Virus genome (UHGV): UHGV-0207574
Reading direction: 5' to 3' (one strand)
Length of the DNA stretch: 16,650 bases
Source of the DNA: a virus
How positions within the stretch are numbered: the first letter of the stretch is position 1; every line of letters starts with the position of its first letter. The translations under genes and the position numbers were made by a program. The notes under the pieces are model-generated. The model was given only the letters and a program-made list of their open reading frames with translations, was not told the origin of the DNA and did not search any database. Positions 1 to 16,650 of this stretch are shown here, one piece after another.

Positions 1-73
1 GTTCACTTTAGCTCATCTCATAGCTGAAATTTTGCCGCTATTTTTTTACACTTAAGCGAAAAATGAGGTGATT

Positions 74-1009
74 ATGGAACCCCTTCGTGAAATAAGAAAT
101 CGGCTGCTTAACGGCTGGCAATTATCAAAAATGCATACTTTTGAAGTGGCTGCCAGGCATCAGTCCTTCGCCCTGGCGGCAGAGGAATTGTCGCTGAGCC
201 CCAGTGCGGTAAGTCACCGTATCAATCAGCTGGAAGAAGAATTGGGCATTCAGTTGTTTGTTCGTTCCCATCGCAAAGTGGAATTAACGCACGAGGGGAA
301 ACGTGTTTATTGGGCGCTAAAATCGTCGCTGGATACCCTGAACCAGGAAATTCTTGATATCAAAAATCAGGAGTTATCGGGAACGTTAACTCTGTATTCC
401 CGGCCCTCTATCGCCCAATGCTGGTTGGTGCCCGCATTAGGTGACTTTACACGCCGGTATCCGTCTATTTCGCTCACCGTGCTCACTGGTAATGACAACG
501 TCAATCTGCAACGTGCCGGAATCGATTTGGCGATCTACTTTGATGATGCGCCGTCAGCGCAACTCACTCATCACTTTCTGATGGATGAAGAAATCCTGCC
601 AGTATGTAGCCCGGAATACGCTCAAAGACATGCTTTAACCAACACGGTAATTAACCTGTGTCACTGTACGTTGCTCCATGACAGACAGGCATGGAGCAAC
701 GACTCCGGTACGGATGAATGGCATAGTTGGGCGCAACATTATGCGGTTAATTTGCCGACATCTTCTGGAATTGGCTTTGATCGTTCTGATTTAGCTGTTA
801 TTGCCGCGATGAATCATATTGGGGTGGCGATGGGAAGAAAACGCCTGGTACAAAAAAGGCTTGCCAGTGGTGAGCTCGTCGCGCCGTTTGGCGATATGAC
901 GGTGAAATGCCATCAGCATTATTACATCACCACATTACCGGGCAGGCAGTGGCCAAAAATTGAAGCGTTTATTATCTGGCTAAGAGAACAGGTAAAAACC
1001 ACTTCATAA
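74..1009 (+). CDS. dsdC: LysR-family transcriptional activator of D-serine utilisation (DsdC)
   Basis: The ORF track frame 68..1009 begins with GTG; the ATG at 74 follows a GAGG RBS and gives MEPLREIRNRLLNGWQLSKMHTFEVAARHQSFALAAEELSLSPSAVSHRINQLEEELG, an N-terminal LysR HTH followed by a substrate-binding domain. The sequence matches my recollection of E. coli DsdC. Stop TAA at 1007-1009. Confidence 0.88.
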   Translation: MEPLREIRNRLLNGWQLSKMHTFEVAARHQSFALAAEELSLSPSAVSHRINQLEEELGIQLFVRSHRKVELTHEGKRVYWALKSSLDTLNQEILDIKNQELSGTLTLYSRPSIAQCWLVPALGDFTRRYPSISLTVLTGNDNVNLQRAGIDLAIYFDDAPSAQLTHHFLMDEEILPVCSPEYAQRHALTNTVINLCHCTLLHDRQAWSNDSGTDEWHSWAQHYAVNLPTSSGIGFDRSDLAVIAAMNHIGVAMGRKRLVQKRLASGELVAPFGDMTVKCHQHYYITTLPGRQWPKIEAFIIWLREQVKTTS

Positions 1010-1103
1010 TGAATAAAACCACGAGTTCCTGGTGTGCCTTATTCGGCCTGCTAGTTCGAATTTAATTTACGGTTTTTATGTGGTTTTAGGGATAAACACA
1101 AGG

Positions 1104-1119
1104 ATGGTGTCCCCTGCAG
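1104..1119. repeat. att-right core (direct repeat of the argW 3' end)
   Basis: ATGGTGTCCCCTGCAG is identical to 13679-13694; flanking sequence diverges immediately on both sides. Confidence 0.8.
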
Positions 1120-1176
1120 ACATCTACTTGAGGCGGCAGGGGATTGATTGGAATGGTGTTTTTTAGATGTGAAAAA

Positions 1177-1198
1177 TATTTTACCCGCTATTTTACCC
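1177..1198 (+). repeat. Two direct copies of TATTTTACCC (1177-1186, 1189-1198) next to att-right and the torI 3' end; candidate recombination-protein binding sites
   Basis: Seen directly. The same octamer (as GGGTAAAA / TTTTACCC) recurs three times beside the integrase start at the other prophage end (13519-13563). Confidence 0.4.
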
Positions 1199-1393
1199 AT
1201 TGGCGCGGCTTAAGAGCTTATTTTTGAATTCACAATGGTCACGATATAACCATCTTGCTCGCCCGTGGATAACTTTGGCTTTTGGTAGGTCGCCGGACTT
1301 AATCCGGTCGTAGATGAAGGTTTTACCAAAGCCAGTATCGGCCATGATGAATTTCAAATCAACCAGTGAATCAGGCTGTAGTTCGTGTTGCAT
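1193..1393 (-). CDS. torI: Excisionase / recombination directionality factor TorI (also described as an inhibitor of the Tor response regulator)
   Basis: 66-aa ORF MQHELQPDSLVDLKFIMADTGFGKTFIYDRIKSGDLPKAKVIHGRARWLYRDHCEFKNKLLSRANG, a winged-helix Xis/AlpA-like small protein. Matches my recollection of KplE1 TorI. Sits next to att-right. Confidence 0.85.
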   Translation of the reverse strand: MQHELQPDSLVDLKFIMADTGFGKTFIYDRIKSGDLPKAKVIHGRARWLYRDHCEFKNKLLSRANG

Positions 1394-1412
1394 GAGTGCT
1401 ATCTCCGAATAT

Positions 1413-1428
1413 GGAATCGAACCTGCAA
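1413..1428. other. Internal 16-bp fragment identical to the argW variable-loop/T-arm region
   Basis: GGAATCGAACCTGCAA at 1413-1428 is identical to 13694-13709 inside the argW gene. It lies ~20 bp upstream of the torI start codon and ~300 bp inside the prophage. Confidence 0.5.
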
Positions 1429-1517
1429 ATCAGGCAATAAAAAGCCGCATTGATGCAGCAATGGTAGGTCTGGATATCTTGAGAAATGAACAGGCCTCAT
1501 CGAGTGTGAGACTGTGG

Positions 1518-1862
1518 TTAGTCCTTGCGTAGCTCGCTGATTCTTCTGTAAGTCTCTGGTGCTTTGTTTCCGTGTATCTTCATTTCAGACTTCAACAGAG
1601 CAACGAGGGAATCCCATTCGTTGAGGATGCCTTTGAATGCCGGAACGCGCTTTGCAACCTTGTCGAATGAATCTCTGATTTCTGGAATCTGCTCAACAAG
1701 CGCAACGCATCGCCGGAAATCTGCTGCGTCATGGGGAGCGCCGAAGTGATGACCATAGATATTCTTTTTCAGTCCACATGCGATTGAGGCAAGAGTTGCG
1801 CTACTTATGCCAACATCGCCAGTCGATTGCCATTTCAAAACCTTCATAGCCAAATCTGACAT
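1518..1862 (-). CDS. Hypothetical phage protein (114 aa)
   Basis: ORF track frame 1518..1889. The ATG at 1862 has a GGAGA RBS (GGAGACAAGAA ATG) and gives MSDLAMKVLKWQ...; the longer start at 1889 would lie inside a terminator hairpin. I do not recognise a family. Confidence 0.55.
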   Translation of the reverse strand: MSDLAMKVLKWQSTGDVGISSATLASIACGLKKNIYGHHFGAPHDAADFRRCVALVEQIPEIRDSFDKVAKRVPAFKGILNEWDSLVALLKSEMKIHGNKAPETYRRISELRKD

Positions 1863-1872
1863 TTCTTGTCTC

Positions 1873-1898
1873 CAATAAAAAACCGCCATCAGGCGGCT
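1873..1898 (-). terminator. Putative intrinsic terminator on the minus strand (GCCGCC-TGAT-GGCGG followed by TTTTTTATT)
   Basis: Minus-strand sequence CAAGCCGCCTGATGGCGGTTTTTTATTGGAG: a short GC stem, 4-nt loop and T-tract, immediately upstream of the RBS of the 1518..1862 ORF. An A-tract on the other side means it could act in both directions. Confidence 0.4.
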
Positions 1899-1962
1899 TG
1901 GTGTTCTTTCAGTTCTTCAATTCGAATATTGGTTACATTGTTTTCATATATGAATAAATAAA

Positions 1963-2142
1963 TTAGCTTTTTTCGTTGCCTTCGCGTTCTTTATTAATTT
2001 TGACAAACTCGTTTTTACCACGCTCTCCAAATGCGTCTTTAGAGTCGTTGTATCCGCAATCGCAGCACACATAATCACCAGACCATCCACGCATTGTTTT
2101 TTCTTTTGCAATATTTCCAGAACCGCATTTTGGACAAGACAT
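1963..2142 (-). CDS. Small zinc-ribbon protein (CPKC...CCDCG), 59 aa
   Basis: The ATG at 2142 is preceded by GGAGG (GGAGGTAGTGAT ATG) and gives MSCPKCGSGNIAKEKTMRGWSGDYVCCDCGYNDSKDAFGERGKNEF..., with two Cys pairs spaced as in a zinc ribbon. The ORF track start at 2175 is probably an overextension. Confidence 0.55.
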   Translation of the reverse strand: MSCPKCGSGNIAKEKTMRGWSGDYVCCDCGYNDSKDAFGERGKNEFVKINKEREGNEKS

Positions 2143-2238
2143 ATCACTACCTCCAAAGCATGAGTGAGATGACAACGTAACATTGATTGGAGATTAACAA
2201 TAGATTGCTGATGTAAAAGATATGTATAAGCTTCGCTT

Positions 2239-3066
2239 TCAAAGTGGAGGCTCTGGTAGCGGCATCCAGTGAGTTACGTCATCCAAGATATTTCCTGATA
2301 AATACGTGAAAGCTCTATATTTTTTGTAATCAATTGGATTTACAACCCAGTTCCAATATGCTGCCACGATTTCACCTTGACTAAATGCCAGTAACATTTT
2401 GGTGTCTTCCGGCATTCTCTCACTACAGCTTATCCAACCATCTGGAATTACCGGAGAGTTGCCAGATGGCTCGTTCAACTTGTAAGTTTGGCTTACAGGT
2501 TCGGCACCATGAAGCATGGCGTCGCTCCGCTCTATGCCATCCAGCGCGATTCGCAGTGCCTGAATTGTGGTAGAGCTATCGTTTGGGGCTATTCCATATC
2601 GCTCGAATACAGCTAAATGGTTGCGCATAATCTCAGGCGTAAGCTCTTTGTAAGCATAAGCAAGAGGCTCTGATGCATTATCCGGCACAACCGACGCAGG
2701 CGCGGCAGCATAAACAGGAATAACGTCCGCTTCACGAACCTGCATTGCATAGGCAACGATGTTTGCTGCGCTTGGCGTGTTCTTTGCGATCTCAGCGATA
2801 TAAGCAAAACCGCCAACAGACGCCGTTAACGATTTACGCTCCAGTTCATCGAAAAGCGTCAGGCCATCTACTGGCTTTTGCTCCCGGTGCATTCTGGTTA
2901 TTTCTTCGAAAAGGATTTTGTGTGGCCGGCTGTAAAATGAGTCAGGCTTCAGCATCGCCAGAACTTTCTGGACGCGCTCACTGCTGTCATCATCCAGAAG
3001 CAATCCACCAATCACCGCCTGCTCTGCCTCGATGCTATGGGGCGGCGCATAAAAATTATCGGTCAT
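2239..3066 (-). CDS. Chimeric replication-module protein: DnaB-helicase N-terminal domain fused to an Ead/Ea22-like region and a DUF551-like C-terminus; no helicase ATPase core
   Basis: The ATG at 3066 gives MTDNFYAPPHSIEAEQAVIGGLLLDDD ... LTASVGGFAYIAEIAKNTPSAANIVAYAMQVREA, which closely resembles the primase-interacting N-terminal domain of DnaB (PHSIEAEQ and SVGGFAY..KNTPSAANI motifs). The C-terminus (WISCSERMPEDT ... VTHWMPLPEPPL) resembles DUF551. Start overlaps the stop of the upstream O-like gene by 11 nt. Confidence 0.7.
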   Translation of the reverse strand: MTDNFYAPPHSIEAEQAVIGGLLLDDDSSERVQKVLAMLKPDSFYSRPHKILFEEITRMHREQKPVDGLTLFDELERKSLTASVGGFAYIAEIAKNTPSAANIVAYAMQVREADVIPVYAAAPASVVPDNASEPLAYAYKELTPEIMRNHLAVFERYGIAPNDSSTTIQALRIALDGIERSDAMLHGAEPVSQTYKLNEPSGNSPVIPDGWISCSERMPEDTKMLLAFSQGEIVAAYWNWVVNPIDYKKYRAFTYLSGNILDDVTHWMPLPEPPL

Positions 3067-3946
3067 CGTGTTCACCCTCACGAACTTTCAGGTAGGTATT
3101 GTCGTTAAGCAGGAAATCAAATCCCTTTTTGTGCCAGACGGTTCCGCGTTGATGGTTTGGGCGTTCTTCGAACATCCATCGGCAATTTTCGCCTACGTAG
3201 ATCAAATAATTTCTCCAGTCCTGCATCGTGAACCCATGCCCGTCAAGCTGGCGGGTTATCACTCCGGCTTTGCGCCAGAACGTTCGGATCTGGTTTTTAC
3301 GCTTGTCATTCAGTGCGCGGATTCTTGGCGCTTCAGGAAGGATTTCGTGGTAAGCATCGACAACATCCTGACAGCTGACGGAAGGTTTTTTCTTGTCAGA
3401 CTTTTTGTCTGCTGTGGCACTCTCTAATACGTCAGTATTAGAGATATTATTTATATTATTGTTTATGGACAACCGTTGGACAACCGTTGGACAATCTCCG
3501 CTGAGAGCCGCGCCATTACTGGTGTTTGCGTTGGACAACCGTTGGACAACCGTTGGACAATTTTTTGCCTGAAAATCGTCATATTTAACGATTGTAAACA
3601 GGCTAAATTTCTTCCCCATCGAGCAAATATTAAGCATCCCTTTCGACTCAAAAGTCCGTAATAAGCTCCGAACTTTGTTGTCGGGGATGAATGTTTCTCT
3701 GACCAGCGACGGGCGTCCAGTTATCATCTGACCGCGATCAACAGTTATCGGACCGATATCCGTATTGACGACAGTAGATTCGTGATTAGCCTTGAGGATT
3801 AAGTGAAGCCAAAGATGTACTGCCTGAGAGTCCTTATAGAGCCTGCTGTCCATAAACTGGCGGTGTATAGAGACATACCCCATACTGGATGCCTCCTGAT
3901 GTTGTACAGGGTTATGCCTGTAATCAGCTAACTTAACGACGCCCAT
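3056..3946 (-). CDS. Replication initiator, lambda O-like, with the origin iterons inside the gene
   Basis: 296-aa ORF with an N-terminal region resembling the phage O origin-binding domain (HLWLHLILKANHES...). A central linker is encoded by tandem 11-bp repeats, giving the duplicated peptide CPTVVQRLSN. Translationally coupled to the downstream gene. Confidence 0.7.
   Translation of the reverse strand: MGVVKLADYRHNPVQHQEASSMGYVSIHRQFMDSRLYKDSQAVHLWLHLILKANHESTVVNTDIGPITVDRGQMITGRPSLVRETFIPDNKVRSLLRTFESKGMLNICSMGKKFSLFTIVKYDDFQAKNCPTVVQRLSNANTSNGAALSGDCPTVVQRLSINNNINNISNTDVLESATADKKSDKKKPSVSCQDVVDAYHEILPEAPRIRALNDKRKNQIRTFWRKAGVITRQLDGHGFTMQDWRNYLIYVGENCRWMFEERPNHQRGTVWHKKGFDFLLNDNTYLKVREGEHDDR
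3465..3560. repeat. Putative replication origin: six iterons (unit TTGGACAACCG) in two clusters of three (3465-3496, 3531-3560)
   Basis: Direct tandem repeats seen in the sequence, lying inside the O-like gene as lambda ori lies inside O. Next to them in the gene's direction is an AT-rich tract (3440-3464) and a perfect 9-bp inverted repeat CTCTAATAC-GTCA-GTATTAGAG (3422-3443). Confidence 0.7.
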
Positions 3947-4094
3947 GTTTCACTCCTGCTTTGGCTAGTCTGTAAACACCAACAAGGCGCTCTGCGAACG
4001 CCCTGTTATTTGCTGCGGCTACCACTAATCCCTCAGGTGAATCAGGGTGTCGAATCTCTTCTTTTTCCTGGTATTTCTTACGACGTTTTGTCAT
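3933..4094 (-). CDS. Small basic hypothetical protein (53 aa), not in the ORF track (below the length cutoff)
   Basis: The ATG at 4094 is preceded by AGGAG (ACAGGAGTAATT ATG) and gives MTKRRKKYQEKEEIRHPDSPEGLVVAAANNRAFAERLVGVYRLAKAGVKHGRR. Its 3' end overlaps the RBS and start of the O-like gene. Lies between the cII-like and O-like genes. Confidence 0.4.
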   Translation of the reverse strand: MTKRRKKYQEKEEIRHPDSPEGLVVAAANNRAFAERLVGVYRLAKAGVKHGRR

Positions 4095-4128
4095 AATTAC
4101 TCCTGTGGATTGATCCAGTCTTTCTACA

Positions 4129-4407
4129 TCAGGCCTCGAAGAATTCGCCGTTCTTCGGGGCTTTTTCTTTTGTCAGCATTCTGGCTACTTTCTTAGCCAG
4201 TTCCGCCAACTCCTCGTCTTCAACACCCCATTCAAGAACAGCAAGAAGCATTCCCATTTTGGGGATGAAGCTGTCTTTCCATCGCGAAATTTGCGATTCA
4301 TTAATTCCTAACGCGTCAGCAACCTTTCGCTGACCACGTACAGCAATTCGATTCAGGATGTTGCTTGTAATTGCATTCGCTTTCTTGCGAGTACTTGTAA
4401 GTTCCAT
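4129..4407 (-). CDS. CII-like transcriptional regulator (92 aa)
   Basis: The ATG at 4407 with an AGGAAA RBS gives MELTSTRKKANAITSNILNRIAVRGQRKVADALGINESQISRWKDSFIPKMGMLLAVLEWGVEDEELAELAKKVARMLT..., closely resembling lambda CII (GVDKSQISRWKRDWIPKFSMLLAVLEWGV). The ORF track frame extends upstream to 4494. Confidence 0.75.
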   Translation of the reverse strand: MELTSTRKKANAITSNILNRIAVRGQRKVADALGINESQISRWKDSFIPKMGMLLAVLEWGVEDEELAELAKKVARMLTKEKAPKNGEFFEA

Positions 4408-4463
4408 ATGTAAGTATTTCCTTAACAAATAAGAAGTTATGCGCATCAACTTATGCGCGTTGT

Positions 4464-4509
4464 ATTCCCGCATTTCGGCGGGAATGAGGACCATGACTGT
4501 TAAAGAGCG
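4464..4509 (-). promoter_or_regulatory. nutR-like antitermination site: boxA CGCTCTTTAACA (4498-4509) and a boxB-like hairpin (4464-4485)
   Basis: Minus strand reads CGCTCTTTAACA, a 12-nt spacer, then ATTCCCGC-CGAAAT-GCGGGAAT (8-bp stem, GAAA-containing loop). It sits between the cro fragment and the cII-like gene, as nutR does in lambda. Confidence 0.5.
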
Positions 4510-4515
4510 GTGTTA

Positions 4516-4614
4516 CTATTTGTTTTTCTTGTTGCTTGGGAAAGGACGAACTTCCTCTCCAATCACACTGCCATCAGGCTTTACCGTAAACGACGCTATA
4601 CAGCCAGATGGCAA
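4516..4614 (-). pseudogene. cro gene, 3' fragment only
   Basis: Minus-strand frame ending at stop 4516-4518 translates to ...CIASFTVKPDGSVIGEEVRPFPSNKKNK, matching the lambda Cro C-terminus (INADGSVYAEEVKPFPSNKKTTA). There is no N-terminal part and no in-frame start. Confidence 0.65.
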
Positions 4615-4730
4615 TCAACTGCGCAGTGCATGAGAAAAAGCCCGCTCTGATGTTCAGCCTTGAAATGCCAGGTGATCAGATACTGGAAAAACTGGTAGGG
4701 CAGAAGTCTGGTGTTAACCCGAATATTTTT
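4611..4730 (+). pseudogene. Fragment of a DnaB-family helicase core (region just after Walker A), on the plus strand
   Basis: The first ~40 codons of the ORF track frame 4608..5093 read AINCAVHEKKPALMFSLEMPGDQILEKLVGQKSGVNPNIF, resembling E. coli DnaB (AMNLCENAAMLQDKPVLIFSLEMPSEQIMMRSL). The rest of that frame looks like non-coding alt-frame sequence. Confidence 0.4.
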
Positions 4731-4759
4731 TACCTTCCGGCGACAAATGACGCTGATGA

Positions 4760-5281
4760 CGGCTACTCGGGGAAAACATCCTTTCCTGCGATACGGAGAA
4801 GAGTATCCGGGAGCGATTTTCTGTTTACCAGGTGGCGGGGCAGCGTGCCGGAAACGACGATGATTTCGGTGAGGCCACCACCACCGCGCTGCGGGCCCGC
4901 ACAGAGGACGCATTTATTGCCCGTTACCGTCCGATGTATATCAGGCAGACAGGGCAGGCTACGGGGGCAGGCTGTATTGCCCGTGCGGACTTTGAAGCCC
5001 GGCAACGGGCGGCGCGGACGGATGAAACCACCTATGTGGTGCAGGGCTGGCGACAGGGTAACGGTACGCTGTGGCAGCCCAACCAGCGGGTGATTGTCTT
5101 CGATCCGGTCTGTGGTTTCGACAATACCGAACTGCTTGTCTCGGAAGTCACGTTTACTCAGGACCAGAATGGCACCCTGACGGAAATCCGTGTCGGCCCA
5201 CCTGATGCTTATCTGCCTGAACCCGAAGCCCCCGGCGCGCGGAAAAAGAAAAAAGCCAGAGTACAGGAGGACCCGTTCTGA
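4760..5281 (+). pseudogene. 5'-truncated baseplate-hub/tail gene (Mu gp44 / P2 gpD-like), C-terminal part
   Basis: The frame is open from the stop at 4757-4759 with only a GTG at 4832 as a possible start. Its stop overlaps the start of the downstream gpV-like gene (TGATG), and position and composition match the upstream member of a Mu-type baseplate cluster. Family assignment is by position, not recognised sequence. Confidence 0.45.
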
Positions 5282-5829
5282 TGAGGACGATTGAAGCCAT
5301 GCAGCGACAACTCCTCGGCCTGATTGGGCGGGCCGTGGTGAAAAGCATCAGTGCCGCCACGAAATGTCAGACCGTGGATGTGTCCCTGATTGCCGGTGAA
5401 CCCAAAGCCGGGATTGAACATCTTGAACCCTACGGTTTTACCGCAAGGGCAAACAGCGGTGCGGAAGCGGTGGTGTTGTTTCCGGATGGCGACCGTTCTC
5501 ATGCGGTGGTTGTTACGGTGTCGGACCGGCGTTACCGCCTGAAAGGGCTGCAGACGGGTGAGGTGGCTGTCTATGACGATCAGGGGCAGTCCGTGACGCT
5601 GACCCGGGAGGGGATCGTGGTGGACGGTGCAGGTAAAACGATCACGTTTCGCAATGCGCCCAGAGCACGTTTTGAAATGGACCTGGAAGTGACCGGACAG
5701 GTGAAAGACCTGTGCGACTCCGGCGGCACCACCATGTCAGCGATGCGGCTTGCCTATAACGGGCATCGTCACAGAGAGAACGGTCAGGGCAGTAACACCG
5801 ACAAACCTGATAAAGCGATGGAGGCATGA
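5281..5829 (+). CDS. Baseplate assembly/spike protein, gpV-like (Mu gp45-like)
   Basis: 182-aa ORF, translationally coupled on both sides, GC-rich, with a C-terminal DSGGTT motif that I recall from P2 gpV-type proteins. Confidence 0.65.
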   Translation: MRTIEAMQRQLLGLIGRAVVKSISAATKCQTVDVSLIAGEPKAGIEHLEPYGFTARANSGAEAVVLFPDGDRSHAVVVTVSDRRYRLKGLQTGEVAVYDDQGQSVTLTREGIVVDGAGKTITFRNAPRARFEMDLEVTGQVKDLCDSGGTTMSAMRLAYNGHRHRENGQGSNTDKPDKAMEA

Positions 5830-6254
5830 TGGTACTGTGGCTGACGGTGAACGGTAAACGCACCTGCGCCAGCGCACCGCTGGATCCGCTGACCCGCGCC
5901 GTGGTGATTTCCCTGTTTACCTGGCGGCGGGCGGAGCCTGATGACAACGCCGACGTCCCGATGGGATGGTGGGGGGATACCTGGCCTGCGGTACAGAATG
6001 ACCGTTACGGCTCCCGGCTGTGGCTGCTTCAGCGCAGCAAACTGACCAATCAGCTGGTGCAGACGGTAAGGGGGTATATCCGCGAATGTCTGCAATGGAT
6101 GATTGATGACGGCGTGGTGTCCCGTATTGATCTGGATATCCGCCGCACCGGGATTAATGAACTGGGTAACAGTATCACTCTCTGGCGTCGTGACGGACCG
6201 GTAATGATTTCTTTTGATGATCTGTGGAGTGCGATAACGCATGGCGGACAGTGA
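5826..6254 (+). CDS. Baseplate protein, phage GP46 family (gpW-like)
   Basis: 142-aa ORF with start overlapping the upstream stop (ATGA). Size and position between the V-like and J-like genes are typical of a Mu-type baseplate cluster. Confidence 0.6.
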   Translation: MMVLWLTVNGKRTCASAPLDPLTRAVVISLFTWRRAEPDDNADVPMGWWGDTWPAVQNDRYGSRLWLLQRSKLTNQLVQTVRGYIRECLQWMIDDGVVSRIDLDIRRTGINELGNSITLWRRDGPVMISFDDLWSAITHGGQ

Positions 6255-7299
6255 ATTTCAGCGCCCGACGCTGGCAGAAAATATCAGTATGCTCCGTAAC
6301 GATTTATTCGCCAGGCTGGACGTCAGCGACACGCTCCGGCGCATGGATGAAGACGTGCGGGCAAAGGTGTATGCGGCGGCGCTGCATACGGTTTACGGGT
6401 ACATCGATTATCTGGCAATGAACATGCTGCCTGACCTGTGCGATGAGTCCTGGCTGGCGCGACATGCTGCGATGAAACGGTGTCCGCGCAAGGGGGCCAC
6501 GGCTGCCAGCGGGTATATGCGCTGGGAAGGTGTCAGCGATGGCCTGAAGGTGACCGCCGGGAGTGTTATTCAGCGCGATGACCTGGTTCAGTACACGGCA
6601 ACTGCCGATGCAACCAGCTCCGGTGGTGTCCTGCGCGTGCCGATCGCCTGCTCAAGTTCAGGCGCGGTCGGTAACGCTGACGACGGTACGTCATTAATCC
6701 TGGTCACGCCGGTGAATGGTCTGCCGTCTTCCGGTGTGGCTGACACCCTGACAGGCGGATTTGATACTGAAGATCTGGAAACGTGGCGCGCCCGCATCAT
6801 TGAGCGGTATTACTGGACGCCGCAGGGCGGGGCTGACGTGGACTATGTCGTCTGGGCTAAAGAAGTGCCCGGCATTACCCGCGCATGGACATACCGACAC
6901 TGGATGGGAACGGGGACTGTCGGTGTGATGATTGCCAGCAGTGACCTGATTAACCCCATTCCGGAAGAATCAACGGAAACGGCAGCAAGACAACATATCG
7001 GGCCACTGGCCCCGGTGGCAGGCTCTGATTTGTATGTATTCAGGCCGGTGGCGCACAAAGTGGATTTTCATATCCGCGTGACGCCGGACACACCGGAAAT
7101 ACGGGCTGCCATTACCGCAGAGTTGCGTTCATTCCTGCTGCGTGATGGTTATCCGCAGGGAGAGCTGAAGGTATCGCGTATCAGTGAAGCGATTTCCGGT
7201 GCGAACGGGGAATACAGCCATCAGTTGCTTGCTCCGGCGGACAATATCTCCATTGCAAAAAATGAACTGGCGGTTCTGGGGACGATTTCATGGACGTGA
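6241..7299 (+). CDS. Baseplate J-like protein (Mu gp47-like)
   Basis: 352-aa ORF in the conserved V-W-J-I order, overlapping its neighbours. Confidence 0.65.
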
Positions 7300-7874
7300 C
7301 AAACGATGATTACATCCGTCTGTTGTCGGCACTGCTGCCGCCCGGTCCGGCGTGGTCAGCCAGCGATCCGGCGATTGCCGGTGCGGCACCGTCATTAACT
7401 CGTGTTCATCAGCGTGCGGATGCCCTGATGCGGGAGCTGGATCCGCGCACCACCACCGAACTGATAAATCGCTGGGAGCGTCTGTGCGGCCTGCCGGATG
7501 AATGTATTCCCGCAGGGACACAGACCCTTCGCCAGCGTCAGCAACGGCTGGATGCGAAGGTTAACCTGGCGGGTGGCATCAACGAGGATTTTTATCTTGC
7601 ACAGCTTGCTGCCCTGGGCAGACCAGATGCCACCATCACGCGATACGACAAAAGCACGTTCACCTGCTCATCGGCCTGTACTGACGCTGTGAATGCGCCG
7701 GAATGGCGGTATTACTGGCAGGTCAACATGCCAGCCGCCGCCAACACCACCTGGATGACATGTGGCGATCCCTGTGATTCCGCACTGCGTATCTGGGGTG
7801 ACACCGTTGTCGAGTGTGTGCTTAACAAACTCTGCCCGTCGCATACCTACGTAATTTTTAAATATCCGGAGTAA
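7290..7874 (+). CDS. Tail protein, Mu gp48 / YmfQ-like (P2 gpI position)
   Basis: 194-aa ORF directly downstream of the J-like gene and upstream of the tail-fibre gene. Confidence 0.6.
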
Positions 7875-7877
7875 TCC

Positions 7878-8519
7878 ATGCATCGTATAGACACGAAAAC
7901 CGCGCAGAAGGATAAGTTCGGCGCGGGTAAGAACGGTTTTACCCGTGGTAACCCCCAGACCGGCACGCCTGCCACCGATCTGGATGATGACTACTTTGAC
8001 ATGTTGCAGGAGGAGCTTTGCAGCGTTGTGGAGGCCTCCGGTGCCAGCCTGGAGAAGGGGCGGCATGACCAGCTGCTTACCGCGCTTCGTGCGCTGCTGT
8101 TAAGCCGCAAGAATCCGTTTGGCGATATCAAATTGGACGGCACGGTGCAAAAGGCTCTCGAAAACCTTGGTTTGGGAGAAGCGGCTAAAAGAAATGTAGG
8201 GACAGGGGCGAATCAGATACCTGATATGGGTAGCTTCACGCTTTCTGTTTCAGGTACTGGATATCAAAAATTGCCATCCGGTTTAATTATTCAATGGGGG
8301 CCAATTGATGTTCCGCTGACGTCTCAGGACACAGTAACCTATTTTCCGATTGCATTTCCGAATAGATGTCTGCGGGTATTTGCGACTCAGGATTACACTC
8401 CCGGCAGTGCAAATGTTGGCTATATAGCTTGTGCCGGTTATAACCAGGACCCGGTGAAATTTATTTCCAGAGCAGGCGTACCCGGTCTCGGTGCTTCATT
8501 TTTCGCATTAGGGTGTTAA
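7878..8519 (+). CDS. Tail fibre protein (short; constant N-terminal part plus variable C-terminal part)
   Basis: GGAG RBS. The N-terminus [74 protein letters not shown] is the conserved tail-fibre N-terminal region of Mu/P2-type fibres. GC content drops sharply after ~8180. Confidence 0.7.
8155..8180. promoter_or_regulatory. Candidate relic serine-invertase crossover site (gix/hix-like) inside the tail-fibre gene
   Basis: CTCTCGAAAACC-TT-GGTTTGGGAGAA is an imperfect 26-bp dyad with the AAACC-NN-GGTTT core typical of Gin/Hin/Pin sites as I recall them. It lies at the constant/variable junction of the fibre and coincides with the GC drop. Confidence 0.35.
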
Positions 8520-8545
8520 TTTCTTTTAACTTTATGGAGTGAAAA

Positions 8546-8986
8546 ATGAATCACATATATTCCGCGACTACAAACTCTTTCTATCCCTTGGAGATGAAAG
8601 AGGATTACACGCAAGCTGGCTCATGGCCAGATGATGCTGTTGAAGTTGATGAGCAAGTGTATATTGAGTTTTCCGGATTACCGCCGAAAGGAAAAATCCG
8701 TATCGCTGGAGAAAATGGTTTTCCTGCATGGTCTGAAATTCCACCACCAACACATGAGGAACAGATTGCTGCAGCCGAACTGAAAAAGCAGCAATTGATT
8801 AATCAGGCCAACGATTATATGAACAGTAAACAATGGGCTGGTAAAGCGGCTATTGGTCGTCTGAAAGGTGAGGAACTGGCGCAATATAATTTGTGGCTGG
8901 ATTATCTGGACGCACTGGAGCTGGTCGATACTTCCAGTGCGCCAGATATTGAATGGCCTACTCCTCCGGCAGTTCAGGCCAGATGA
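8546..8986 (+). CDS. Tail fibre assembly protein (Tfa/U-like)
   Basis: 146-aa ORF with a GGAG RBS, ending ...SSAPDIEWPTPPAVQAR, a typical Tfa C-terminus. Immediately downstream of the tail-fibre gene. Confidence 0.7.
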   Translation: MNHIYSATTNSFYPLEMKEDYTQAGSWPDDAVEVDEQVYIEFSGLPPKGKIRIAGENGFPAWSEIPPPTHEEQIAAAELKKQQLINQANDYMNSKQWAGKAAIGRLKGEELAQYNLWLDYLDALELVDTSSAPDIEWPTPPAVQAR

Positions 8987-9260
8987 CATCCGGCGCGGTG
9001 CTGGTATCTGTTGCCGTCACCGCGTCAATGTAATCCAGCACAGTGTTAAGTCGGGAGGTCTCTGCCTGCATCAGCTTCCGCCCAGCCCGTAATTTCAGTT
9101 GAATCAGACTAATGGAAGCCATTGCAGTATCAATCAGTGACTGACGCTGTGCTTCTGCCGCGTCTACTGCGGCGTGATGCTGTGCCTCAGTATCGGTCAC
9201 CCATTTCTCACCATCCCATTTATCGTATGGCGTTAATGGGGCGATAGTCGCGGGACGCAT
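8958..9260 (-). pseudogene. Second tail fibre assembly gene (C-terminal half only), convergent with and overlapping the first
   Basis: Minus-strand frame MRPATIAPLTPYDKWDGEKWVTD...TSTAPDVIWPELPEE has a Tfa-like C-terminus. It is blocked upstream by a stop at 9318-9320, so at most ~120 codons remain. Overlaps the 3' end of the plus-strand tfa by ~29 bp. Confidence 0.5.
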
Positions 9261-9284
9261 ACAAACATAACCCCTGGATGTTAT

Positions 9285-9566
9285 GTGTCTATCGAGAATC
9301 AAAGTGGAAGTCCTTATGTTAAGTATAAGACAGGAATCACTTATAACGATAATCAGTTAGTATATGTATCTATCACTGTTGATGATAATATCAGCACTTG
9401 GTTCTGGAGGGGGTTTGTTGTGGGCAATGATGCATTTAAGTTATCGTCTGCAGATAGAGGAGATATTACAATAAACAACGAATCAGGGCATTTGATAGTC
9501 AATACCGCAATTCTATCAGGAGATATAGTCACTCTAAGAGGAGGAGAAATTAGGTTGGTATTATAG
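9285..9566 (+). other. Orphan ORF (93 codons, GTG start, no internal Met), possibly a 3' gene fragment
   Basis: VSIENQSGSPYVKYKTGITYNDNQ...DIVTLRGGEIRLVL is rich in N/T/S/V/I, like the beta-rich tip of a fibre. There is no ATG and only a weak RBS. It lies in low-GC DNA between the tfa remnant and gtrC. Confidence 0.25.
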
Positions 9567-9570
9567 CTTG

Positions 9571-9592
9571 TGCGCGCCATGATTGGCGCGCA
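9571..9592. repeat. Perfect GC-rich palindrome TGCGCGCCA-TGAT-TGGCGCGCA between the convergent stop codons of the orphan ORF and gtrC
   Basis: 9-bp perfect inverted repeat with a 4-nt loop and no adjacent T-tract on either strand. Could be a terminator-like hairpin or a protein-binding palindrome. Confidence 0.45.
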
Positions 9593-9600
9593 ATTTAAAC

Positions 9601-10932
9601 TTAGTGCTTTACATCGCTATTGTCTTGATTTCTTTGAATTATTTTATAAATTAAAAAAACGACTGTTATGTATAAGCAAAGGTCGAACGAAAAATACATT
9701 CCAAATAAATGCTTGCTTAAATCTCTATATCCTTCCCCGAAAAATGACACATAAAATTGAGATATTCCAAAAAGAGATACTACAAATAAAGATGCCTTTA
9801 TTTTATTATTTCTAATAAAAATAGAAGCAATAAAAAATAATAACAATGATATAAATCTAATGTTTTTAAATATATTGTCTTTTATGTTAGTAATAGTCGT
9901 TAGTATGTTTGATTCTCCATATATTACGTGTAGTTTTTTATATACATGGAAATAATTTTCTTTATACTGAGACATCACACCATCATCAAATGGAAGTTTG
10001 AAGATGGTGCTTGGTTTGCTAACCAATAAAAAGAGTGCATTCGAAAACGTTTCATCTTTATGAGATTCGAAACATTCCGTTCCAACTTCTGTTGGGGTTG
10101 CGCCAAATGATATGTCGAATTTATTACCCCAAGCATCTAACCCAACACACTTATCATCAACATACGATGGCATTTTATACCCGTTGTTTTTCATATAAAG
10201 ATAACTACCGAAGTATGTTGCATGGTACTTATTTAATTCAACAACACCTTTTGAATAAGATATTGCAAATATTGACGCAAGCAAGCACACCACGCATATT
10301 ACAGATTTAATAATTAGTTTGTGTCTATCAAAAAAAATATAATATGAATACACTATTAGTGGGGTTAATATAAATTGATTTTTAGCAGTAGATATTATTA
10401 GCAACGAAAAAAATAGCAAAAGCATAGATTTATTGTTTTTGCATGTTAATGAATACACCAAAAATGGAAGGAAAATTATAACTATTTGCTCTTGATAGAA
10501 TGATGCAAACATTGACAGTGTTGATGAAGAACACATAAGAAAAGCTAAAATAAAGAATGTAAATAAAGTTACATACCTTTCTGTTTTTATATATGAAGTA
10601 AATATCGCATATAATGAATAAATATATATTACTTTTAGAAATAACGATAACACCCTAGCATCAAGATATTCAGTAAAAATGCTAATAAACAGGACGTATG
10701 TATACAAAATATAACTATATGAACTTATATACTCATAGCTATCAATTGAATCAATATGACCTTTCAATTTATACAATAAAGGTAAGTCATATGTAAATGC
10801 TGGTATGTCTTCAATTAATGGCTTAATGGCTCTTCCGAAATCAGATGTATTTAACATCATTATGTTTTTAGATAAGGCGCAAATAATCAAAACAAAAGAT
10901 ATATACAATGATACTTTTATTGCTTTATTCAT
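9601..10932 (-). CDS. gtrS: Serotype-specific O-antigen glucosyltransferase, GtrC-type polytopic membrane protein (K-12 equivalent yfdI/gtrS)
   Basis: 443-aa, very AT-rich, highly hydrophobic multi-pass ORF. Third gene of a gtrA-gtrB-gtrC operon and translationally coupled to gtrB. The family is defined by position and topology rather than sequence conservation. Confidence 0.7.
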
Positions 10933-11849
10933 TTTTTGACTCTCTTGATGATGTATTTCGGGCGTTTTTTGGTTTCAATGTATGTGCGTCCAATATATTC
11001 ACCTAATACTCCTATTCCAATCATCTGAATTCCACCTAAAAACAGTATTGAAACAAGTAGTGAAGGATATCCCCTAACAGCATTTCCAAATATGATAGTA
11101 TCTAAAATCATCCACGCCCCATAAATAAATGCTACACTGGCTACCACTAACCCTATGTATGTCCAGATGCGAAGAGGGAATGTGGAAAAGCTTGTAATAC
11201 CCTCAAGTGCTAAATTCCAAAGTTTCCATCCATTAAATTTTGTATCTCCAGCAATTCTTTCCGCTCGCACGTATTCAACAATATCTGTCTTTCCTCCTAC
11301 CCAGCTCAGAATACCTTTCATGAAAAGGTTTCGTTCTGGCATAAGTTTAATATTTTCGACAACATCACGGCTCATCAGCCTGAAATCACCAACATTCTCT
11401 TCAATTTTAGGATTGCTTATTTTATTGTGGAGCTTATAGAACCACTCAGCCGTTTTTCGCTTCAGGCGTCCATCAGTTGAGCGGTCAGATCTTTTAGCAA
11501 GAACCATATCAGCACCTGCTTGCCATTTTTCAATAAGATGAGGAATAACCTCAATCGGGTCTTGCAGGTCAACATCAATTGGGATTATCGCATCCCCGGT
11601 TGCATGGTCTAACCCTGCAAACAATGCTGGTTCTTTACCAAAGTTGCGTGTAAATGACAGCGGAACAACTAGAGGATCTGAAACAGCCAGAGCATTAATG
11701 ATTGACTCCGTAGCGTCTTTGCTGCCGTCATTTATGAAAACGATTTCCACTTCATATGACTTCAATTCTTCGAATTCACGTACCGTTTTATAAAAAATTG
11801 GTATCGCTTCTTCTTCATTGAAGACAGGAACTACAAGAGATATCTTCAT
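10929..11849 (-). CDS. gtrB: Bactoprenol glucosyltransferase GtrB (GT2 family)
   Basis: 306-aa [23 protein letters not shown]...INDGSKDAT...DVDLQDP: a GT2 catalytic domain followed by C-terminal transmembrane helices, as in GtrB/YfdH. Confidence 0.85.
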
Positions 11850-12208
11850 TTCGCATCCCTAAAGACAATGAACTTTGAATAGACGAAACCGCACACCAGG
11901 CTGATGGCGGAGAAGGTGACAAGAGTTATCATCGGGGGAAGTGCGCATCTATCAGCAGCCCATCCAACAGTAGCACTCAGTGTCCCCATGAACCCAACAT
12001 ATAGCATGTAGCGCATCGTTGTAGTCGATGCCTTGAATGTGAATTTTGCATTCGCGAAGAAGCTAAAGCTCACAGCCACAACGAAACCTGCGAAGTTTGC
12101 AAGAGCTTGGTTTGTATGCGCGACATAGATACAAACACCAAAAACCACCCAGTGTATAAGGGTGTTCAGCACACCAATAGAGGTGTACTTTGCAAATAGC
12201 TTTAACAT
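11846..12208 (-). CDS. gtrA: GtrA family flippase for undecaprenyl-phosphate glucose
   Basis: 120-aa small four-helix membrane protein, first gene of the operon, overlapping gtrB by 4 nt. Confidence 0.8.
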
Positions 12209-12360
12209 TTCTTCTATCAGCTAATAATCAAAGGAATGAAGTCTATCATCCAAGTCTTAATCGATCGATACTTGCTGTGGTTGATGAGACAAAACTTATA
12301 CACACAAAGCTTTGCACTGGATTGCAAGACTTTGTGCTATTCGATAGTTGTTAAGGTCGC

Positions 12361-13518
12361 TCACTCCACCTTCTCATCAAGCCAGTCCGCCCACCATTGC
12401 ATCATTTCTCTGCGTTTATCGAGATACTGAGCATGGTTGTAAATCCCACGCACAGATCCGCCGTTTGCATGTGCCAGTTGCACTTCAATAGCGTCAGCAG
12501 GCCATTCGTGCTCGTTCATAATCGTGCTGAATTCATGCCTGAATCCGTGACCGCTTTCCAGACCCTCATAGCCGATTTGTTTGATCACAAGCAGTACCGC
12601 GTTCTCGCAGATTGGCTTCTTCTTATCGTTGCGCCCGGCAAAAACAAACTCTGAGACTGGTTTGGTGATGGAGCTTAGCGTAGTGAGAAGTTCAACTACC
12701 TGGTCTGACATAGGAACCACATGAATTTTGCGTCCTTTCATCACACTGGCGTCGATGGTGATAATCCTATTTTCAAAATCGACGTTCTTCCATAGCATGG
12801 AACGAAGCTCTTTCGTTCTTAGGGCTGTGTAGCGTAAAACTTTGGTCGCAATGAGCGATACGATACTTCCTGAAAATGTTGCCAGTGCTTTGTTGAATGC
12901 CGGGATCTGGTCTGCAGGAAGAAACGGGAAGTTCTTCTTGCGGTATCCCTTCATGGCGTCAGCAAGGTCAGGTGCCGGGTTATATTTAGCCCTTCCGGTG
13001 ACAATAGCGTAACGGAAAACCTCGCCGCATCTTCTGCGTGCTTTGTTGGCTCGTTCCATTGCACCGCGATCTTCAAACCTGCGGATTACTTCCAGCAGTT
13101 GCATCGGCTCAATATCCTGAATTTCAAGGCCGCCAATGATAGGTAAAATGTCGTCGTCAAACATTTTGGCAAGTTCAGTTGCATACCCTACTGACCATAC
13201 TTGCTTCTTGTGCTCGTACCATTCCTTGTAAATCGCACTAAAGGAATTGTTGTTAGACGAAGCCTTTTTCGCCTTTACAGGATCGATGCCAACCGAGATG
13301 TCTTTCCTCGCAGTCCATGCTTTATCCCTTGCCTCCTGCAAAGTCATAAGCGGATATTTTCCGACGGTCAGGATTTTCTCCTTACCGTCAATCTTGTAGC
13401 GAAGCTGCCATACCTTTTTCCCTGACACAGGGACATAAAGGTACAGGCCATTACCATCGAGAAGGCGGTATGGTTTTTCTTTCGGCTTTGCTGCTTCAAT
13501 CTGCTTAACGGTGAGCAT
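12361..13518 (-). CDS. intS: Tyrosine-family site-specific integrase (IntS-like)
   Basis: From the ATG at 13518 (MLTVKQIEAAKPKEKPYRLLDGNGLYLYV...) the protein has a P4-type integrase N-terminus and a C-terminal catalytic domain (...HGFRHEFSTIMNEH...GIYNHAQYL). The ORF track starts at an upstream GTG at 13554. Adjacent to the tRNA. Confidence 0.85.
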   Translation of the reverse strand: MLTVKQIEAAKPKEKPYRLLDGNGLYLYVPVSGKKVWQLRYKIDGKEKILTVGKYPLMTLQEARDKAWTARKDISVGIDPVKAKKASSNNNSFSAIYKEWYEHKKQVWSVGYATELAKMFDDDILPIIGGLEIQDIEPMQLLEVIRRFEDRGAMERANKARRRCGEVFRYAIVTGRAKYNPAPDLADAMKGYRKKNFPFLPADQIPAFNKALATFSGSIVSLIATKVLRYTALRTKELRSMLWKNVDFENRIITIDASVMKGRKIHVVPMSDQVVELLTTLSSITKPVSEFVFAGRNDKKKPICENAVLLVIKQIGYEGLESGHGFRHEFSTIMNEHEWPADAIEVQLAHANGGSVRGIYNHAQYLDKRREMMQWWADWLDEKVE

Positions 13519-13563
13519 GGGTAAAAATCCGGTGGGTAAAATTATTTTATCCACTTTTTACCC
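13519..13563. repeat. Octamer repeats GGGTAAAA (13519-13526, 13534-13541) and inverted TTTTTACCC (13555-13563) at the integrase 5' end; candidate arm-type or RDF binding sites
   Basis: Seen directly. The same motif occurs twice next to att-right (1177-1198). Confidence 0.4.
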
Positions 13564-13678
13564 GTCATGGAGTGCGGCTGTCAACGATCTGAAGCGAACC
13601 ATGACGAACTGTAAATCTACGGAATGCTTGATATTCAGGGGATTTTGCGGACTGGTACGGATGGGAGCGAACTGATAA

Positions 13679-13694
13679 ATGGTGTCCCCTGCAG
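13679..13694. repeat. att-left core overlapping the 3' end of argW
   Basis: ATGGTGTCCCCTGCAG, identical to 1104-1119. Confidence 0.8.
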
Positions 13695-13754
13695 GAATCG
13701 AACCTGCAATTAGCCCTTAGGAGGGGCTCGTTATATCCATTTAACTAAGAGGAC
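13680..13754 (-). tRNA. argW: tRNA-Arg (anticodon CCU)
   Basis: Minus-strand 75-nt sequence GTCCTCTTAGTTAAATGGATATAACGAGCCCCTCCTAAGGGCTAATTGCAGGTTCGATTCCTGCAGGGGACACCA. It has the acceptor stem, an anticodon loop CU-CCU-AA, a GGTTCGATTCC T-arm and an encoded CCA end. Confidence 0.9.
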
Positions 13755-13765
13755 AATGCGGCATG

Positions 13766-13794
13766 AGTATACCCGCTAATGGAGTGCGGGGTAA
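13766..13794 (-). promoter_or_regulatory. Putative argW promoter (-35 TTACCC, 17-bp spacer, -10 TATACT)
   Basis: Minus-strand hexamers ~12 nt upstream of the mature tRNA 5' end, followed by a GC-rich discriminator. Weak -35 element. Confidence 0.3.
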
Positions 13795-13829
13795 GTACGC
13801 TGCCGCTCGATTGCTTAAACCCTCGCCAT

Positions 13830-14762
13830 TTATGCCGGGTTTTTATAATTTTTCTTAATGTTTTCCGCACGTTCTGCTTTTTGGCGTGCTTCTGCTTTAC
13901 GCTTATTGCTCATGTCGTTACGAATCTGTGCATGACTCATTAACGCGAAGATAAAGGTGCCGCCGCAGATGTTCCCCGCTAAAGTAGGTAGTGCGAAGGG
14001 CCAGATGAAATCGCTCCAGTGCAGCGTACCGTTAAACACCAGATAGAGGATTTCAACAGAACCGACCACGATATGGGTGGTGTCACCCAGGGCAATAAGC
14101 CAGGTCATCAATATAATCACCACAATCTTTGCCGCACCCGCTGCAGGAAACATCCAAACCATAGTGGCGATCAGCCAGCCGGAAATGATCGCGTTGGCAA
14201 ACATCTCGCTGGGGGTGTTCTTCATCACATCCATGCCGATTTTGACAAATGCATCGCGAGTTTCTTCATTGAAGATAGGCATATATTCAAATGCCCACGC
14301 CGCAATACCTGTCCCGAGAATATTACCCAGCAGCACGACGCCCCATAACCGTATAAGTAAGCCGACGTTGCTCATTGTCGGTTTTTGCATGACGGGTAGT
14401 ACCGCAGTCACGGTATTTTCGGTAAATAATTGCTGGCGGGCCATAATGACGATAATAAAACCAAAGGTATAACCGAGATTCTCCAGCAAGAAGCTGCCCG
14501 GCACACCTTCCAGTTCGACTTGAAATATCCCTTTTGCCAGTAACGAAGCGCCCATCGACAGACCCGCCGCAATGGCTGACCACAGTAGCGCCATTGCGTC
14601 GCGTTCCAGCTCTTTTTCACCATCCTGGCGGATATGCTCATGAATTGCCATCGCCCGGGAGGGGAGTCGGTCTTCATCTATTTCTATTTTTTTGCCGCGC
14701 TCTTTTTCTTCGCTCTCAACTTCAATTTCGTCGCTGTGTTGATCAATTTTGTCGTTGTCCAT
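13830..14762 (-). CDS. yfdC: Formate/nitrite transporter (FNT) family inner-membrane protein
   Basis: 310-aa ORF with an acidic N-terminal extension followed by a polytopic membrane core. Matches my recollection of E. coli YfdC in size and position next to argW. Confidence 0.8.
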   Translation of the reverse strand: MDNDKIDQHSDEIEVESEEKERGKKIEIDEDRLPSRAMAIHEHIRQDGEKELERDAMALLWSAIAAGLSMGASLLAKGIFQVELEGVPGSFLLENLGYTFGFIIVIMARQQLFTENTVTAVLPVMQKPTMSNVGLLIRLWGVVLLGNILGTGIAAWAFEYMPIFNEETRDAFVKIGMDVMKNTPSEMFANAIISGWLIATMVWMFPAAGAAKIVVIILMTWLIALGDTTHIVVGSVEILYLVFNGTLHWSDFIWPFALPTLAGNICGGTFIFALMSHAQIRNDMSNKRKAEARQKAERAENIKKNYKNPA

Positions 14763-14943
14763 GGTCTCTTCTCTTGAATTAGCACGTATAGCTAAAGCGT
14801 AGCGGCTTTTTTGCTCGCAACTGACGGGAGTTACTCTGAAAATGTAGAAAAGGCTGCGTTTGCCTTTTTCTGTTTCTATAGAATCAAGTAGCCTACAGGG
14901 CGGCGATTACCAGGCTATGATCAAATCAGCAAATCAGGGCGTC

Positions 14944-14971
14944 TGGACATCAGTTGACGTGCTGTTACAAT
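14944..14971 (+). promoter_or_regulatory. Putative sigma-70 promoter for mlaA (-35 TGGACA, 16-bp spacer, -10 TACAAT)
   Basis: Hexamers at 14944-14949 and 14966-14971, ~85 bp upstream of the mlaA start. Confidence 0.35.
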
Positions 14972-15055
14972 CGCCCACACCTAAACAGGCGGATACGGTA
15001 TCGTTCCGTCATGGATGGCAAACTGCATAAGCCATAAAAAAACAGGGAGACATTT

Positions 15056-15811
15056 ATGAAGCTTCGCCTGTCGGCGCTTGCTCTGGGAACTACGCTTCTG
15101 GTGGGGTGTGCGAGTTCCGGTACAGATCAGCAAGGGCGTTCTGACCCGTTAGAAGGGTTCAACCGCACCATGTACAACTTCAACTTCAATGTATTAGACC
15201 CGTATATTGTTCGACCGGTCGCTGTCGCCTGGCGTGATTATGTTCCGCAACCGGCGCGTAACGGTTTGAGCAACTTTACTGGCAACCTTGAAGAACCTGC
15301 GGTGATGGTTAACTACTTCTTGCAGGGCGACCCTTATCAGGGGATGGTCCACTTTACCCGCTTTTTCCTGAACACCATTTTGGGGATGGGCGGTTTTATT
15401 GATGTTGCAGGGATGGCGAACCCGAAACTGCAACGGACTGAACCTCACCGCTTCGGTAGTACGCTTGGTCATTATGGCGTGGGTTATGGGCCTTACGTTC
15501 AGTTACCGTTCTACGGTAGCTTCACGCTGCGTGATGACGGTGGTGATATGGCGGATGGTCTTTACCCGGTTCTTTCCTGGCTGACCTGGCCGATGTCTGT
15601 GGGTAAATGGACGCTTGAAGGGATCGAAACCCGCGCTCAGCTGCTGGATTCCGATGGTCTGCTGCGTCAGTCGTCCGATCCTTATATTATGGTGCGCGAA
15701 GCGTACTTCCAGCGTCATGATTTCATCGCTAATGGCGGCGAACTCAAACCGCAGGAAAATCCGAACGCACAAGCGATTCAGGATGATTTAAAAGATATTG
15801 ATTCTGAATAA
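15056..15811 (+). CDS. mlaA: Outer-membrane lipoprotein MlaA/VacJ (phospholipid asymmetry maintenance)
   Basis: AGGGAG RBS; MKLRLSALALGTTLLVGCASSG has a lipoprotein signal peptide with lipobox LVGC. 251 aa, matching my recollection of MlaA/VacJ. Confidence 0.88.
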   Translation: MKLRLSALALGTTLLVGCASSGTDQQGRSDPLEGFNRTMYNFNFNVLDPYIVRPVAVAWRDYVPQPARNGLSNFTGNLEEPAVMVNYFLQGDPYQGMVHFTRFFLNTILGMGGFIDVAGMANPKLQRTEPHRFGSTLGHYGVGYGPYVQLPFYGSFTLRDDGGDMADGLYPVLSWLTWPMSVGKWTLEGIETRAQLLDSDGLLRQSSDPYIMVREAYFQRHDFIANGGELKPQENPNAQAIQDDLKDIDSE

Positions 15812-15826
15812 GAAACAAATAAAAAA

Positions 15827-15852
15827 GGTGAGTCGCAAAACTCACCTTTTTT
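15827..15852. terminator. Bidirectional intrinsic terminator between convergent mlaA and the yfdF-like gene
   Basis: AAAAAA-GGTGAG-TCGCAAAA-CTCACC-TTTTTT: a 6-bp stem flanked by an A-tract and a T-tract. Confidence 0.7.
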
Positions 15853-15992
15853 GTTGTTATCCCTCAATTACCACAAGTAAAAGGAGATAAACCGACAATG
15901 ACCTAGACGTAATTATGTAAAAATACTGATGTTCGTCACTGACTATTTCCGATATTCAGCTGTTGAAAAATCAAAAAACTGGAAAAATAATT

Positions 15993-16650
15993 TTAAATAT
16001 CATCAAAATTAACACCTGGCGCAGATGGTTGATTAATTTCATTTTGATATTCAGCCTGGCGATTTTGAAGCCTTTCTTCAATTTTACCTTCGAGATCCTT
16101 AAAATGCTTATATATTTTTTGAGAATGGCCAACGTTAATTTTGTTACCGACTAAAGTAGAAACTATTTCTTTTAGATGGTCGCATTTATATTTTGCATCG
16201 TCCACTTGAAAATCATATCTTATTGCTCGACCATAACGTTTAAAAACGTCGTTTGGTTCTCTCAGTCTTTCCCCGTTGAGCTCGTTTACAACCTGATGAT
16301 CGGAACCAGTTGCAAATGATTCTGCCATGATAGCTTTACTGCTTTCAAACCACGCTGAAGCACTCCTGGCGTTTTCACTACAATATTGGGTGAGACTATC
16401 ACCATTAATACGAATTCCTCTTTGAATGTGGTAGTCGTCCTGATCGTAGTAACCGAGAGATAAGTAATCATTTCCGTTTTTATTTTTAATTACAATAGCG
16501 AGAGAGTCGCCTTTTTTATCTTTACCGTACCAGGTAAATAAGTCCGTTGGTTCGCTTTTCCCGCTCTCATCAAATTCCGTTACCGTATGTCTGAGTTTGT
16601 GTGATATCTTATCGAAGATAAAACCAGGATCTCCATCATATATTTCTTTT
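15993..16650 (-). CDS. yfdF: Hypothetical protein (YfdF-like), 3' portion; 5' end lies beyond the window
   Basis: My own translation of the minus strand shows one continuous open frame from the window edge to the stop at 15993 (...KAIMAESFATGSDHQVVNELNGERLREP...NFDDI). The ORF track reports only the part after the first ATG (15993..16328). Name assigned by synteny only. Confidence 0.5.
   Translation of the reverse strand, partial: KEIYDGDPGFIFDKISHKLRHTVTEFDESGKSEPTDLFTWYGKDKKGDSLAIVIKNKNGNDYLSLGYYDQDDYHIQRGIRINGDSLTQYCSENARSASAWFESSKAIMAESFATGSDHQVVNELNGERLREPNDVFKRYGRAIRYDFQVDDAKYKCDHLKEIVSTLVGNKINVGHSQKIYKHFKDLEGKIEERLQNRQAEYQNEINQPSAPGVNFDDI

Follow-up and report, generated by a model that had tools for sequence, protein, structure and literature searches.

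The segment at positions 1104–13694 of the window, i.e., the whole 16,650-nucleotide stretch of viral DNA analyzed (UHGV-0207574), is almost certainly a defective KplE1/CPS-53-family prophage that a tyrosine integrase inserted at the argW 3' end. The family is known, and the arrangement is a new structural variant of the remnant carried by Escherichia coli K-12. It combines apparently working recombination genes with an operon that modifies the sugar coat, while production of virus particles is impossible.

A perfect 16-bp direct repeat flanks 12.6 kb, at exactly the coordinates proposed in the preliminary description (1104–1119 and 13679–13694). The 16-mer ATGGTGTCCCCTGCAG has exactly two copies in the window, a count that is unchanged when two mismatches are allowed; only 0.01 matches are expected and none of 200 shuffled sequences contained two copies. 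The repeat is the published KplE1/CPS-53 core CTGCAGGGGACACCAT, printed in PMC2951348, and the 1104–1119 copy reads as its reverse complement. The core at 13679–13694 comprises the last 15 nt of tRNA-Arg(CCT) plus one extra base. Since the adjoining bases do not match on either side (g at 1103 versus a at 13678; a at 1120 versus g at 13695), the repeat is exactly 16 bp long and the copies do not come from a longer host duplication, an origin raised earlier as a possible objection. We joined the two flanks in silico, giving the predicted excision product, and counted a genome as empty when at least 80% of this rebuilt junction was covered in one place. In many E. coli genomes, the rebuilt dsdC–argW junction aligned as a single 1000-bp stretch at 100% identity, and the uninterrupted junction predicted at the core was present in 911 of 5,426 complete E. 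coli genomes; the intS/attL arm is present in 1,864. Integration at the argW 3' end with a duplicated 16-nt core is characteristic of KplE1/CPS-53-type recombination modules, and the existence of a precise empty site in related genomes is characteristic of a cryptic prophage. The attachment sites and recombination genes are as follows.

1104–1119, no strand: attR core, on the dsdC side, duplicating part of the argW 3' end (exact 16-mer repeat; aligns with the Sf6 attP core at 18099–18114)
1120–1192, no strand: attR arm, with two arm-type TTTTACCC repeats at 1179–1186 and 1191–1198
1193–1393, minus strand: torI, recombination directionality factor (excisionase), named torI in matching genomes
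12361–13518, minus strand: intS, tyrosine integrase of 385 aa (PF00589, PF22022, PF13356)
13519–13678, minus strand: attL arm overlapping the intS promoter, with 0 differences from K-12
13519–13526, 13534–13541 and 13556–13563: arm-type TTTTACCC sites in attL (motif search)
13584–13579 and 13560–13555, minus strand: intS promoter, -35 TTGACA and -10 TAAAAA, read from the sequence of the attL arm
13672–13668, 13652–13648, 13609–13605, 13599–13595 and 13589–13585: TorI sites in attL, by match to K-12 (motif search)
13679–13694, no strand: attL core, inside the functional argW (exact 16-mer repeat; tRNA overlap)
13680–13754, minus strand: argW, tRNA-Arg(CCT), the integration target (ARAGORN; Rfam RF00005, 63.4 bits)

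The encoded recombination proteins are those of K-12. IntS is identical to K-12 IntS over all 385 residues, with four differences from the Sf6 integrase, and TorI is identical to both K-12 TorI and Sf6 P18 (66/66 aa). In the arrangement typical of KplE1, intS adjoins attL and its promoter overlaps attL, the -35 and -10 elements being surrounded by TorI and arm-type IntS sites; torI lies 73 bp from the core, adjoining attR at the prophage end opposite intS. Experiments in K-12 have mapped the TorI and arm-type sites, and those in the window occupy positions matching that map (PMC2951348). In total, TTTTACCC occurs six times in the window (0.59 expected), five of these copies adjoining the cores. 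Between 11763 and 16650 the sole difference from K-12 is at 15560, and the host flank on the other side matches K-12 base for base as far as 1131, with divergence beginning 13 bp inside the prophage. The prophage ends also align to contiguous Sf6 sequence, namely 12368–13694 to Sf6 16788–18114 and 1104–1448 to Sf6 18099–18443; as these alignments overlap exactly at the attP core, the window ends together rebuild a phage int–attP–xis region. Sf6, HK620, and CUS-3, which are P22-like phages of argW, share this module at 97% nucleotide identity.

The published core and the identity of IntS and TorI confirm the earlier assignment to the K-12 CPS-53 element type. Likeness to KplE1/CPS-53 of K-12 (Panis, Mejean, Ansaldi; PMC2951348, PMC3509656) encompasses the argW site, the 16-nt core, identical IntS, TorI, GtrA, and GtrS proteins, an identical attL/PintS region, a yfdL–yfdK–tfaS'–gtr–intS right arm (99.5–99.98% nucleotide identity over 7940–16650), and the lack of repressor and lytic genes. 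However, the element is 12.6 kb long compared to 10.2 kb in K-12. The K-12 genes yfdT–yfdP and yfdO'NM' are missing and replaced by P22-like early-left genes, an inverted cro'–cII–O–dnaB' block, and five Mu-type baseplate genes; in addition, the attR arm carries three private SNPs (1132, 1135, 1173) that are absent from K-12, strain 1409, and Sf6.

The right arm, from 4764 onward, starts with a truncated Mu-type block of baseplate and tail-fibre genes, and gtrABS and intS come after it.

4764–5281, plus strand: truncated baseplate hub gene (Mu gpP/gp44 type), C-terminal ~172 codons (PF21929)
5281–7874, plus strand: Mu-type baseplate genes gp45, gp46, gp47 (J), and gp48, of intact length (PF06890, PF07409, PF04865, PF10076)
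7878–8986, plus strand: genes for a short tail fibre of yfdL type (213 aa) and for tail-fibre assembly (yfdK, 146 aa) (PF21882, PF02413)
8958–9248, minus strand: tfaS, inverted tail-fibre assembly pseudogene without its N-terminus (pseudogene annotation in matching genomes; partial PF02413)
9601–12208, minus strand: O-antigen glucosylation operon, gtrS 9601–10932, gtrB 10929–11849, and gtrA 11846–12208 (PF00535, PF04138)

Homology to strain 1409 and to SfIV gp15 starts at 4764. The argW remnant of strain 1409 (NZ_CP063369.1) has the same recombination module and is 99.73% identical in nucleotide sequence over 4764–16650, baseplate genes included; it keeps yfdT–yfdP', a gpN fragment, and a complete gpP, whereas the window has a P22-like arm and a gpP cut at 4764. 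YfdK differs from the K-12 protein by one residue. The baseplate and tail-fibre block is 97–98% identical to those of SfIV, SfII, SfI, SfV, and vB_EcoM-720R4 (97.5% to SfIV over 4764–8228; 97.7% to vB_EcoM-720R4 over 4764–9248), which are complete phages, unlike the window element. A gp44–gp48 block followed by short tail fibre, tfa, and gtr marks the SfV/SfIV lineage, and the window shares with the serotype-converting myophages of Shigella the order tail fibre, tfa, inverted tfa, gtr(type), gtrB, gtrA, int. The lineages differ at the attachment site. In SfIV, int and xis are adjacent, beside gtrA, and the 262-bp gap to gtrA, though unannotated in the record, would by gene order be attP; in the window, the core lies between intS and torI, which places these genes at opposite prophage ends.

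The gtr operon has the full gtrABC composition, with GtrA (PF04138), the GT2 bactoprenol glucosyltransferase GtrB, and a polytopic type-specific Gtr encoded in one operon by the integrase gene. Dam/OxyR phase variation in Salmonella gtr operons involves paired GATC sites upstream of gtrA; no such pair was found upstream of gtrA here, the interval between intS and gtrA containing a single GATC (12263–12266). The pair marks one regulatory subtype and does not define gtr operons. GtrS (443/443 aa) and GtrA (120/120 aa) match their K-12 counterparts at every residue, and GtrB has 100% amino-acid identity to that of strain 1409. The K-12 GtrS and GtrA alleles have a demonstrated function in O16 glucosylation (PMC11990801, PMC10578602). 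The gtrS gene shows no relationship to gtrIV of SfIV except in a 100-nt patch.

The GC content does span the ~28% to ~58% given in the preliminary description, at 0.275 in gtrS and 0.581 in the baseplate genes. The further claim that this range reveals assembly from at least three sources did not hold up: because intact SfIV has the same contrast (0.579 in the baseplate genes, 0.326 in gtrIV), as do SfIV-type phages between tail genes and gtr(type), the contrast is no proof of assembly in place. By this comparison the GC extremes appear to be inherited rather than a product of such assembly. The mosaic boundary that does exist separates a left arm resembling P22/Sf6 from a right arm resembling SfIV, and is visible by homology and not by GC.

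The left arm (1105–4765) appears from its homologies to derive from a P22/Sf6-like argW phage.

1518–1862, minus strand: 114-aa early-left gene of P22-like argW prophages (phrog_1229, E=9e-52)
1944–2123, minus strand: 59-aa 'Eag protein' homologue (Eag annotation in TW10590; phrog_2945)
2239–3066, minus strand: in-frame chimera of a DnaB-like helicase N-terminal domain and DUF551, 275 aa (PF00772 and PF04448)
3056–3946, minus strand: O-like replication initiator, 296 aa (phrog_345, E=6e-84)
3933–4094, minus strand: 53-aa homologue of Sf6 gene 42 (phrog_1331; annotated neighbours)
4129–4407, minus strand: cII-like transcriptional activator, intact, 92 aa (PF05269, E=2e-42; phrog_191)
4516–4589, minus strand: 3' stump of cro, 74 nt, last ~24 codons (homology to cro of the STEC384 and mEpX2 prophages stops at 4589)
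4588–4765, plus strand: orphan internal dnaB fragment, 178 bp, from the same gene as the stump at 2731–3066 and in opposite orientation

An arm of torI, the 114-aa gene, Eag, and DUF551 is 98.5% identical in the P22-like argW prophage of E. coli TW10590, where the 114-aa gene adjoins torI as it also does on metagenome contigs. The Eag homologue additionally has a weak Lar-like Pfam match in precomputed records. The cII–O–dnaB block is 98.6% identical to that of Sf6, as is the O-like gene to Sf6 gene 43; cII equals the annotated cII of matching prophages in length. The annotated Sf6 rep_origin maps to an iteron origin inside the O-like gene (3455–3572), with TGGACAACCGT repeats phased at 11 bp. 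Unlike the window, P22-like argW phages have a complete early-left operon as well as cI, nin, Q, and genes for lysis, head, and tailspike, and their replication block is on the strand opposite xis; in the window, the cro'–cII–O–dnaB' block is truncated and inverted, and the 178-bp dnaB scrap retains the original orientation (97.8% identical to Sf6 29547–29724 in direct orientation; 98.9% to STEC384).

Three junctions, each with 2-bp microhomology, delimit these pieces. At J1 (2731/2732), homology to Sf6 stops at 2731 and homology to TW10590 at 2732, sharing the two base pairs 'TT'; J2 (cro'/dnaB) lies at 4588/4589 and J3 (dnaB scrap/gpP) at 4764/4765. An ORF at 4608–5093 starts in the dnaB scrap and continues into the gpP remnant, with a weak DnaB_C match over its first 39 residues. 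The replication genes do not form a working set, because the helicase is only a 336-nt stump (2731–3066) in frame with DUF551. Thus, of the replication genes listed in the preliminary description, the initiator is present and a functional set is not. The integrase, directionality factor, partial baseplate and tail-fibre module, and gtr operon listed with them were all located between the two repeat copies, although that list had overlooked the intact cII, the cro stump, and the dnaB scrap.

Searches with Pfam, PHROGs, and homology to annotated genomes bore out that 1104–13694 lacks genes for repressor, N, Q, lysis, head, and terminase, and revealed no holin/endolysin, portal, capsid, sheath, or tube family. 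All ORFs are accounted for, and the annotations of K-12 and strain 1409 agree on the absence of immunity and lytic genes. The loss of immunity, lysis, packaging, and virion assembly genes, together with the truncated remnants gpP', dnaB' (two pieces), cro', and tfaS', is that of a cryptic prophage.

Could the mosaic be an assembly chimera joining pieces of two different prophages? The J1–J3 arrangement was found in no complete E. coli genome, and J2, the junction searched among species-representative genomes, was missing there as well. Yet the exact 275-aa chimeric protein is encoded on seven contigs from independent ENA metagenome assemblies. The three that we inspected (L008, L009, and L010) match at 99.9–100% across dsdC–attR–torI and J1: L009 and L010 are 100% identical over window 1–4034, and L008, at 99.93% over 1–8375, also spans J2 and J3. 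Because the same junctions recur in independent assemblies, the arrangement is not an artefact, and we regard a chimera as having virtually no chance of being correct.

We infer a mechanism of excision and cargo carriage from the sequence identity to the K-12 element, in which TorI-dependent excision has been demonstrated (PMC3105296, PMC2951348) and torI overexpression causes CPS-53 to excise (PMC3105296). By that identity, the window element would probably excise likewise. IntS would bind the 16-bp cores and the TTTTACCC arm sites; with TorI on its five attL sites and host bending proteins, it would recombine attL with attR into a 12,575-bp circle and a clean dsdC–argW junction. The promoter inside attL would transcribe intS and be repressed by IntS and TorI, so excision would be limited by TorI supply. 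The circle would be unable to propagate as a phage, because the element lacks repressor, N, Q, lysis, terminase, capsid, and tail tube/sheath genes and its helicase is truncated. As cargo, gtrABS would add a glucose side branch to an O16-type O-antigen, which may block some phages. It is unlikely that the element is instead a fixed island behaving as chromosomal genes, in which attR substitutions or missing torI regulation block excision despite intact recombination proteins. Such a block could lie in the three private attR SNPs or upstream of torI, where the sequence departs from K-12 from 1412 onward and contains terminator-like hairpins on the torI strand (1444–1459, 1880–1899); even in K-12, CPS-53 excises in fewer than 1 per 100,000 cells (PMC3105296). 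However, the substitutions sit between the core and the arm sites and leave the core and both arm-type repeats intact, and attL, IntS, and TorI do not differ from those of the K-12 element, whose excision has been shown experimentally. Moreover, empty and occupied argW sites (911 and 1,864 of the complete genomes) are both common in the species, which fits integration and loss of elements with this module.

The excised circle would carry an intact O-type initiator, iteron origin, and cII with only a helicase stump, which bears on two readings in which the element is more than debris. It is highly improbable that the remnant is a helper-dependent or helper-interfering partner of argW phages, the circle being amplified and perhaps mobilised with an Sf6/HK620-type DnaB-like helicase, or the DnaB-N::DUF551 chimera interfering with that helicase; if true, the element would interact with superinfecting argW phages and not be wholly inert as a replicon. 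We give scarcely any credence to a PICI-type satellite whose O gene and iteron origin replicate with such a helicase and whose circle is packaged by a helper. The integrase, directionality factor, and cII are intact, as is the O-like initiator with its origin repeats, and 12.6 kb is within the satellite size range, but Pfam, PHROGs, and PADLOC revealed no AlpA-type activator, primase-replicase, capsid-size redirection gene, or small terminase. Furthermore, the 2-bp microhomology junctions, orphan dnaB scrap, and truncated gpP are signatures of random decay, and the O/ori block is missing altogether from the sister remnants of K-12 and strain 1409.

For the defective prophage, parsimony suggests an order of events. 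A resident SfIV-like, gtr-carrying remnant (cf. E. coli 1409) may have gained its arm next to attR from a P22/Sf6-like argW phage with the same int–attP–xis module, most simply by tandem lysogeny or by site-specific exchange at the core. A single deletion would then have joined dnaB to gpP (J3), and a flip-with-loss event would have inverted the cro'–cII–O–dnaB' block (J1, J2), all three junctions probably arising by illegitimate joining at the 2-bp microhomologies. A single hybrid phage that already had P22-like early and SfIV-like late genes would account for the two arms equally well.

The element at 1104-13694 is a structural variant, not previously known, of the thoroughly characterised KplE1/CPS-53 remnant. 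Megablast searches of 5,426 complete E. coli genomes identified its locus as dsdC-[prophage]-argW-yfdC-mlaA-yfdF. The window holds two exact copies of the 16-mer ATGGTGTCCCCTGCAG (1104-1119 and 13679-13694) and no third at up to two mismatches; shuffled sequences gave a mean of 0.01 copies and two copies in 0 of 200 shuffles. The perfect direct repeat that the preliminary description saw bracketing the element is therefore real and not expected by chance. The two copies differ in their flanking bases, so the repeat ends at precisely 16 bp instead of extending into a longer host duplication, the possibility that the description had named against itself. The right-hand copy comprises the last 15 nt of an intact tRNA-Arg(CCT) gene (13680-13754, minus strand), encoded CCA included, and one base beyond. 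Its reverse complement, CTGCAGGGGACACCAT, is the duplicated 16-nt core bordering KplE1 (CPS-53) in argW of E. coli K-12 (PMC2951348).

An uninterrupted dsdC-argW junction at this core had also been predicted, and it exists. The predicted excision product, window 604-1103 joined to 13679-14178, was found among the complete E. coli genomes in one piece at 100% identity over 1000 bp in many strains, annotated dsdC / tRNA-Arg / yfdC; the empty site (at least 80% of this product covered, in one place) is present in 911 of the 5,426. Window 12368-13694 aligns to phage Sf6 16788-18114 and window 1104-1448 to Sf6 18099-18443; these matches are to contiguous Sf6 sequence and share precisely the annotated attP core. 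Put together, the ends of the element thus make up one phage int-attP-xis region, split in two.

The gene map was drawn from ORFs, Pfam, PHROGs and annotated homologues in matching genomes.

Features of the element
1193-1393, minus: torI
1518-1862, minus: 114-aa gene, early-left arm
1944-2123, minus: Eag homologue, 59 aa
2239-3066, minus: in-frame chimera of DnaB N-terminal domain and DUF551, 275 aa
3056-3946, minus: O-like initiator, 296 aa, iteron origin at 3455-3572
3933-4094, minus: 53-aa gene
4129-4407, minus: cII, intact
4516-4589, minus: cro 3' stump, 74 nt
4588-4765, plus: internal dnaB fragment, 178 bp
4764-5281, plus: Mu gpP-type hub gene, C-terminal ~172 codons
5281-7874, plus: gp45, gp46, gp47 and gp48, full-length
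7878-8519, plus: short tail-fibre gene
8546-8986, plus: yfdK, tail-fibre assembly
8958-9248, minus: tfaS pseudogene, inverted
9420-9566, plus: yodE
9601-12208, minus: gtrS, gtrB and gtrA
12361-13518, minus: intS

Within 1104-13694 we found no repressor, N, Q, holin, endolysin or terminase family, and none for portal, capsid, sheath, tube or tape measure. The preliminary description thus listed the missing modules correctly. Its inventory lacks cII and the cro stump and does not register that only a stump of the helicase is left. PADLOC assigned no defence-system family to the unassigned ORFs, and at the Rfam gathering threshold the tRNA alone was matched. We rejected a tailocin, since genes for sheath, tube and tape measure are missing and the hub gene is incomplete. 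The inverted tfa pseudogene led us to consider a Gin/Cin-type invertible fibre segment; this was dismissed as a current function, as no invertase gene is present and intact Shigella phage SfIV has the same inverted tfa. The reading frames of gp45-gp48 (5281-7874) are as long as their SfIV counterparts, despite the truncated upstream hub gene and the lack of tube and sheath genes.

The recombination module matches that of K-12 closely. Every residue of IntS (385 aa) and TorI (66 aa) is shared with the K-12 proteins, as is every residue of GtrA and GtrS; together with the published core, these identities support the earlier interpretation as a cryptic prophage of the K-12 CPS-53 type. Between window 11763-16650 and a K-12 genome, 15560 is the only base that differs, and the attL/intS-promoter region is therefore the K-12 sequence that has been dissected experimentally. 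On its minus strand it reads, in order, core, five TorI sites (GTTCG, GTCCG, GTTCG, GTTCG and GATCG), -35 TTGACA, -10 TAAAAA, arm-type repeats and the intS ATG, an order that agrees with PMC2951348. Six copies of the arm-type motif TTTTACCC were counted in the window where 0.59 would be expected, and all but one lie within ~175 bp of the cores. In K-12, IntS catalyses attL x attR recombination and TorI is needed for directionality; the intS promoter lies inside attL and is repressed by both proteins (PMC2951348, PMC3509656), so that excision there is governed by the supply of TorI. Overexpression of torI cures CPS-53, whose spontaneous excision is below 1e-5 (PMC3105296). Given the identity in sequence, the same IntS/TorI mechanism would be expected to operate on the present element. 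Rho control of KplE1 maintenance is attributed to Menouni et al. (PNAS 2013) as cited in PMC12360218. On its own strand, torI has a terminator-like hairpin upstream (1444-1459, minus), as does the 114-aa gene (1880-1899, minus), and these could shield torI from read-through; such sites number 11 in 1000-5000 against 4.5 ± 1.9 in shuffles. A consensus promoter scan returned fewer matches than shuffled sequence (4 versus 5.8) and was given no weight.

It is possible that the element is instead a fixed, non-excisable island. In favour of this, the attR arm has three substitutions, at 1132, 1135 and 1173, on the stretch from the core to the arm-type repeats; K-12, strain 1409 (E. coli with an argW remnant, NZ_CP063369.1) and Sf6 mutually agree at these positions and lack the window's bases, and TW10590, an E. 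coli strain with a P22-like argW prophage, shares only the base at 1135. Two of the three inspected metagenome contigs carry the window's bases at these sites. The intactness of the core, arm sites and recombination proteins nevertheless disfavours a fixed island. A phage satellite-like reading fails, since Pfam, PHROGs and PADLOC found no hallmark genes and the debris-like junctions contradict it. The intS/attL arm is found at ≥80% coverage in 1,864 of the 5,426 genomes.

The arrangement as a whole was recovered from none of the 5,426 genomes. The best two cover 80% of the window, none spans the junction regions by Megablast, and a 28-mer across the second junction had no match in species-representative genomes. 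Strain 1409 shares window 1-1515 and 4764-16650 (99.73%), and K-12 shares 1-1515, 7940-11766 and 11763-16650. The remaining window-specific part, 1516-4763, is P22-like as judged by its matches. The TW10590 prophage supplies the match for window 1105-2271 and 2476-2732, in its early-left genes next to attR (torI, the 114-aa gene, Eag and DUF551), while 2731-4589 corresponds at 99% to the cro-cII-O-dnaB region of lambdoid/P22-like phages; Sf6 matches at 98.6% over 2731-4424, and mEpX2 and an STEC384 prophage also match this block. The replication block and xis occupy opposite strands in Sf6, but here the block shares the strand of torI and is therefore inverted. The 178-bp scrap at 4588-4765 is another piece of this dnaB gene, taken from 331 nt deeper inside it and still in its original orientation. 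From 4764 onward the window is 97.5% identical to SfIV and 97-98% identical to SfII, SfI, SfV and coliphage vB_EcoM-720R4. The three junctions, J1 (2731/2732), J2 (4588/4589) and J3 (4764/4765), share TT, AA and TA, respectively, and these 2 bp common to the partners read as a signature of illegitimate joining.

Two features of the inverted block concern cII. A cII-box-like TTGC-N6-TTGT lies at its 5' end (4385-4398, plus), and because of the inversion a putative PRE-type promoter would now face the dnaB scrap and the baseplate/tail-fibre genes. A hairpin with a 14-bp stem followed by a T-run (4131-4163, plus) is terminator-like and antisense to the cII 3' end, as is the oop RNA terminator of lambdoid phages.

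The J1 breakpoint falls after about dnaB nt 336, at the end of the DnaB N-terminal domain. An independent rearrangement in CT02 (L004, ~4001-4008) uses the same dnaB breakpoint to the nucleotide (TT followed by CACGAACC), where what follows the dnaB stump is an out-of-frame piece of a portal gene in place of DUF551; this agreement is either coincidence or a breakage hotspot. In TW10590 (L011, 830-6164), a csc sucrose-utilisation cluster (LacI-family regulator, cscA, kinase and transporter) replaces dsdC and most of dsdX next to the shared attR/torI end.

An assembly artefact is excluded by independent metagenome contigs. An exact-protein look-up found the 275-aa chimera, with the ATG start of its phage homologues, on seven ENA metagenome contigs (ENA samples include ERZ19693154, ERZ27274202 and ERZ19661572); the longest ORF (GTG start, 280 aa) gave no match. 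Among the three contigs inspected, L008 is 99.93% identical to window 1-8375 and spans J1, J2 and J3, and L009 and L010 are 100% identical to window 1-4034. L008 and L009 run on into dsdX, dsdA, emrYK and evgAS, and the shorter L010 stops in dsdX.

The order of genes in SfIV is baseplate, fibre, tfa, inverted tfa, type-specific gtr, gtrB, gtrA, int and xis, followed by homologues of yfdT/S/R/Q/P, cI, an O-like gene and a yfdN-like gene. This order accounts for both K-12 KplE1 and what remains in strain 1409, each as an SfIV-like phage reduced by different deletions, except that both carry an Sf6-type int-attP-xis module. The preliminary description took GC content as a sign of assembly from at least three sources. 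The extremes are real (gtrS 0.275, baseplate block 0.581), but the contrast recurs in intact SfIV (baseplate 0.579, gtrIV 0.326, whole genome 0.503), which makes the contrast a property of the parental phage family and not evidence of assembly in place. The boundary between the two lineages is invisible in GC (P22-like arm 0.44-0.48, host 0.46). Outside the element, the yfdF region (15751-16650) has a GC of 0.33-0.37 against ~0.47-0.53 in its neighbours.

The host flank is the same as in K-12 through 1131, with differences starting 13 bp inside the prophage, and the right arm hardly differs from its counterparts in K-12 and strain 1409. In the account with the fewest events, a P22/Sf6-like phage with the same attP would have entered argW beside a strain 1409-like remnant, and a single deletion reaching from dnaB of the newcomer into gpP of the resident would have produced J3. 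A second event would have turned round the stretch between mid-cro and dnaB nt 336, creating J1 and J2; it would have cost the early-left/cI region at one end and 331 nt of dnaB at the other. One ancestral phage, already hybrid, would account for the arrangement just as well. The element would illustrate arm exchange at a tRNA site between P22/Sf6-like and SfIV-like lineages that share one int-attP-xis module, and the unchanged persistence of recombination module and gtr cargo while the interior reshuffles. Among argW prophage remnants this family contains the best-characterised one, and the element adds a further product of decay and recombination to it, with little wider import. For annotation, K-12 yfdL, yfdK and tfaS represent the tail end of an SfIV-like phage's Mu-type baseplate/fibre block.

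GtrABS of CPS-53 attaches a glucose side branch to O-antigen of the O16 type and stops several phages (PMC11990801, PMC10578602); Bas83-85, 87, 91 and 98-101 of the BASEL phages are GtrABS-sensitive. From the identity of GtrS to the K-12 protein, we infer that the operon would be the same O16-glucosylating cargo in a host with a suitable O-antigen; GtrB is the same as the intact strain 1409 copy. The gtrS allele occurs in 365 of the 5,426 complete E. coli genomes, mostly K-12-derived laboratory strains among the matches listed. Salmonella gtr operons have a paired-GATC layout for Dam/OxyR phase variation. Paired GATC sites were not evident in the intS-gtrA gap (12209-12360), where a lone GATC (12263-12266) sits inside the palindrome-like ATCGATCGAT. 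In the C600-type K-12 genomes that top the match list, IS3 lies inside gtrB (yfdH; L002, E. coli C600, 9936-11098), and the gtrB of the window (10929-11849), like that of strain 1409, is uninterrupted.

Follow-up and report, generated by a model that had tools for sequence, protein, structure and literature searches.

The repeated octamer TTTTACCC (GGGTAAAA on the other strand), which occurs close to both ends of the prophage, very probably represents the arm-type sites recognised by IntS, the heterobivalent tyrosine integrase of a recombination module of the KplE1/HK620/Sf6 type located at argW, an assignment based on the comparison of sequences and on the placement of published site maps. 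The window, that is, the whole stretch of 16,650 nucleotides that was analysed, corresponds to the argW locus of E. coli, occupied by a KplE1/CPS-53-type prophage, in the reverse orientation to that of K-12. Publications from 2001 to 2012 had already covered, for identical or near-identical sequences, the module with its split layout, the sites of IntS and TorI and the negative control of intS by both proteins. The element itself is a mosaic, defective remnant that retains an intact recombination module.

The order of features in the window is dsdC (68-1009, plus strand, from the RefSeq annotation and the ORF), the attR core, torI, the cargo, intS, the attL arm, the second core and argW, with yfdC and mlaA past argW. 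The tRNA-Arg(CCT) gene argW, which is the integration target, was located with ARAGORN at 13754..13680 on the minus strand. The attL core (13679-13694) is the 3' end of argW and corresponds to the published core, and the attR core (1104-1119, ATGGTGTCCCCTGCAG) is a 16-nt duplicate of this 3' end, detected as a direct repeat, and the reverse complement of the 16-nt core CTGCAGGGGACACCAT published for KplE1 (PMC2951348). The attL arm (13519-13678) extends between intS and its core. The torI gene (1393..1193, minus strand), annotated as such in RefSeq, encodes the recombination directionality factor (RDF, excisionase) of 66 amino acids, identical to both K-12 TorI and HkaC of HK620, and its residues 1-66 match the 'Tor inhibition protein' of PDB entry 1Z4H (E = 6.6e-43). 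The intS gene (12361..13518, minus strand) codes for a tyrosine integrase of 385 amino acids and is identical at the DNA level to K-12 intS; the Pfam domain Arm-DNA-bind_3 (PF13356) covers residues 2-86 (E = 2.1e-25) and is followed by Phage_int_M and Phage_integrase. The 220-bp attL fragment and intS are base-for-base the same as in K-12 strain C600, and the attR fragment carries three substitutions with respect to K-12 (1132, 1135 and 1173), none of them in the octamers or the core.

The torI gene adjoins the attR core and intS adjoins the attL arm, with the whole prophage between them, as the preliminary description had indicated and as both the ORFs and the RefSeq annotation agree. When the arms were joined at the core, a 576-nt sequence was obtained that runs from torI through the P arm, core, TorI sites, promoter and P' arm to intS, with both genes co-directional. 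This rebuilt attP is found contiguous over its full length, at 96.7-98.3% identity, in IME10, Sf6, HK633, HK620 and others. The recombination genes thus lie at opposite prophage ends because attP sits between torI and intS in the phage form. The split int/xis layout with attP between the genes, correctly attributed in the preliminary description to KplE1, has been stated for KplE1, HK620, Sf6 and Kapi1 (PMC8787464; also PMC2951348). KplE1 (CPS-53) of E. coli K-12 shares with the window the argW site, 16-nt core, attL, intS, TorI protein, TorI sites, -35 and -10 boxes and octamer places, and differs in the three attR substitutions outside the octamers and in its cargo. In the P22-like phages HK620, Sf6, IME10 and HK633 the contiguous xis-attP-int segment is 97-98% identical to the joined arms, whereas CUS-3 and Kapi1, whose records start or stop at the att site, for that reason gave only half-length matches to the rebuilt attP. 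All six are complete viable podoviruses, in contrast to the defective mosaic remnant present in the window. The same attL arm was found in 1,900 of 5,426 complete E. coli genomes, and a viral-contig search carried out with the IntS N-terminal alignment returned 80 loci, all with N-termini 100% identical.

An exact search for the octamer yielded six matches window-wide against 0.59 expected, a number that was reached in none of 200 shuffles. Two of these copies are on the plus strand of the P arm (attR), the core-proximal one at 1179-1186 and the core-distal one at 1191-1198, and the latter contains the last codon of torI (Gly66) and its stop codon. Three others belong to the P' arm: a plus-strand copy at 13556-13563, which reads GGGTAAAA on the intS-sense strand and overlaps the -10 box of the intS promoter (PintS), and two inverted minus-strand copies at 13534-13541 and 13519-13526, the last one reading TTTTACCC on the intS-sense strand and ending one base ahead of the intS ATG (13518..13516). 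These five copies are the putative IntS arm-type sites. They correspond to the two copies near attR and the three at 13519-13563 that had been noticed previously, with the attL range unchanged and the attR start moved from 1177 to 1179, where the first copy begins. In the 281 bp of prophage-side att arms five octamers are present against about 0.01 expected (Poisson P(≥5) = 8e-13), and none of 20,000 shuffles of the arms reached five. The octamers are distinct from the core, all of them (two in the P arm, three exact and one degenerate in the P' arm) lie on the prophage side of the cores, and they are absent from attB.

The sixth exact match (7937-7944, plus strand) is away from the att arms, within the tail-fibre ORF 7878-8519, and has an inverted one-mismatch partner at 7925-7932 in the same ORF (GGGTAAGA-ACGG-TTTTACCC). 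It was considered as a secondary site and rejected, as it stands alone as an exact copy, within coding sequence, and 0.59 copies are expected in the window by chance, and it is most likely the result of chance plus coding constraint.

Published data from K-12 were placed on the window. The attL of K-12 KplE1 contains two blocks with five TorI sites in all (GTTCG, GATCG and GTCCG), three arm-type sites for IntS (P'1-P'3), each with TAAA, and PintS with -35 TTGACA and -10 TAaAAa, the -10 box being overlapped by P'1 (PMC2951348). In the window, the -35 box TTGACA is at 13584..13579 and the -10 box TAAAAA at 13560..13555, both on the minus strand, the former being invariant in the attP alignment described below. 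The octamer at 13556-13563 is P'1, because it is the only copy that overlaps the -10 box and holds its TAAA; the remaining octamers also contain TAAA/TTTA. Mapping of the pentamers on the minus strand located I5 (GATCG, 13585-13589), I4 (GTTCG, 13595-13599) and I3 (GTTCG, 13605-13609), which are 10 bp apart, as well as I2 (GTCCG, 13648-13652) and I1 (GTTCG, 13668-13672), with I5 adjoining the -35 box. When the published K-12 coordinates were converted relative to the intS ATG at 2464565, the segment 2464472-2464499 (I3;4;5) fell at window 13611-13584 and the segment 2464409-2464436 (I1;2) at 13674-13647, in agreement with the pentamer positions and with the published separations of 2 nt (I3;4;5) and 12 nt (I1;2). 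The octamers contain no TorI pentamer, none of them lies within 13584-13674 and none overlaps I1-I5. The published map has three P' sites and the sequence contains three exact copies plus one degenerate copy; the assignment of the attR pair as P-arm sites and the choice of P'2 and P'3 among the attL copies are inferred from sequence logic. IntS site mapping and binding for K-12 have reportedly been described by Panis et al. (J Biol Chem 2007, 282:21798 and Virology 2010, 404:41).

The primers used to prepare the in vitro excision substrates (PMC3509656, PMC2951348) delimit an attL fragment at 13495-13714 and a 135-bp attR fragment at 1082-1216, so that the minimal functional excision substrates hold all five exact octamers, and the attR substrate stops just beyond the second attR octamer. 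The attR-XbaI primer as published (GGTTTTAGGGATAAACACACAAGGATG, window 1082-1108) has an extra CA with respect to the window and to K-12 C600 (…AAACACAAGGATG), which probably reflects either a printing error or a mismatch that was tolerated.

The octamers are also conserved among relatives. An attP alignment was made with six sequences from about three lineages (the rebuilt attP, HK620, two Klebsiella phages and two Erwinia phages; 76-79% identity overall), in which the octamers, core, TorI pentamers and -35 box stand out as invariant islands. In the octamers 35 of 40 columns are invariant, against 51 of 160 in the other non-coding sequence (Fisher p = 1.2e-10), although conservation could be inflated in the two octamers that touch coding signals (the torI stop and the intS start). 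The copies at 13519-13526 and 13556-13563 are invariant in all six attPs, the copy at 13534-13541 is conserved at seven of eight positions (TTTACCC), and the conserved heart of the word is GGGTAAA. In the more distant Salmonella phages g341c and S.Inf 5-2, whose Int has 61.5% identity overall and 54% in its N-terminal part, both the GTTC-type sites and the -35 box are preserved, and the octamer positions in both arms are occupied by GGGCATAAA-type words. This change of word with the GTTC-type sites in place indicates two independent classes of sites.

An unbiased repeat search upstream of int revealed the same layout with other words in AchV4 of Achromobacter (TGTTGGCCT), S1 of Stenotrophomonas (TGGGGGTAT) and YeP4 of Yersinia (ACCGGATAA). 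The geometry common to g341c, P4, AchV4, S1 and YeP4 consists of a first pair of direct repeats, then about 200-220 bp that span the core, a second pair of direct repeats and an inverted copy that ends 0-6 nt ahead of the int ATG. Six elements thus have six words at the same positions. The identities of the Int N-terminal domains are 97, 87, 82, 82, 54 and 45%, and the word is kept at 82% or more and changed at 54% and 45%. Fixed positions with a word that changes together with the integrase are the signature of integrase arm-type sites. The P4-type repeat layout was not seen in the Klebsiella phage Kp4865-2 (33% identity), and therefore this attP architecture is not universal among distant relatives.

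Satellite P4 provides the closest annotated parallel for the geometry, since its GenBank record X51522 includes 'attP arm sequence repeats' with the word GGGGGCAYA. Two direct repeats are placed 77 and 65 bp before the core in P4 and 79 and 67 bp in the window, and two direct repeats follow 113 bp after the core in P4 and 116 bp in the window, with an inverted repeat that abuts the int ATG in P4. The window conforms to this P4-type architecture, with the degenerate copy at 13545-13552 filling the position of the second direct P' repeat. The P4 integrase is of the same type (Arm-DNA-bind_3), with 35% identity overall and 45% in the N-terminus, but the arm word and the core of P4 differ from those of the KplE1-type module. 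Its tRNA target is leuX, unlike argW. For HK620, the GenBank record already annotates octamer pairs as 'attP' repeats, which, in coordinates of the HK620 locus and with the sequences read from the HK620 row of the attP alignment, correspond to the two P-arm copies (502-524, TGGGTAAAATAGCGGGTAAAATA), to P'1 plus the degenerate copy (712-733, CGGGTAAAAAGTGGATAAAATA) and to the two inverted copies (733-758, AATTTTACCCACCGGATTTTTACCCA). The motif assignment, which the preliminary description offered as its own inference, is right but not new, given these repeats and the P' arm-type sites in the KplE1 papers.

Three other explanations of the octamers were weighed. The preliminary description left the choice between arm-type Int sites and RDF sites, and binding of TorI to the octamers would be in line with RDF sites typically being short repeats in att arms and with the location of two copies next to torI and three next to intS. 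Nevertheless, the published TorI sites GTTCG/GATCG/GTCCG lie at 13585-13672 without overlapping any octamer, the five cooperative TorI sites have been described on attL only, yet two octamers are in attR, and in g341c and S.Inf 5-2 the octamer word changes to GGGCATAAA as the GTTC-type sites stay. Published mutagenesis also contradicts this explanation, which is very unlikely. As octamers and TorI sites are separate classes of sites, the RDF alternative was set aside, and the Int option is the one favoured by the P'1 match, the conservation and the co-variation.

The octamers could also be promoter elements, A-tract bending elements or sites for host factors (-10-like, IHF or Fis), considering that one copy overlaps the PintS -10 box, that a second candidate promoter, ATGACG-16-AATAAT, lies among the copies at positions annotated in Sf6, and that the word is A/T-rich at one end. 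Against this, the attR copies are at the 3' end of torI, a place where a promoter would not be anticipated, and no promoter-like site is present in 1090-1540. A scan of the whole window with the strict IHF consensus (WATCARNNNNTTR) gave no match, and no IHF site was therefore assigned. P4 and KplE1 both inhabit E. coli K-12, and as they have different words (GGGGGCAYA and GGGTAAAA, respectively) at the same positions in this shared host, the word is not a host-factor site; an explanation based on promoter or host-factor elements is scarcely credible. A chance cluster of an A/T-rich word, or a by-product of coding constraint, would agree with the chance-like exact copy at 7937 in the tail-fibre ORF and with the two att copies that touch coding signals, but this is effectively refuted by the number of octamers in the arms (five against about 0.01 expected, P = 8e-13), by their conservation as islands across genera and by a geometry that is kept while the words co-vary within the family. 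The octamers are thus best regarded as IntS arm-type sites.

A one-mismatch search also revealed a degenerate octamer, TTTTATCC (GGATAAAA on the intS-sense strand), at 13545-13552 on the plus strand, which was missed in the preliminary description. It lies among the attL copies, 11 bp from the copy that overlaps the -10 box, and falls inside an 'attP' repeat_region of HK620. At this position the Klebsiella phages have GAGTAAAA and the Erwinia phages GAGT-AAA with a one-base alignment gap. The degenerate copy is the positional equivalent of the second direct P' repeat in P4, g341c, AchV4, S1 and YeP4, and by its position and sequence it is a probable candidate for a fourth P' arm-type site. Whether GGATAAAA is a real fourth P' site, so that the int-proximal arm would consist of two head-to-head pairs instead of the three published sites, is a more doubtful proposal, which we put forward only tentatively.

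With the octamers as IntS arm-type sites, the module would work as follows. In the phage form a single contiguous attP region runs from torI to intS: torI is followed by the P arm, which has GGGTAAAA twice in direct orientation, then by the 16-nt core, the five TorI sites and the P' arm, the order in the P' arm being GGGTAAAA, GGATAAAA and then two inverted TTTTACCC copies. Crossover at the core splits attP, leaving torI and the P arm in attR, and intS with the P' arm and the TorI sites in attL. According to the lambda/P4 paradigm, the N-terminal domain of IntS would bind the octamers and its catalytic domain the core, bridging arm and core in an intasome; for excision, attL and attR would be bridged in the way known from lambda and P4, and the TorI sites carried by attL would steer the reaction in this direction. 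IntS at the copy that overlaps the -10 box represses its own gene, and TorI beside the -35 box exerts a second repression, both effects having been published for the identical K-12 sequence.

The integrase of lambda is likewise heterobivalent, its N-terminal domain contacting arm words that recur to either side of the core. The lambda arm sites (P1, P2 and P'1-P'3) are divided between the arms as roughly two and three. The int and xis genes of lambda are neighbours and are co-transcribed, and its Xis sites are located on the P arm (attR), whereas in the KplE1-type module the two genes are separated by attP, the int-proximal arm (attL) carries the RDF sites, and intS is transcribed from an autoregulated promoter of its own within attL.

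Concerning the control of intS, PintS is repressed about five-fold by IntS and by TorI (PMC2951348). IntS represses itself because the P' arm overlaps the intS promoter. In reporter assays only P'1, which overlaps the -10 box, was implicated in repression by IntS, single mutations of the other P' sites caused no derepression, and altered IntS binding is mentioned for P'1 mutants (PMC2951348). TorI represses through I4 and I5 beside the -35 box, and mutation of I4 or I5 abolishes this repression (PMC2951348). The autoregulation of intS by proteins bound in attL, as proposed in the preliminary description, is therefore established in the literature for the identical K-12 sequence, with the qualification that among the P' sites only P'1 is implicated in the effect of IntS and that TorI acts through its own sites I4/I5. 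Excision in vitro shows a narrow optimum of IntS concentration (PMC2951348). In P4, int is also negatively regulated by Int and by the RDF Vis, although Vis has been proposed to act on the mRNA and TorI on DNA (PMC2951348).

A second sigma-70-like promoter candidate for intS, ATGACG-16-AATAAT, is present at 13568..13541 on the minus strand. It coincides with the -35/-10 positions annotated in the Sf6 int record X59553, and overlaps the first, degenerate and second P' copies. Two start sites of intS are reported in PMC2951348, and this candidate might explain the second. A generic promoter scan found this candidate and did not recover the published -10 box TAAAAA, because the scanner demands a T at position 6.

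Outside the recombination module the cargo is not that of K-12 KplE1: K-12 accounts for just 61% of the window, and a coverage of 80% is reached by the two best genomes. The cargo (1400-9600) includes, on the minus strand, a truncated DnaB-like helicase ORF, an O-like initiator and a CII-like activator (4494..4129), and after this lambdoid segment baseplate and tail-fibre genes follow on the plus strand. The ORF 3946..3056 matches PHROG 345 ('replication initiation O-like') and contains 11-bp direct repeats (TGGACAACCGT) in two clusters (3466-3506 and 3521-3572), which look like an ordinary lambdoid origin with iterons in the initiator gene.

Upstream of torI, the segment 1413-1428 (TTGCAGGTTCGATTCC on the minus strand) is an exact 16-nt copy of positions 46-61 of the argW tRNA (T-arm), that is, of window 13694-13709, which borders on the att core and overlaps it by one base. 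This copy is in the tRNA orientation about 20 nt upstream of the torI ATG, so that the 3' 31 nt of the tRNA are all present in the phage module, with an interruption of about 294 bp that comprises torI and the P arm. HK620 has a 17-nt version, located in a promoter whose annotation includes a cII site, and just GTTCGATTCC is preserved in g341c. The TorI pentamer GTTCG is part of the window copy, which may either descend from a longer attP homology in an ancestor or be a site for autoregulation by TorI; a chance origin is unlikely, the probability of such an exact 16-nt match being roughly estimated at about 5e-4. A terminator-like hairpin, GCTGCATCAATGCGGC followed by TTTTTATTGC, is located upstream of torI at 1459..1444 on the minus strand, and directly after it the sequence TTGC-N5-TTGC (1437..1425, minus strand) appears, which in the HK620 record is the cII-binding site of a 'phage integration' promoter directed through the RDF gene and attP towards int.

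The motif can be labelled with confidence as IntS arm-type sites and the RDF alternative can be dropped, and such an annotation rule for the attL arm would apply widely, given its frequency among complete E. coli genomes. If the fourth P' site were real, the family-wide presence of an inverted arm site that ends 0-6 nt ahead of the int ATG would imply that Int bound downstream of the transcription start aids the control of int, for example as a roadblock, in addition to the site at the -10 box. The six positionally equivalent but differing arm words could yield a recognition code for the Arm-DNA-bind_3 domain, and the conserved attP geometry together with the element-specific word offers a simple route to the arm-type sites of P4-like integrases in unannotated prophages.

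Follow-up and report, generated by a model that had tools for sequence, protein, structure and literature searches.

The 16-mer TTGCAGGTTCGATTCC in the leader of the excisionase gene torI is strictly conserved in this leader among a family of phages that integrate at argW, and is probably a regulatory site; a second attachment site it is not. We hold with good confidence that it is a selected cis element of the torI leader and not a relic of an attachment site. The window, i.e. the whole stretch of 16,650 nt analysed here, is an argW region of the E. coli K-12 type and carries in order dsdC, attR, the KplE1/CPS-53 prophage remnant, attL-argW and yfdC, the gene beyond argW being of the formate/nitrite-transporter family. 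The relevant features are as follows.

68-1009: dsdC, LysR family
1082-1216: 135-bp attR fragment sufficient for excisive recombination in vitro (primers of PMC3509656 mapped on the window)
1104-1119, minus strand: att core, attR copy, the 16-bp CTGCAGGGGACACCAT, which is the real crossover segment
1179-1198: GGGTAAAA repeats, within the 135-bp attR fragment and just downstream of torI
1193-1393, minus strand: torI, encoding a 66-aa recombination directionality factor (excisionase)
1403-1406, minus strand: Shine-Dalgarno (SD) sequence GGAG of torI, conserved across lineages
1407-1412, minus strand: spacer ATATTC (6 nt) from the box to the SD, its length kept in most lineages, its sequence not
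1413-1423, minus strand: T-loop box GGTTCGATTCC (11 bp), the 11 bp of attB directly left of TGCAGG
1413-1428, minus strand: 16-mer TTGCAGGTTCGATTCC in the torI leader, an exact copy of a segment of the argW T-arm
1415-1422, minus strand: 8-mer GTTCGATT inside the T-loop box, invariant in 13 lineages and Hafnia
1444-1459, minus strand: intrinsic-terminator hairpin GCTGCATCAATGCGGC, then TTTTTATTGCCTGA, the end of the early-left module
12361-13554, minus strand: intS, heterobivalent tyrosine integrase with Arm-DNA-bind_3, Phage_int_M and Phage_integrase domains
13584-13674, minus strand: the five published TorI sites of attL, CAGTTCGC, CAGTCCGC, CAGTTCGT, TGGTTCGC and CAGATCGT (PMC2951348), conserved in six phages and taken as reference in testing the box as a TorI site
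13679-13694: att core, attL copy, inside the 3' end of argW
13680-13754, minus strand: argW, tRNA-Arg(CCT), located by ARAGORN
13694-13709, minus strand: the other copy of the 16-mer, here true T-arm sequence within argW

On its plus strand the window has two exact copies of the repeat GGAATCGAACCTGCAA, one at 1413-1428 and the other at 13694-13709, and no further copy with up to two mismatches. Two matches were reached in none of 200 dinucleotide shuffles, and the estimated chance expectation is about 0.03 for any exact 16-mer pair in 16.6 kb and about 6e-4 for a match to the 75-nt tRNA; slightly shorter matches do arise by chance, three exact 14-mer pairs being found in the window. The second copy is identified as T-arm from the placement of argW by ARAGORN: it begins with TT of the variable loop, runs through the 5' T-stem and the T-loop, and closes with CC, the two opening bases of the 3' T-stem. 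It adjoins the att core in the tRNA with a 1-nt overlap. The leader copy is separated from the attR core by 293 bp, with torI in between, and ends 6 nt upstream of the torI SD and 19 nt upstream of the ATG, the terminator hairpin (1444-1459) lying just upstream of it. An earlier reading of this DNA, made from the sequence only, had described an exact repeat too long to be expected by chance, next to the core in the intact tRNA and about 300 bp inward of the right attachment site on the far side of torI; all of this is borne out.

The sequence-only reading had also considered that the 16-mer might be common in unrelated contexts as the T-arm of some other tRNA pseudogene, of which the first half holds and the second does not. 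The 120 matches to the 16-mer in IMG/VR comprise 33 torI leaders, 14 argW-type tRNAs and 74 T-arms of other tRNAs, and since it is a common T-arm of many unrelated tRNAs, an origin from argW is plausible and not proven. No tRNA other than argW was detected in the window by ARAGORN, nor any tRNA match at positions 1000-2000 by Rfam (E <= 10). A tRNA pseudogene was rejected, as neither a cloverleaf nor remains beyond one arm were found and tRNA likeness stops with the 16 nt. Local and ungapped alignment of 17 leaders to TGCAGGGGACACCA with shuffle controls (p = 0.2-1.0) also led us to reject the idea that the box is followed by an old core or by the degenerate remainder of a full tRNA 3' end.

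The 16-mer is not specific to K-12 and travels with the recombination module in free phages. Positions 1104-1443 of the window match HK620, Sf6, IME10, HK633, Kapi1, N7 and others at 96-98% identity, and the order in their attP is box - torI - core - int. The same bases have been mislabelled before, in CUS-3, HK620 and Sf6. The GenBank record of CUS-3 (CP000711) has TTGCAGGTTCGATTCC at the same two places (L002:2693-2708 and L003:1-16), annotated as 'attL core' and 'attR core', and ends there. The 16-mer is thus treated as the crossover site in CUS-3, whereas in E. coli S88 a prophage end identical to that of CUS-3 is followed by torI (L006:2029-2229, RefSeq annotation) and then by dsdC. Because of this, and because the left end of CUS-3 runs into an HK620-type core and int, the CUS-3 att sites are best taken as mis-assigned; the deposited genome is therefore about 300 bp short, without the excisionase and the true attR. 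In the GenBank record of HK620, a promoter labelled 'phage integration' and a cII protein_bind feature lie over these bases, and in that of Sf6 they are part of a predicted pI promoter and also of 'boundary sequence bsq2'.

The repeat that lies flush with both prophage junctions is not the 16-mer, it is CTGCAGGGGACACCAT, the published KplE1 core (PMC2951348), confirmed in Kapi1 by comparison of a lysogen with a non-lysogen (PMC8787464). The leader 16-mer is not the crossover site, and it is not needed for excision in vitro: 135 bp of attR are enough (PMC3509656), and the primers map to 1082-1216, short of 1413-1428, a result that combines the literature with primer mapping and concerns excision only. 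Whether the fragment is contiguous with the core in any relative was a check suggested by the sequence-only reading, and this was never the case among about 230 loci. The idea of an older, longer att site split by torI is rejected for this reason, and also because a T-loop-like sequence already stands in the attP arm next to the core and because the leader boxes of Serratia and Pantoea continue into CCTG, so that they overlap the core sequence (its CTG) rather than adjoin it. For example, the attP arm by the core in Serratia has its own T-loop-like sequence, AGTTCGATGTATGCAGG versus GGTTCGATTCCTGCAGG in the tRNA; in most genera the arm left of the core TGCAGG reads (A/G)TTCGATGT(A/C), and that of E. 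coli, AAGTAGATGTC, is the most diverged version. Partial tRNA copies arising as att duplications are said to have been described, by Reiter in 1989 and Williams in 2002, at the ends of prophages and islands integrated in tRNA genes. The 16-mer resembles such duplications in being an exact partial copy of the target tRNA, in gene orientation, within a prophage at that tRNA; it differs from them in lying off the junction, with 293 bp of phage DNA including torI outside it, and in being carried within the attP of free phages and selected across genera. As a separate observation, the 17 bp left of TGCAGGGG in attR or attP of five other loci (L016, L017, L019, L007 and L008) are a diverged copy of the tRNA T-loop, hence the tRNA homology of attP continues imperfectly past the 16-bp core.

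Homologues of torI were gathered from GTDB genomes, IMG/VR and a protein collection, the search reaching relatives of at least 59% identity, all of them Enterobacterales. The 8-mer GTTCGATT is identical in 13/13 lineages of the conservation set, which were chosen for having the box, are mutually related and share less than 93% nucleotide identity in torI (mean 79%); it is preceded by CAG and followed by [C/T]CC, and Hafnia is a 14th lineage with it. The consensus of the T-loop box is (c)AGGTTCGATT(C/T)CC. It is found in Escherichia, a Citrobacter-type lineage, Serratia, Pantoea, Edwardsiella, P. stewartii, Erwinia phages and Hafnia, the 14 box-bearing lineages spanning about eight enterobacterial genera. 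In the 13 lineages, four-fold degenerate third positions are 56% pairwise identical (44% diverged) and leader columns flanking the box 25-50% identical. GTTCG stands 28-29 nt away from the ATG in 10 of them (range 26-35), and the spacer from the box to the SD is mostly 6 nt long and not conserved in sequence. At 129 loci encoding the exact TorI protein, a few leader variants dominate, each with an intact box; single-base variants of the box are rare among E. coli prophages. Measured against this divergence, the central 8-11 nt of the box are shown to be under purifying selection. The box is missing from related modules in Klebsiella phages, Erwinia Eho49, Dryocola, Tatumella, Rouxiella, Cronobacter and the Pantoea MELRED group, which retain TorI sites and core, and it is missing from Rahnella too; the absence from several related modules indicates that it is accessory.

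Some lineages harbor the box in duplicate. In Erwinia phage Midgardsormr38 (L007:2100-2160) a tandem duplication of the form CAGGTTCGATTCCCGT CAGGTTCGATTCCC lies upstream of xis, and tandem boxes are also present in L130, L131, L133 and L127, with a period of 18 nt in the Erwinia lineages and 14 nt in L127; one tandem copy has drifted to GTTCGGTT in L133. Two other loci stand apart by their taxonomic label: short contigs in metagenome-assembled genomes labelled Actinomycetes (L015) and Parachlamydiaceae (L030) carry an enterobacterial-type torI module with the box (TorI 85-92% identity), most likely through bin contamination. In a Hafnia chromosome (L364:1501-3134), xis, a core-like ATGCAGGGGACACCAT and a full integrase gene lie within 1.7 kb, a layout that looks like attP or tandem elements at the tRNA-Arg site.

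The edges of the box bear on its origin. Those retained differ among lineages, E. coli having TTGCAGG... and Serratia and Pantoea ...CCTG, and jointly spell 18 nt of tRNA (TTGCAGGTTCGATTCCTG), from which we infer that the box descends from a real tRNA T-arm. Its flanks do not track the tRNA of the host, the Edwardsiella-type tRNA-Arg having TTGCAGG...CCTGCA versus TGACAGG...CCCTGT in the Edwardsiella leader, which argues for selection on the centre and against fresh copying of the tRNA. Continual copying of the box from the host tRNA was rejected on the same difference between box flanks and host T-stem. Among the origins that the sequence-only reading had offered, the one in agreement with these results is reuse of a tRNA-derived element in the torI leader, given the fixed position in the xis leader, the occurrence in free phages and many genera, and the invariant centre. 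A relic of an earlier or tandem integration, also on offer, found no positive support: past the box the leader bears no likeness to what would follow in the tRNA, and a relic without function should have drifted.

A possible function, and tentatively our preferred one, is that the box is a copy of an attB half-site that would act as an operator for IntS on torI. The box is an element of the xis-attP-int module of KplE1/HK620/Sf6-type phages, which integrate in tRNA-Arg(CCU), and sits in the torI/xis leader downstream of the early-left terminator, usually ending 6 nt before the SD. As a putative B-type core half-site (the 11 bp adjoining the TGCAGG spacer in attB), it would allow IntS to sense and limit torI expression, and IntS might bridge it to the GGGTAAAA arm sites just downstream of torI; in an alternative role, the box may tune attP assembly for integration. 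Several observations point this way. GGTTCGATTCC at 1413-1423 is identical to 13694-13704, left of TGCAGG, and the conserved extent of the box coincides with this left arm of attB. By our own alignment, the two arms of attB (GGTTCGATTCC-TGCAGG-GGACACCATCC), the box being the left one, form an imperfect inverted repeat (7/11), and this repeat with GGACACCATCC, together with the T-loop-like attP arms, suggests that the 11 bp are a half-site of IntS. The invariant positions of the box include tRNA positions 57, 59 and 60, variable among tRNAs and fixed in this attB, which points to a factor recognising this particular T-loop; IntS would be the only known factor here to do so, and it has both arm-binding and core-binding domains. 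The tandem boxes of the Erwinia and L127 lineages also count in its favour, since operators are often duplicated.

Other observations speak against an IntS operator. Excision in vitro works with the box-less 135-bp attR, and both TorI sites and core persist in related modules that have no box. Binding of a tyrosine integrase to a lone core-type half-site is usually weak, as with lambda Int. The C arm of attP drifts (AAGTAGATGTC in E. coli), so it is not obvious that IntS binding alone would impose strict invariance; a role at the RNA level would suit the constant distance of 6 nt to the SD at least equally, and single-base variants of the box do occur occasionally among E. coli prophages. Compared with the B and C core-type half-sites of lambda Int and its like, the box has in common that it equals the 11 bp on the tRNA side of attB, the attP arm being a diverged copy, and differs in standing alone about 290 bp from the core, without overlap region or partner half-site. 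To our knowledge, it is not established that an integrase can regulate expression through a lone core half-site. A wider formulation, that an attB mimic in the excisionase leader, read as DNA or RNA by the integrase or another T-loop-specific factor, sets the Xis:Int ratio, strikes us as doubtful. Were it true, the decision between integration and excision would be coupled to the very recognition surface that selects the chromosomal target, and it would represent a new mode of control of a recombination directionality factor, with a tRNA fragment exapted as regulatory site.

The other explanations that we weighed give the box a role in the torI mRNA, in binding of TorI, in a promoter, or no role. 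It is unlikely that the box acts by controlling torI translation. In this reading, the 3' part of the box in the mRNA, (A)UU(U)CC, would pair with the SD GGAG(AU), and GGUU with AACC/ACU before the AUG, so that the ribosome site is occluded, with a T-arm-like hairpin (CAGG...CCUG) as the open alternative or a T-loop mimic bound by a host factor as a variant. UUCC:GGAG pairing is present in the MFE structures of 11/14 lineages, often with GGUU:AACC outside it, and SD pairing combined over lineages tends above shuffles, yet it exceeds composition-matched shuffles at <=0.05 in 4/16 leaders, the null mean being already 0.6-0.8. Longer loops go with longer stems (6 bp in Serratia and 5 bp in Pantoea, by our own reading of the leader sequences), and the MFE structure of Serratia instead forms the CAGG:CCUG hairpin; a complete ACAGG...CCTGT hairpin occurs in Edwardsiella and P. 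stewartii and is kept in L118 despite loop changes, but conservation does not extend to the T-arm stem in general, of which E. coli and type B have only 2 bp. Folding z-scores are -2.9 for type B and -1.9 for L019, against -0.9 to +0.1 for most leaders, and RNAalifold gave no consensus structure of the leaders. A spacer constant in length and not in sequence is in line with an RNA reading; the invariant and mostly unpaired GUUCGA is not explained by SD pairing. tRNA-mimic operators are known in mRNA leaders, the thrS operator of E. coli mimicking the anticodon arm of tRNA-Thr. The box is likewise a tRNA-arm-like sequence directly upstream of an SD, but differs in having no conserved stem or known partner, with structure predictions that are not significant. 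The presence of GTTCG (1418-1422, minus strand) in the box led us to test it as a sixth TorI site, where TorI would bind in its own leader and autoregulate, as it represses PintS via I3-I5; this is very unlikely. Sites I1-I5 are inactivated by replacing GTTCG/GATCG/GTCCG with CAAGC (Panis et al. 2010, PMC2951348). The box has CAGGTTCG, the L128/L129 variant CAGTTCGA matches site I1 CAGTTCGC at 7/8 positions by our own count, and six phages have conserved TorI sites of the type nnGTTCGC in their P' arms. Like I1-I5 of KplE1 attL, the box has GTTCG after CAG/TGG, in the same module and beside the start of a recombination gene. However, it does not fit the (C/T)AGTTCG(C/T) context, the base after the pentamer being C or T at every genuine site and A in every box. 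With a position weight matrix built from 30 genuine sites of six phages (13-nt context), genuine sites score 8.6-15.1 bits, with one outlier at 2.8, and the K-12 box -1.7, a score equalled or exceeded by 878 13-mers of the window, so that the box is by its sequence a poor TorI site. Genuine sites also form cooperative arrays at 10 or 20 bp spacing, whereas the box occurs singly or as a duplication with a spacing of 14 or 18 bp, and since TorI tolerates variants of the pentamer, its binding would not explain 8-11 invariant bases.

A part in a cII/C1-dependent pI promoter for int, with TTGCCTGATTTGC as the activator site and the box as spacer and -10, is what the promoter and cII protein_bind features of HK620 and the pI feature of Sf6 imply over these bases, and is the least probable of the roles considered. 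HK022 and lambda have a true pI box, TTGCGTGTAATTGC, at the equivalent place before xis, and the region here resembles both lambda/HK022 pI and the HK620/Sf6 'pI'/bsq2 (Clark 2001; Casjens 2004) in its position between the early-left terminator and the xis SD, and the former also in that the second TTGC of its cII box lines up with the TTGC at the 5' end of the 16-mer. The TTGC repeats are, however, spaced by N5 instead of the N6 of the HK022 cII box; -35/-10 hexamers joined to TTGC-N6-TTGC are not present, a sigma-70 scan of positions 1150-1950 gave no promoter-like site and no -10 was found, and the repeats, not conserved outside E. coli, are missing in most other genera, where the box is invariant. 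Moreover, a promoter upstream of xis would make Xis along with Int, the wrong output for integration. It is also quite improbable that the box is an inert scar without present function, left by an earlier or tandem integration, by an att site split by torI or by module shuffling. Such an origin would suit its position exactly at the boundary of the int/xis and early-left modules: homology to HK022/434/Stx phages spans the genes upstream of the torI leader and ends at about 1431, which makes the box the outermost element of the int/xis module, at a mosaic boundary. Integration hot spots commonly contain tRNA fragments as debris, the module functions without the box in several genera, and box-less leaders look about 25 nt shorter, that of Dryocola (TTATTGCCTG then GAGG) reading as though this length were missing. 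A scar is nevertheless hard to reconcile with an 8-mer invariant in 14 lineages when four-fold sites are 44% diverged and the flanking leader is unalignable, with a position fixed relative to SD and ATG, and with the presence of the box in free, functional phages; there is also no remainder of the tRNA beside it, and the core-adjacent attP arm already holds a T-loop homologue.

A selected element at this place touches the least understood part of the KplE1/HK620 recombination module, namely how torI/xis is silenced in the lysogen and dosed after infection. The regulation of intS has been worked out in detail, and control of torI in the accessible literature amounts to upstream transcription termination only. 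A conserved 11-bp element 6 nt from the torI SD offers a concrete site to mutate. Its invariance across genera and its identity with the attB arm are not described in the accessible literature, where a text search for the motif in connection with integrase gave no relevant match. Public annotation is also affected, the CUS-3 att sites being corrected and the 'pI promoter' of HK620 and Sf6 put in doubt. In addition, identity with a tRNA does not by itself make a short repeat close to a prophage end the att site, which matters for tools that delimit prophages by repeats of tRNA fragments.

Some further features of the module and the window were noted. In HK022 (L001:2481-2530), the cII box TTGCGTGTAATTGC lies directly before the xis SD, where KplE1 has TTGCCTGATTTGC and an 18-nt box segment, and TTGC, with which the 16-mer begins, may have its homologue in the second cII repeat and not in tRNA. 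A linker made of a GC hairpin and then TTTTTTATTG(CCTG)/GGAG is repeated before different genes (window 1880-1899 and 1444-1459); it precedes a 123-aa ORF and torI in K-12, and xis directly in the box-less L018, L182, L183 and L186. This recurrence agrees with the proposal of 'boundary sequences' in mosaic lambdoid phages. Finally, copies of an 11-bp unit, TGGACAACCGT, form two tandem clusters 44 bp apart at 3466-3572, inside a 296-aa ORF without Pfam match (3056-3946, minus strand), and look like replication-origin iterons in a lambdoid O-type initiator gene. The ORF at 2239-3081 combines a DnaB N-terminal domain with a C-terminal DUF551 and looks like what the defective prophage retains of a replicative helicase, in truncated or fused form.

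Follow-up and report, generated by a model that had tools for sequence, protein, structure and literature searches.

An in-frame fusion of a phage helicase head to a DUF551-family tail at argW as a probable scar of prophage decay, and a recurrent breakpoint in the P helicase gene

The reading frame at 2239-3066, which joins the N-terminal domain of a DnaB-like phage helicase to the C-terminal part of a DUF551-family protein, is very probably a non-adaptive, in-frame fusion pseudogene that arose by illegitimate recombination during the decay of a CPS-53/KplE1-type lambdoid prophage at argW. It lies on the minus strand of the window, by which we mean the whole stretch of 16,650 nucleotides that was analysed. 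As a gene, the chimera is an ordinary decay product of low interest. It does illustrate that a decay scar can pass for an engineered adaptor when one relies on automatic annotation ('Replicative helicase', 'DUF551 protein') and on the reading of domains. The only points worth following up are a recurrent breakpoint in the P helicase gene, GTGAA/ACCG (here and below the slash marks the break), and the coincidence of a second break with an intein insertion site. The features of the window on which the argument is built are the following.

1104-1119, no strand: attR core, a 16-nt repeat of the argW 3' end
1193-1393, minus strand: torI, excisionase/RDF of KplE1-type prophages (ORF list and prophage comparison)
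1518-1889, minus strand: hypothetical phage gene (PHROG 1229)
1963-2175, minus strand: Eag-like zinc-ribbon gene (PHROG 2945; named 'Eag protein' in matching prophages)
2239-3066, minus strand: chimeric ORF, P residues 1-112 (P') joined to the C-terminal 163 aa of a DUF551-family protein (ORF list, Pfam and parent alignments)
2239-2732, minus strand: 3' 494 nt of a DUF551-family gene of the exo-xis region, comprising the central region and the DUF551 domain (amino-acid and DNA matches)
2731-2732, no strand: junction J1, with a 2-nt microhomology, TT on the plus strand and AA on the coding strand (three-way DNA comparisons)
2731-3066, minus strand: 5' 336 nt of the P gene for an HK620/HK022-type DnaB-like helicase, globular N-terminal domain only (amino-acid and nucleotide identity)
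3056-3946, minus strand: O-like replication initiator, intact, 296 aa (PHROG 345 'replication initiation O-like', E=6e-84)
3455-3572, no strand: origin-like iterons inside O, two clusters of 11-nt repeats (TGGACAACCGT; repeat search)
3933-4094, minus strand: hkaW/gp53-like small gene, 53 aa (PHROG 1331; HK620 annotation)
4129-4407, minus strand: cII, called at 92 aa, with a longer ORF reaching 4494 (Pfam Phage_CII, E=2.4e-42; metagenome-contig gene call)
4516-4589, minus strand: the final 74 nt of cro; its 5' part is lost, as are pR/OR and all that lay beyond them (HK620 comparison)
4588-4589, no strand: junction J2, cro interior (minus strand) to P nt 668 (plus strand), AA microhomology (DNA comparison)
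4588-4765, plus strand: orphan helicase fragment of 178 nt, P nt 668-845, aa 224-282 (99.4% nucleotide identity to HK620 P)
4764-4765, no strand: junction J3, P nt 845 to the interior of a Mu-type baseplate gene, TA microhomology (DNA comparison)
4764-5281, plus strand: remaining 3' part of a baseplate assembly gene like Mu gpP; the Mu-type genes gp45, gp46, gp47 and gp48 come next
12361-13554, minus strand: intS
13679-13694, no strand: attL core within argW, a tRNA-Arg (CCU) gene at 13680-13754

The ORF encodes 275 aa from an ATG at 3066, and an in-frame GTG at 3081 is a possible alternative start. In Pfam, the DnaB N-terminal domain (PF00772) matched residues 8-112 across profile positions 2-103 of 103 (E=1.8e-31; 108.7 bits, cut-off 23), which bears out the DnaB similarity that the initial annotation had proposed for the first ~110 residues. 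DUF551 (PF04448) matched residues 210-274 (E=7.2e-21; 75.3 bits, cut-off 22). PHROGs assigned residues 1-112 to the DnaB-like helicase family and the remainder to two families of unknown function, PHROG 6847 and PHROG 60, and residues 113-209 correspond to the central region of a DUF551-family protein. The annotated lack of a Walker A/B ATPase core was confirmed as well: Pfam gave no match to DnaB_C or any other ATPase family in the ORF, and tblastn found no core in six frames. NCBIfam helicase models matched within the first ~115 residues at about a quarter of their cut-off scores, for instance 125.9 bits for TIGR03600 phage_DnaB against a cut-off of 498.65. The tail had been described as Ead-like and DUF551-like; the second half of that description stands and the first does not, as neither the chimera nor six close DUF551 relatives gave an Ead/Ea22 profile match (IPR025153) at E<=0.1 in Pfam or NCBIfam. 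The 'ead/Ea22-like' wording is present only in some database names of relatives. Searches of Pfam, PHROGs and NCBIfam for helicase-loader families (lambda P, DnaC/IstB and DnaD types) returned none for the chimera; the DnaD-like matches fall in the adjacent O gene. Structure prediction from an alignment of 27 sequences gave a mean pLDDT of 37 and a pTM of 0.30, values too low for the model to be informative.

Both halves could be traced to intact parents. Residues 1-112 show 100% amino-acid identity to P of HK620, mEpX2, HK022-like and Stx phages, every match ending at residue 112, and the corresponding DNA is 98.2% identical to HK620. The chimera shares with these ~478-aa helicases residues 1-112, the 11-nt overlap with O and the position in the replication module, but it lacks residues 113-478, so that the RecA-type ATPase is missing altogether, as are the linker helix and most of the helical hairpin. 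Residues 113-275 match, at ~98% identity, the C-terminal 163 aa of DUF551 proteins of 234-237 aa encoded in lambdoid exo-xis regions (e.g. P0003, a match over ~60% of the query), and DNA matches of this part to many E. coli prophages stop at 2732. A complete DUF551 domain and the downstream neighbours Eag and torI are common to the chimera and these parents; in the chimera, however, the helicase head stands in place of the parent's first ~73 residues, and the gene lies downstream of O whereas the parent gene is part of the pL operon. DUF551 proteins of the exo-xis region are related to the C-terminal domain of Ea22 V2 and to YfdS of CPS-53. DUF551 has been described as a 'portable' domain of unknown function that is also present in Stx-phage Ea22 variant 2 and CPS-53 YfdS (PMC10834534; PMC4776307).

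Three-way DNA comparison placed the breakpoint to the nucleotide, at 2731/2732. Homology to P runs from 3066 to 2731 and homology to the DUF551 gene from 2732 downwards, with two bases common to both. On the P side the break is at GTTCGTGAA/ACCGCA; on the coding strand the chimera reads ...CAGGTTCGTGAA/GCGGACGTT... and the DUF551 parent ...AAAGAGCAA/GCGGACGTT.... Intact HK620 P compared by tblastn with the six frames of the window matched only through aa 1-112 (3066-2731) and, on the opposite strand, aa 224-284 (4590-4772). A simple frameshift in an intact helicase gene was rejected because these two segments are all of P that survives and no frame downstream holds the helicase core; the initial annotation had named a core in a shifted frame as the finding that would speak for a frameshift. 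An artefact of assembly or sequencing would require a chimeric contig. Metagenome contigs can be chimeric, and one IMG/VR contig (L088) ended in Illumina adapter; yet J1, J2 and J3 all recur on several contigs, which come from different ENA samples and are 99.93-100% identical over 4-8 kb, and both flanks run into normal E. coli chromosome. Artefact and frameshift together are thus an extremely improbable account of the ORF.

The window is the dsdC-argW interval of an E. coli chromosome, with dsdC at 68-1009 and with yfdC and mlaA beyond argW. The two copies of the 16-nt att core enclose a prophage remnant of 12.6 kb, which is of CPS-53/KplE1 type by its argW site, its duplicated att core, and the presence of intS and torI at opposite ends. 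The ends of the remnant are 98.4% and 99.75% identical to E. coli K-12; one of them carries torI, the other intS, gtrABS and tail-fibre remnants. The integration site, the 16-nt att core, intS, gtr, the tail-fibre remnants and torI are all common to the remnant and K-12 CPS-53/KplE1 (PMC2951348, PMC3509656). The two differ in the central 6.4 kb, where K-12 has yfdM-yfdT whereas the remnant has Mu-type baseplate genes and an inverted cro'-cII-O-P' block. Int, gtr, some tail genes and torI are thus kept; no repressor, pR, pL, Q, lysis or head genes were found in the 12.6-kb remnant. Different deletion derivatives occupy the argW locus in K-12, strain 1409, CT02 and BA22372. The argW site is a much-studied prophage graveyard, to which the window adds one more deletion/inversion variant.

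The block cro'-cII-hkaW-O-P' (P nt 1-336), 1.86 kb at 2731-4589, is inverted within the remnant. In less decayed or intact prophages at argW (BA22372 and CT02) the DUF551 gene is part of the leftward pL/exo-xis operon, which terminates with torI, and cro-cII-O-P are transcribed in the opposite direction, from the pR operon. Because the parent genes lie on opposite strands, J1 is an inversion junction, and a simple deletion was rejected as the origin of the fusion in favour of an inversion with deletions. The initial proposal of a deletion-generated chimera was therefore essentially right, although the event was no simple deletion: an inversion junction was followed by further deletions. Within the block, the O gene is 99% identical at the nucleotide level to O genes that adjoin full-length helicases in other E. 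coli, and the iterons sit at the position of the annotated rep_origin in HK620 O. The start of the chimera overlaps the stop of O by 11 nt, exactly as P overlaps O in HK620. As both this overlap and the ribosome site are those of the native HK620 O-P pair, the 'translational coupling' to O noted earlier is inherited, not evolved.

Upstream, the block is cut within cro. Positions 4085-4589 correspond to 3982-3478 of the HK620 locus, in which cro occupies 3357-3551 and pR 3299-3334. A consensus scan of 1000-5400 found no promoter upstream of cro', and its 4 sites compare with ~5.5 expected by chance. With pR/OR and the 5' part of cro deleted and P truncated, the block does not amount to a functional lambdoid replication module. 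J2 is a head-to-head, inversion-type join, beyond which the orphan P fragment runs in the orientation opposite to P' in the block; it starts just past the Walker A lysine and gives a weak DnaB_C match in Pfam. The baseplate gene entered at J3 has its parent in E. coli 1409. All three junctions carry a 2-nt microhomology (J1 TT/AA, J2 AA, J3 TA).

The simplest history that fits these junctions has three events, the number and order of which we infer. In the ancestral layout, a pL operon ending in ead, the DUF551 gene, eag and torI would have occupied one strand, and cro-cII-O-P-nin and so on the other. J1 would have arisen by an inversion whose breakpoints lay within the DUF551 gene and behind P nt 336 and were joined through the 2-nt microhomology; that the reading frame survived would be a matter of chance (1 in 3). 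J2 may then have come from the loss of everything between mid-cro and P nt 668, including the inverted immunity region, the pL operon and P nt 337-667, and J3 from a further deletion that began at P nt 846, took out the late genes and ended in the baseplate gene. The outcome would be a reading frame that starts as the helicase gene's 5' third, keeps the native ribosome site and the overlap with O, and continues into the last 163 codons of the DUF551 gene. The product, if made, would be a monomeric globular DnaB head with a DUF551 tail, devoid of the ATPase, the hexamerisation elements and the hairpin, and it probably has no function.

The fusion was seen on 6-7 metagenome contigs, 99.93-100% identical to the window and in unchanged chromosomal context. 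No match covering >=80% of the ORF was found in 5,426 complete E. coli genomes, whereas one half or the other was present in 1,299. The protein, which is named 'MAG TPA: Replicative helicase [Caudoviricetes sp.]' in nr, forms a single-member cluster in a collection of 5.8 billion clusters. HMMER found no protein matching both halves among 1.84 billion representatives (best score 245 bits, against 619 for the self-match), and of the best 120 clusters, the query's singleton was the only one with both Pfam domains. A diverged two-domain DnaB_N-DUF551 family was accordingly not found in either the best 120 clusters or the 1.84 billion representatives. Short 'DnaB-N only' proteins were also rejected as a family, since those in the representative library are frameshifted or partial genes. 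As judged from these collections, the fusion is a one-off without a conserved family.

The initial annotation had raised the alternative of a helicase-less adaptor acting on DnaG or DnaB, by recruitment or by sequestration. In such a reading the DnaB head would be kept because it is useful, titrating O or the primase of superinfecting lambdoid phages or poisoning mixed hexamers, and the DUF551 tail would be either incidental or a second interaction module. The kept frame, an ORF intact in all copies and the native Shine-Dalgarno sequence and O overlap count against the scar reading and in favour of this one; such an ORF, with such signals, could be translated if it were transcribed at all. O, with which P naturally partners, is likewise intact, and stress and replication phenotypes have been reported for other CPS-53 genes, among them the one that encodes the DUF551 protein YfdS (PMC4776307; PMC10834534).

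What is left of the helicase makes this role unlikely. In E. coli DnaB, residues 119-148 and 152-169 form the hairpin helices, and the interaction with primase depends on residues 135 and 141 (PMC4705694). An H. pylori DnaB N-terminal construct with the hairpin-forming linker bound the primase C-terminal domain well and a shorter one poorly, and the globular N-terminal domain of E. coli DnaB alone is monomeric in solution (PMC2761005). By alignment, the last helicase residue of the chimera is equivalent to E128 of E. coli DnaB. The chimera thus keeps the globular head and ~10 residues of the first hairpin helix; homology ends before residues 135 and 141, and the collar/primase surface formed by the helical hairpin and linker helix is absent. 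Given that only the globular head, a monomer and poor primase binder in isolation, is kept, that pR is deleted and no promoter site lies upstream of cro', and that the fusion is a singleton, the adaptor proposal finds no support, and we regard an adaptor or decoy as quite improbable. The preferred reading remains a scar of prophage decay.

The P-side break at J1 is not unique to the window. The helicase gene is broken at the same nucleotide, GTGAA/ACCG (nt 336), in at least eight independent rearrangements, J1 included, in which the partners are the DUF551 gene, a portal gene, a P63C gene, a tailspike gene, P nt 1157 and three others seen at the protein level only. Besides J1 these are as follows.

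E. coli CT02: P nt 336 to the interior of a portal gene, in a prophage at argW (DNA level)
E. coli MRE162: P nt 336 to a P63C-domain gene, in a prophage at sbcB-dacD with another integrase (DNA level)
IMG/VR contig L009: P nt 336 to a tailspike gene (DNA level)
P0123: internal, out-of-frame deletion of 820 nt, from P nt 337 to nt 1156 (protein level)
P0122, P0128 and P0136: truncation at residue 112, followed by unrelated tails (protein level)

The truncated P genes of CT02, MRE162 and L009 resemble the chimera in that the cut follows nt 336 and an AA microhomology links P to an unrelated phage gene. They are same-strand deletions, mostly out of frame or soon terminated and annotated as pseudogenes, whereas the chimera is an inversion junction that stays in frame for 163 codons. 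The five partner parents that can be read all have AA just before the junction and an imperfect ACCG after it (GCAA/GCGG, GTAA/TCCG, CTAA/GGCG, GAAA/GCAG and GGAA/GCGG). The 9-mer GTGAAACCG occurs in P in two copies only, at nt 332 and nt 1277, and contig L128 has a break at the matching internal position of the second copy. Truncations are rare overall: a 200-nt span is intact in 373 of 379 matching records in complete genomes, and at least 120 native copies stand against 1 broken copy in IMG/VR. Among the truncations in this sample of about 500 copies, the nt-336 position dominates. A pattern scan for altered nt-336 junctions yielded one real case in IMG/VR (L009), only a chance match in a mutS gene in JGI metagenomes (L010), and none in GTDB genomes; we found no description of the hotspot in the literature.

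The recurrence has itself been counted against the scar reading, as it could in principle reflect selection for a 112-aa N-terminal product and not a mechanical hotspot. That at least eight independent events kept exactly residues 1-112, each followed by an unrelated tail of 1-163 aa, would be consistent with the head domain being under selection. Single-nucleotide precision, however, cannot arise from selection at the level of a protein domain, because six AA dinucleotides lie within +/-30 nt of the break, and truncated copies make up only ~1-2% of carriers of the P helicase. In a weaker variant of the nuclease proposal considered below, the recurrent 112-residue head would itself be retained as an anti-phage decoy.

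The second break in P, at nt 668, coincides with a known insertion point. In other alleles a 341-aa intein occupies the P-loop of the P helicase (GK/T, the DnaB 'b' insertion point), and the orphan fragment of the window begins exactly at this site. The intein was found at five IMG/VR loci and in 18 of 5,426 E. coli genomes, in the latter at >=99.4% identity; it has a LAGLIDADG_3 match above threshold, a weak Hint-domain match, a C-terminal HN and a +1 Thr. These observations admit a refinement of the scar reading, to which we give less than an even chance: P may be cut by a sequence-specific nuclease both at GTGAA/ACCG (nt 336) and where the P-loop intein homes (nt 668), with microhomology then guiding the mis-joining of the ends. 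Candidates are a homing endonuclease, for instance the intein's own LAGLIDADG enzyme, and an undescribed nuclease of phage competition or defence. This refines the decay-scar explanation and is compatible with it.

Several lines of evidence point towards such breakage, namely the eight independent partners at nt 336, the AA and imperfect ACCG of the five readable parents, the break of the only other 9-mer copy at the same position, the start of the second P fragment where the LAGLIDADG intein sits in other alleles, and the occurrence of the hotspot in prophages with different integrases and integration sites. Others point away from it. The nt-336 and nt-668 sites agree at only ~10 of 20 positions, which is weak for a LAGLIDADG off-target. 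The intein is absent from CT02 and MRE162, neither of which is among the 18 carriers. Three insertion points have been described for DnaB inteins, all in the ATPase domain and none in the N-terminal region (PMC4760082). There is no motif at J3 or on the non-P sides of the junctions. On balance, from sequence comparison, a site-specific nuclease is a plausible origin of the P-side break at J2 and a possible one at J1. Only tentatively, and with some doubt, would we extend this to the claim that the helicase-side breakpoints of the scar are non-random, HK620/HK022-type helicase genes being knocked out by site-specific nucleases and repaired through microhomology into fusions. If true, this would provide a concrete, testable route for the disarming of prophages and for new mosaic joints.

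Other origins of the hotspot were considered. Mediation by an insertion sequence was rejected, the tail of P0123 being P sequence out of frame and not an IS end, and no IS being present at any junction. A hairpin at the hotspot is small and not significant (-5.5 kcal/mol, z = -1.9), which also speaks against site-specific breakage. GTTCGTGA was tried as a general motif; its two copies in the window are compatible with chance. P also shares TGCAGGTTCG with the T-arm of argW, in register with the boundary of the att core, as a pseudo-att site of IntS might; the likeness is probably due to chance, because two hotspot events lie in prophages at sbcB-dacD, which use a different integrase.

The helicase gene P, which encodes the DnaB-like helicase of HK620/HK022-type phages and supplies the N-terminal 112 residues of the chimeric ORF in the window, was cut after exactly nt 336, between GTTCGTGAA and ACCGCA, in at least eight independent rearrangements. 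An AA microhomology joins P nt 336 to unrelated sequences in these rearrangements, and two different chromosomal sites are represented among the prophages carrying the break. Positions of the break are as follows:

Window 2731-2739: P nt 328-336
L006 (comparison locus) ~4005: P nt-336 break
L011 (E. coli MRE162) 3600: P nt-336 break
L009 (IMG/VR contig) 4265: P nt-336 break
L014 (comparison locus) 2501: P nt-336 break

MRE162 has in addition lost nearly all of its O gene: the deletion runs from ~nt 72 of O to a point 27 nt upstream of P (L011 3166-3265). cII and a small ORF survive alongside the 336-nt P stub.

The helicase hotspot (window 2735-2744) has a 10-mer, TGCAGGTTCG, in common with the T-arm of argW (13700-13725), and this match is in register with the att core's left edge. 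The sharing is probably a coincidence, because prophages with another integrase also show hotspot events. Comparison of window 1104-13694 with four comparison loci (L007, L008, L017, and L002) revealed a different deletion derivative in the argW-dsdC slot of each strain examined (K-12, 1409, CT02, BA22372, and the window). The derivatives had nothing in common beyond the int/gtr end and the torI end.

P holds only two copies of the 9-mer GTGAAACCG, which lie in the same frame and 945 nt apart (5332 and 6277 in the HK620 locus, L001). One IMG/VR contig (L128 ~1289, corresponding to P nt 1281) carries a break in the second copy, at the internal position where the first copy is cut. A second, small cluster of independent P truncation points was located directly past the Walker B-like ILVDY(L) motif:

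L024/L083 (comparison loci): P nt 1020
L100 (comparison locus): P nt 1019
P0133 (protein): ~nt 1023-1026 of P

The IMG/VR contig L088 only simulates a truncated helicase gene: at ~5243-5272, its end, the gene runs into Illumina adapter sequence (AGATCGGAAGAGCACACGTCTGAACTCCAG), which makes this a data artefact.

The window also contains an orphan piece of the helicase gene, oriented opposite to the 5' P fragment and flanked by a cro remnant on one side and a truncated Mu-type baseplate gene on the other:

Window 4588-4765, plus strand: 178-nt P fragment (P nt 668-845)

Its first base is the exact point at which other alleles carry an intein. This 341-aa intein, with a LAGLIDADG endonuclease, interrupts the HK620-type P helicase within its Walker A motif, between GK and T. 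It was found in five IMG/VR loci (L064 5259-6281; also L043, L048, L078, and L131) as well as in 18 E. coli complete genomes, and all copies found share at least 99.4% identity. The intein begins with Ala, ends with HN, and looks class-3-like. In RefSeq, the intein stretch is unannotated and the helicase is divided into pieces.

Two further features were identified in the O gene and the cII neighbourhood:

Window 3455-3572, inside O: two clusters of the 11-nt repeat TGGACAACCGT, each of three overlapping copies, spaced 66 nt
Window 4131-4163, plus strand: strong terminator-like hairpin, 14 pairs and a T run

For this O type, the repeats presumably represent the origin iterons. Window O ceases to match HK620 O at this repeat region; its N-terminal half is therefore a different specificity module. 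The hairpin is antisense to the cII 3' end; the oop terminator of lambda occupies the matching position.

Follow-up and report, generated by a model that had tools for sequence, protein, structure and literature searches.

Organisation of the locus

An intact gene encoding an O-like replication initiator has been identified on the minus strand of the window, the term used here for the whole stretch of 16,650 nucleotides (16.65 kb) that was analysed. The middle of this gene carries six 11-nt units with the core TGTCCAAC, arranged in two triplets. Directly 3' of the repeats, in the direction of the gene, lie an AT-rich tract and then a perfect palindrome (Table 1). An AT-rich tract and an inverted repeat following the repeats had been reported in a first-pass annotation of this DNA, and both have been located in that order in the current analysis.

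The order cII - small orf - O - helicase in the window is canonical, with the promoter pR deleted. Upstream of cII, cro is reduced to its 3' part (~4516-4589), and neither pR nor the repressor gene is present. The small ORF is the counterpart of P22 orf48 and HK97 gp53 and is annotated in Sf6 and mEpX2. The window as a whole is a CPS-53/KpLE1-type cryptic prophage, which E. coli K-12 matches at 1-1515 and 7940-16063 only. CPS-53 of E. coli K-12 was considered as a carrier of the same origin and was rejected, as the K-12 matches leave the origin region uncovered.

Table 1. Positions of the features in and around the O-like initiator gene
Feature	Position	Strand	Description
O-like replication initiator gene, intact	3056-3946	-	ORF of 296 aa; PHROG 345
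Domains of the O-like protein	aa ~23-125; ~126-187; ~190-296		N-terminal DNA-binding (predicted); linker encoded by the putative origin; C-terminal
Iteron triplet 1 (first in gene direction)	3531-3563	-	three 11-nt units, TTGTCCAACGG on the coding strand
Inter-triplet spacer	3498-3530	-	poorly conserved in homologues
Iteron triplet 2	3465-3497	-	adjoins AT tract; last unit cut to TTGTCCA, runs into AT tract
AT-rich tract, likely DNA-unwinding element	3445-3465		20/21 bases A/T (95%)
Perfect palindrome TCTCTAATAC-tgac-GTATTAGAGA	3421-3444		arms 3421-3430/3435-3444, 10 nt; loop 4 nt
Partner DnaB-like helicase remnant	2239-3081	-	phage-collinear N-terminal part 2731-3081, ~117 codons; fused in frame to DUF551
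Inverted internal fragment of the same helicase gene	4588-4765	+	blastn against mEpX2: L011 5669->5492, 99.4%
Small conserved ORF between cII and O, 53 aa	3933-4094	-	PHROG 1331, E 1e-37
cII-like activator gene	4129-4407	-	Pfam Phage_CII, E 2e-42; coordinates mapped from mEpX2

The O-like initiator protein

The full length of the O-like protein is matched by PHROG 345, described as 'replication initiation O-like' (E 6e-84). The same gene, at ~99% nucleotide identity, is present in Sf6 (gene 43), HK022 (gene 54, O), HK75, HK633, HK106, mEpX2, mEp234, IME10 and Huey, and the protein shares 82% amino acid identity with the initiator of phage L / ST64T. Searches of Pfam, NCBIfam and PDB sequences with this protein assigned it to no family and revealed no relative of solved structure. 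PHROG families annotated as 'DnaD-like helicase loader' match the N-terminal domain (E 1e-23 to 1e-10), and this similarity to DnaD-like or replisome-organiser proteins is the basis of its predicted DNA-binding fold.

The AlphaFold model, for which a shallow alignment of 15 sequences served as input, is confident for the C-terminal domain alone (pLDDT 80-93); the linker has values below 35 and the N-terminal domain is modelled with low confidence. A Foldseek search of the PDB with this model gave no match at E <0.6. The weak top matches are winged-helix regulators and were rejected as evidence for the fold.

Adjacency on the DNA could account in part for the co-inheritance of the repeats with the N-terminal domain described below; the repeats are, however, about as close to the coding region of the C-terminal domain as to that of the N-terminal domain.

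The repeat array

The core TGGACAA is exact in all six units, which start at 3466, 3477 and 3488 and at 3532, 3543 and 3554, that is at a spacing of 11 nt. The two triplets are exactly 66 nt apart and have in common a block of 30 nt that is 100% identical. The full 11-mer TTGGACAACCG is exact in three of the units only; one further unit has 1 mismatch to it, and the final unit of each triplet has 2-3, at its 3' end. The first-pass description of six copies in two triplets is confirmed. At no more than one mismatch, TTGGACAACCG has 4 matches in the whole window, all of them in the repeat region, where 0.30 are expected, and 4 or more such matches were reached in 0 of 200 shuffles. Triplet 1 recurs in Sf6 and an E. 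coli prophage. The junctions between the units (CAACGGTTG) were considered as true dyad-symmetric binding sites and were rejected, since neither phage L nor the other repeat classes show this symmetry.

Comparison of homologous loci

The comparison covers 33 loci, comprising the window along with phage loci and species-representative loci of Enterobacterales. In 31 of them there are two triplets at a period of 66 nt, 17-24 nt of 82-95% A+T and a perfect inverted repeat with arms of 9-11 nt, and two further full-length loci keep this layout with a unit spacing of 12 nt. The AT tract, of the same range of length and composition, is at the equivalent position in every full-length homologue. CCA is invariant in all 198 units (six units in each of the 33 loci), and the mean information content in the homologues is ~1.3 bits per column for the units as against 0.75 for the spacer. 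Six repeat classes have been recognised among the loci compared, for example that of Klebsiella, with repeats of GTGCCAACA.

A first scan of IMG/VR yielded 80 loci, which were used for the counts of copy number and exact identity; being near-identical, they are of no use for covariation. The 165-nt segment 3411-3575 is identical, base for base, in 33 IMG/VR phage contigs. The search of a plasmid collection gave 5 matches only, of which the top two (48-50 kb) are phage-genome-like, and no small replicon of the kind that would demonstrate autonomous replication.

A Mantel test relates repeat class to identity in the initiator's N-terminal domain (rho 0.42, p 5e-4), and for the C-terminal domain there is no correlation (rho -0.01). 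Fourteen pairs of loci have C-terminal domains at least 90% identical and yet differ in their repeats, with N-terminal domains only ~50% identical, while no pair among the 33 loci combines N-terminal domains at least 80% identical with a differing repeat core. In these comparisons the repeat sequence changes together with the N-terminal domain of the initiator and not with the C-terminal domain. In hybrids of lambdoid phages the iteron specificity is known to follow the N-terminal domain of the initiator.

The repeats could also be viewed as a feature of the protein, either a duplicated linker peptide of 22 residues or a neutral, slippage-prone duplication with no role as DNA. Translation of the 66-nt module does give a peptide repeat, although the duplicated decapeptide of the first-pass annotation is shortened to nine residues, CPTVVQRLS, which occur twice, once before N and once before I. 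The copy number of the module varies from 1 to 3 among natural alleles, as unequal crossing-over predicts, the proteins of 274, 296 and 318 aa having 3, 6 and 9 units respectively. This explanation is nevertheless hardly credible. The 11-nt period places the three units of a triplet in three different frames of the O-like ORF, where they encode unrelated residues, and conservation is at the nucleotide level, as in the invariant CCA of every unit. One third of the supposed peptide repeat consists of the spacer, in which conservation is poor. The repeat class changes en bloc along with the N-terminal domain, and this region of the protein is disordered in the AlphaFold model.

The AT-rich tract and the palindrome

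GC content is 22-27% in 40-nt windows over the region of the AT tract. The duplex 3436-3465 is the second least stable of the non-overlapping 30-mers of the window and ranks 3 of 16,621 among overlapping 30-bp windows. The inverted repeat at the far side of this tract had earlier been given as 9 bp; it is present and perfect, but each arm (TCTCTAATAC/GTATTAGAGA) has 10 nt. As single-stranded DNA the palindrome would form a hairpin of dG -7.8/-8.4 kcal/mol (z -4.2/-5.0).

Homologous palindromes have ten different arm sequences, the dyad being kept and the sequence not. Two-sided changes are seen at every one of the 10 pairs, 97.5% of the cells are paired, and these covariation values were reached in 0 of 500 shuffles. 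The 16 distinct homologous sequences account for 43 double changes and for no one-sided (G-U type) intermediate in the stem, and the encoded peptide varies freely among homologues (ISNTDVLE, NSLTNVRE, NSISKDIE, NLLPNGSK). Judged by these compensatory changes, the palindrome appears to be selected as a DNA dyad.

Alternatively, the palindrome and the T-rich stretch of the plus strand could act in RNA, as an intrinsic terminator antisense to O or as a hairpin of the mRNA, and be no part of an origin. A consensus scan rates 3421-3444 together with TATTATTTAT as terminator-like on the plus strand, the record of phage L has an antisense 'terminator' over the same palindrome, and the RNA hairpin has a dG of ~-13 kcal/mol (z -3.6 to -4.4). 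However, its stem has just 3 G-C pairs, the tail begins with UAUUAUU and not with a run of U, no known promoter feeds antisense transcription here, and the ori of lambda has an equivalent palindrome at the same place. Double changes without one-sided intermediates point, moreover, to strict Watson-Crick symmetry on both strands, that is to DNA. A function in RNA is therefore considered quite improbable. The Rfam search of the region gave no match.

As a tentative suggestion, which we regard as possible and somewhat short of probable, the 24-bp palindrome may be a sequence-independent structural element of the DNA (hairpin or cruciform) that such origins require. It is prompted by the perfect dyad maintained through at least ten sequences, with every pair compensated, no wobble intermediates and a free peptide, as well as by the equivalent dyad at the same relative position in lambda ori.

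Relationship to known replication modules

The Sf6/HK022 group of phages shares with the window the six TTGTCCAACGG units, the AT tract and the palindrome; between Sf6 and the window 2 bases differ within the units. These phages encode a full DnaB-like helicase of ~478 aa downstream and have pR and cro upstream, whereas the window is without both. Gene 18 of phage L / ST64T has six TGTCCAACGGA repeats in two triplets 66 nt apart and identical palindrome arms; it differs in that the first base of several units is A, not T, and the N-terminal 22 residues of the initiator diverge. Whether initiators of the window type and the phage L type cross-react is a question that has been raised (PMC2629481).

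The O proteins of HK620, VT2-Sakai and the Stx phages belong to the same family with the same layout. Their C-terminal domain is 99% identical and their palindrome identical to those of the window, whereas identity in the N-terminal domain falls to ~50% and the repeats are of the HK620 class, TTACCAGCA. This difference is a module swap, the breakpoint of which lies between the repeats and the palindrome.

The site had been likened in the first-pass annotation to lambda ori with units of 11 bp. Examination of the lambda ori sequence bears this out for the order of parts, which consists of iterons, ~40 nt of AT-rich DNA and an inverted repeat with 12-nt arms and a 4-nt loop, likewise placed within the inter-domain part of the initiator gene. 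The parts themselves differ, as lambda has four iterons of ~19 bp, each a dyad, at a spacing of 20-24 nt, whereas the direct repeats of the window are six, of 11 nt each, and form two phased triplets. Lambda O acts via P, which captures the host DnaB, while the family of the window is paired with a DnaB-like helicase of its own; such a helicase, and not a P-type loader, is encoded by the downstream gene in all relatives. Among the hallmarks of the lambda type, the order of parts in the linker-coding region is found, and the Phage_rep_O domain, the ~19-bp iterons and the P-type loader are not. Since Pfam gave no match to Phage_rep_O (PF04492), even for the isolated N-terminal domain at E up to 10, and BLASTP gave no similarity between the O-like protein and lambda O (E 4.5), the analogy is architectural and not one of homology.

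The gene 18 / gene 12 module of P22 occupies the same genome position and likewise has a phage helicase of the DnaB type as its partner (gp12; Wickner 1984, as cited in PMC8022706). Identity between the gp18 proteins of P22 and phage L is just 25%, and the repeats of P22 are four in number and ~20 bp long, as opposed to 11 bp (PMC8022706). According to genetic work cited in the same paper (Hilliker 1981), P22 and L exchange the whole replication region and not single genes.

Replisome organisers and DnaD-like initiators of Gram-positive phages, such as G38P of SPP1, are relatives of the N-terminal domain by PHROG, and tblastn with the O-like protein reaches genes of Staphylococcus, Bacillus and Lactobacillus phages. 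The alignment is confined to aa 23-150, with identities of 22-31%, and there is no relationship in the C-terminal domains or the repeats. In SPP1 the origin oriL is located within its own initiator gene 38.

Probable identity as a replication origin and proposed mechanism

On the basis of these comparisons the repeats and the adjoining elements are very likely to be the cis-acting replication origin of a lambdoid replication module of the HK022 / Sf6 / phage L (ST64T) type. The earlier proposal of an iteron-type origin within the O-like gene is thus supported by existing annotation and literature, by the 33-locus comparison and by the comparison with lambda ori. GenBank records of Sf6 (AF547987), HK620 and phage L carry a rep_origin feature on the same repeats; that of Sf6 reads 'putative; repeat region reminiscent of the phage lambda origin; similar to phage HK620', and every database annotation of the origin is labelled 'putative'. 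The six 11-bp repeats of phage L gene 18, TGTCCAACGGA, have been described as the likely origin (Zaworski et al. 2021, PMC8022706). The origin reading is hence not new, since the site has been both annotated and described in print as a putative origin. The current analysis shows its anatomy, its conservation, the co-inheritance of repeat class and N-terminal domain, and the covariation of the dyad. The searchable literature yielded no experiment on binding, footprinting or plasmid replication for origins of this type.

The mode of action proposed below, with binding, unwinding and helicase recruitment, rests on the analogy with lambda O and ori. The putative origin occupies the stretch of the gene that codes for the inter-domain linker of the initiator. 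The N-terminal domain would recognise the 11-nt direct repeats through the invariant CCA and the clade-specific bases flanking it. The spacing of 11 nt (one helical turn) and the cluster distance of 66 nt would bring all sites onto one face of the helix, and six sites, three in each cluster, would allow a multimeric initiator-DNA complex. This complex may strain and open the adjoining AT-rich tract of ~20-45 bp, upon which the C-terminal domain would recruit the phage's own DnaB-like helicase, encoded directly downstream. The palindrome at the far edge of the tract is probably a structure at the DNA level (hairpin or cruciform) and may stabilise the open state or mark a site of loading or priming.

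State of the module in the cryptic prophage

The helicase ORF, which has ~480 aa in intact homologues, is broken in the window. Pfam assigns the DnaB N-terminal domain to aa 13-117 of the remnant and DUF551 to aa 215-279, and collinearity with phage mEpX2 stops at 2731. The plus-strand ORF 4608-5093 has weak matches to DnaB_C and PHROG 19. An intact helicase gene directly downstream, overlapping the end of the initiator gene, is hence absent from the window, which concerns the state of this copy and not the identity of the site.

It had been suggested that the origin could still be functional. The cis-acting site is intact, as the segment shared with the IMG/VR contigs demonstrates, but the helicase is broken and pR with the 5' end of cro is lost. 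Autonomy in the strict sense, in which the resident O gene and repeats replicate the excised element or a cloned fragment, draws on this preserved segment and on the intact O ORF, and is very improbable nonetheless. Of the helicase, only the N-terminal domain precedes the fusion to DUF551, a second piece is inverted 1.5 kb away, and no P-type loader is present that could recruit the host DnaB. The loss of pR and of the 5' end of cro leaves O without its native promoter and the origin without transcription through it; in lambda, transcription through the origin is needed for its activation.

The module in the window is thus a fossil with an intact site and O gene, for which no activity is expected in situ, the helicase and pR being lost, and which could probably fire only in trans by means of the proteins of a related phage. 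For the same reasons the fragment cloned with the O gene alone in a suicide vector is most likely to be replication-negative, a result that would not refute the origin reading.

Retention of the O gene and origin for interference with incoming phages of the same type, by titration of the initiator or by wasteful firing in the chromosome, has also been considered. Site and O ORF are intact while neighbouring genes are wrecked, and ectopic copies of ori-lambda are reported to inhibit the growth of lambda (PMC4488673, PMC3349717). This arrangement is, however, found in no complete E. coli genome of the collection, the best coverage being 80% for the window and 53% for 1400-4900, so that there is no sign of long-term retention in a lineage. 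Little titration is to be expected from one chromosomal copy, and the intactness may simply reflect recent decay. Such a role is regarded as improbable.

Implications

As a discovery the locus carries little weight, since the putative origin is already known, the module is very common among lambdoid phages and the copy in the window is a relic. The comparative data offer strong computational support for the 11-nt units as probable binding sites of the initiator, and at least six specificity classes, in all of which the CCA core is invariant, can be distinguished. If the structural reading of the palindrome is true, its covariation would be a clean handle on the role of a long-ignored element of lambdoid origins, possibly in helicase loading, in priming or in stabilising the melted state. 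These results could guide the first biochemistry of this type of origin, which is also used by the Shiga-toxin phages of the VT2-Sakai group.

Organisation of the putative origin

Six copies of TGGACAA, spaced by 11 nt, lie on the plus strand within the gene of the O-like initiator and are arranged in two triplets, as the first-pass annotation had described. The second triplet lies at exactly 66 nt from the first, and a 30-nt block is 100% identical in both. Three units match the full 11-mer exactly, whereas the last unit of each triplet is degenerate at its 3' end. When up to one mismatch is allowed the 11-mer has four matches in the window, all in the origin region (0.30 expected), a number reached in none of 200 shuffles. 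The duplicated peptide claimed for these repeats is present, but the triplets of 33 nt each translate to CPTVVQRLS and not to CPTVVQRLSN. Every 11-nt unit is read in a different frame; this three-frame reading, together with conservation at the nucleotide level, excludes the explanation that the repeats are purely a protein-level repeat.

An AT-rich tract and an inverted repeat adjoin the iterons. The inverted repeat had been recognised earlier with arms of 9 nt, which are in fact one nucleotide longer. Among the non-overlapping 30-bp stretches of the 16.65-kb window, 3436-3465 ranks second least stable as a duplex. The AT-richest and least stable duplexes of the window are found in the region of the yfdI-like glucosyltransferase gene, which is consistent with foreign, low-GC serotype-conversion genes.

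Coordinates of the putative origin, its surroundings and related loci
Feature	Position	Strand	Remarks
O-like initiator gene	3056-3946	-	contains all parts of the origin
Iteron triplets	3465-3497, 3531-3563		
TGGACAA units	starts 3466, 3477, 3488, 3532, 3543, 3554	+	
AT-rich tract	3445-3465		between palindrome and repeats; A+T 20/21
Inverted repeat	arms 3421-3430 and 3435-3444		10-nt arms, 4-nt loop
274-, 296- and 318-aa alleles	L002 1825-2135; window 3465-3563		initiators P0037 (274 aa) and P0001 (318 aa)
DnaB-like helicase remnant (fusion ORF)	2239-3081	-	N-terminal domain fused in frame to DUF551 sequence
Inverted internal helicase fragment	4588-4765	+	178 nt; adjoins tail genes, beyond cro remnant
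oop-type antisense RNA region	4085-4172	+	between small orf and cII
Segment unlike CPS-53-like relatives and mEpX2	1516-2730		
yfdI-like gene region	9600-10750		
Prophage landmarks	tRNA 13683-13754		dsdC, torI, baseplate genes, yfdGHI-like genes, intS, tRNA, yfdC, mlaA
Loci with 12-nt spacing (L095, L096)	~1015-1125		Silvania hatchlandensis; Leclercia MAG
Rouxiella silvae locus (L122)	570-680		

The reading of these elements as an iteron-type origin with the architecture of lambda ori agrees with existing putative origin annotations and with the lambda sequence (NC_001416). Lambda has four annotated iterons, dyads of about 19 nt spaced 20-24 nt. Next to them come about 40 nt of A-rich DNA and then GTCAGAGAATTC-tggc-GAATCCTCTGAC, an inverted repeat with 12-nt arms and a 4-nt loop, so that the parts succeed one another as they do in the window. 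The binding sites differ in kind, being dyads in lambda and, as predicted here, phased direct repeats in the window. There is also no detectable relationship between lambda O and the O-like initiator: BLASTP gave no similarity between the two, and a Pfam search of the O-like protein gave no Phage_rep_O match.

The initiator and its natural alleles

The 296-aa initiator gave a full-length hit to PHROG 345 (replication initiation O-like; E 6e-84), and its N-terminal half gave further hits to PHROG families of DnaD-like helicase loaders. At the DNA level the gene shares about 99% identity with the O genes of Sf6, HK75, HK633, HK106, mEpX2, mEp234, IME10 and Huey. At the protein level, identity is 82% with gp18 of the Salmonella phages L and ST64T, and 66% with O of HK620 and VT2-Sakai. 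In the AlphaFold model the C-terminal domain is helical and confidently predicted (pLDDT 80-93), the N-domain shows the pattern helix-helix-helix-strand-strand at low confidence, and the linker between them, which the origin encodes (residues 126-187), has a pLDDT below 35. A fold search with this model gave no significant match.

Initiators of 274, 296 and 318 aa occur naturally; they contain a module of 22 aa (66 nt) once, twice and three times, corresponding to 3, 6 and 9 iterons, and the Salmonella branch repeats this pattern (277 versus 299 aa). The linker therefore tolerates changes, and the number of iterons ranges from 3 to 9.

Co-variation of the repeats with the initiator

The homologue set comprises six annotated phage homologues and 31 loci from species-representative Enterobacterales genomes, and 33 loci were analysed in register. 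In 31 of the 33, two triplets with a 66-nt period are followed by 17-24 nt of 82-95% A+T and by a perfect inverted repeat with arms of 9-11 nt. Two further full-length loci keep this layout with a unit spacing of 12 nt; their units read ATTACCAA..., their triplets are 68 nt apart, and AT tract and palindrome are unchanged. CCA is invariant (6/6 units, 33/33 loci), and the bases flanking it define six repeat classes: TGTCCAAC, TGTCCAGC, TTACCAGC, TTACCAAC, GTGCCAAC and AATCCAAA. The spacer between the triplets is poorly conserved.

Repeat class is associated with identity in the N-domain (residues 23-125; Mantel rho 0.42, p 5e-4) and not in the C-domain (residues 190-296; rho -0.01). Fourteen pairs, exemplified by the window and HK620, have C-domains at least 90% identical, yet their repeats differ and their N-domains are only about 50% identical. 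Many other pairs have repeats and N-domain in common with C-domains only 45-65% identical, and the repeat core never differs between loci whose N-domains share 80% identity or more. This co-variation supports the repeats as the predicted binding sites of the initiator. The same pattern of module swapping has long been known for lambda, 21, 82 and phi80. Swap breakpoints among the present homologues fall between repeats and palindrome. Physical adjacency contributes to the pattern, but the coding region of the C-domain is about as near the repeats as that of the N-domain.

The genes at the Rouxiella silvae locus and L121 resemble this family in the C-terminal domain alone. The former has a different N-terminal part and four copies of a different repeat, CCCTGTGCCG, again in a 66-nt duplication, and neither an AT tract nor a palindrome is obvious immediately beyond these repeats. 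Two occurrences outside the enterobacteria are likely to be contamination or mislabelling: an enterobacterial-type gene with the repeat class and palindrome of the window in an assembly labelled Chryseobacterium sp. 18061 (Bacteroidota; L113), and another such gene on a 501-nt contig labelled Catenulispora yoronensis (Actinomycetota; L119), with 100% identity to a Klebsiella-type query over the C-terminal part.

The palindrome

All loci have the 24-bp palindrome aligned by its centre and in one and the same frame, yet at least 10 different arm sequences occur. Among 16 distinct sequences 97.5% of the cells are paired, changes on both sides occur at 10/10 pairs (43 cells) and one-sided changes at none; 0/500 shuffles and no slid register come close. 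The encoded peptide is free to vary (ISNTDVLE, NSLTNVRE, ISSTDVEE, NSISKDIE, NLLPNGSK, TILSDDSI). Because paired changes are seen at all 10 pairs while the peptide varies freely, selection acts on the dyad symmetry.

The absence of G-U type intermediates points to a palindrome that acts as DNA and not as RNA, and as a single-stranded DNA hairpin it has a dG of about -8 kcal/mol (z -4 to -5). An antisense terminator, suggested by a terminator-like scan score and by the terminator annotated there in the phage L record, is unlikely given the weak stem, the lack of a U run after it and the lack of wobble pairs. Palindrome class tracks the C-domain only loosely (rho 0.59, exceptions occurring both ways), a relationship that linkage explains better than does a co-evolving protein that would recognise the palindrome.

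By analogy with lambda O, the N-domain would bind the six phased sites, which the 11-nt spacing and the 66-nt distance would place on one face of the helix. The complex may then open the AT tract and the C-domain recruit the phage DnaB-like helicase, with the palindrome possibly assisting in opening, loading or priming.

State of the copy in the window

The gene order cII - small orf - O - helicase is canonical for lambdoid phages. The oop-type region is conserved and includes the lambdoid homology block of 33 nt as well as a strong terminator, whose stem at 4131-4163 is followed by TTTCTTTT; oop-type RNA is not among the Rfam families, and Rfam reported no match there.

The whole window is a cryptic prophage of the CPS-53/KpLE1 type at tRNA-Arg, collinear with phage mEpX2 only from 2731 to 4589. 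Within this span lie the helicase gene up to about codon 117, O, the small orf, cII and a 3' portion of cro. The segment 1516-2730 matches neither CPS-53-like relatives nor mEpX2; its coding content is the DUF551 portion of the fusion ORF and two small phage ORFs, of PHROG 1229 and PHROG 2945. The broken helicase points to an inversion, with one breakpoint in cro and the other in the helicase gene, and to later deletions. None of the complete E. coli genomes in the collection has this arrangement.

The origin segment 3411-3575 (165 nt) is identical in 33 of 80 IMG/VR contigs, where the helicase ORF is about 480 aa. Both pR and the repressor gene are missing from the window, as is the 5' part of cro. 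An intact cis site is thus left orphaned. The suggestion that the origin could still be functional has to be limited accordingly, autonomous firing being very unlikely with a broken helicase and no pR. In trans, a related phage might fire the origin or have its initiator titrated by it. A role of the relic as a decoy against related phages is likewise possible, but finds no support in the distribution.

The Sf6 record (AF547987) has a rep_origin that coincides with the repeats exactly ('putative; repeat region reminiscent of the phage lambda origin; similar to phage HK620'), and the HK620 and phage L records carry equivalent features. Six 11-bp repeats within gene 18 have been described as the likely origin of phage L; L gp18 has only 25% identity with P22 gp18, which has four repeats of about 20 bp, and older genetics cited in the same work shows that P22/L exchange works for the whole replication region and not for single genes (Zaworski et al. 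2021, PMC8022706). A literature search found no biochemical or plasmid test of an origin of the HK022/Sf6/L type. The feature is real, was read correctly in the first-pass annotation, and has already been annotated and published as a putative origin, the copy in the window being defective; to this the comparative details on the origin are a useful, incremental addition.

Follow-up and report, generated by a model that had tools for sequence, protein, structure and literature searches.

The window, by which we mean the whole 16,650-nt stretch of DNA analyzed here, includes a complete 12.6-kb prophage remnant of the KplE1/CPS-53 type, carrying intS and torI at opposite ends. The 16-nt KplE1 core (CTGCAGGGGACACCAT) is duplicated at 1104–1119 and 13679–13694, the second copy lying inside an intact argW gene for tRNA-Arg(CCU) (13680–13754, minus strand). 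This tRNA was the only Rfam match in the window at gathering thresholds; no family was reported over the nut or oop regions. KplE1 is a defective prophage that has no CI module and yet is excisable through IntS and TorI (PMC2951348). The allele in the window is like KplE1/CPS-53 of E. coli K-12 in its argW site, 16-nt core repeats, intS, gtrABS, yfdK-type fibre-assembly gene, torI, and dsdC flank, and neither prophage has a CI module (for KplE1, PMC2951348). The two differ in their interiors: yfdM–yfdT in K-12, as opposed to an eag/DUF551 region, an inverted cro'-cII-O-dnaB' block, and Mu-like baseplate genes in the window. The Mu-like baseplate genes are also found in E. coli strain 1409, and the combination of interior genes as a whole is absent from 5426 complete E. 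coli genomes. Encoded on the plus strand at 4832–8519, the Mu-like genes comprise the C-terminal half of gpP, gp45/V, gp46, J/gp47, gp48, and a short fibre gene; all are intact except the gpP-like gene, which is cut at a junction (J3, discussed below), and there is no late promoter upstream of these baseplate genes.

The inverted block (2733–4589) is read on the minus strand and begins with a 3' fragment of cro (4516–4589), the 74 nt of which correspond to nt 122–195 of the 195-nt cro gene of the HK620/mEpX2 type. The fragment encodes residues 42–64 and the stop codon and reads (F)TVKPDGSVIGEEVRPFPSNKKNK; at 23 residues, it is shorter than the approximately 27 proposed when the region was first read from sequence only. 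Alignment to lambdoid Cro proteins, which that sequence-only reading had called for, supports its assignment to Cro, with 100% identity to residues 42–64 of mEpX2 Cro and 68% identity to residues 42–63 of lambda Cro. The last 18 positions of the Pfam Cro profile (PF09048, positions 42–59) also match (E-value 1.6e-5, below the gathering cut-off). The helix-turn-helix part is gone, and the fragment is not a complete Cro, which would comprise about 60–66 aa with its helix-turn-helix.

At the nucleotide level, homology to every intact relative ends at 4589/4590, and the boundary drawn earlier at 4614 runs 25 nt past 4589 into unrelated DNA. The sequence between the cro break and the cII ATG (182 nt, 4408–4589) is 100% identical to coliphages HK620, HK630, HF4s, and HZ41, which places the elements described below far beyond chance. 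Over the longer stretch 2731–4589, identity to phage mEpX2 is 99.3% with zero indels. The intergenic stretch between cro' and cII also folds much better than shuffled controls (z = −3.95).

This intergenic stretch contains a nutR site. Its boxA (CGCTCTTTAACA; 4498–4509, minus strand) conforms to the consensus CGCTCTT(T)A, lies inside the nutR annotated in HK620, and coincides with a "putative Nut boxA" in mEpX2. The boxB stem-loop (4464–4485, minus strand) starts 12 nt downstream of boxA and is predicted by folding to form an 8-bp stem (AUUCCCGC/GCGGGAAU) with a 6-nt CGAAAU loop. Both elements are thus present where a boxA and a GAAA-loop hairpin had been noticed, and the HK620 nutR (9423–9468; GenBank AF335538) projects onto window positions 4464–4509, exactly from boxA through the hairpin. 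The possibility that the hairpin is an intrinsic terminator was ruled out because no T-run follows the stem.

The function of the hairpin is indicated by its distribution. In mEpX2, the putative Nut boxA is annotated both after cro and upstream of N, and mEpX2 as well as the CT02 and C1 prophages have two copies of the same boxA and hairpin, one following cro and the other lying between PL and N. A scan of IMG/VR with the exact boxA-boxB pattern returned at least 120 loci; among the matches listed, two copies are found in 83 of 120 loci, always on opposite strands and facing outward, at spacings of 1.13–2.96 kb that fall into several discrete size classes. These paired copies are nutL and nutR flanking interchangeable immunity modules. 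In most of the listed loci, the first ORF downstream of the nutL-type copy starts with M[TA]VVITYLADDNARNRRRARRQAQ..., or, in a longer rendering, M[TA]VVITYLADDNARNRRRARRQAQREQ..., an arginine-rich N motif. From the paired outward-facing copies and this ORF, it follows that the hairpin is the boxB of a specific N/nut pair. The window has a single nut copy only, and tblastn found no N with the arginine-rich motif anywhere in it.

A second, smaller hairpin, GCGCAU-AAGUUG-AUGCGC (4441–4458, minus strand, from the predicted fold), lies directly downstream of the tR1 mark annotated in HK620 (9468–9474 in the GenBank annotation, 4458–4464 in the window). It had been recorded as a palindrome and half-repeat; the palindrome ATGCGCAT is indeed present at 4439–4446, its partner GCGCAT is at 4453–4458, and the two are better described as the arms of one conserved hairpin. 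In relatives a hairpin persists here despite sequence changes, which are either compatible with G.U pairing or wholesale. In the variant GCGCAUC...GGUGCGU the stem is kept by G.U pairs, while more diverged phages have ACGCAUC-AACC-GAUGCGU or GCAGACC-CCAC-GGUCUGC at this position. Lambda has GUAUGCA-UUUAUU-UGCAUAC there, at the same distance from cII. Based on its position and on what is known of lambda tR1, the small hairpin is probably part of the tR1 pause/termination region.

The minimum-energy fold additionally pairs boxA, in the form CUCUUUAACA, with the Shine-Dalgarno region of cII (UGUUAAGGAA), joining 4499–4508 to 4418–4427 (minus strand). This pairing is probably due to chance, as it occurs only in close relatives and is absent in diverged nutR-cII leaders and in lambda.

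The cII gene (4129–4407, minus strand) is intact and encodes 92 aa, and the CII-like gene assignment made from the sequence is confirmed by a full-length match to Pfam Phage_CII (residues 1–91 to PF05269 positions 1–91, E-value 1.2e-42). The product differs from mEpX2 CII by one residue and has the recognition-helix stretch SQISRWK in common with lambda CII. The 20-nt leader from the Shine-Dalgarno sequence to the ATG is identical to that of lambda.

More control hardware remains than had been listed previously, namely pRE and an oop-like antisense RNA, both on the opposite strand. The pRE-type, CII-dependent promoter (4384–4423, plus strand) corresponds to HK620 pRE (9509–9548, minus strand), with the HK620 CII-binding site (9525–9548) projecting onto window positions 4384–4407. 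Its layout is TTGC at 4385–4388, N6, TTGT at 4395–4398, a 13-nt spacer, and AAGTAT at 4412–4417. The CII site annotated in mEpX2 (TTGC-N6-TTGC, 4361–4374) was rejected, being 24 nt too far from the −10 element in comparison with lambda; the HK620-annotated site at 4385–4398 is, judged by sequence layout, the position-equivalent one. The oop-like RNA (about 4105–4171, plus strand), predicted by a terminator scan, overlaps the 3' end of cII and has a strong terminator stem at 4131–4163 followed by a T-run. Around its 5' end and promoter −10 region, 30 of 33 nt are identical to lambda.

Downstream of cII are a 53-aa ORF like HK97 gp53 and HK620 hkaW (3933–4094, minus strand), identical to mEpX2 gp46, and an intact O-like replication initiator (3056–3946, minus strand) with three amino acid differences from mEpX2 O. 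Within the O-like gene, iterons with an 11-nt unit (TGGACAACCGT) occupy 3455–3506 and 3521–3572; these clusters resemble a lambdoid ori and are accompanied by an intact O, while a functional helicase gene is absent. The last gene of the block is represented by dnaB codons 1–112 (2733–3066, minus strand), which encode the N-terminal domain only (Pfam DnaB, PF00772; tblastn 100% over DnaB 1–112). These codons form part of an in-frame DnaB-N::DUF551 fusion ORF of 275 aa (2239–3066, minus strand; Pfam DnaB PF00772 and DUF551), the remainder of which is the C-terminal two-thirds of an early-left DUF551 protein. The exact fusion protein is on record in seven metagenome contigs.

A separate, internal dnaB fragment (4590–4766, plus strand; nt about 668–850, codons about 223–283; Pfam DnaB_C) lies on the other side of the cro break, where, read along the cII strand, it immediately precedes cro' as antisense DNA. 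It is 98.4% identical to mEpX2 30183–30366 and keeps the ancestral orientation. A tblastn extension of this fragment to 4826 was treated as spurious, since nucleotide homology ends at about 4766–4772. The CT02 prophage (L001, E. coli CT02, 3093–5167), to which the cII block is most closely related, has undergone an independent deletion that fused the N-terminal region of dnaB to a portal gene; breakage within dnaB thus seems to recur in these prophages.

The module order and many details are familiar from lambda. The elements nutR, tR1, cII, pRE, and oop occur in the same order, the boxA core is GCTCTT, a second small hairpin comes after that of boxB, and the pRE geometry is TTGC-N6-TTG(C/T), 13 nt, AAGTAT. 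Unlike in lambda, where boxB has a 5-bp stem and a GAAAA loop, boxB in the window has an 8-bp stem and a CGAAAU loop, and relatives pair it with a different N, with arginine-rich motif NARNRRRARRQAQ. The window also differs from lambda in the longer CUCUUUAACA form of boxA and in a replication helicase that is DnaB-type rather than lambda P.

The closest match is to HK620 (AF335538), which, like mEpX2, HK630, and HF4s, has the same early-right module, cro-nutR-tR1-pRE-cII. Unlike HK620, the window lacks cro nt 1–121, OR1–3/PR, cI, PL, nutL, and N; moreover, the block is inverted relative to the rest of the prophage and abuts the antisense dnaB fragment. N, cI, cIII, Q, and a second Cro were not found in the window by tblastn with mEpX2 N, cI, Cro, cIII, and Q and lambda N, cI, Cro, and P as queries, and nothing else in the window was significant, in agreement with the earlier statement that cI, PR, and N are missing. 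We consider it very likely that the block is what remains, transcriptionally orphaned, of the early-right control region of a lambdoid (P22-like) phage with HK620 immunity, now lying within the 12.6-kb defective prophage of the KplE1/CPS-53 type at argW. The sequence-only reading, which described an orphaned early-right region with a cro 3' fragment, a nutR-like site, and cII, is upheld by the HK620 annotation of nutR, tR1, and pRE. It was right that the 5' end of cro, the operators, the repressor, and N are absent, with the refinement that the upstream DNA was not merely lost: the block is inverted and joined to an internal dnaB fragment. The control hardware does survive without N, but not without all of the proteins that use it, because CII, the user of pRE, is still encoded. 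The cro'-nutR-cII block is an already known and annotated HK620-type module, and no new system is represented here.

The rearrangement can be resolved by comparison with other prophages inserted at argW. The canonical arrangement, as seen in TW10590, has torI, eag, and DUF551 on the minus strand, continuing to cI (minus), followed by cro, cII, and a replication gene on the plus strand. In the window, cro'-cII-O-dnaB' is on the torI strand, whereas in TW10590 it is on the opposite strand; the block, cro'-nutR-cII-O-dnaB(1–112), is therefore inverted relative to canonical prophages, while the internal dnaB fragment and the tail genes keep the ancestral orientation. The window is a mosaic of the following homologous segments: 1–1515 from KplE1 of E. 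coli 1409 (dsdC, torI; 98.4%); 1105–2271 and 2476–2732 from the left end of the TW10590 same-site prophage (torI, a hypothetical gene, the "Eag protein" gene, and the first and last parts of DUF551; 98.5% and 99.6%); 2731–4589 from mEpX2 29851 down to 27993, inverted (99.3%); 4588–4772 from mEpX2 dnaB 30183–30366, direct (98.4%); and 4764–16650 from the strain 1409 KplE1 (from the middle of the gpP-like gene through V, gp46, J, gp48, the fibre gene, yfdK, gtrABS, intS, and argW; 99.7%).

Three illegitimate junctions bound the block, with about 2 nt of microhomology each. At J1 (2732–2733), DUF551 residue about 104 is joined in frame to inverted dnaB codon 112 across a "TT" microhomology, creating the fusion ORF. 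At J2 (4589–4590; CAGGCTTTACCGTAA meeting ACGACGCTATACAGCC), inverted cro nt 122 is joined to dnaB nt 668 across an "AA" microhomology. At J3 (4764–4767), dnaB nt about 850 meets the middle of the Mu gpP-like baseplate gene. The pairing of mEpX2 position 27993 with 30183 is as predicted if the inversion broke within cro and dnaB. A simple conservative inversion was ruled out, since dnaB nt 337–667 and all DNA between the DUF551 break and cro nt 121 have been lost; these losses call for at least two deletions besides the inversion, or for one non-conservative event, with DNA having to be lost at J1 and J3. The history we propose begins with the inversion of a segment reaching from mid-cro into dnaB, which is seen directly in the block and its junctions. 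Deletions would then have taken the 5' end of cro, OR/PR, cI, N, and nutL from one flank and, from the other, what was left of dnaB together with most of the late genes; this order of events is the probable one.

The orientation of the block, opposite to that in canonical prophages, could also be produced by a site-specific invertase acting on a programmed invertible segment, and apparent remains of a tail-fibre inversion region are found in the same prophage (8546–9302). We regard this as highly improbable. No inverted repeats were found at the ends of the inverted block, where the junctions share only about 2 nt, and the events are therefore judged illegitimate rather than programmed. In addition, the junctions fall inside the coding sequences of cro, dnaB, and DUF551, destroying all three, an invertase gene was not seen among the ORFs examined between the att cores, and all copies found have a single orientation.

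These copies also bear on the reality of the arrangement. Phage modules are repeated in E. coli genomes, where assemblers break, and two metagenome contigs (L007 and L008) end at window position 4034, as might be seen if two phage-derived sequences had been joined into an assembly chimera. Such a chimera is scarcely credible, because J2 also occurs in L006 and L130, two contigs that were assembled separately in different ENA assemblies and that follow the window colinearly across J2 and J3. The colinearity of L006 covers window 1–8375 (99.93% identity, with the same junctions), and that of L130, which was found by a scan for J2, covers 3916–9731. All differences between the window and these contigs are confined to the tail-fibre/tfa region at 8234–9195, and there are zero differences among copies in the cro'-cII block. 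Given this confinement, the allele is real, clonal, and recent. It is also rare, with J2 spanned by none of 5426 complete E. coli genomes and not found among GTDB species-representative genomes.

In an intact phage, transcripts from PR cross cro and produce nutR RNA (boxA and boxB), on which N and host Nus factors convert RNA polymerase to read through tR1 into cII-O-dnaB. CII then switches on pRE, which lies on the opposite strand, and oop RNA counteracts cII. In the window, PR and OR are absent upstream of the nut site, and a consensus scan detected no sigma-70-like promoter on either strand in 3900–6000 and only chance-level matches in 6000–9700. On the minus strand, the DNA upstream of cro' is antisense: the dnaB fragment comes first, followed by baseplate and fibre genes over about 4.4 kb, and this untranslated DNA of about 4.4 kb separates cro' from the nearest minus-strand gene. 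A stray antisense transcript from the tail-gene side would be untranslated and, going by lambda biology, without N it would be ended by Rho before or at tR1. With neither PR nor N, nutR itself would be unusable. Thus nutR, the tR1 region, cII, pRE, oop, O, and ori persist at phage-level identity but lack both a promoter in front and N. Considering the crude consensus promoter scan together with general knowledge of Rho on untranslated RNA, we infer that the block is most likely silent and, in answer to the question raised earlier of what drives transcription of cII/O/DnaB-N, that most likely nothing dedicated does so.

The preservation of the block could be read differently, as intact cII, O, and 53-aa ORFs are also predicted by selection for function, and the copies are too alike for a test of purifying selection. 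In this alternative, low-level or conditional transcription, from gtr/tfa-side read-through or a cryptic promoter, yields CII, which acts at the resident pRE or in trans, biasing incoming HK620/Sf6-type phages toward lysogeny. The intact cII with its lambda-identical ribosome-binding region, the SQISRWK stretch common with lambda CII, and a pRE of correct geometry that is now aimed at intact Mu-like baseplate and tail-fibre genes are all compatible with it. We nevertheless consider retention for function unlikely, given that the consensus scan revealed no promoter-like site upstream, that there is no N for passing the tR1 region, and that the 4.4 kb of antisense untranslated DNA intervenes before the nearest minus-strand gene. 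The allele, unrepresented at J2 in the complete E. coli genomes, also looks clonal and recent. Because cII, the 53-aa ORF, and O do not differ between the copies found, a recent origin is the best explanation for their intactness, and the condition of the block as a whole probably reflects this rather than retained function.

The inversion has turned pRE toward the dnaB fragment and, beyond it, the baseplate and tail-fibre genes, and this is the only, and mildly, novel possibility that the layout suggests here. The rewired pRE might drive sense transcription of the Mu-like baseplate, tail-fibre, and tail-fibre-assembly genes (4832–8986), which otherwise have no promoter, with CII from a superinfecting HK620/Sf6/mEpX2-type phage, or from rare resident read-through, switching them on. 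We think this very unlikely; if true, resident tail-fibre parts could be donated to, or interfere with, an incoming phage.

The silent relic that we favor provides a base-resolved example of lambdoid prophage decay, in which an inversion and flanking deletions at 2-nt microhomologies leave regulatory RNA and DNA elements perfectly preserved without their input promoter or cognate N. It also documents a KplE1/CPS-53 allele that complete E. coli genomes do not carry. In genome scans, a chromosomal nut site or cII gene found in isolation should accordingly be interpreted as a prophage scar rather than an active circuit; beyond annotation, the importance of the locus is small.

At the far end of the tail genes, the yfdK-type tail-fibre assembly gene (8546–8986, plus strand) overlaps tail-to-tail with a truncated tail-fibre assembly gene (8958–9302, minus strand), and the region 8234–9302 resembles a leftover invertible fibre segment without an invertase.

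Follow-up and report, generated by a model that had tools for sequence, protein, structure and literature searches.

The KplE1-type integration module, whose 16-nt att core has been published, is common to HK620, Sf6 and others (PMC2951348). In E. coli K-12, the KplE1/CPS-53 prophage is integrated at argW with the identical core at both ends. It has intS beside the argW-side att, reading inward, and torI at the opposite end, and it keeps a gtrA/gtrB/gtr-type O-antigen modification cluster together with tail-fibre leftovers. All of these features are found in the DNA analysed here, UHGV virus genome UHGV-0207574, a stretch of 16,650 nt that we call the window. Microhomology junctions over 7-32 kb have been described in E. 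coli, among them one complex amplicon in which a segment is inverted (PMC1428787), and the model of microhomology-mediated break-induced replication (MMBIR) was given by Hastings et al. 2009 (PMC2621351).

The argW remnant and its gene fragments

The 16-nt core CTGCAGGGGACACCAT occurs in two exact copies in the window (0 expected by chance), both on the minus strand. One lies on the torI side (1104-1119) and matches the published core exactly (PMC2951348). The other (13679-13694) is within the 3' end of argW, tRNA-Arg(CCT) (13680-13754), adjoining intS (12361-13554, minus strand) with its integrase domains, which reads inward. At the far end, torI (1193-1393, minus strand, native orientation), recognized by identity to annotated torI loci, codes for the excisionase or recombination directionality factor; this anchor is also present in the PK12 and TW10590 prophages. 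About 12.6 kb separate the two cores, and both flanks have the gene order of the E. coli chromosome (dsdC ... argW-yfdC-mlaA), window positions 1-1515 being 98.4% identical to the dsdC-torI region of E. coli strain 1409. With both att cores, intS and torI retained, the remnant may still excise, like KplE1. Unlike KplE1, it retains a flipped block with cII, O and a DnaB-N::DUF551 fusion, has half a baseplate-hub gene with a complete Mu-type baseplate wedge set, and contains three joints that are absent from every complete E. coli genome searched. The region around the inverted repeat at 4569-4613, to which attention had been drawn, is an ordinary non-functional decay scar inside a defective KplE1/CPS-53-family argW prophage.

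In an intact prophage the leftward genes are torI and the early-left ones, and the rightward genes are cro, cII, O, dnaB, nin and the late genes, including the hub gene; TW10590 and strain 1409 agree on these orientations. Here the DUF551 early-left gene is followed by a flipped block (dnaB nt 336 back to cro nt 122), then by natively oriented dnaB nt 668-845 and lastly by the hub gene from nt 563 onward. Missing are the repressor gene and the remaining early-left operon, cro nt 1-121 and dnaB nt 337-667, together with the whole stretch from dnaB nt 846 through hub nt 562. The flipped block (2731-4589, 1,859 bp) matches the minus strand of intact phage vB_EcoP-683R2 (98.7%) and of the PK12 prophage (99.4%). 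On the minus strand it carries dnaB nt 1-336 (2731-3066), an O-type replication gene with iterons (3056-3946), a small ORF (3933-4094), cII (PF05269, 4129-4407) and cro nt 122-195 (4516-4589), and the nutR region also lies inside it. Both records, vB_EcoP-683R2 and PK12, match the block on the minus strand, and their matches to the torI end and to the 178-nt dnaB piece are on the plus strand; in the intact prophage of E. coli PK12, specifically, the att/torI end and the 178-nt piece are on the plus strand and 2731-4132 on the minus strand. The preliminary description saw an oppositely oriented helicase fragment. An inversion is indeed involved; however, the helicase scrap is collinear with torI and the baseplate genes, and it is the block 2731-4589 (cro 3' end, nutR, cII, O and dnaB 5' part) that has been flipped.

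Each gene at the scar is a fragment. The parent cro encodes a lambda-type Cro matched end to end by PF09048, with a full fold of about 60 aa; the window retains 24 codons. The cro/cII stretch is 100% identical to many E. coli prophages and 99.5% to HK620. The parent helicase has both DnaB_N and DnaB_C domains; what is left is aa 1-112, flipped and joined to DUF551, and, separately, aa 223-282, with no intact gene. The second piece (nt 668-845, 178 nt, at 4588-4765 on the plus strand) lies in DnaB_C directly after Walker A and matches the helicase genes of vB_EcoP-683R2 and PK12 at 100% identity; the peptide that had been read as DnaB-like is a genuine DnaB-family fragment. Since the PK12 helicase gene carries both pieces at 100% identity and at the expected 331-nt spacing, they can come from one source gene; other sampled alleles match the two pieces at 97.9% and 100% (L001) or 100% and 97.2% (D53-1). 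The 3' part of the early-left DUF551-domain gene (2239-2730, minus strand, native orientation) is in frame with dnaB codons 1-112, forming a 275-aa ORF (2239-3066) in which Pfam finds the DnaB N-terminal domain and DUF551 together; homology to the TW10590 DUF551 gene stops at 2732. Of the Mu gp44/GpP-type baseplate hub gene, the 3' 518 nt remain (nt 563-1080, at 4764-5281, plus strand). By Pfam, the 149-aa ORF there has the 4th/C-terminal domains only, and an intact homologue of 359 aa has all four (GpP 1st, Gp44 2nd, 3rd and GpP 4th). Intact gp45, gp46, gp47 and gp48 follow, and then tail-fibre and tail-fibre-assembly genes. Window positions 4764-16650 are 99.7% identical to strain 1409, which has the hub gene in full.

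Three joints with 2-nt overlaps

Aligning the locus with intact phages had been suggested as the way to define its breakpoints. BLAST against intact phages and prophages located three joints, J0 being fixed by a three-way alignment of the window, L004 and the reverse complement of L001. J0 (2731/2732), an addition to the two junctions reported before, connects DUF551 gene nt 278 to dnaB nt 336, and TT fits either parent. J1 (4588/4589) connects cro nt 122 head to head with dnaB nt 668, with AA shared. J2 connects dnaB nt 845 to hub nt 563 on the same strand, with TA shared; this second junction between the helicase fragment and the truncated hub exists as had been said, at 4764/4765 and not at ~4730-4760. 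The joint-spanning sequences are ..AACGTCCGCTTCACGAACCTGC.. for J0, ..CTTTACCGTAAACGACGCTAT.. for J1 and ..GATGACGGCTACTCGGGGAAA.. for J2. Microhomology is exactly 2 nt at all three; at least 2 nt is expected with P = 0.16 at one random joint and P = 0.004 at all three. The parental switches are abrupt, no mobile-element end is present, and no IS or recombinase site was found at the joints. The scar is a product of illegitimate, microhomology-level recombination within a KplE1/CPS-53-family prophage.

All three joints occur in one 45-kb MEGAHIT metagenome contig at ~105x coverage. J1 and J2 are also found in a SPAdes contig from a different dataset, the one contig obtained from the JGI metagenomes, and J0 was found through its fusion ORF in 7 contigs from several samples; the source of ERZ19693154 is one carrier sample. 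The joints are real DNA and not an assembly artefact, because two assemblers and several samples agree and 2-nt overlaps are too short to create a de Bruijn-graph chimera. None of the joints occurs in 5,426 complete E. coli genomes or in intact phages, which rules out a native gene boundary and bears out the earlier reading of a rearrangement scar; J1 was absent from GTDB representatives as well. The joint-bearing sequences (L005-L007 and L018) are all metagenome contigs, suggesting that the window is one as well, and no complete genome has the joints, as an assembly chimera or a native module boundary would have it. Yet the flanks on both sides are syntenic E. coli chromosome, and 24 codons of cro, 59 of dnaB and half a hub gene cannot be a functional arrangement, so either possibility is scarcely credible.

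Several candidates for a site or signal at the joints were rejected. The only good core for a DNA-invertase crossover (Pin/Gin-type), AAACCTTGGTTT, is at 8162-8173 in a tail-fibre gene. No promoter-like site was found in 4100-5000, and the only terminator-like matches lie in or just 3' of cII (4131-4185), on its antisense strand. It is likely that nothing functional was made at a joint, where there are gene fragments only and no promoter- or terminator-like site. An anchor homology guiding the J1 switch, between dnaB GCCAGATGGC and the native right arm of cro GCCAGAATGGC, was also discarded: local-alignment scores of the parental flanks are not above those of random site pairs (P = 0.11 for J1, 0.31 for J2 and 0.58 for J0).

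The inverted repeat, the cro hairpin and the hub breakpoint

The sequence quoted for 4569-4613 in the preliminary description is correct, and the imperfect inverted repeat reported there sits at the cro/helicase breakpoint: cro/cII homology stops at 4589, and helicase homology begins at 4588, where the phage records match on the other strand. The repeat is real as two 15-nt arms (4569-4583 and 4599-4613), 13/15 complementary (87%), around a 15-nt spacer; the longer 19/20-nt arms first proposed add mismatches only (14/19). It is the single one that a repeat search finds in 4400-4900. The left arm is native cro, coding for ..VKPDGS.. on the minus strand, and the right arm is native dnaB, coding for ..IQPDGN... 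An inverted repeat spans J1 because AGCC(T/A)GATGGCA is present in both cro and dnaB, encoding Pro-Asp-Gly in each, and flipping one of them gives complementarity. The similar peptides noticed on both strands (LPSG/MPSG, FTV, PDG) are there, as a trivial consequence of the repeat. The inverted repeat is a by-product of the rearrangement and not a duplication.

As single-stranded DNA, J1 folds with -10.1 kcal/mol (plus strand) and -13.8 kcal/mol (minus strand), z = -2.9 and -4.1 against shuffles. When 4,000 random inversion joints were simulated in an intact phage early region, 5.8% folded equally well, and 2% did so with as many joint-spanning pairs. Because a comparable hairpin is found at 2-6% of random inversion joints, the J1 repeat is only marginally above chance.

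A separate observation concerns cro itself. The cro break of J1 coincides with the tip (loop) of a quasi-palindrome native to intact cro, a hairpin of -12.6 kcal/mol (z = -3.15). Only 0.2-0.9% of phage early-region positions do as well, in a post hoc test that concerns one of six breakpoints and gives a corrected P of about 0.01-0.05. SbcCD cleaves hairpin loops, and quasi-palindromes undergo template switching. It is tempting to speculate that a break or block at this native hairpin tip forced the switch in cro, which would partially rescue the hairpin idea.

The hub breakpoint of J2 was also found in other, independent prophage remnants. Between them, hub nt ~563 (GG/TACT) and a site 36 nt upstream, at nt ~528 (GG/TATTGG), serve as the endpoint in six deletion junctions that arose independently; the partner differs in each of the six, and the remnants concerned occupy three different chromosomal sites. 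There are no hairpins at this hot spot. A pseudo-cos, CGGGGAAAACAT, compared with the P2/186 cohesive end taken from records, was dismissed at an unremarkable 12/19 matches (P = 0.16). We know of no convincing match at the hub site to gyrase, topoisomerase I, Chi, EcoKI, Vsr or type II restriction motifs. Contexts sampled via gp45, and the hub site scanned in GTDB, returned intact hub genes only. From the recurrent hub endpoints and the cro hairpin tip one could argue that the scar records site-specific DNA breakage and not random decay, an idea that we regard as doubtful. Repeated breakage of SfV/Mu-type tail modules at fixed nucleotides by a nuclease, a topoisomerase or a replication barrier, if it does occur, would lead to convergent truncation of prophages and leave the same baseplate and tail-fibre cassette behind. 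A defined break site in the hub gene would then explain why the same truncated cassette is found across E. coli and Shigella lineages.

Routes to the scar and known rearrangements

We favour one template-switch event over an inversion followed by deletions. Judging by the product, it is somewhat probable that all three joints arose in a single complex replicative event, either long-distance template switching or MMBIR. A nascent strand would leave the DUF551 gene, copy the opposite strand backwards over 1.86 kb (dnaB nt 336 to cro nt 122), jump from there to dnaB nt 668 to copy 178 nt, and finally jump to hub nt 563. A single event is supported by the clustering of the breakpoints, given that 510 nt of a single gene contain three of the six (dnaB nt 336, 668 and 845) in a prophage tens of kb long, by the short templated piece of 178 nt, by the equal microhomology lengths and by the lack of intermediates in our searches. 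The 2-nt microhomologies would also suit end-joining of broken ends.

Sequential decay is possible, and we hold it to be less likely. An inversion between cro nt 121/122 and dnaB nt 667/668 would be followed by the J0 deletion, with a separate J2 deletion at any time. The bookkeeping is exact: after the inversion the missing material is contiguous, and the J0 deletion would run from the DUF551 gene across the reciprocal joint (cro up to nt 121, TT and the reverse complement of dnaB up to nt 667, ...CGTAACATCATGGTTTTCCCCATCTTAGGGCG...) into the flipped dnaB. Prophage remnants at the argW site elsewhere show many differing independent deletions, and J2 could be an event of its own, its hub endpoint recurring as a deletion endpoint in other remnants. 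Sequential decay, however, needs three rare events with endpoints that fall by chance within 510 nt of dnaB, one of them a homology-independent inversion, which is rare in E. coli. The less-decayed intermediates that had been anticipated at this locus were not found, nor was a source genome, in the 5,426 complete E. coli genomes, the phage collection, GTDB representatives or JGI metagenomes. One event can be told directly from several only with an intermediate or a parent genome in hand. The scars constrain the order of events that had been read from them only weakly: in a stepwise course the inversion came before the J0 deletion, and J2 has no fixed place. Either route could be combined with an origin in two prophages, which we consider unlikely. 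The early block and/or the dnaB scrap would then come from a second lambdoid prophage (e.g. a tandem P22/HK620-like one at argW) and the baseplate from a different resident remnant, J2 and/or J1 being inter-prophage joints. Among intact sequences, torI, O and dnaB are matched best by the P22-like prophage of PK12, whose late genes are those of a podovirus and which lacks a Mu-type baseplate; a mosaic phage or tandem prophages may thus have supplied the early and late parts. The integration module shared with HK620 and Sf6 (PMC2951348) and the different alleles that best match the two dnaB pieces (L001 and D53-1) fit two prophages too. Against two sources, the single PK12 allele matches both pieces perfectly, the pieces do not overlap, there is one pair of att cores only, and lambdoid mosaicism suffices to combine a P22-like early region with a Mu-like tail module.

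The inverted repeat had been proposed as an inverted duplication, or fold-back hairpin, that mediated a deletion or inversion. In favour of this proposal, the repeat does exist and its fold is more stable than that of shuffled sequence. Nevertheless, nothing in 1100-5300 is present twice by self-BLAST except the O-gene iterons, the dnaB pieces (nt 1-336 and 668-845) have no overlap, and both arms are unaltered, 100% identical to intact cro and dnaB. Before the event the arms were direct repeats 2.3 kb apart, an arrangement that favours deletion over inversion. The crossover fell in the spacer; because the arms are 5-10 nt away from it, the repeat cannot have mediated J1. Inversion between inverted repeats does not describe the joint, with arms that are direct in the parent, a crossover in the spacer and flank homology at chance. 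Both this geometry and the simulated null exclude the repeat as the driver of the event, and we consider the fold-back proposal very improbable.

In itself the scar is of little significance, being one more decay route of a cryptic prophage at the well-known argW site. Its use as a clean natural case, in E. coli, of a deletion that carries an inverted insertion and has 2-nt joints is modest; this signature is usually considered in connection with template switching, in laboratory amplification systems as well as human copy-number variants.

The scar can be compared with several known kinds of rearrangement. With a fold-back inverted duplication it shares a head-to-head joint and a short spacer separating complementary arms, but the two sides of J1 are different genes and no sequence is in two copies. 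Like hairpin- or palindrome-stimulated breakage, it has a breakpoint at the loop of a native quasi-palindrome; a difference is that cro has a short, imperfect stem, 6-7 bp in its inner part, and represents a single case in a post hoc test. Nor is the product a quasi-palindrome correction, as in quasi-palindrome template switching. Template switching and MMBIR (Slack et al. 2006, PMC1428787; PMC2621351) resemble it in several respects: identity at the joints is very short, the jumps span kb to tens of kb, breakpoints cluster, and now and then a segment is inverted or a short templated piece lies between joints. In E. coli lac amplification the microhomologies are 4-15 nt (PMC1428787), in contrast to 2 nt here, and the outcome at argW is a net deletion with an inverted insertion instead of an amplification.

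Parents and joints of the scar

The scar is a genuine but ordinary product of prophage decay. Its blocks were delimited by BLAST searches of phage records and complete E. coli genomes, and alignment with intact phages fixed the breakpoints and showed the blocks to be sharply bounded. Positions 4380-4589 contain the start of cII, nutR and the 3' end of cro, and match phage records on the minus strand (100% identity to many prophages, 99.5% to HK620). Positions 4588-4765 come from the interior of a lambdoid DnaB-type helicase gene (dnaB), matching vB_EcoP-683R2 (100% identity) and HK633, HK75 and Stx2 phage 86 (98.9-99.4%) on the plus strand. From 4764 onward the sequence is 99.7% identical to E. 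coli strain 1409, through the Mu gp44-type baseplate hub gene and all that lies downstream. The cro parent is a PF09048 Cro protein and the hub parent has four domains. The DnaB similarity claimed in the preliminary description holds, given the identity to the vB_EcoP-683R2 helicase and a parent with DnaB_N and DnaB_C; the 178-nt scrap corresponds to aa 223-282, directly after Walker A.

Base-by-base three-way alignments place three joints. J1 (4588/4589) couples cro nt 122 to dnaB nt 668 with a shared AA, while J2 (4764/4765) couples dnaB nt 845 to nt 563 of the 1080-nt hub gene with a shared TA. J0 (2731/2732) couples the 3' part of the early-left DUF551 gene (from nt 278) to dnaB nt 336 with a shared TT. 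J0 makes an in-frame ORF of 275 aa (2239-3066, minus strand) uniting the DnaB N-terminal domain (aa 1-112) with the C-terminal part of the DUF551 protein, and this fusion is identically encoded on seven metagenome contigs from several samples.

The joints were found in 0 of 5,426 complete E. coli genomes and in no phage record, which identifies a rearrangement scar, as had been proposed, and not a native boundary. GTDB representatives lacked them too, and the genomes, phage records, GTDB and metagenome contigs searched yielded no carrier of some but not all of the joints. A 45-kb MEGAHIT contig (~105x) matches window 1-8375 at 99.93% identity, its six mismatches being confined to the tail-fibre gene. 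In a second dataset, a SPAdes contig that agrees with the window at every position of 3916-8233 covers J1 and J2. With overlaps of two nucleotides, the joints cannot be graph chimeras.

The native layout was read from intact or less-decayed prophages with the same torI/att end (TW10590, strain 1409 and PK12). In the orientation of the window, torI and the early-left genes run leftward, and cro, cII, O, the helicase gene, the nin genes and the late genes run rightward. Against the single PK12 record, 1104-1448 (att core and torI) and 4588-4765 (dnaB piece) match on the plus strand and 2731-4132 on the minus strand (99.4% identity). Therefore, the helicase scrap, co-linear with the baseplate genes, is native in orientation, and the flipped part is the 1,859-bp block 2731-4589, not the helicase piece as first supposed. 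The block carries dnaB nt 1-336, O with its iterons, a small ORF, cII, nutR and cro nt 122-195; dnaB nt 337-667 are absent from the window. The iterons are ori-like, perfect 30-nt direct repeats inside O (3466-3495 and 3532-3561). The O and cII frames are intact; their promoter region and the cro 5' end are lost.

An inverted duplication, also proposed, finds no support: self-BLAST of 1100-5300 returned the O-gene iterons as the sole repeat and no duplicated segment, and the two pieces of dnaB cover separate parts of the gene. The PK12 helicase allele has both pieces at 100% identity and the expected spacing; this outweighs the comparison with two other alleles, which hinted at separate origins. 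Among intact prophages, that of PK12 (L155, NZ_CP074031.1 1566396-1599866) is the nearest relative of the early region, its match covering torI, O and the helicase gene. It is P22-like and its late genes are those of a podovirus; the window therefore combines early and baseplate modules that stem either from one mosaic phage or from two prophages.

The inverted repeat at J1

The repeat first described at J1 is present in the window as quoted. A repeat search of 4400-4900 found it as the single inverted repeat, with arms at 4569-4583 and 4599-4613 (13 of 15 positions complementary) and a 15-nt spacer. Folded as single-stranded DNA, the joint reaches -10.1 kcal/mol for the plus strand (z = -2.9 against shuffles) and -13.8 kcal/mol for the minus strand (z = -4.1). 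The similar peptides from both strands are real, but trivial. The cro arm AGCCTGATGGCA (..KPDGS..) and the dnaB arm AGCCAGATGGCA (..QPDGN..) are unaltered parental sequence; before the event they lay 2.3 kb apart as direct repeats, and they are complementary because one of them was flipped. Of 4,000 random inversion joints generated from the early region of an intact phage, 5.8% equal or exceed J1 in folding stability, 13% reach its number of joint-spanning pairs and 2% meet both criteria, so the repeat is marginal. It is best read as a by-product. The preliminary description was largely right in what it observed, but its mechanism is not supported: the crossover lies inside the spacer, 5-10 nt away from each arm, and the arms were formerly direct repeats, which leaves a hairpin formed by this repeat unsupported. 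There is no sign that the joint has a function.

Intact cro has a quasi-palindrome of its own (6170-6250 in the compared locus L003; window 4560-4589 plus lost sequence), GCCATCAGGC-TTTAC-CGTAAC-CATGAT-GTTACG-GCCTG..ATGGC, folding at -12.6 kcal/mol (z = -3.15). The cro break of J1 (CCGTAA, then C) falls at its loop. In the early regions of two phages, with four window sizes, only 0.2-0.9% of positions lie at the tip of an equally good hairpin; corrected for six breakpoints, this post hoc coincidence has P ~0.01-0.05 and hints at breakage or blockage at the hairpin tip.

Formation of the joints and the recurrent hub breakpoint

Microhomology is exactly 2 nt at J0, J1 and J2; the probability of at least 2 nt is 0.16 at a random joint and 0.004 for all three. 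No mobile-element end or recombinase site was found at them, and the joints are products of illegitimate recombination. Reasoning from product to path, we favour with modest confidence one complex event in which the template was switched three times. Copying would have switched from the DUF551 gene to dnaB nt 336 on the opposite strand, run on back to cro nt 122, switched to dnaB nt 668, copied 668-845 and switched from nt 845 to hub nt 563. This is favoured because three of the six parental breakpoints fall inside one 510-nt stretch of the dnaB gene, a short templated piece sits between two joints, the joints are uniform, and a homology-independent inversion already needs two joints. Microhomology junctions over 7-32 kb have been described in E. 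coli, including one complex amplicon with an inverted part (PMC1428787; PMC2621351). However, the junctions of PMC1428787 share 4-15 nt of identity, against 2 nt in the window, and anchoring homology near J0, J1 and J2 is not above chance; both count against template switching.

A sequential path is less favoured. It would comprise an inversion with breaks between cro nt 121/122 and dnaB nt 667/668, then a deletion from the DUF551 gene through the reciprocal inversion joint into flipped dnaB (J0), and an independent deletion from dnaB nt 845 to hub nt 563 (J2); in its favour, the material missing at J0 is contiguous once the inversion has been made. End-joining of several breaks would yield a product identical to that of the template-switching event.

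Truncated hubs were found by look-up of the 149-aa truncated-hub ORF and by a viral-contig scan with the sequence right of J2. In the others the hub sequence begins at the same place and the partners differ. At a GG / TACT site (hub nt ~559-566) the partner is dnaB nt 845 in the window (4764, hub nt ~563; argW), the region upstream of the early-left DUF1317 gene in thrW/proA remnants (7-nt microhomology TACTCGG), a yfdR-like gene (GGTA) or the tail-assembly-chaperone region (TACT and nearby ACTGCGC). At a GG / TATTGG site (hub nt ~528) it is YfdP-side sequence at the icd site or an HNH endonuclease gene. These are six independent junction types, with six partners, two hub positions 36 nt apart and 2-7 nt of microhomology, found at L008, L009, L010, L012, L014-L017, L102 and L112, in remnants at argW, thrW/proA and icd sites. 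None of the truncated hubs found has its junction elsewhere in the gene, and in a positionally unbiased viral-contig sample both (2/2) lie at these two sites. The probability under uniform endpoints is <=3e-6, a rough estimate that takes into account the reach of the look-up, which detects junctions only within about 130 nt upstream of the ORF start. This makes a random hub endpoint for J2 improbable. Neither a hairpin nor an invertase site was found at the hub breakpoint, and its likeness to a P2/186 cos end is not significant.

The remnant in its chromosomal setting

The window is E. coli chromosome carrying a prophage remnant of ~12.6 kb, placed between dsdC, a LysR-family regulator gene (68-1009), and argW, tRNA-Arg(CCT) (13680-13754), which yfdC and mlaA follow. 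Its borders are two exact matches to the 16-nt KplE1/CPS-53 att core CTGCAGGGGACACCAT (1104-1119 and 13679-13694), taken from PMC2951348.

The differences that separate the window from metagenome contigs identical to it elsewhere all lie in the tail-fibre and assembly genes (six mismatches at 8234-8256 in contig L005, 27 spread across 8234-9195 in L018), and this pattern suggests local recombination or strain mixture. The tail-fibre gene contains a single perfect invertase crossover-like core AAACCTTGGTTT (8162-8173), a partial inverted tail-fibre-assembly ORF lies at 8958-9302, and the window has no invertase gene. This stretch has the look of an invertible host-range segment that has decayed. 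One 5.8-kb contig assigned to a Bacillota MAG (L021, JAEWTL010000032.1), 97.3% identical to the baseplate region of this E. coli prophage, is probably mis-binned. At the position of the serotype-specific Gtr glucosyltransferase (9601-10932, minus strand) lies a 443-aa protein without Pfam match, annotated as "hypothetical" in strain 1409.

On the minus strand, torI (1193-1393), the gtrA/gtrB/gtr-specific cluster (9601-12208) and intS (12361-13554) occupy the positions described for the KplE1/CPS-53 family (PMC2951348). With both att cores, torI and full-length intS intact, the remnant may, like KplE1 in K-12, have remained able to excise.

Follow-up and report, generated by a model that had tools for sequence, protein, structure and literature searches.

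In intact modules of the Pin/Gin/Cin/Hin family of invertible tail-fibre segments, a dimer of a serine invertase sits on each of two inverted 26-bp sites, and the two sites are brought together on supercoiled DNA by an enhancer that is bound by Fis and lies within the invertase gene, at its 5′ end. After cleavage of both sites at the central dinucleotide, the subunits rotate by 180 degrees and the segment of ~1.8 kb is inverted, so that the constant N-terminus of the fibre is now followed by a different C-terminus, which comes with an assembly chaperone of its own.

The closest described system is the P segment of prophage e14, a 1797-bp segment that PinE, PinQ, and PinR all invert at the repeats TTGGTTTGGGAGAAGG and CCTTCTCCCAAACCAA (PMC12529663, 2025). 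As in other Din sites, the core dinucleotide is the place of the staggered cut and of strand exchange (PMC3241671; cix annotation of the P1 record). Here we describe a 26-mer in the argW region of Escherichia coli which, with a probability that we put at about 0.93, represents the left (pixL-type) site of an invertible tail-fibre segment of this family that would have been halved by a deletion, so that the fibre is now locked. The window refers throughout to the whole stretch of DNA that was analysed (16.65 kb).

Results

A Pin crossover site in the tail-fibre gene

A 26-bp imperfect dyad at 8155-8180, which the earlier note had reported with the exact sequence and coordinates, lies within a fibre gene of the following organization.

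7878-8519, plus strand: tail-fibre gene, 213 aa, full-length counterpart of the K-12 pseudogene yfdL
7878-8154, plus strand: constant part Sc of the fibre, upstream of the site
8155-8180, plus strand: Din-family (Pin) crossover site, 26 bp, sequence CTCTCGAAAACCTTGGTTTGGGAGAA
8167-8168, no strand: core of the site as read from the sequence, TT (AA on the opposite strand)
8181-8519, plus strand: variable part Sv of the fibre, with a gp53-like C-terminal domain (PF21882, 6.4e-18)

The site is composed of two 12-bp half-sites, CTCTCGAAAACC and GGTTTGGGAGAA, around the 2-bp core TT, and its two 12-nt arms, as read from the sequence, match as a dyad at 9 of 12 positions. Read on the opposite strand, as TTCTCCCAAACCAAGGTTTTCGAGAG, the site agrees with pixL of e14 in 26 of 26 bases (Table 3 of PMC3241671), synonymous positions included, and the same 26-mer is the K-12 genome copy at nt 278 of e14 stfP (ycfK). 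Read in this orientation as TTCTCCCAAACC AA GGTTTTCGAGAG, it follows the Din consensus except for GAG in place of GAA, exactly as pixL does. The first of the two e14 repeats mentioned above has 15 of its 16 bases in common with the window site, and 18-20 of the 26 bases are shared with gix and cix.

For scoring, the half-sites of hix, gix, cix, mix, and bix, 24 in all, were taken from Table 3 of PMC3241671 and turned into a log-odds matrix, with pix excluded against circularity. The site reaches 29.5 bits on this pix-free matrix, on which real sites score 12-31, while the next best 26-mer in the window has 14.3 bits and the best over 100 shuffles 18.2 bits. The positive controls Mu, P1, and e14 each showed exactly two sites above 25 bits and nothing else above 10. 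Moreover, none of 200 dinucleotide-preserving shuffles of the window contained a match to the 26-mer at three or fewer mismatches. The earlier note had proposed a gix/hix-type invertase site and was prepared to give it up if the similarity to curated sites turned out to be at background level; the similarity is far above background, and the assignment can be refined. The 26-mer is a genuine crossover site of the Pin/Gin/Hin family and specifically a Pin (pix) site, beyond merely resembling gix or hix: consensus and score, identity to a demonstrated site, and location at a fibre-gene junction, the three site-level hallmarks of Din-family crossover sites, are all found here.

The junction of constant and variable fibre parts

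Within the fibre ORF (7878-8519), the site begins at nt 278, i.e., in codon 93 and in phase 1, close to the ~95 codons given in the earlier note. The peptides encoded across the site in four fibre genes are as follows.

Window fibre: ALENLGLGE
e14 StfP: ALENLGLGE
Mu S at gixL: FIQNLGLQE
P1 S at cixR: VIQYLGLRE

Both the codon phase and the ..NLGL.E motif are common to the window site, to gixL in Mu S, and to cixR in P1 S. Because the codon phase is the same across the four fibre genes, the window site is homologous in position to the classical sites, beyond mere similarity.

The site coincides with a sharp change in composition and conservation. The G/C content falls from 0.55 (7850-8149) to 0.46-0.43 (8150-8749). 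Identity to the window in 92 distinct 26-mer loci, among the matches listed, is 76-93% upstream of the site and drops to ~25%, i.e., to the random level, within 80 nt downstream of it. Such a collapse of identity right after the site is the expected signature of a constant/variable junction, and both the boundary and the drop in G/C content noticed before are borne out.

Among close relatives found via the constant-region protein, the exact 26-mer is present in 10 of 13 orphan copies and in 30 of 35 intact copies. Judged from these sequences, orphan and intact copies appear equally conserved, with no visible decay by which to date the loss, the relatives being too close. The NLGLGE motif alone could preserve much of the DNA, and conservation of the orphan copies is no proof of retained Pin binding. 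Coding constraint probably helps the orphan copy to persist.

An inverted relic and a deletion breakpoint

The fibre gene is followed by two assembly genes in opposite orientation, the second of which is truncated.

8546-8986, plus strand: tail-fibre assembly gene, 146 aa, cognate to the expressed Sv; yfdK homologue (PF02413, 1.9e-39)
8958-9248, minus strand: relic of an inverted alternative tail-fibre assembly gene (tfaS homologue), of which the C-terminal ~96 of 200 codons are left
9248/9249, no strand: deletion breakpoint, at which homology to intact invertible modules ends in the alignment

The inverted relic matches Pfam Caudo_TAP (PF02413) over profile positions 34-131 only and corresponds to the K-12 pseudogene tfaS; its counterpart in strain 1409 is annotated as “missing N-terminus”. 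Forward gene and relic overlap tail-to-tail by 29 nt (8958-8986), and the homologous C-termini of the two assembly genes give rise to an inverted repeat (8896-8913 and 9022-9039).

In the alignment with intact relatives, the breakpoint of K-12 CPS-53 is identical to the 9248/9249 breakpoint of the window. Judged by this alignment, tfa′ has evidently lost its 5′ half, and Sv′ (the alternative fibre end), pixR (the right site), and the invertase gene have disappeared altogether. The deletion would have a size of at least ~1.4 kb and correspond to the right half of the module. Beyond 9248/9249 the window has instead yodE, an O-antigen glucosylation cluster of the gtrA/gtrB/yfdI type, intS, and argW.

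The stretch 9287-9310 (CTATCGAGAATCAAAGTGGAAG) was considered as a degenerate half-site left by an invertase-mediated deletion and was rejected: it has no matrix score, and the real breakpoint is 9248/9249, with nothing site-like there.

Intact relatives

A search of 5426 complete E. coli genomes with window positions 6900-9650 found the whole window arrangement in only two of them, strains 1409 and ET358. In 19 further genomes of this set, the match extends exactly to query position 2349, which is window position 9248, and is followed by a different continuation. One of the 19, E. coli ETEC1717, is ~99% identical to the window from the site to 9248; in steps of 100 nt, identity is about 95-100% from the site to ~9254 and then 24-31%. 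Beyond ~9254, the inverted assembly gene is complete in ETEC1717 (603 bp) and is followed by an alternative fibre end of 546 bp, by TTCTCCCAAACCAACGTTTATGAAAA (i.e., pixR), and by pinE. Since the window retains an inverted, truncated assembly gene and near-identical modules are intact elsewhere, a deletion evidently removed half of a formerly present invertible segment in the window lineage, as far as comparison of sequences can tell. The relic or frozen switch of the earlier note thus gains support from both the inverted gene and the intact ETEC1717 module.

Exact copies of the 26-mer were collected from at least 120 IMG/VR stretches and from eight stretches of species-representative genomes. 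Among the matches listed, 55 distinct loci with at least 2.7 kb downstream of the site fall into four classes.

42 loci: partner in inverted orientation 1.5-2.0 kb downstream, with a pin gene that starts ~80 bp further on
1 locus: pin gene with a variant partner
6 loci, window included: neither partner nor pin, with gtrB
6 loci: neither partner nor pin, without gtrB

Of the eight stretches from species-representative genomes, seven come from E. coli/Shigella chromosomes and one is a short contig labelled as a Bacillota MAG. This contig (L013; JAEWTL010000032.1, 5794 bp) has the exact E. coli-type 26-mer at 155-180 and is probably a mis-binned enterobacterial prophage contig.

Phage SKA5 has the same architecture as the ETEC1717 module with a more distant invertase. 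In SKA5 (L003:6178-6203) and similar IMG/VR loci (L050, L056, L131, L132), the left site is identical and the invertase is only ~56% identical to PinE; the right site of SKA5 has kept the left half-site TTCTCCCAAACCAACCTTTCAAATAT alone. SKA5-like modules may represent a second invertase lineage that uses the identical left site.

Partner site, invertase, and enhancer

In functional invertible segments, the inverted second site usually lies at a distance of 1.5-4 kb, and a small serine invertase gene adjoins the segment. A second full site with three or fewer mismatches is absent from both strands of the 16.65-kb window. Likewise, neither the half-site TTCTCCCAAACCAA at up to three mismatches nor the half-site matrix found any match in the window beyond the site itself, and the core AAACCNNGGTTT at up to two mismatches has six matches in the window compared to 8.9 expected, with no partner among them. 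With 14.3 and 12.7 bits, the two quasi-sites that rank highest in the window have the cores AC and TC, compared to TT/AA in the real site. Because these quasi-sites are within the range of the shuffles and their core dinucleotides do not match, there is no credible cryptic partner in the window. Searches with the full site, the half-site, and the matrix thus agree with the earlier note on the lack of an inverted partner.

An invertase gene, of which the earlier note had seen none, is indeed not there: tblastn of PinE against the window returned only noise (best E 1.6), and no resolvase-family match was found in the 20 ORFs scanned, including every ORF in 5281-13554 treated as a gene. The Fis-dependent enhancer would be absent as well, given the loss of the invertase gene that carries it; in the P1 record, the enhancer is annotated within cin. 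Where a functional segment has two mirror-image cassettes, the window has one full cassette (8181-8986) and, as the other, 96 codons of tfa′. As partner, invertase, enhancer, and second cassette are all lacking, the locus is not a functional invertible tail-fibre segment of the G, C, P, B, or Min type.

The surrounding prophage at argW

The window corresponds to the E. coli argW locus with a defective prophage of the CPS-53/KpLE1 type of about 12.7 kb and was identified as such by dsdC, the baseplate genes, yfdK, yodE, yfdI/H/G, intS, argW, yfdC, and mlaA. Its features outside the fibre region are listed below.

68-1009, plus strand: dsdC
between 1009 and 5281, both strands: short prophage remnants including split DnaB-like fragments
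5281-7874, plus strand: Mu-type baseplate genes gp45-gp48
9420-9566, plus strand: yodE, 48 codons, GTG start (Pfam YodE, PF23504, 5e-36)
9601-12208, minus strand: glucosylation cluster of the yfdI/gtrB/gtrA type
12361-13554, minus strand: intS
13680-13754, minus strand: tRNA-Arg(CCU)
13830-14762, minus strand: yfdC
15056-15811, plus strand: mlaA

The yodE ORF corresponds to the “toxic protein YodE” of K-12 and sits in the DNA that replaces the deleted half-segment. Between the convergent yodE and yfdI-like genes, at about 9572-9591, there is a perfect 8-bp GC-rich hairpin, GCGCGCCA-TGAT-TGGCGCGC. The yfdI-like gene (443 aa) has no Pfam match and a G/C content of 0.24-0.35 compared to about 0.55 in the baseplate genes. 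The whole cluster at 9601-12208, with gtrA, gtrB, and a serotype-specific type of glucosyltransferase, looks like foreign O-antigen modification cargo.

A phage helicase of the DnaB type is present as two fragments on opposite strands, 2239-3081 (minus strand; N-terminal domain) and 4608-5093 (plus strand; profile positions 214-280), of which the latter runs almost directly into the baseplate genes. These fragments point to rearrangement and deletion joints in the prophage that are unlike those of K-12 CPS-53 and strain 1409. Head and tail-tube genes are missing from the window prophage.

A third pixL copy in K-12

Within CPS-53, the yfdL pseudogene of K-12 contains a third, unpaired copy of pixL (minus strand, about 2471883-2471908 of NC_000913.3). 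This copy is identical in sequence to the pixL of e14 and lies inverted relative to it, at a distance of about 1.26 Mb; the e14 sites used for this comparison are L001:4779-4804 and L001:6606-6631. The same genome also holds pinE, pinQ, and pinR. The kind of site and system is textbook knowledge; no description of the orphan site in CPS-53-type elements or in K-12 yfdL was found in the literature open to search. The third copy is relevant to recent work on e14, in which the action of Pin enzymes in trans was shown to alter the sensitivity to phages.

Discussion

Homology to the intact modules suggests that the window copy may once have inverted like its relatives. In the course of events that we propose, a deletion ending at 9248/9249 would have deprived the inverted chaperone gene of its 5′ half and removed the alternative fibre end along with the right site and the invertase gene. 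With one site left and neither enhancer nor enzyme in cis, the segment would be incapable of inverting, and the fibre would be locked as Sc-Sv of the yfdL type, with YfdK as its chaperone. As the truncated state is identical in the window and in K-12 CPS-53, the truncation would predate the divergence of the two lineages. The site itself may owe its survival to its place in the reading frame (..ALENLGLGE..) and to the probably young age of the element relative to the intact relatives. The frozen switch is an ordinary relic of a well-known system and implies no new mechanism; host range is moot, since the prophage is defective and lacks the head and tail-tube genes.

Alternatively, the orphan site might still be active, i.e., Pin-type invertases of other prophages (PinE, PinQ, PinR, and others) might recombine it in trans, either with a pix site in another prophage, leading to megabase inversions or swaps of fibre cassettes, or with a nearby quasi-site. 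The earlier note had kept a similar way out, an invertase from another prophage acting on a cryptic partner. Pin paralogues do work in trans on the e14 segment (PMC12529663), and for a prophage of EC958 that still inverts despite its truncated invertase, the authors suggest another enzyme in trans (PMC4134206). Furthermore, K-12 CPS-53 holds the identical site in inverted orientation relative to e14 pixL, along with three pin genes, and the fibre region is matched at five places in strain 1409. However, the junction diagnostic of such an event between CPS-53 and e14, for which the yfdM-yfdL′ constant part, the site, and the StfP variable part were joined as a query, was found at a coverage of at least 80% in none of the 5426 complete E. 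coli genomes, and probing with CPS-53 revealed inversions only in e14 (PMC12529663). It is also well established that wild-type enzymes of the family require inverted sites within a single supercoiled domain as well as an enhancer in cis, and the quasi-sites offer only 14.3 and 12.7 bits, in the shuffle range, with cores that do not match. For the proviso of the earlier note, neither a credible partner in the window nor a sign of recombination in trans in the 5426 genomes was found, and we regard an orphan site that is still active as very unlikely.

Equally improbable is that orphan pixL copies, such as those of the window, of CPS-53 in K-12, and of Shigella Sf phages, occasionally synapse with a pix site of another prophage in cells that express Pin. 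If they did, fibre and chaperone cassettes would be swapped between prophages, given the near identity of the constant fibre parts, and the chromosomal stretch between the prophages would be inverted; orphan sites would then act as hidden drivers of both large inversions and the exchange of fibre cassettes.

Hardly any weight is left for an origin without inversion history, in which the 26-mer would be the DNA image of a conserved peptide (..ALENLGLGE..) joining fibre modules and its likeness to invertase sites coincidental or a product of module shuffling by homologous recombination: the site is in frame, its motif recurs in the very dissimilar fibres Mu S and P1 S, and diversity is even lower in some other 26-nt windows of the constant region (pi of 0.002-0.011 compared to 0.022 at the site), but this reading is at odds with the complete identity to pixL even at synonymous positions and with a third-position diversity of 0.031 at the site versus 0.076-0.234 in the seven preceding 26-nt windows, leaves the adjoining inverted, truncated chaperone gene unexplained without a former invertible segment, and has to face relatives that are ~99% identical over site, Sv, tfa, and tfa′ and carry the full segment, pixR, and pinE, as well as a pin gene at the expected place in 43 of the 55 loci with the 26-mer among the matches listed.

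The preferred reading, a Pin segment halved by deletion, would be of use for annotation, as it explains the sharp mosaic boundary of the short fibre gene, the backwards assembly-gene fragment behind it, and the fixed fibre of CPS-53/Sf-type elements in contrast to their switching e14-type relatives.

Comparison with known systems

The P segment of e14 (stfP-tfaP-tfaE-stfE-pinE) is the system to which the window is most readily compared. Its 26-bp site is identical to that of the window and likewise located at nt 278, codon 93, in the same phase; the constant part of the fibre is ~90-100% identical in the last 200 nt, and Mu gp47/gp48-like (YmfQ) baseplate genes lie upstream in both. Even the convergent overlap of 29 nt between tfaP and tfaE (L001:5518-5546) has its equivalent in the window pair. 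In contrast to the window, which lacks all four, e14 retains full tfaE, stfE′, pixR, and pinE, and it inverts. Moreover, the variable cassette of the window is unlike that of e14 StfP, and the window element resides at argW with a gtr cluster, whereas e14 resides at icd.

CPS-53 (KpLE1) of K-12, with the order yfdL′-yfdK-tfaS′-yodE-yfdI/H/G-intS-argW, shares the chromosomal locus and gene order of the window, the orphan site (L004:7884-7909, minus strand), and the tfa′ breakpoint. It has lost the first ~40 fibre codons and everything upstream, where yfdM is fused, whereas in the window the fibre ORF is complete and the baseplate genes gp45-gp48 are present.

Two other K-12 loci, pinR of Rac and pinQ of Qin, are likewise decayed remnants of fibre-inversion modules. 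They represent the reverse kind of orphan, with the invertase gene kept and the site missing: in the 12-kb stretches that hold stfR-tfaR-pinR and pinQ-tfaQ-stfQ, no site scored above 11.1 bits.

The G segment of Mu (gix/Gin) and the C segment of P1 (cix/Cin) have the same order as the intact relatives of the window, i.e., constant fibre part, site, Sv, U, inverted U′, inverted Sv′, site, and invertase. Mu, P1, and the window also share the peptide (I/L)(Q/E)(N/Y)LGL.E across the site in the same codon phase. The systems differ in the subfamily member of the invertase, which is Pin for the window type and Gin or Cin for Mu and P1, and in fibre length (213 aa in the window compared to 504 aa in Mu and 987 aa in P1), and unlike the Mu G and P1 C segments, the window system is truncated and non-functional.

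The serotype-converting Shigella phage SfIV, with a Mu-like tail, a gtr cluster, and int, carries the exact 26-mer in its fibre gene, followed by a forward tfa, an inverted and truncated tfa′, and then gtrC/B/A and int, without an invertase. Its tfa′ retains aa 30-199 and is followed by an IS element, so that the truncation point differs from that of the window. As the SfIV record is a complete phage genome from S. flexneri, the orphan site also occurs in a full-length phage genome.

Follow-up and report, generated by a model that had tools for sequence, protein, structure and literature searches.

A convergent pair of tail-fibre-assembly genes as the probable remnant of a Pin-type invertible cassette in a CPS-53/KplE1-type prophage of Escherichia coli

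Introduction

The invertible tail-fibre segments of bacteriophages Mu (G, with the invertase Gin) and P1 (C, with the invertase Cin) have the same layout as the e14-type cassettes: a constant fibre part and a crossover site are followed by the variable part Sv, the gene U, the convergent gene U′ and the alternative part Sv′, and then by a second site and a gene encoding a serine invertase. For recombination, invertases of the Hin/Gin type require a pair of sites together with a Fis-bound enhancer, all in cis within a single supercoiled domain. The P segment of e14 (stfP/tfaP, tfaE/stfE, pinE) is the experimentally studied paralogue in K-12 and inverts (PMC4272514, PMC12529663). In Tfa proteins the N-terminal domain is variable and binds the fibre tip, and the C-terminal domain, which is helical and conserved, mediates trimerisation (PMC9608196, citing work on the Tfa protein of phage Mu). 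In phage SfIV a second tfa gene was called a unique additional gene and a possible explanation of host range (PMC3851460).

Here we analysed a stretch of 16.65 kb, referred to as the window, in which a complete and a truncated tfa gene converge. We consider it very probable (roughly 0.9) that this pair, in a CPS-53/KplE1-type prophage, is what is left of an invertible tail-fibre cassette of the Pin type, similar to the P segment of e14.

Results and Discussion

The Prophage and Its Fibre Gene

The window represents a CPS-53/KplE1-type cryptic prophage at a tRNA-Arg (CCT) gene of Escherichia coli and is ~99% identical to K-12 at the nucleotide level, with 99.7% identity over 7940-15620 to K-12 MG1655 and over 4764-16650 to strain 1409. 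Phages of this family combine SfV-like early genes with Mu-type baseplate genes. The gene order matched the RefSeq annotation of K-12 and strain 1409, running from dsdC, torI and the early genes through baseplate V, gp46, baseplate J and YmfQ to the gp53-like fibre, yfdK, a tfa pseudogene, yodE, yfdI (gtrS), yfdH (gtrB), yfdG (gtrA), intS, tRNA-Arg and yfdC, and Pfam agreed with each gene assignment in the window. The tRNA-Arg (CCT) gene at 13680-13754, beside intS in the K-12 annotation, is presumably argW, judging by the K-12 gene name.

The tail-fibre gene of the yfdL type (7878-8519, plus strand, 213 aa; Pfam PF21882, E = 6.4e-18) encodes a protein with 96% amino acid identity to the fibre of ETEC1717, and the annotations of K-12 and strain 1409 name it a gp53-like domain protein. 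It consists of a constant N-terminal part, which extends up to a crossover site, and a variable tip with the gp53-like C domain. This site, a pix-type invertase crossover site of 26 bp (CTCTCGAAAACCTTGGTTTGGGAGAA), is located at 8155-8180 on the plus strand inside the fibre gene, where it encodes ..ALENLGLGE... All 26 positions are identical to the stfE site of e14 and to the left sites of SKA5, SfIV, SfV, 720R4 and W619, and the core AAACCnnGGTTT is common to the window site, Mu gix and P1 cix. The Sv′ open reading frames of SKA5 and ETEC1717 show the motif LGEGS at their crossover site. Upstream of the site the sequence is 95-97% identical across the relatives, and identity to the P2-like phages L004 and L005 starts at it (8156 and 8162). 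A constant fibre N-terminus ending at a crossover site is therefore present in the window.

The site is single. The sequence AAACCNNGGTTT occurred once in the 16.65 kb when up to one mismatch was allowed, and no other 26-mer of the window came within 8 mismatches of the site; the next-best one (3420-3445) had 9 mismatches and did not contain the AAACC..GGTTT core. Scanning 7800-9700 for inverted repeats yielded only arms derived from a motif shared by the Tfa proteins.

The fibre region is mosaic. SKA5 and W619 are 95-97% identical to the window as far as ~8254 (break at 8251-8254), then lose this identity and regain it, at 92%, from 8723. The segment 8254-8723, comprising the tip of the fibre and the half of tfa that encodes the N-terminus, forms one exchangeable unit, a pattern that fits co-variation of the tip with the fibre-binding domain of its chaperone.

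The Convergent tfa Pair

The gene yfdK (8546-8986, plus strand), annotated in K-12 and strain 1409, starts with ATG and encodes a complete tail-fibre-assembly protein of 146 aa, as the preliminary description of this DNA had claimed. Its product matched PF02413 (Caudo_TAP) over nearly the whole profile (positions 2-130 of 131; E = 1.9e-39, 135.3 bits) and is the chaperone for the fibre tip of the expressed orientation. YfdK is 98.6% identical to the tfa product of ETEC1717 and 70% to that of SKA5, and shares 61% identity with e14 TfaP over the C-terminal 100 aa.

On the opposite strand, an open reading frame at 8958-9302 contains tfaS. Counted from a TTG it comprises 114 aa, and counted from the ATG at 9260 it has 100 codons, in agreement with the ~100-120 codons given before for a truncated tfa, but its homologous part is restricted to 8958-9248, namely the C-terminal 96 codons and the stop of a 200-codon gene of the TfaE type. 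The fragment matched PF02413 with E = 1.3e-25 and 90.5 bits, so that both proteins lie above the gathering cut-off of 22.1 bits; since its match covers only profile positions 34-131 of 131, the N-terminus is missing. RefSeq accordingly labels tfaS in K-12 and strain 1409 as a pseudogene, "incomplete; missing N-terminus". By the breakpoint at 9248/9249, the remaining nucleotides 9249-9302 of the minus-strand frame are not Tfa sequence. The stop said to block this frame at 9318-9320 proved to be a misreading: that triplet is AAC (Asn) in frame, and the true upstream stop lies at 9357-9359 (plus-strand tta, minus-strand taa).

By alignment, the tfaS peptide corresponds to residues 105-200 of 200-aa full-length relatives, and it is 97.9% identical to the tfa′ product of vB_EcoM-720R4, 92.6% to e14 TfaE and 89.5% to SKA5 tfa′; at the nucleotide level 290 of 291 positions agree with the intact tfa′ of ETEC1717. 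A chance antisense reading frame was rejected in view of the Pfam E-values and the near-identity to full-length genes elsewhere. The proposed alignment to the U pairs of Mu, P1 and e14, which would have gone against the cassette had the minus-strand peptide not been Tfa-like, thus gave a strong relationship to e14 and a distant one to Mu and P1: YfdK matched U′ of both phages with ~30% identity over ~73 aa (E about 1e-6), and the match of the tfaS fragment to their U proteins was non-significant (E about 0.1). Compared with each other, the two Tfa proteins of the window are 37.5% identical over 72 C-terminal residues.

The coordinates of the two frames give a tail-to-tail overlap of exactly 29 bp (8958-8986), where ~29 bp had been estimated. 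The same overlap was found in e14, SKA5, SfIV, the P2-like T22 phage, KP12, W619 and ETEC1717; being identical across these cassettes, it is a property of the module and not of the window locus. In Mu, by contrast, 28 bp lie between U and U′, and the fibres of Mu and P1 are much longer than that of the window.

Intact and Decayed Cassettes in Related Prophages

Among the described systems the P segment of e14 belongs to the same tail module as the cassette of the window, with baseplate J and YmfQ, a short fibre of the gp53-like type and a convergent pair of tfa genes, and it shares the 29-bp overlap as well as the crossover site within the fibre gene (26/26); overall, the e14 sites are identical or near-identical to that of the window. 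Unlike the window, e14 possesses a full-length tfaE, a second fibre part, a second site and pinE.

Intact cassettes were also detected in other relatives, namely the prophages of E. coli ETEC1717 and TUM11352, the SfV/KplE1-like phage SKA5, W619 and EcE.CRE.COL. Behind the genes for YmfQ, the fibre and Tfa, all of them have a convergent tfa′ of full length, an additional C-terminal fibre part and a gene for a pinE-type invertase, and the segments are flanked by inverted 26-bp crossover sites. The baseplate, fibre and tfa genes of SKA5, ETEC1717, TUM11352 and W619 are near-identical to those of the window, but in place of their tfa′ N-terminus, Sv′, right site and pinE-type invertase gene the window has yodE-gtrS-gtrB-gtrA-intS at argW. 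The prophages of ETEC1717 and TUM11352 are the closest relatives of the window's own alleles. ETEC1717, the closest intact relative, is collinear with the window (L017 2887-7371 against window 4764-9248) at 97.7% nucleotide identity, and beyond the shared part continues with the other 104 codons of its 200-aa tfa′, the second fibre part Sv′ (181 aa) and pinE. Homology of the window to an intact cassette is thus collinear up to a discrete breakpoint (9248). In SKA5 the cassette encodes a fibre of 215 aa, a Tfa of 146 aa, a convergent Tfa′ of 197 aa, a minus-strand fibre C-terminal part of 153 aa and an invertase of 187 aa; its two sites, at 4356-4381 and 6182-6207, are inverted relative to each other, and ~65 bp past the right one the invertase gene (6272-6835) begins. 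P2-like phages (the P2 relative from O157:H43 T22 and Klebsiella phage KP12) have a convergent tfa module adjoining an invertase gene as well, in the T22 phage enclosed by perfect inverted repeats of 31 nt.

Those relatives whose cassette is intact have ssrA or dusA as their integration site. No intact cassette was found at argW or beside a gtr operon; at argW, in the gtr-carrying lineage, only decayed versions were seen. The suggestion that relatives would hold an intact cassette at this position therefore applies to the place within the tail module and not to the integration site.

Decayed versions are exemplified by SfIV and SfV, which resemble the window in their Mu-type tail genes, fibre, tfa, gtr operon and int and in having a lone left crossover site. 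In SfIV, a tfa′ of 174 codons is cut by, and abuts, an insertion element (ISEhe3-like) upstream of gtrIV, whereas SfV has no tfa′ but just a terminator before gtrV. As SfIV, KplE1 and SfV retain tfa′ pieces of different lengths, the cassette has decayed to different extents across family members, with SfIV and SfV representing states of decay that were reached independently from one type of cassette. The 174-aa ORF-22 of SfIV (L003 5125-6803) can be seen as the same relic at an earlier stage of decay.

The Breakpoint and the Right-Hand Replacement

Homology to every intact cassette breaks off at 9248/9249. In the base-by-base comparison with 720R4, the window was identical up to 9248 and unrelated from 9249, and all blastn matches to relatives ended at 9236-9248. 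The whole junction (window 9100-9700) was present in 364 of 5,426 complete E. coli genomes in a single shared state, and in ~1,930 further E. coli genomes the match ended exactly at 9248, the gene there usually being annotated tfaE. Every listed genome with the yodE/gtrS side showed the same truncation, and none with the yodE side but without the junction occurred among the E. coli genome matches listed. Among the species representatives of GTDB, the exact junction 25-mer was contained in only two records, both named E. coli. This distribution fits one ancestral rearrangement that was passed on together with the prophage.

Past the breakpoint, on its right-hand side, an orphan segment of ~350 bp (9249-9600, plus strand) with lower GC content replaces the distal half of the cassette; GC drops from ~0.53 to ~0.36 and then to 0.21-0.28 in gtrS. 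The segment harbours yodE (9420-9566, plus strand; Pfam PF23504), a small open reading frame inside a longer, GTG-started one of 93 aa (9285-9566). A blastn search in distant mode against 50,697 phage records gave no match to 9249-9600, and among 5.8 billion proteins the 93-aa frame found only self-like E. coli matches. No end of an insertion element, target duplication or obvious microhomology was seen at 9248/9249. The short repeats around it (CGATAG at 9241-9246 with CTATCG at 9289-9294, and ACATAAC/GTTATGT between them) were considered as a deletion signature and discarded, being too short to be told from chance. Between yodE and the gtrS end there is a GC-rich hairpin, GCGCGCCAtgatTGGCGCGC, at about 9575-9594.

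The place of the relatives' invertase is held by an O-antigen glucosylation and integrase module (9601-13554). According to the K-12 annotation it consists, all on the minus strand, of gtrS (yfdI; 9601-10932, 443 aa), gtrB (yfdH; 10929-11849, Pfam GT2), gtrA (yfdG; 11846-12208, Pfam GtrA) and intS (12361-13554, Pfam phage integrase). The yfdI/gtrS product had no Pfam match at E of 0.01 or better, and by its very low GC content (0.21-0.30) the gene stands out as foreign within the prophage. Identity of gtrB and gtrA to SfV is only 82.6%.

Missing Components and Proposed Origin

The second fibre part and the recombinase had been reported missing from the sequence, and searches of the entire window bear this out. 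With the PinE proteins of ETEC1717 and e14, the SKA5 invertase and Mu Gin as queries, tblastn against all six frames gave a best E of 1.6, and with two Sv′ proteins as queries for a second fibre tip the best E was about 1. The only recombinase found in the window is the tyrosine integrase IntS. Functional Hin/Gin/Cin/Pin systems have two inverted sites, an adjacent serine invertase gene and two sets of fibre tip and tfa; the window keeps one site and one complete set (8181-8519 and yfdK), and what is left of the second set are 96 codons of tfa′. With one site and no invertase in cis, the cassette is presumably locked in the yfdL/yfdK orientation. In agreement with this, inversions were found in e14 and none in CPS-53 in a published BLAST survey (PMC12529663).

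The preliminary description had regarded the locus as a relic shufflon with the signature of the Mu G segment. The relic of an invertible cassette and the shared architecture are upheld here, but the closest model is the e14 P segment with Pin, and "shufflon" is the wrong word for a two-site segment served by a serine invertase. An R64-type shufflon, with its multiple inverted 19-bp sfx sites and the tyrosine recombinase Rci acting on pilV segments, was ruled out on the grounds that the inverted-repeat scan gave only the arms of the Tfa motif, that the site is of the Hin/Pin type and that the intact relatives carry serine invertases.

Judging from the relatives at ssrA and dusA, the ancestor of this prophage probably had an intact cassette. 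In it, a serine invertase would have recombined two inverted 26-bp sites, of which the first lay in the fibre gene and the second immediately ahead of the gene for the invertase. Inversion of the ~1.8-kb segment would have provided two alternative sets of fibre tip and cognate chaperone, the constant fibre N-terminus being fused to either tip. A single rearrangement at 9248/9249, presumably a loss and not a step in the build-up of a cassette, would then have taken away codons 1-104 of the second chaperone gene as well as the second tip, the second site and the invertase gene. In their place the window has the 350-bp orphan segment, followed by gtrS-gtrB-gtrA-intS adjoining argW.

Fate of the tfaS Fragment

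Of the two Tfa domains, tfaS keeps only the conserved C-terminal one, and its cognate fibre tip is gone. Without the fibre-binding N-terminal domain it qualifies as a pseudogene, and the fragment is most likely non-functional. Nevertheless, we weighed the opposite view that the truncated gene was retained because it is expressed and useful, its product acting as a free C-terminal trimerisation domain that poisons superinfecting phages of the TfaE type or that works together with fibres of other prophages. All five copies read (window, K-12, strain 1409 and two further genomes) have an uninterrupted frame between the ATG at 9260 and the stop at 8958, so a truncated protein may be expressed, and a weak promoter-like match is located upstream of tfaS on the minus strand (9291-9264). 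Promoter-like matches were no commoner than in shuffled sequence, though: the scan of 7700-9800 found 5 against 4.8 expected, and terminators were likewise at expectation. The persistence of the junction in 364 genomes could also be taken as a sign of usefulness but follows from vertical inheritance of the prophage as a whole.

Too few substitutions date from after the truncation for relaxed selection to be read from them. Compared with 720R4, tfaS carries 2 non-synonymous and 0 synonymous changes, and compared with ETEC1717 a single change; pN/pS was 0.20-0.27 against intact copies and 0.07-0.20 among intact copies, with nearly all of the divergence predating the truncation. The non-synonymous differences from intact genes, together with a patch of 9 substitutions in the K-12 copy, suggest that no strong constraint acts on the fragment. 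Fibre genes of the cryptic prophage e14 do have a demonstrated anti-phage role (PMC12529663), but the fibre-binding domain is absent from tfaS, RefSeq treats the gene as a pseudogene and a tfaS::kan knockout serves just as a neutral marker (PMC2951348). On balance, a retained function of tfaS appears highly improbable to us.

The K-12 patch deserves a description of its own. Over 8501-9620 the window and K-12 differ at 11 positions, of which nine fall into 58 bp inside tfaS (9138-9195; K-12 L001 7199-7256) and a tenth, at 9088, is also within tfaS. Several K-12 bases in the patch correspond to SfIV, SKA5 or KP12 alleles, and the window has the bases of ETEC1717 and 720R4. From the pattern of alleles, the patch looks like gene conversion, which would mean that tfaS still exchanges sequence with tfa′ copies of other prophages.

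Alternative Explanations of the Locus

A second route by which the decayed cassette might still be active concerns its lone site, which could be used in trans by PinE, PinQ or PinR of other prophages, pair with sites in e14 or elsewhere and thereby cause large chromosomal inversions or exchange of fibre genes. The site at 8155-8180 is indeed identical in 26 of 26 positions to a P-segment site of e14, and K-12 contains both CPS-53 and e14 with pinE. Sites ~1 megabase apart are, however, very poor substrates for invertases, and the conservation of the site is sufficiently explained by its fibre-coding role, SfV keeping it without a cassette. Although PinQ and PinR act in trans on e14, the survey that included CPS-53 as a query detected no inversions with it (PMC12529663). 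We regard this use of the site as just as improbable as a function of TfaS. The same low expectation holds for an active cassette in general, whether through the pix site or through a TfaS C-terminal domain that blocks TfaE-dependent phages; if the latter were true, the expressed domain would be a defence function born from a pseudogene.

Least credible of all is the proposal that the pair was never part of an invertible segment here and that recombination with another prophage, illegitimate or homologous, brought in the tfa′ fragment. Mosaicism is pronounced in tail-fibre regions, as seen in the interrupted identity to SKA5 and W619 (lost at 8251-8254, resumed at 8723), and the K-12 tfaS has its conversion-like patch, but the window is uninterruptedly collinear, at 97.7% identity, with a relative that has the full cassette from the baseplate through the 29-bp overlap into tfa′, the geometry of this overlap and the structure of the tfa-tfa′ junction are those of all intact cassettes, and the left crossover site is in place.

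Descent from a Pin-type cassette remains the reading that we prefer for the convergent pair. The gene tfaS is already annotated as a pseudogene in K-12; it is a decayed member of the well-known Pin/Gin/Cin systems and a case of ordinary prophage decay, so its importance beyond correct annotation is small. A published statement that tfaS is the relic of an invertible segment was not found in the literature searched. Still, the locus is a clear example of how a switching cassette decays as a prophage gains gtr genes for lysogenic conversion with an integrase and turns cryptic, with three stages for one cassette at hand: 174 codons of tfa′ in SfIV, 96 codons in KplE1 and none in SfV. The relic reading also explains the "extra" tail-fibre-assembly gene that had been reported as unique in SfIV. 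Furthermore, it carries a warning, namely that a convergent tfa pair or a lone invertase site does not amount to active phase variation unless an invertase and a second site are present.

Outside the fibre region, the window differs from the reference prophages in its left part. No megablast match to CPS-53 of K-12 or strain 1409 was obtained for 1516-4763, and minus-strand early-region open reading frames at 2239-3081, 3056-3946 and 4129-4494 differ from those of K-12. At ~4764 this region is joined directly onto a truncated baseplate assembly gene, the head genes and most tail genes being deleted; the window thus holds a deletion variant of the cryptic prophage that differs from the one in K-12.

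Follow-up and report, generated by a model that had tools for sequence, protein, structure and literature searches.

The operon most closely resembling the locus considered here is yfdG-yfdH-yfdI of the CPS-53 (KpLE1) prophage of Escherichia coli K-12, which is already known: it has been annotated, named and experimentally tested in that strain. In the K-12 annotation yfdG, yfdH and the (unnamed) yfdI adjoin intS and a tRNA-Arg gene. GtrABS of CPS-53 adds the glucose side chain of the O16 antigen, and deletion of gtrS in wbbL+ K-12 leads to susceptibility to Bas83-85, Bas87, Bas91, Bas98-101 and Ur-lambda (PMC11990801). A Keio mutant of yfdI shows shifted S-LPS modality (bioRxiv 10.64898/2026.07.26.740846). 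The K-12 system also glucosylates the GlcNAc of foreign O-antigens (PMC6436433), and deletion of yfdGHI results in higher glycoconjugate yield (PMC10163571). The same three-gene plan is found in gtrABC of phage P22, beside attP and int and with a terminator after gtrC. The P22-type phase switch requires, upstream of the promoter, four GATC sites in two pairs and three OxyR half-sites that overlap them, with GATC4 starting at -33 (PMC2909390).

The DNA analysed here is a virus genome of 16,650 nt, UHGV-0207574 (hereafter the window), in which a preliminary description had placed a three-gene gtrA-gtrB-gtrC operon at 9601-12208. This was borne out, with three intact minus-strand ORFs at exactly those coordinates (Table 1). 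Base-by-base comparison of positions 9400-12500 with E. coli K-12 MG1655 gave a 100.0% match with one base different, a synonymous change in codon 267 of gtrS; given this match, the ORFs are yfdG, yfdH and yfdI (gtrA, gtrB and gtrS). All three proteins are identical to those of K-12 CPS-53, and the genes occupy the same position by intS and argW. Left of ~7940 the two differ, as the window carries Mu-like baseplate, CII and replication genes where K-12 CPS-53 has yfdM/N/O. K-12 itself was ruled out as the identity of the window, since K-12 accounts for 61% of the window and the best genomes for 80%. The locus is thus almost certainly the gtrA-gtrB-gtrS O-antigen glucosylation operon of a CPS-53/KpLE1-type prophage, and no evidence contradicting the gtrABS assignment was found in this analysis. 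In RefSeq, YfdI is still labelled ‘hypothetical protein’, while the label of the GtrA protein YfdG is ‘bactoprenol glucosyl transferase’.

Table 1. Features of the gtr locus and its surroundings (positions in the window)
Feature	Position	Strand	Description
gtrC / gtrS / gtr(type) (yfdI)	9601-10932	-	443 aa; serotype-specific GT-C-fold glucosyltransferase
gtrB (yfdH)	10929-11849	-	306 aa; GT2 (GT-A fold) UDP-glucose:undecaprenyl-phosphate glucosyltransferase
gtrA (yfdG)	11846-12208	-	120 aa; small polytopic membrane protein, proposed flippase of undecaprenyl-phosphate-glucose (UndP-Glc)
Predicted gtr promoter	12240-12268	-	By homology only; transcription start predicted near 12233
Terminator-like hairpin (9+5 bp)	12302-12337	-	RNA fold; directly follows the intS stop and precedes the gtr promoter
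intS, prophage tyrosine integrase	12361-13518	-	Pfam Phage_integrase, Phage_int_M, Arm-DNA-bind_3; annotated intS; directly upstream of the operon
argW, tRNA-Arg(CCU), integration site	13680-13754	-	ARAGORN
G+C-rich hairpin (UGCGCGCCA-AUCA-UGGCGCGCA)	9572-9591		Candidate operon end

The three genes are co-oriented, in the order A, B, type, phage-borne and beside an integrase and att site, an arrangement shared by SfIV, SfII and P22. At both the gtrA/gtrB and the gtrB/gtrC junction there is a 4-bp ATGA stop/start overlap, and gtrA, gtrB and gtrS are translationally coupled. The gap between intS (stop at 12361) and gtrA (start at 12208) is 152 bp, as previously given. The att core ATGGTGTCCCCTGCAG is present at 13679-13694 and, in a second copy, at 1104-1119 (direct-repeat family D2); the gtr locus sits between the two cores, in keeping with the earlier view of it as prophage cargo. 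The prophage is a degraded remnant of 12.6 kb without head or lysis genes, and its best phage matches are SfIV, SfV, SfII and SfI, to which it is 93% identical in the baseplate, tail fibre and gtrAB genes. It is a cryptic prophage of the CPS-53/KpLE1 type, integrated at argW and related, in degraded form, to the serotype-converting phages SfI, SfII, SfIV and SfV of Shigella flexneri. SfIV gtrA-gtrB-gtrIV has the same gene order as the window, likewise beside an integrase and upstream of tail-fibre genes. However, in SfIV an attP resembling a tRNA 3′ end lies between int and gtrA, so that gtr and int are at opposite ends of the prophage in a lysogen, whereas in the window intS abuts gtrA; homology between the two begins only ~125 bp upstream of gtrA.

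The assignment of the three proteins to the GtrA, GtrB and GtrC families holds on profile, structure and homology tests. GtrA, the proposed flippase, is a membrane protein of roughly 120 aa of the GtrA/DPMS family (Pfam PF04138, GtrA_DPMS_TM; score 50.6 bits, cut-off 26.1, with the profile covered from position 1 to 117, its full length) and matches PHROG 2224, ‘GtrA-like O-antigen conversion’, at E 5.5e-70. GtrB matches Pfam PF00535 (GT2; E 2.8e-31) and the GtrB PHROG (E 3.7e-177), and aligns over its full length (residues 2-302, E 1.2e-88) with the solved Synechocystis GtrB (5EKP), a polyisoprenyl-phosphate glucosyltransferase. Its D92/D94 (DXD), R120, D155 and R198 align with D94/D96, R122, D157 and R200 of 5EKP, so that all five key residues (DXD motif, catalytic Asp and both Arg) are kept. 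With its C-terminal membrane anchor, GtrB is therefore a GT2/GT-A polyprenyl-phosphate glucosyltransferase, prophage-borne here, whereas the Synechocystis protein is a cyanobacterial housekeeping enzyme.

GtrS is a polytopic, periplasm-facing transferase whose closest characterised relative, at 40% identity, is the serotype-specific glucosyltransferase GtrIV of Shigella phage SfIV. SfIV GtrIV puts alpha-1,6-Glc on GlcNAc, and both type enzymes, GtrIV and GtrS, are reported to act on GlcNAc. A sequence search of YfdI against solved structures gave no match at E <= 1, and a fold comparison was therefore used. The AlphaFold model, whose input alignment did not contain the SfIV protein, is confident and has a GT-C fold, that is, the multi-helix membrane fold of ArnT, PglB, Pmt, ALG and PIG-M with a conserved acidic residue in the first periplasmic loop. 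D31 and D266 are candidate catalytic residues of GtrS. In the protein database YfdI carries the family tag PF27133, and there was no match to GtrS in the local Pfam copy. Against NCBIfam NF051875, ‘glycan biosynthesis hexose transferase WsfD’, GtrS scored 67.9 bits, below the cut-off of 80 (E 7e-19, residues 66-242 only); WsfD is a related family, but the curated threshold places GtrS outside it. Its PHROG is annotated ‘unknown function’.

The low GC content of the third gene was also examined. Of the figures previously given, ~28% for gtrC (27.5%) and ~42-45% for gtrA (46.0%) stand, while that for gtrB was a few points too high (39.5%); GC in gtrB falls toward the 3′ end (35%, then 29% in the last 170 nt). 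Of all 1332-bp stretches in the window, the one poorest in GC begins at 9608 and so corresponds to gtrC, and none that avoids gtrC drops below 41%. Amino-acid composition contributes (43% of residues are F, Y, M, I, N or K), but it was ruled out as the sole cause by GC at third codon positions, which is 24% in gtrC whereas gtrA has 51% and intS 53%. The suggestion that the specificity gene was acquired apart from gtrAB is supported by comparison with SfIV (GtrA 88%, GtrB 89% and GtrC only 40% identical), by genome counts and by homology breakpoints. DNA resembling gtrAB is present in 691 E. coli genomes, yet the gtrC of the window is present in only 365; in divergent loci, DNA homology breaks off within gtrB, 19-58 bp short of its 3′ end, and unrelated gtrC genes come next. 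In each of the five clusters examined the type gene is lower in GC than gtrAB (32.6% for the type gene of SfIV versus 27.5% here, the proteins being only 40% identical). Conservation of gtrAB alongside a divergent type gene is seen in identity and genome counts, and gtr clusters in general have a third gene that is swappable and low in GC.

Homology to the gtr promoter of P22 supports the proposal that the operon may have a promoter of its own. The predicted promoter consists of the hexamer TCGATC at the -35 position (12263-12268), a 17-nt spacer and an extended -10, TGaTAGACT (12240-12248), which aligns with TGcTACACT of P22, the site of the annotated gtr promoter. CPS-53, SfIV, SfII, epsilon34 and HK620 all share the block GATGATAGACTT without change. 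A generic sigma-70 consensus scan of the intergenic region found no site, and a second promoter scan of the same region found only a weak 8/12 match too near the ATG; the promoter call therefore rests on homology. The preliminary description had drawn attention to a 10-bp palindrome, ATCGATCGAT, at 12260-12269 with one GATC. The position and the GATC are correct, and this is the only GATC of the 152-bp region. As a signal, however, the palindrome is ruled out: perfect 10-bp palindromes occur in the window at chance level (17 found versus 16.3 expected), and it is not conserved in SfIV and SfII, where it is broken (ATCGATCAAT).

The terminator-like hairpin after intS has homologues annotated as rho-independent terminators in SfII, epsilon34 and HK620, and is conserved in P22. 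The hairpin at the other end of the operon lies 9 nt beyond the gtrC stop and 6 nt beyond that of a convergent small gene, yodE, at the place where P22 has an annotated terminator. The fold of 9480-9620 is more stable than expected (z = -2.99; 0 of 200 shuffles as stable). On the gtr strand no canonical U-run follows this hairpin, so that it is a putative terminator.

The O-antigen change and the block to phages proposed for the operon have been published for the identical K-12 CPS-53 genes (PMC11990801; bioRxiv 10.64898/2026.07.26.740846). The present analysis showed which genes these are, what folds and catalytic residues they encode, where the modules end and to what the promoter is homologous; what is said of the product made and of phage resistance comes from the literature on those genes. 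[quoted passage not shown] There GtrS, through its GT-C fold, would pass the glucose to the GlcNAc of the O-unit, in K-12 forming the side-branch glucose of O16. Several phages that depend on the O-antigen no longer recognise it once it is modified. Transcription most likely starts at a promoter belonging to the operon itself, presumably constitutively and from the predicted start, with the terminator hairpin parting the operon from intS. For the source strain of the window, the O-antigen acceptor is a presumed one.

Two alternatives concern whether the operon glucosylates anything. The third gene might encode another O-antigen modifier, such as an acyltransferase, or a polymerase- or ligase-like membrane protein in the gtrC position. 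Acyltransferases are reported among some Salmonella ‘GtrC’ families, unrelated proteins occupy the gtrC position in other E. coli loci, and the missing local Pfam match, the WsfD score below cut-off and the uninformative RefSeq and PHROG labels would all fit; a non-glucosyltransferase is extremely improbable. The operon might instead be silent, a leftover of prophage decay that has stayed intact by chance or is silenced because it is AT-rich foreign DNA, with no surface effect in the source strain. The lack of head and lysis genes in the 12.6-kb remnant and the 27.5% GC of gtrS are in line with this, and common K-12 laboratory strains make no O-antigen. Yet the three ORFs are intact and one synonymous base away from K-12, the same DNA is active there (gtrS, yfdI and yfdGHI mutants show phenotypes), and active phages all keep the promoter block unchanged, which makes a silent operon very improbable.

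Expression could also be phase-variable through Dam methylation as in P22 and Salmonella, with the palindrome GATC as the switch and part of the population glucosylated. The GATC is kept in all five relatives, 17 nt upstream of the -10 hexamer at ~-33, a spacing equal to that of P22 GATC4, and transient non-expression has been raised as a route by which lambda could lysogenise K-12 (PMC11990801). P22 and the window also share the homologous upstream hairpin and the extended -10. However, P22 has ~70 extra bp bearing the four GATC sites and the OxyR half-sites, a segment absent from the alignment; the 152-bp region has one GATC and no OxyR half-site at >= 8/10 positions, and so lacks a Dam/OxyR promoter of the P22/Salmonella type. 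Salmonella gtr(LT2_II), which has a single GATC and lacks an OxyR site, belongs to the non-varying type (PMC2909390), and Shigella gtr operons are without known phase variation (PMC3688519). The lone GATC, the lack of OxyR half-sites and the missing ~70-bp module rule out the P22-type switch as a candidate; phase variation of this kind is quite unlikely, and the operon is probably not phase-variable in the P22 Dam/OxyR manner. Judged from the alignment, the predicted gtr promoter of the K-12/Shigella type is homologous to that of P22 but shorter, without the Dam/OxyR module, a small addition made by this analysis. Among forms of methylation-dependent control, the evidence excludes only the P22-type signature; the GATC conserved at -35 in CPS-53, the Sf phages, epsilon34 and HK620 could, through a non-OxyR factor, give Dam-sensitive or heterogeneous expression of gtrABS, although this is quite unlikely.

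As an O-antigen glucosylation operon carried by a cryptic prophage, the locus is a textbook case of lysogenic conversion, and the finding adds little beyond confirmation. Its practical relevance has already been recognised, both in that the gtr operon determines the host range of phages among O16 strains and in that it consumes undecaprenyl phosphate in glyco-engineering strains. Were Dam-sensitive expression to be true, there would be transiently unglucosylated cells, which would explain the lysogeny of O16 K-12 by lambda, a question raised in PMC11990801.

Three ORFs on the minus strand, at exactly the coordinates of the preliminary description, form the gtrA-gtrB-gtrS operon. The stop and start codons overlap by 4 bp (ATGA) at both the gtrA/gtrB and gtrB/gtrS junctions, a usual sign of an operon that points to translational coupling. 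The stop codon of the tyrosine integrase gene intS (12361) lies 152 bp from gtrA, the same distance as originally noted. GC content is 46.0 % in gtrA, 39.5 % in gtrB and 27.5 % in gtrS, compared with 46.5 % for the whole window. The earlier figures for gtrA and gtrS were therefore right, whereas that for gtrB was a few points too high; the GC content of gtrB falls toward its 3′ end. No other 1.3 kb of the window is as AT-rich as gtrS, whose third-codon-position GC is 24 %; outside it every 1332-bp stretch is at least 41 % GC.

Coordinates of the gtr genes and of the associated promoter and hairpin features
Feature	Position	Strand	Description
gtrA (yfdG)	11846-12208	minus	ORF, 120 aa
gtrB (yfdH)	10929-11849	minus	ORF, 306 aa
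gtrS/gtrC (yfdI)	9601-10932	minus	ORF, 443 aa
Hairpin	12302-12337		Homologue annotated as rho-independent terminator in SfII, epsilon34 and HK620
Extended -10 TGaTAGACT	12240-12248		Within invariant block GATGATAGACTT
G+C-rich hairpin	9572-9591		9 nt past gtrS stop; shared with convergent yodE

The first two products are assigned readily. YfdG covers the whole Pfam GtrA_DPMS_TM profile (50.6 bits; cut-off 26.1), matches the phage family ‘GtrA-like O-antigen conversion’ (E 5.5e-70) and is 88 % identical to GtrA of the serotype-converting Shigella flexneri phage SfIV. YfdH is a GT2 enzyme by Pfam, is 89 % identical to SfIV GtrB and aligns over its full length to the Synechocystis GtrB of known structure (5EKP; E 1.2e-88). 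The key residues of the latter, D94/D96 of the DXD motif, R122, the putative catalytic acid D157 and R200 (PMC4728340), correspond to D92/D94, R120, D155 and R198 in YfdH.

YfdI had no match in the local Pfam copy, scored below the cut-off for NCBIfam WsfD (67.9 bits; cut-off 80) and had no relative among solved structures by sequence search. It does, nevertheless, share 40 % identity with SfIV GtrIV over 424 residues (E 6e-99); GtrIV is a characterised enzyme that attaches glucose alpha-1,6 to the O-unit GlcNAc (PMC3259042). An alignment of 40 sequences has 24 invariant residues, including D31 and R34 in the loop past the first helix and the block C262-G264-D266-A267-W268-G269, which lies in the D260-W269 stretch proposed as a catalytic site in the GtrIV study. 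The GT-C fold predicted by AlphaFold is the one expected for a periplasmic enzyme taking glucose from undecaprenyl-phosphate-glucose. Close GtrS relatives (82–87 % identity) are also found in Salmonella enterica, one of them a partial form with 694 member sequences; the specificity type is therefore common to E. coli and Salmonella.

The suggestion that the specificity gene was acquired separately from gtrAB proved sound on the evidence of identity, distribution, homology breakpoint and GC content. Protein identity to SfIV drops from 88 and 89 % for GtrA and GtrB to 40 % for the type protein. Among 5426 complete E. coli genomes, gtrAB-like DNA is present in 691 but this gtrS in only 365, in all of which it is at least 95 % identical; many of these are K-12 derivatives. 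In more distant gtrAB loci, similarity ends within gtrB, 19–58 bp short of its 3′ end, and the gene that follows encodes an unrelated membrane protein, either a ‘glucosyltransferase domain’ protein (476–490 aa) or a DUF6056 protein (520 aa). In every one of five clusters examined the type gene is lower in GC than gtrAB: 32.6 % against 43–45 % in SfIV, 30.8 % against 43–45 % in CUVM3, and ~32–40 % across gtrC against ~45–51 % across gtrAB in the remaining two loci, with the present gtrS the lowest of all. That gtr clusters have a divergent type gene of separate origin is already known (PMC3259042, PMC3688519, PMC7685785).

The operon likely has its own promoter, as had been proposed, with a start near 12233 placed by homology. 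Over 125 bp upstream of gtrA there is homology to the pre-gtrA region of SfIV and SfII and to the equivalent region of the P22-like phages epsilon34, HK620 and P22. In the alignment with P22 the extended -10 falls opposite TGcTACACT, in the stretch that carries the annotated gtr promoter, and the upstream hairpin separates intS from the gtr operon. The 10-bp palindrome ATCGATCGAT (12260-12269), previously linked to the promoter, is no signal in itself, since 17 perfect 10-bp palindromes were observed in the window against 16.3 expected. Between intS and gtrA, GATC nevertheless occurs only within this palindrome, 17 nt ahead of the -10 hexamer. This spacing equals that of P22 GATC4, which begins at -33 (PMC2909390); the GATC is thus conserved and promoter-proximal.

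The P22 phase-variation switch requires four GATC sites, arranged as two pairs, plus three OxyR half-sites (PMC2909390). In P22 these sit on ~70 bp that are absent from the window, and a search for OxyR half-sites with at least 8 of 10 matching positions found none upstream of gtrA. P22-type phase variation is thereby improbable; a single GATC is no phase-variation signature. With one GATC and no OxyR site, the region thus looks like the Salmonella type that does not vary, and Shigella gtr operons are not known to be phase-variable (PMC3688519). Methylation-dependent heterogeneity of another kind, based on the conserved GATC at -35, is unlikely.

HK620 has the same hairpin and promoter block in front of another O-antigen cargo gene, the O-antigen polymerase-like hkcF; the promoter module therefore seems common to different surface-modifying cargo genes placed beside attP. 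At the other end of the operon, the G+C-rich hairpin may be a two-way terminator for gtrS and yodE, a small annotated gene (9420-9566(+)) converging on gtrS; P22 has an annotated terminator at the matching position.

The operon is that of the cryptic prophage CPS-53/KpLE1 of E. coli K-12. Between 9400 and 12500 the identity to K-12 MG1655 is 100.0 %, and from 7940 onward only a handful of SNPs separate the two base by base, with a single one in the operon (synonymous, codon 267 of gtrS). The K-12 counterparts yfdG, yfdH and yfdI (unnamed in RefSeq) likewise adjoin intS and the tRNA-Arg(CCU) gene argW. RefSeq product names for K-12 are misleading: GtrA-family yfdG is a ‘bactoprenol glucosyl transferase’ and yfdI a ‘hypothetical protein’. 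The att core ATGGTGTCCCCTGCAG, at 13679-13694 and 1104-1119, delimits a 12.6-kb element. An exact 16-nt copy of the adjoining argW piece GGAATCGAACCTGCAA (13694-13709) is found within the prophage at 1413-1428, beyond torI; it may have been left behind by a second argW-targeting element, or by a longer attP.

As a whole, the window is distinct from K-12, whose genomes cover 61 % of it and differ in content left of ~7940. The best coverage, 80 %, is reached by only 2 of the 5426 complete genomes. Where K-12 has yfdM/N/O, the window has Mu-type baseplate genes, a gene for CII, and a truncated DnaB-like gene with a DUF551 fusion; ~1010-7940 retains homologues of gp45, gp46, gp47/J and gp48 together with lambdoid early genes. 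The nearest phages are the serotype-converting S. flexneri phages SfIV, SfV, SfII and SfI (~93 % identity over baseplate, tail-fibre and gtrAB genes), and this argW prophage appears to be related to the same SfIV-like phage as CPS-53 but to have decayed differently.

In the region absent from K-12, ~6 copies of an 11-bp iteron TGGACAACCGT lie in two clusters (3466-3572) inside ORF 3056-3946(-), which has no Pfam match and adjoins the truncated DnaB-like and CII genes; they look like a lambdoid replication origin inside an initiator gene. Additionally, the tail-fibre assembly genes 8546-8986(+) and 8958-9302(-), the second partial, face each other as in SfIV. They resemble the remains of an invertible tail-fibre segment, but there is no invertase.

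The observation is thus confirmed and its interpretation as an O-antigen glucosylation operon supported; gtrABS is an already known feature. Tests by LPS profiling and phage sensitivity have in effect been done, given published mutant phenotypes for the identical K-12 genes. The yfdI Keio mutant has a shifted S-LPS modality (2026 preprint, bioRxiv 10.64898/2026.07.26.740846). The K-12 system also glucosylates GlcNAc in foreign O-antigens (PMC6436433), and yfdGHI deletion frees lipid carrier in glyco-engineering (PMC10163571). The BASEL phage collection study attributes the glucose side chain of the O16 antigen of K-12 to CPS-53 GtrABS and shows that O-antigen-restored K-12 with a clean gtrS deletion becomes susceptible to Ur-lambda, the Wifcevirus phages, two Gordonclarkvirinae and three Dhillonvirus phages (PMC11990801).

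Follow-up and report, generated by a model that had tools for sequence, protein, structure and literature searches.

The imperfect direct repeat that brackets the tRNA gene argW in the DNA analysed here (UHGV virus genome UHGV-0207574, a stretch of 16,650 nucleotides referred to as the window) coincides with the -35/-10 spacers of two sigma-70 promoters, the phage-borne promoter of intS and the putative chromosomal promoter of argW, and the likeness of these two independent spacers is most likely fortuitous. This reading is favored because the ends of the phage spacer are conserved within its phage family and the host spacer is lineage-specific and polymorphic. The two copies have separate origins, one in the phage and one in the chromosome, both are polymorphic and they do not co-vary; as the cause of their likeness we infer chance. 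Capture of a tRNA promoter, mimicry of it or the binding of a common factor is not supported. If the repeat were functional, a prophage promoter and the promoter of the target tRNA would share a control element, which would be a direct link between lysogeny and a rare-codon tRNA. The outcome is negative: neither a part of the attachment site, nor a captured tRNA promoter, nor a regulatory motif should be seen in this repeat.

Organization of the argW locus and its prophage

The window represents the argW locus of the E. coli K-12 type with the KplE1/CPS-53 prophage, in reverse orientation. Positions 13520-13900 are 100% identical to K-12-type genomes as judged by megablast, and the annotated neighbours there are tRNA-Arg, yfdC and intS. 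Along the minus strand yfdC is followed by copy 2 of the repeat, argW with the attL core at its end and the P' arm containing copy 1, and then by intS, the prophage, torI, the attR core and the dsdC side. The tRNA gene argW, a tRNA-Arg(CCT) on the minus strand (13680..13754), is the sole tRNA found by ARAGORN and scores 63.4 bits with the Rfam tRNA model. In the Rfam search of the window the tRNA stands alone, the other listed match reaching 24.8 bits compared to a gathering score of 65.7. The integrase gene intS encodes 385 amino acids on the minus strand (12361..13518, ATG at 13518) and carries this name in RefSeq E. coli records. The gene torI (1393..1193, minus strand) is located between the prophage body and the attR core, and the chromosomal gene yfdC (13830..14762, minus strand), an open reading frame that is also annotated in RefSeq, is located upstream of argW.

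The attachment core is a 16-nt direct repeat, ATGGTGTCCCCTGCAG on the plus strand, with its attL copy at 13679..13694 and its attR copy at 1104..1119; it is the core sequence quoted for KplE1/CPS-53 of E. coli K-12 (PMC2951348). Att core repeats at tRNA genes are likewise short direct repeats close to a tRNA gene and an integrase gene. Unlike them, the copies of the repeat studied here straddle argW at the attL end, and the chromosomal copy exists also without the prophage. An att-site duplication or extended att homology was considered as a candidate and rejected, as both copies are found at the attL end and the true core lies elsewhere, flanking the whole prophage. This agrees with the earlier note on this DNA, which had placed the copies on opposite sides of the att core and had argued against extended att homology.

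Extent and statistical weight of the repeat

The repeat reported in the earlier note upstream of intS and of argW is present at the positions given there. It had been described as 16 identities in 18 positions with one small gap; the gapped repeat is real, and the best local alignment is slightly longer and better. On the minus strand CCGCACTCCATGA-CGGGTA (13577..13559, copy 1) aligns with CCGCACTCCATTAGCGGGTA (13789..13770, copy 2) with 18 identities, one mismatch and one gap, and on the plus strand the same alignment pairs TACCCG-TCATGGAGTGCGG (13559-13577) with TACCCGCTAATGGAGTGCGG (13770-13789) over 20 columns including a one-base gap. The copies are directly oriented, 211 bp apart and positioned one on each side of argW. 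Inside the repeat they share an exact 11-mer, CCGCACTCCAT on the minus strand, which is absent elsewhere in the window; a search of the whole window for this 11-mer with up to one mismatch gave two matches compared to 0.23 expected. Local alignment of the two 180-bp regions around the copies revealed no homology past the 20 columns.

When the two 180-bp blocks were shuffled 3000 times, an equally good alignment arose twice; among 4870 pairs of blocks drawn at random from the window, 11 gave one. Extrapolated from the random-pair rate to roughly 4300 block pairs, about 10 equally good direct repeats are expected anywhere in the 16.6-kb window, and about 0.2-0.4 with both copies within 300 bp of one another. 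As a catch from the entire window the repeat is therefore marginal. The picture differs if the two promoter spacers are specified and compared in register: for the K-12 allele this yields p ~1.5e-5, compared to 1.6e-4 for the commonest host allele sampled, 1e-3 for B2 strains and 5e-3 for Escherichia sp. E1V33, and the in-register comparison of the E. whittamii argW spacer with the phage spacer shows no excess over chance. The likeness to the phage spacer climbs accordingly, from 10 of 20 positions in E. whittamii to 13 in E1V33, 14 in B2 strains and 16 in K-12, a trend that could stem from directional change instead of a random walk. Beyond the conserved ends of the spacer, also the middle of the E. 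coli phage spacer, TCCATGA, resembles that of the E. coli host spacer, TCCATTA.

Both spacers contain a short inverted repeat CCGC-N9/10-GCGG. Folded as single-stranded DNA, the argW hairpin (-5.3 kcal/mol, z = -2.1) is marginally better than shuffled sequences and the hairpin of the intS promoter (-3.5 kcal/mol, z = -0.5) is no better than shuffled sequences. A structured RNA or DNA element was rejected as a candidate, since Rfam gives the tRNA only and folding adds nothing.

The phage-borne copy and the intS promoter

Located in the P' arm of attL, copy 1 (13559..13577, minus strand CCGCACTCCATGACGGGTA) is phage-derived and corresponds to the spacer of PintS, the intS promoter, which was described as part of the attL module of KplE1/CPS-53 and is the same in HK620 and Sf6 (PMC2951348). 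The start sites of intS were mapped by primer extension, and the promoter was given as TTGACA / TAaAAa (Panis 2010, PMC2951348). All elements of the published arrangement are recovered in the window: both boxes, the mapped starts, P'1 overlying the -10 box and, upstream of the -35 box, the TorI sites I3-I5. The -35 box TTGACA (13579..13584), which is invariant in the alignment of the IntS family, and the -10 box TAAAAA (13555..13560), which is overlapped by the IntS arm-type site P'1, are both located on the minus strand (sequence and PMC2951348). Copy 1 covers the 18-bp spacer between the two boxes minus its first base and then enters the TA of the -10 box. The mapped start sites, T at 13549 and A at 13548 on the minus strand, were placed in the window by counting from the intS ATG; both residues, as well as the 7 nt between the A and the -10 box, agree with this placement. 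Copy 1 ends 11 nt upstream of the mapped start (PMC2951348), so that the nearness to a transcription start, which had been proposed as a check of the repeat, is borne out for this copy. It thus has the position of a sigma-70 spacer, in the arrangement TTGACA, 18 bp and TAAAAA upstream of a mapped start site, and this start is downstream of an alternative GTG at 13554. A simple promoter scan missed both promoters. PintS was not listed by it because TAAAAA lacks the final T, and the sole listing, ATGACG-16-AATAAT, is at odds with the mapped intS start.

PintS is repressed by IntS and TorI, and IntS binding was reported for the P' arm (PMC2951348). As in other lambda-like tyrosine recombinases, the integrase uses arm-type sites, for IntS with the sequence GGGTAAA, and copy 1 ends in one of these, as the first five bases, GGGTA, of the P'1 core (13557..13563, minus strand) form the 3' end of the copy (-10 overlap according to PMC2951348). 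Copy 1 carries CGGGTAAAAA, which corresponds to P'1 and matches the arm-type motif GGGTAAA(A) including TAAA. This TAAA is present in all P' sites and was mutated by Panis et al. to study the binding of IntS to the arm (PMC2951348). GGGTAAA occurs nine times in the window compared to 1.9 expected, and five of these form the cluster of the att arms (13519-13525 and 13534-13540 on the plus strand; 13557-13563, 1180-1186 and 1192-1198 on the minus strand). The binding-site block I3-I5 of the recombination directionality factor (RDF) TorI (13585..13609, minus strand) has motifs as published (PMC2951348) and positions read from the sequence: GTTCG at 13609..13605, GTTCG at 13599..13595 and GATCG at 13589..13585. 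These sites abut the -35 box of PintS on its upstream side and are clear of the repeat. Apart from its P'1 end, the spacer itself is assigned to no binding protein, and a keyword search of the study revealed no mention of a resemblance between PintS and the argW promoter (PMC2951348).

The chromosomal copy and the putative argW promoter

Copy 2 (13770..13789, minus strand CCGCACTCCATTAGCGGGTA) is chromosomal and would be the spacer, together with the TA of the -10 box, of an argW promoter TTACCC-N17-TATACT. The putative -10 box TATACT (13766..13771, minus strand) stops 11 nt short of the 5' end of the mature tRNA. The candidate -35 box TTACCC (13789..13794, minus strand), located 17 bp from the -10 box, matches the consensus in three of six positions and is predicted from its sequence. 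The promoter is a well-supported prediction because TATACT is kept at a fixed distance from the first nucleotide of the tRNA in eight genera (Escherichia, Citrobacter, Kluyvera, Dryocola, Serratia, Xenorhabdus, Pantoea and Izhakiella). In the -35 region CTTAC or CTTAA is kept at the same place across genera. The literature on the argW start site yielded no usable experimental start. With copy 1 in PintS, each copy would thus correspond to the region between the two boxes of a promoter and reach two bases into the -10 box, and the suggestion that both copies lie in promoter regions holds, for argW with a predicted promoter.

The putative argW promoter resembles other bacterial tRNA promoters in its conserved -10 box, its G+C-rich discriminator CATGCCGC and its position near the mature 5' end, features that are typical of stable RNA promoters. 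Such promoters are known to be controlled through the discriminator, the UP element and Fis sites, not through the spacer, and PintS has none of these control elements in common with argW. The two promoters are unlike in their hexamers (TTGACA/TAAAAA for PintS vs. TTACCC/TATACT for argW), in their discriminators and in their flanks, and their likeness stops exactly at the bounds of the spacer. The end of copy 2, GCGGGTA, matches the first five of the seven nucleotides of the arm-type site, and the argW sequence TAGCGGGTA shows a 9-nt identity to the P-arm site at 1184-1192 (minus strand TAGCGGGTAAAA). However, copy 2 reads GCGGGTATAC, in which TATA replaces the TAAA of the arm-type sites. It is located outside the P and P' arms and the phage-derived DNA and is not conserved in other genera that carry the same phage family.

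Distribution and variation of the two copies

The free phages HK620, Sf6, IME10 and HK633 carry the P' arm with copy 1 in their attP with 96-99% identity, and Erwinia, Klebsiella and Salmonella phages carry it with 69-78% identity. A scan with IntS using one genome per species revealed prophages beside tRNA-Arg(CCT) in about 15 enterobacterial genera. The integrase promoters of this family follow a common plan composed of TTGACA, GCCGCA(C), a variable stretch of 7-8 nt and (G)CGGGTAAA, with CGGGTAAA being the arm-type site P'1. This plan is kept in IntS-family phages and prophages of Erwinia, Klebsiella, Citrobacter, Dryocola, Pantoea, Edwardsiella, Rouxiella, Serratia, Tatumella, Xenorhabdus and Rosenbergiella. 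The phage-type spacer motif is found in IntS-family prophages of at least ten (about 15) genera and the host motif is confined to Escherichia. The middle of the phage spacer is variable: at the position of the central T of the 11-mer the prophage copies of E. coli have T, A, C or G. The variant CCGCACTCC occurs also in prophages of Serratia fonticola and Xenorhabdus hominickii, and the presence of CCGCACTCC in the phage is thus explained by descent within the phage family.

A side observation concerns the arm site over the -10 box. In the last 98 nt before the integrase ATG (loci L014-L036) the argW integrases fall into two sub-families, one with GGGTAAA and the -10 box TAAAAA, and one with GGGCAT and CATATT, the latter in Kluyvera, Pantoea alvi and piersonii, Izhakiella, Serratia silvae, X. 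budapestensis and the Salmonella phage S.Inf 5-2. The layout with an arm site over the -10 box is kept across argW integrases even with its sequence changed.

On the host side, the copy upstream of argW was found in all 5426 complete E. coli genomes analysed, among these empty-site strains, and the KplE1-type P' arm in 1720-1893 of the 5426. The earlier note had proposed to look at argW loci lacking the prophage, and the tRNA-side copy is present there. In the empty site of strain ET82 (dsdC-argW-yfdC) the argW promoter is identical to the one in the window; copy 2 is kept there upstream of the tRNA, 75-95 bp from the core, and copy 1, being part of the phage P' arm, is missing. In an ST131 strain whose site is likewise empty, the argW copy reads CCGTAGTCCAT, with two changes. 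As it is present in all genomes and intact at empty sites, the host copy is chromosomal. A phage origin of the tRNA-side copy was rejected as a candidate, in view of its presence in all 5426 genomes and of flanks that are homologous to Kluyvera and Citrobacter.

The host copy is also polymorphic. A 34-mer of the K-12 sequence is present exactly in 1794 of the 5426 genomes (33%), with one mismatch in 2553, with two or three in 1040 and with more in 39. The commonest host allele sampled reads CCGCAGTCCAT. All alleles that were read vary inside the 11-mer, with CAGTCC (apparently the commonest), TAGTCC, CTGACC, CTGAGC, CTGCCC and CAGTAC, and so does the E. whittamii argW allele CTGTTTAA. By the change from the commonest CAG to the K-12-type CAC a match of 10 of 11 positions becomes the exact 11-mer; this exact match is thus an allele of a third of the genomes and one base away from the commonest sampled. 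Outside Escherichia the argW spacers contain an A-tract, e.g., GTTGAGAGTAAAAAACGC in Citrobacter. As this A-tract common to other genera is lost, the Escherichia argW spacer must have been remodelled at some point; its flanks are 70-78% identical to Kluyvera, as counted from the sequences.

Phage and host copies do not co-vary, because the phage-type ends are kept in Citrobacter, Dryocola, Serratia, Xenorhabdus, Kluyvera and Pantoea, where the host argW spacers are unrelated. Outside Escherichia the spacers of a host and its own prophage score 5-12 of 20, no better than mismatched pairs, and host and phage alleles combine freely among 31 E. coli lysogens taken from IMG/VR. This IMG/VR scan with IntS yielded integrases with 99-100% identity only, presumably of E. 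coli prophages, and informs about the pairing of alleles, not about diversity. The K-12 allele is present in 15 of the 31 lysogens compared to 33% of the RefSeq genomes, a weak difference as the two samplings are not comparable. Mimicry of the host promoter is therefore not a property of the phage family, since own pairs score no better and alleles pair freely. On the basis of this host-versus-phage spacer matrix, the idea that the phage generally mimics the tRNA promoter of its host was rejected.

Origin of the resemblance

The analysis leads to the following explanation, which we consider probable. The copies would be the -35/-10 spacers of the phage-borne intS promoter and of the chromosomal argW promoter in the same orientation; neither copy would descend from the other, and integration would not have created them. 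The phage spacer is conserved within the family at its ends, GCCGCAC beside the -35 box and CGGGTAAA (P'1) over the -10 box, and free to vary in its middle. The Escherichia argW spacer, being lineage-specific and polymorphic, would by chance start with CCGC and end with GCGGGTA. The likeness would be inflated by the TA with which both -10 boxes start and by a single substitution in the K-12 lineage (CAC for CAG), and the repeat would need no function.

Three minority explanations are kept because the in-register match is improbable, the middles of the spacers are alike and the Escherichia spacer was remodelled; none of them has positive support beyond the similarity itself. A short-patch templated change, by gene conversion or template switching between the copies 211 bp apart, could have sharpened a weak initial resemblance in the E. 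coli lineage. Such a process would fit host alleles that differ by clusters of adjacent substitutions within the 11-mer (CTGAC, CAGTC, CACTC), a likeness to the phage copy that grows towards E. coli proper and a spacer that is remodelled compared to the A-tract genera between flanks still alignable with Kluyvera, and the phage copy adjoins argW in 1893 of the 5426 genomes. However, in no genome do both copies share a derived variant, the alleles pair freely in the 31 lysogens, the K-12 allele is found unaltered in a strain with an empty site and a non-matching allele in lysogens, flanking homology to support conversion is absent, and descent within the phage family accounts for CCGCACTCC on the phage side. 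A templated change is accordingly regarded as unlikely. Common descent, in which either the phage captured an argW-type promoter or phage DNA replaced the Escherichia argW spacer so that the repeat is a relic of homology, faces the difficulty that phage and chromosome are not collinear, the minus strand having T-arm piece, torI, core and copy 1 in the phage and copy 2, T-arm and core in the chromosome. The flanks of the Escherichia spacer are homologous to Kluyvera and Citrobacter on both sides, which would confine any replacement to about 13 nt, the distribution of the motifs is unequal (phage motif in at least ten genera, host motif in Escherichia only), and hexamers and discriminators are unrelated. 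That the match is in register within two promoters, that mobile DNA can replace the argW promoter, as done by a second prophage in O157:H7 that brings its own, and that the phage bears a 16-nt sequence of the argW T-arm upstream of torI all speak for this explanation, to which we give a small probability. The proposal of the earlier note that intS captured or mimics the context of a tRNA promoter is not supported, in view of the different hexamers and discriminators and of the unrelated argW spacers of other genera.

The other proposal in that note, a binding site for a common factor, would require either a degenerate IntS arm-type site at argW (GCGGGTATA compared to the consensus GGGTAAA) or a site CCGCAC...CGGG for another factor; through such a site the prophage could sense argW, repress it or make the tRNA promoter part of the attL intasome. 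The P'1 site at the 3' end of copy 1, the 9-nt match between TAGCGGGTA at argW and TAGCGGGTAAAA in the P arm and the inverted repeat CCGC-N9/10-GCGG, present in both spacers and in many family members, would be in line with it. On the other hand, argW has TATA in place of the TAAA common to all P' sites, the host site varies within E. coli and is absent at argW of other genera hosting the same phage family, and neither the left box nor the middle is constant in either copy. Moreover, the inverted repeat is lost in the prophages of Xenorhabdus, Rosenbergiella and T. saanichensis and weakened in KplE1, and single-strand folding is marginal for argW and gives nothing for PintS. That the centre is polymorphic in both copies speaks against a site bound by a common factor, all four bases being found at one central position of the phage copy. 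With a polymorphic host 11-mer, a variable phage centre and no likeness of host and phage outside Escherichia, the pattern differs from that of a conserved shared cis-site, and a common factor is judged improbable. Very unlikely is a combined scenario, in which the Escherichia argW promoter evolved or was converted towards the IntS-family spacer and acquired a weak arm-like site TAGCGGGTA over the -10 box and a CCGCAC box that a phage of the KplE1/HK620/Sf6 type could bind. If it were true, phage binding at the argW promoter could tie the supply of the rare AGG-decoding tRNA to the state of the prophage or could aid assembly of the attL intasome.

Further observations at argW loci

The T-arm sequence found in the phage is GGAATCGAACCTGCAA at 1413-1428, just upstream of the torI ATG (1393, minus strand), and equals the argW T-arm at 13694-13709. 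In the tRNA gene this segment abuts the 16-nt core, and in the phage 293 bp (torI and the P arm) intervene. A GGAATCGAACCTGCAA-type motif is also present in locus L004 at 1149-1164 and in locus L005 at 1143-1171. In HK620 the same 16-mer is located within a promoter annotated as cII-dependent 'phage integration' promoter, and the Erwinia phage Midgardsormr38 has two tandem copies of GGAATCGAACCTG. Because the motif contains GTTCG, the motif of the TorI sites, the T-arm-like 16-mer may be a site for an RDF or regulator that resembles a tRNA T-loop rather than a relic of a tRNA.

The second prophage at argW, which is unrelated to the first, is integrated in the first 24 nt of the gene (core GTCCTCTTAGTTAAATGGATATAA), and its integrase gene points away from the tRNA. 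This prophage was seen in E. coli O157:H7 Z903 (locus L002, 3236-3460) and in O145:H28 RM13514 (locus L003, 2850-3005). As this prophage integrates in the first 24 nt of argW, the gene is flanked by prophages on both sides in O157:H7. The native argW promoter is swapped for a phage-borne TTGATT-N17-TATTAT without CCGCACTCCAT. Furthermore, comparison of the 60 nt upstream of tRNA-Arg(CCT) at the loci L017, L018, L019, L021, L025, L027 and L033 showed that a CGGTAGGATAG(A)AAC-like sequence replaces the TATACT promoter upstream of argW in Pantoea stewartii, Edwardsiella, Tatumella, Pantoea latae and Erwinia tracheiphila. This suggests that in CGGTAGGATAG-type genomes another mobile element supplies the upstream region of the tRNA.

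Finally, inside the prophage, positions 3466-3572 contain two clusters of the 11-bp tandem repeat TGGACAACCGT, arranged as five register-shifted copies of a 30-nt unit, and these clusters look like iterated binding sites.
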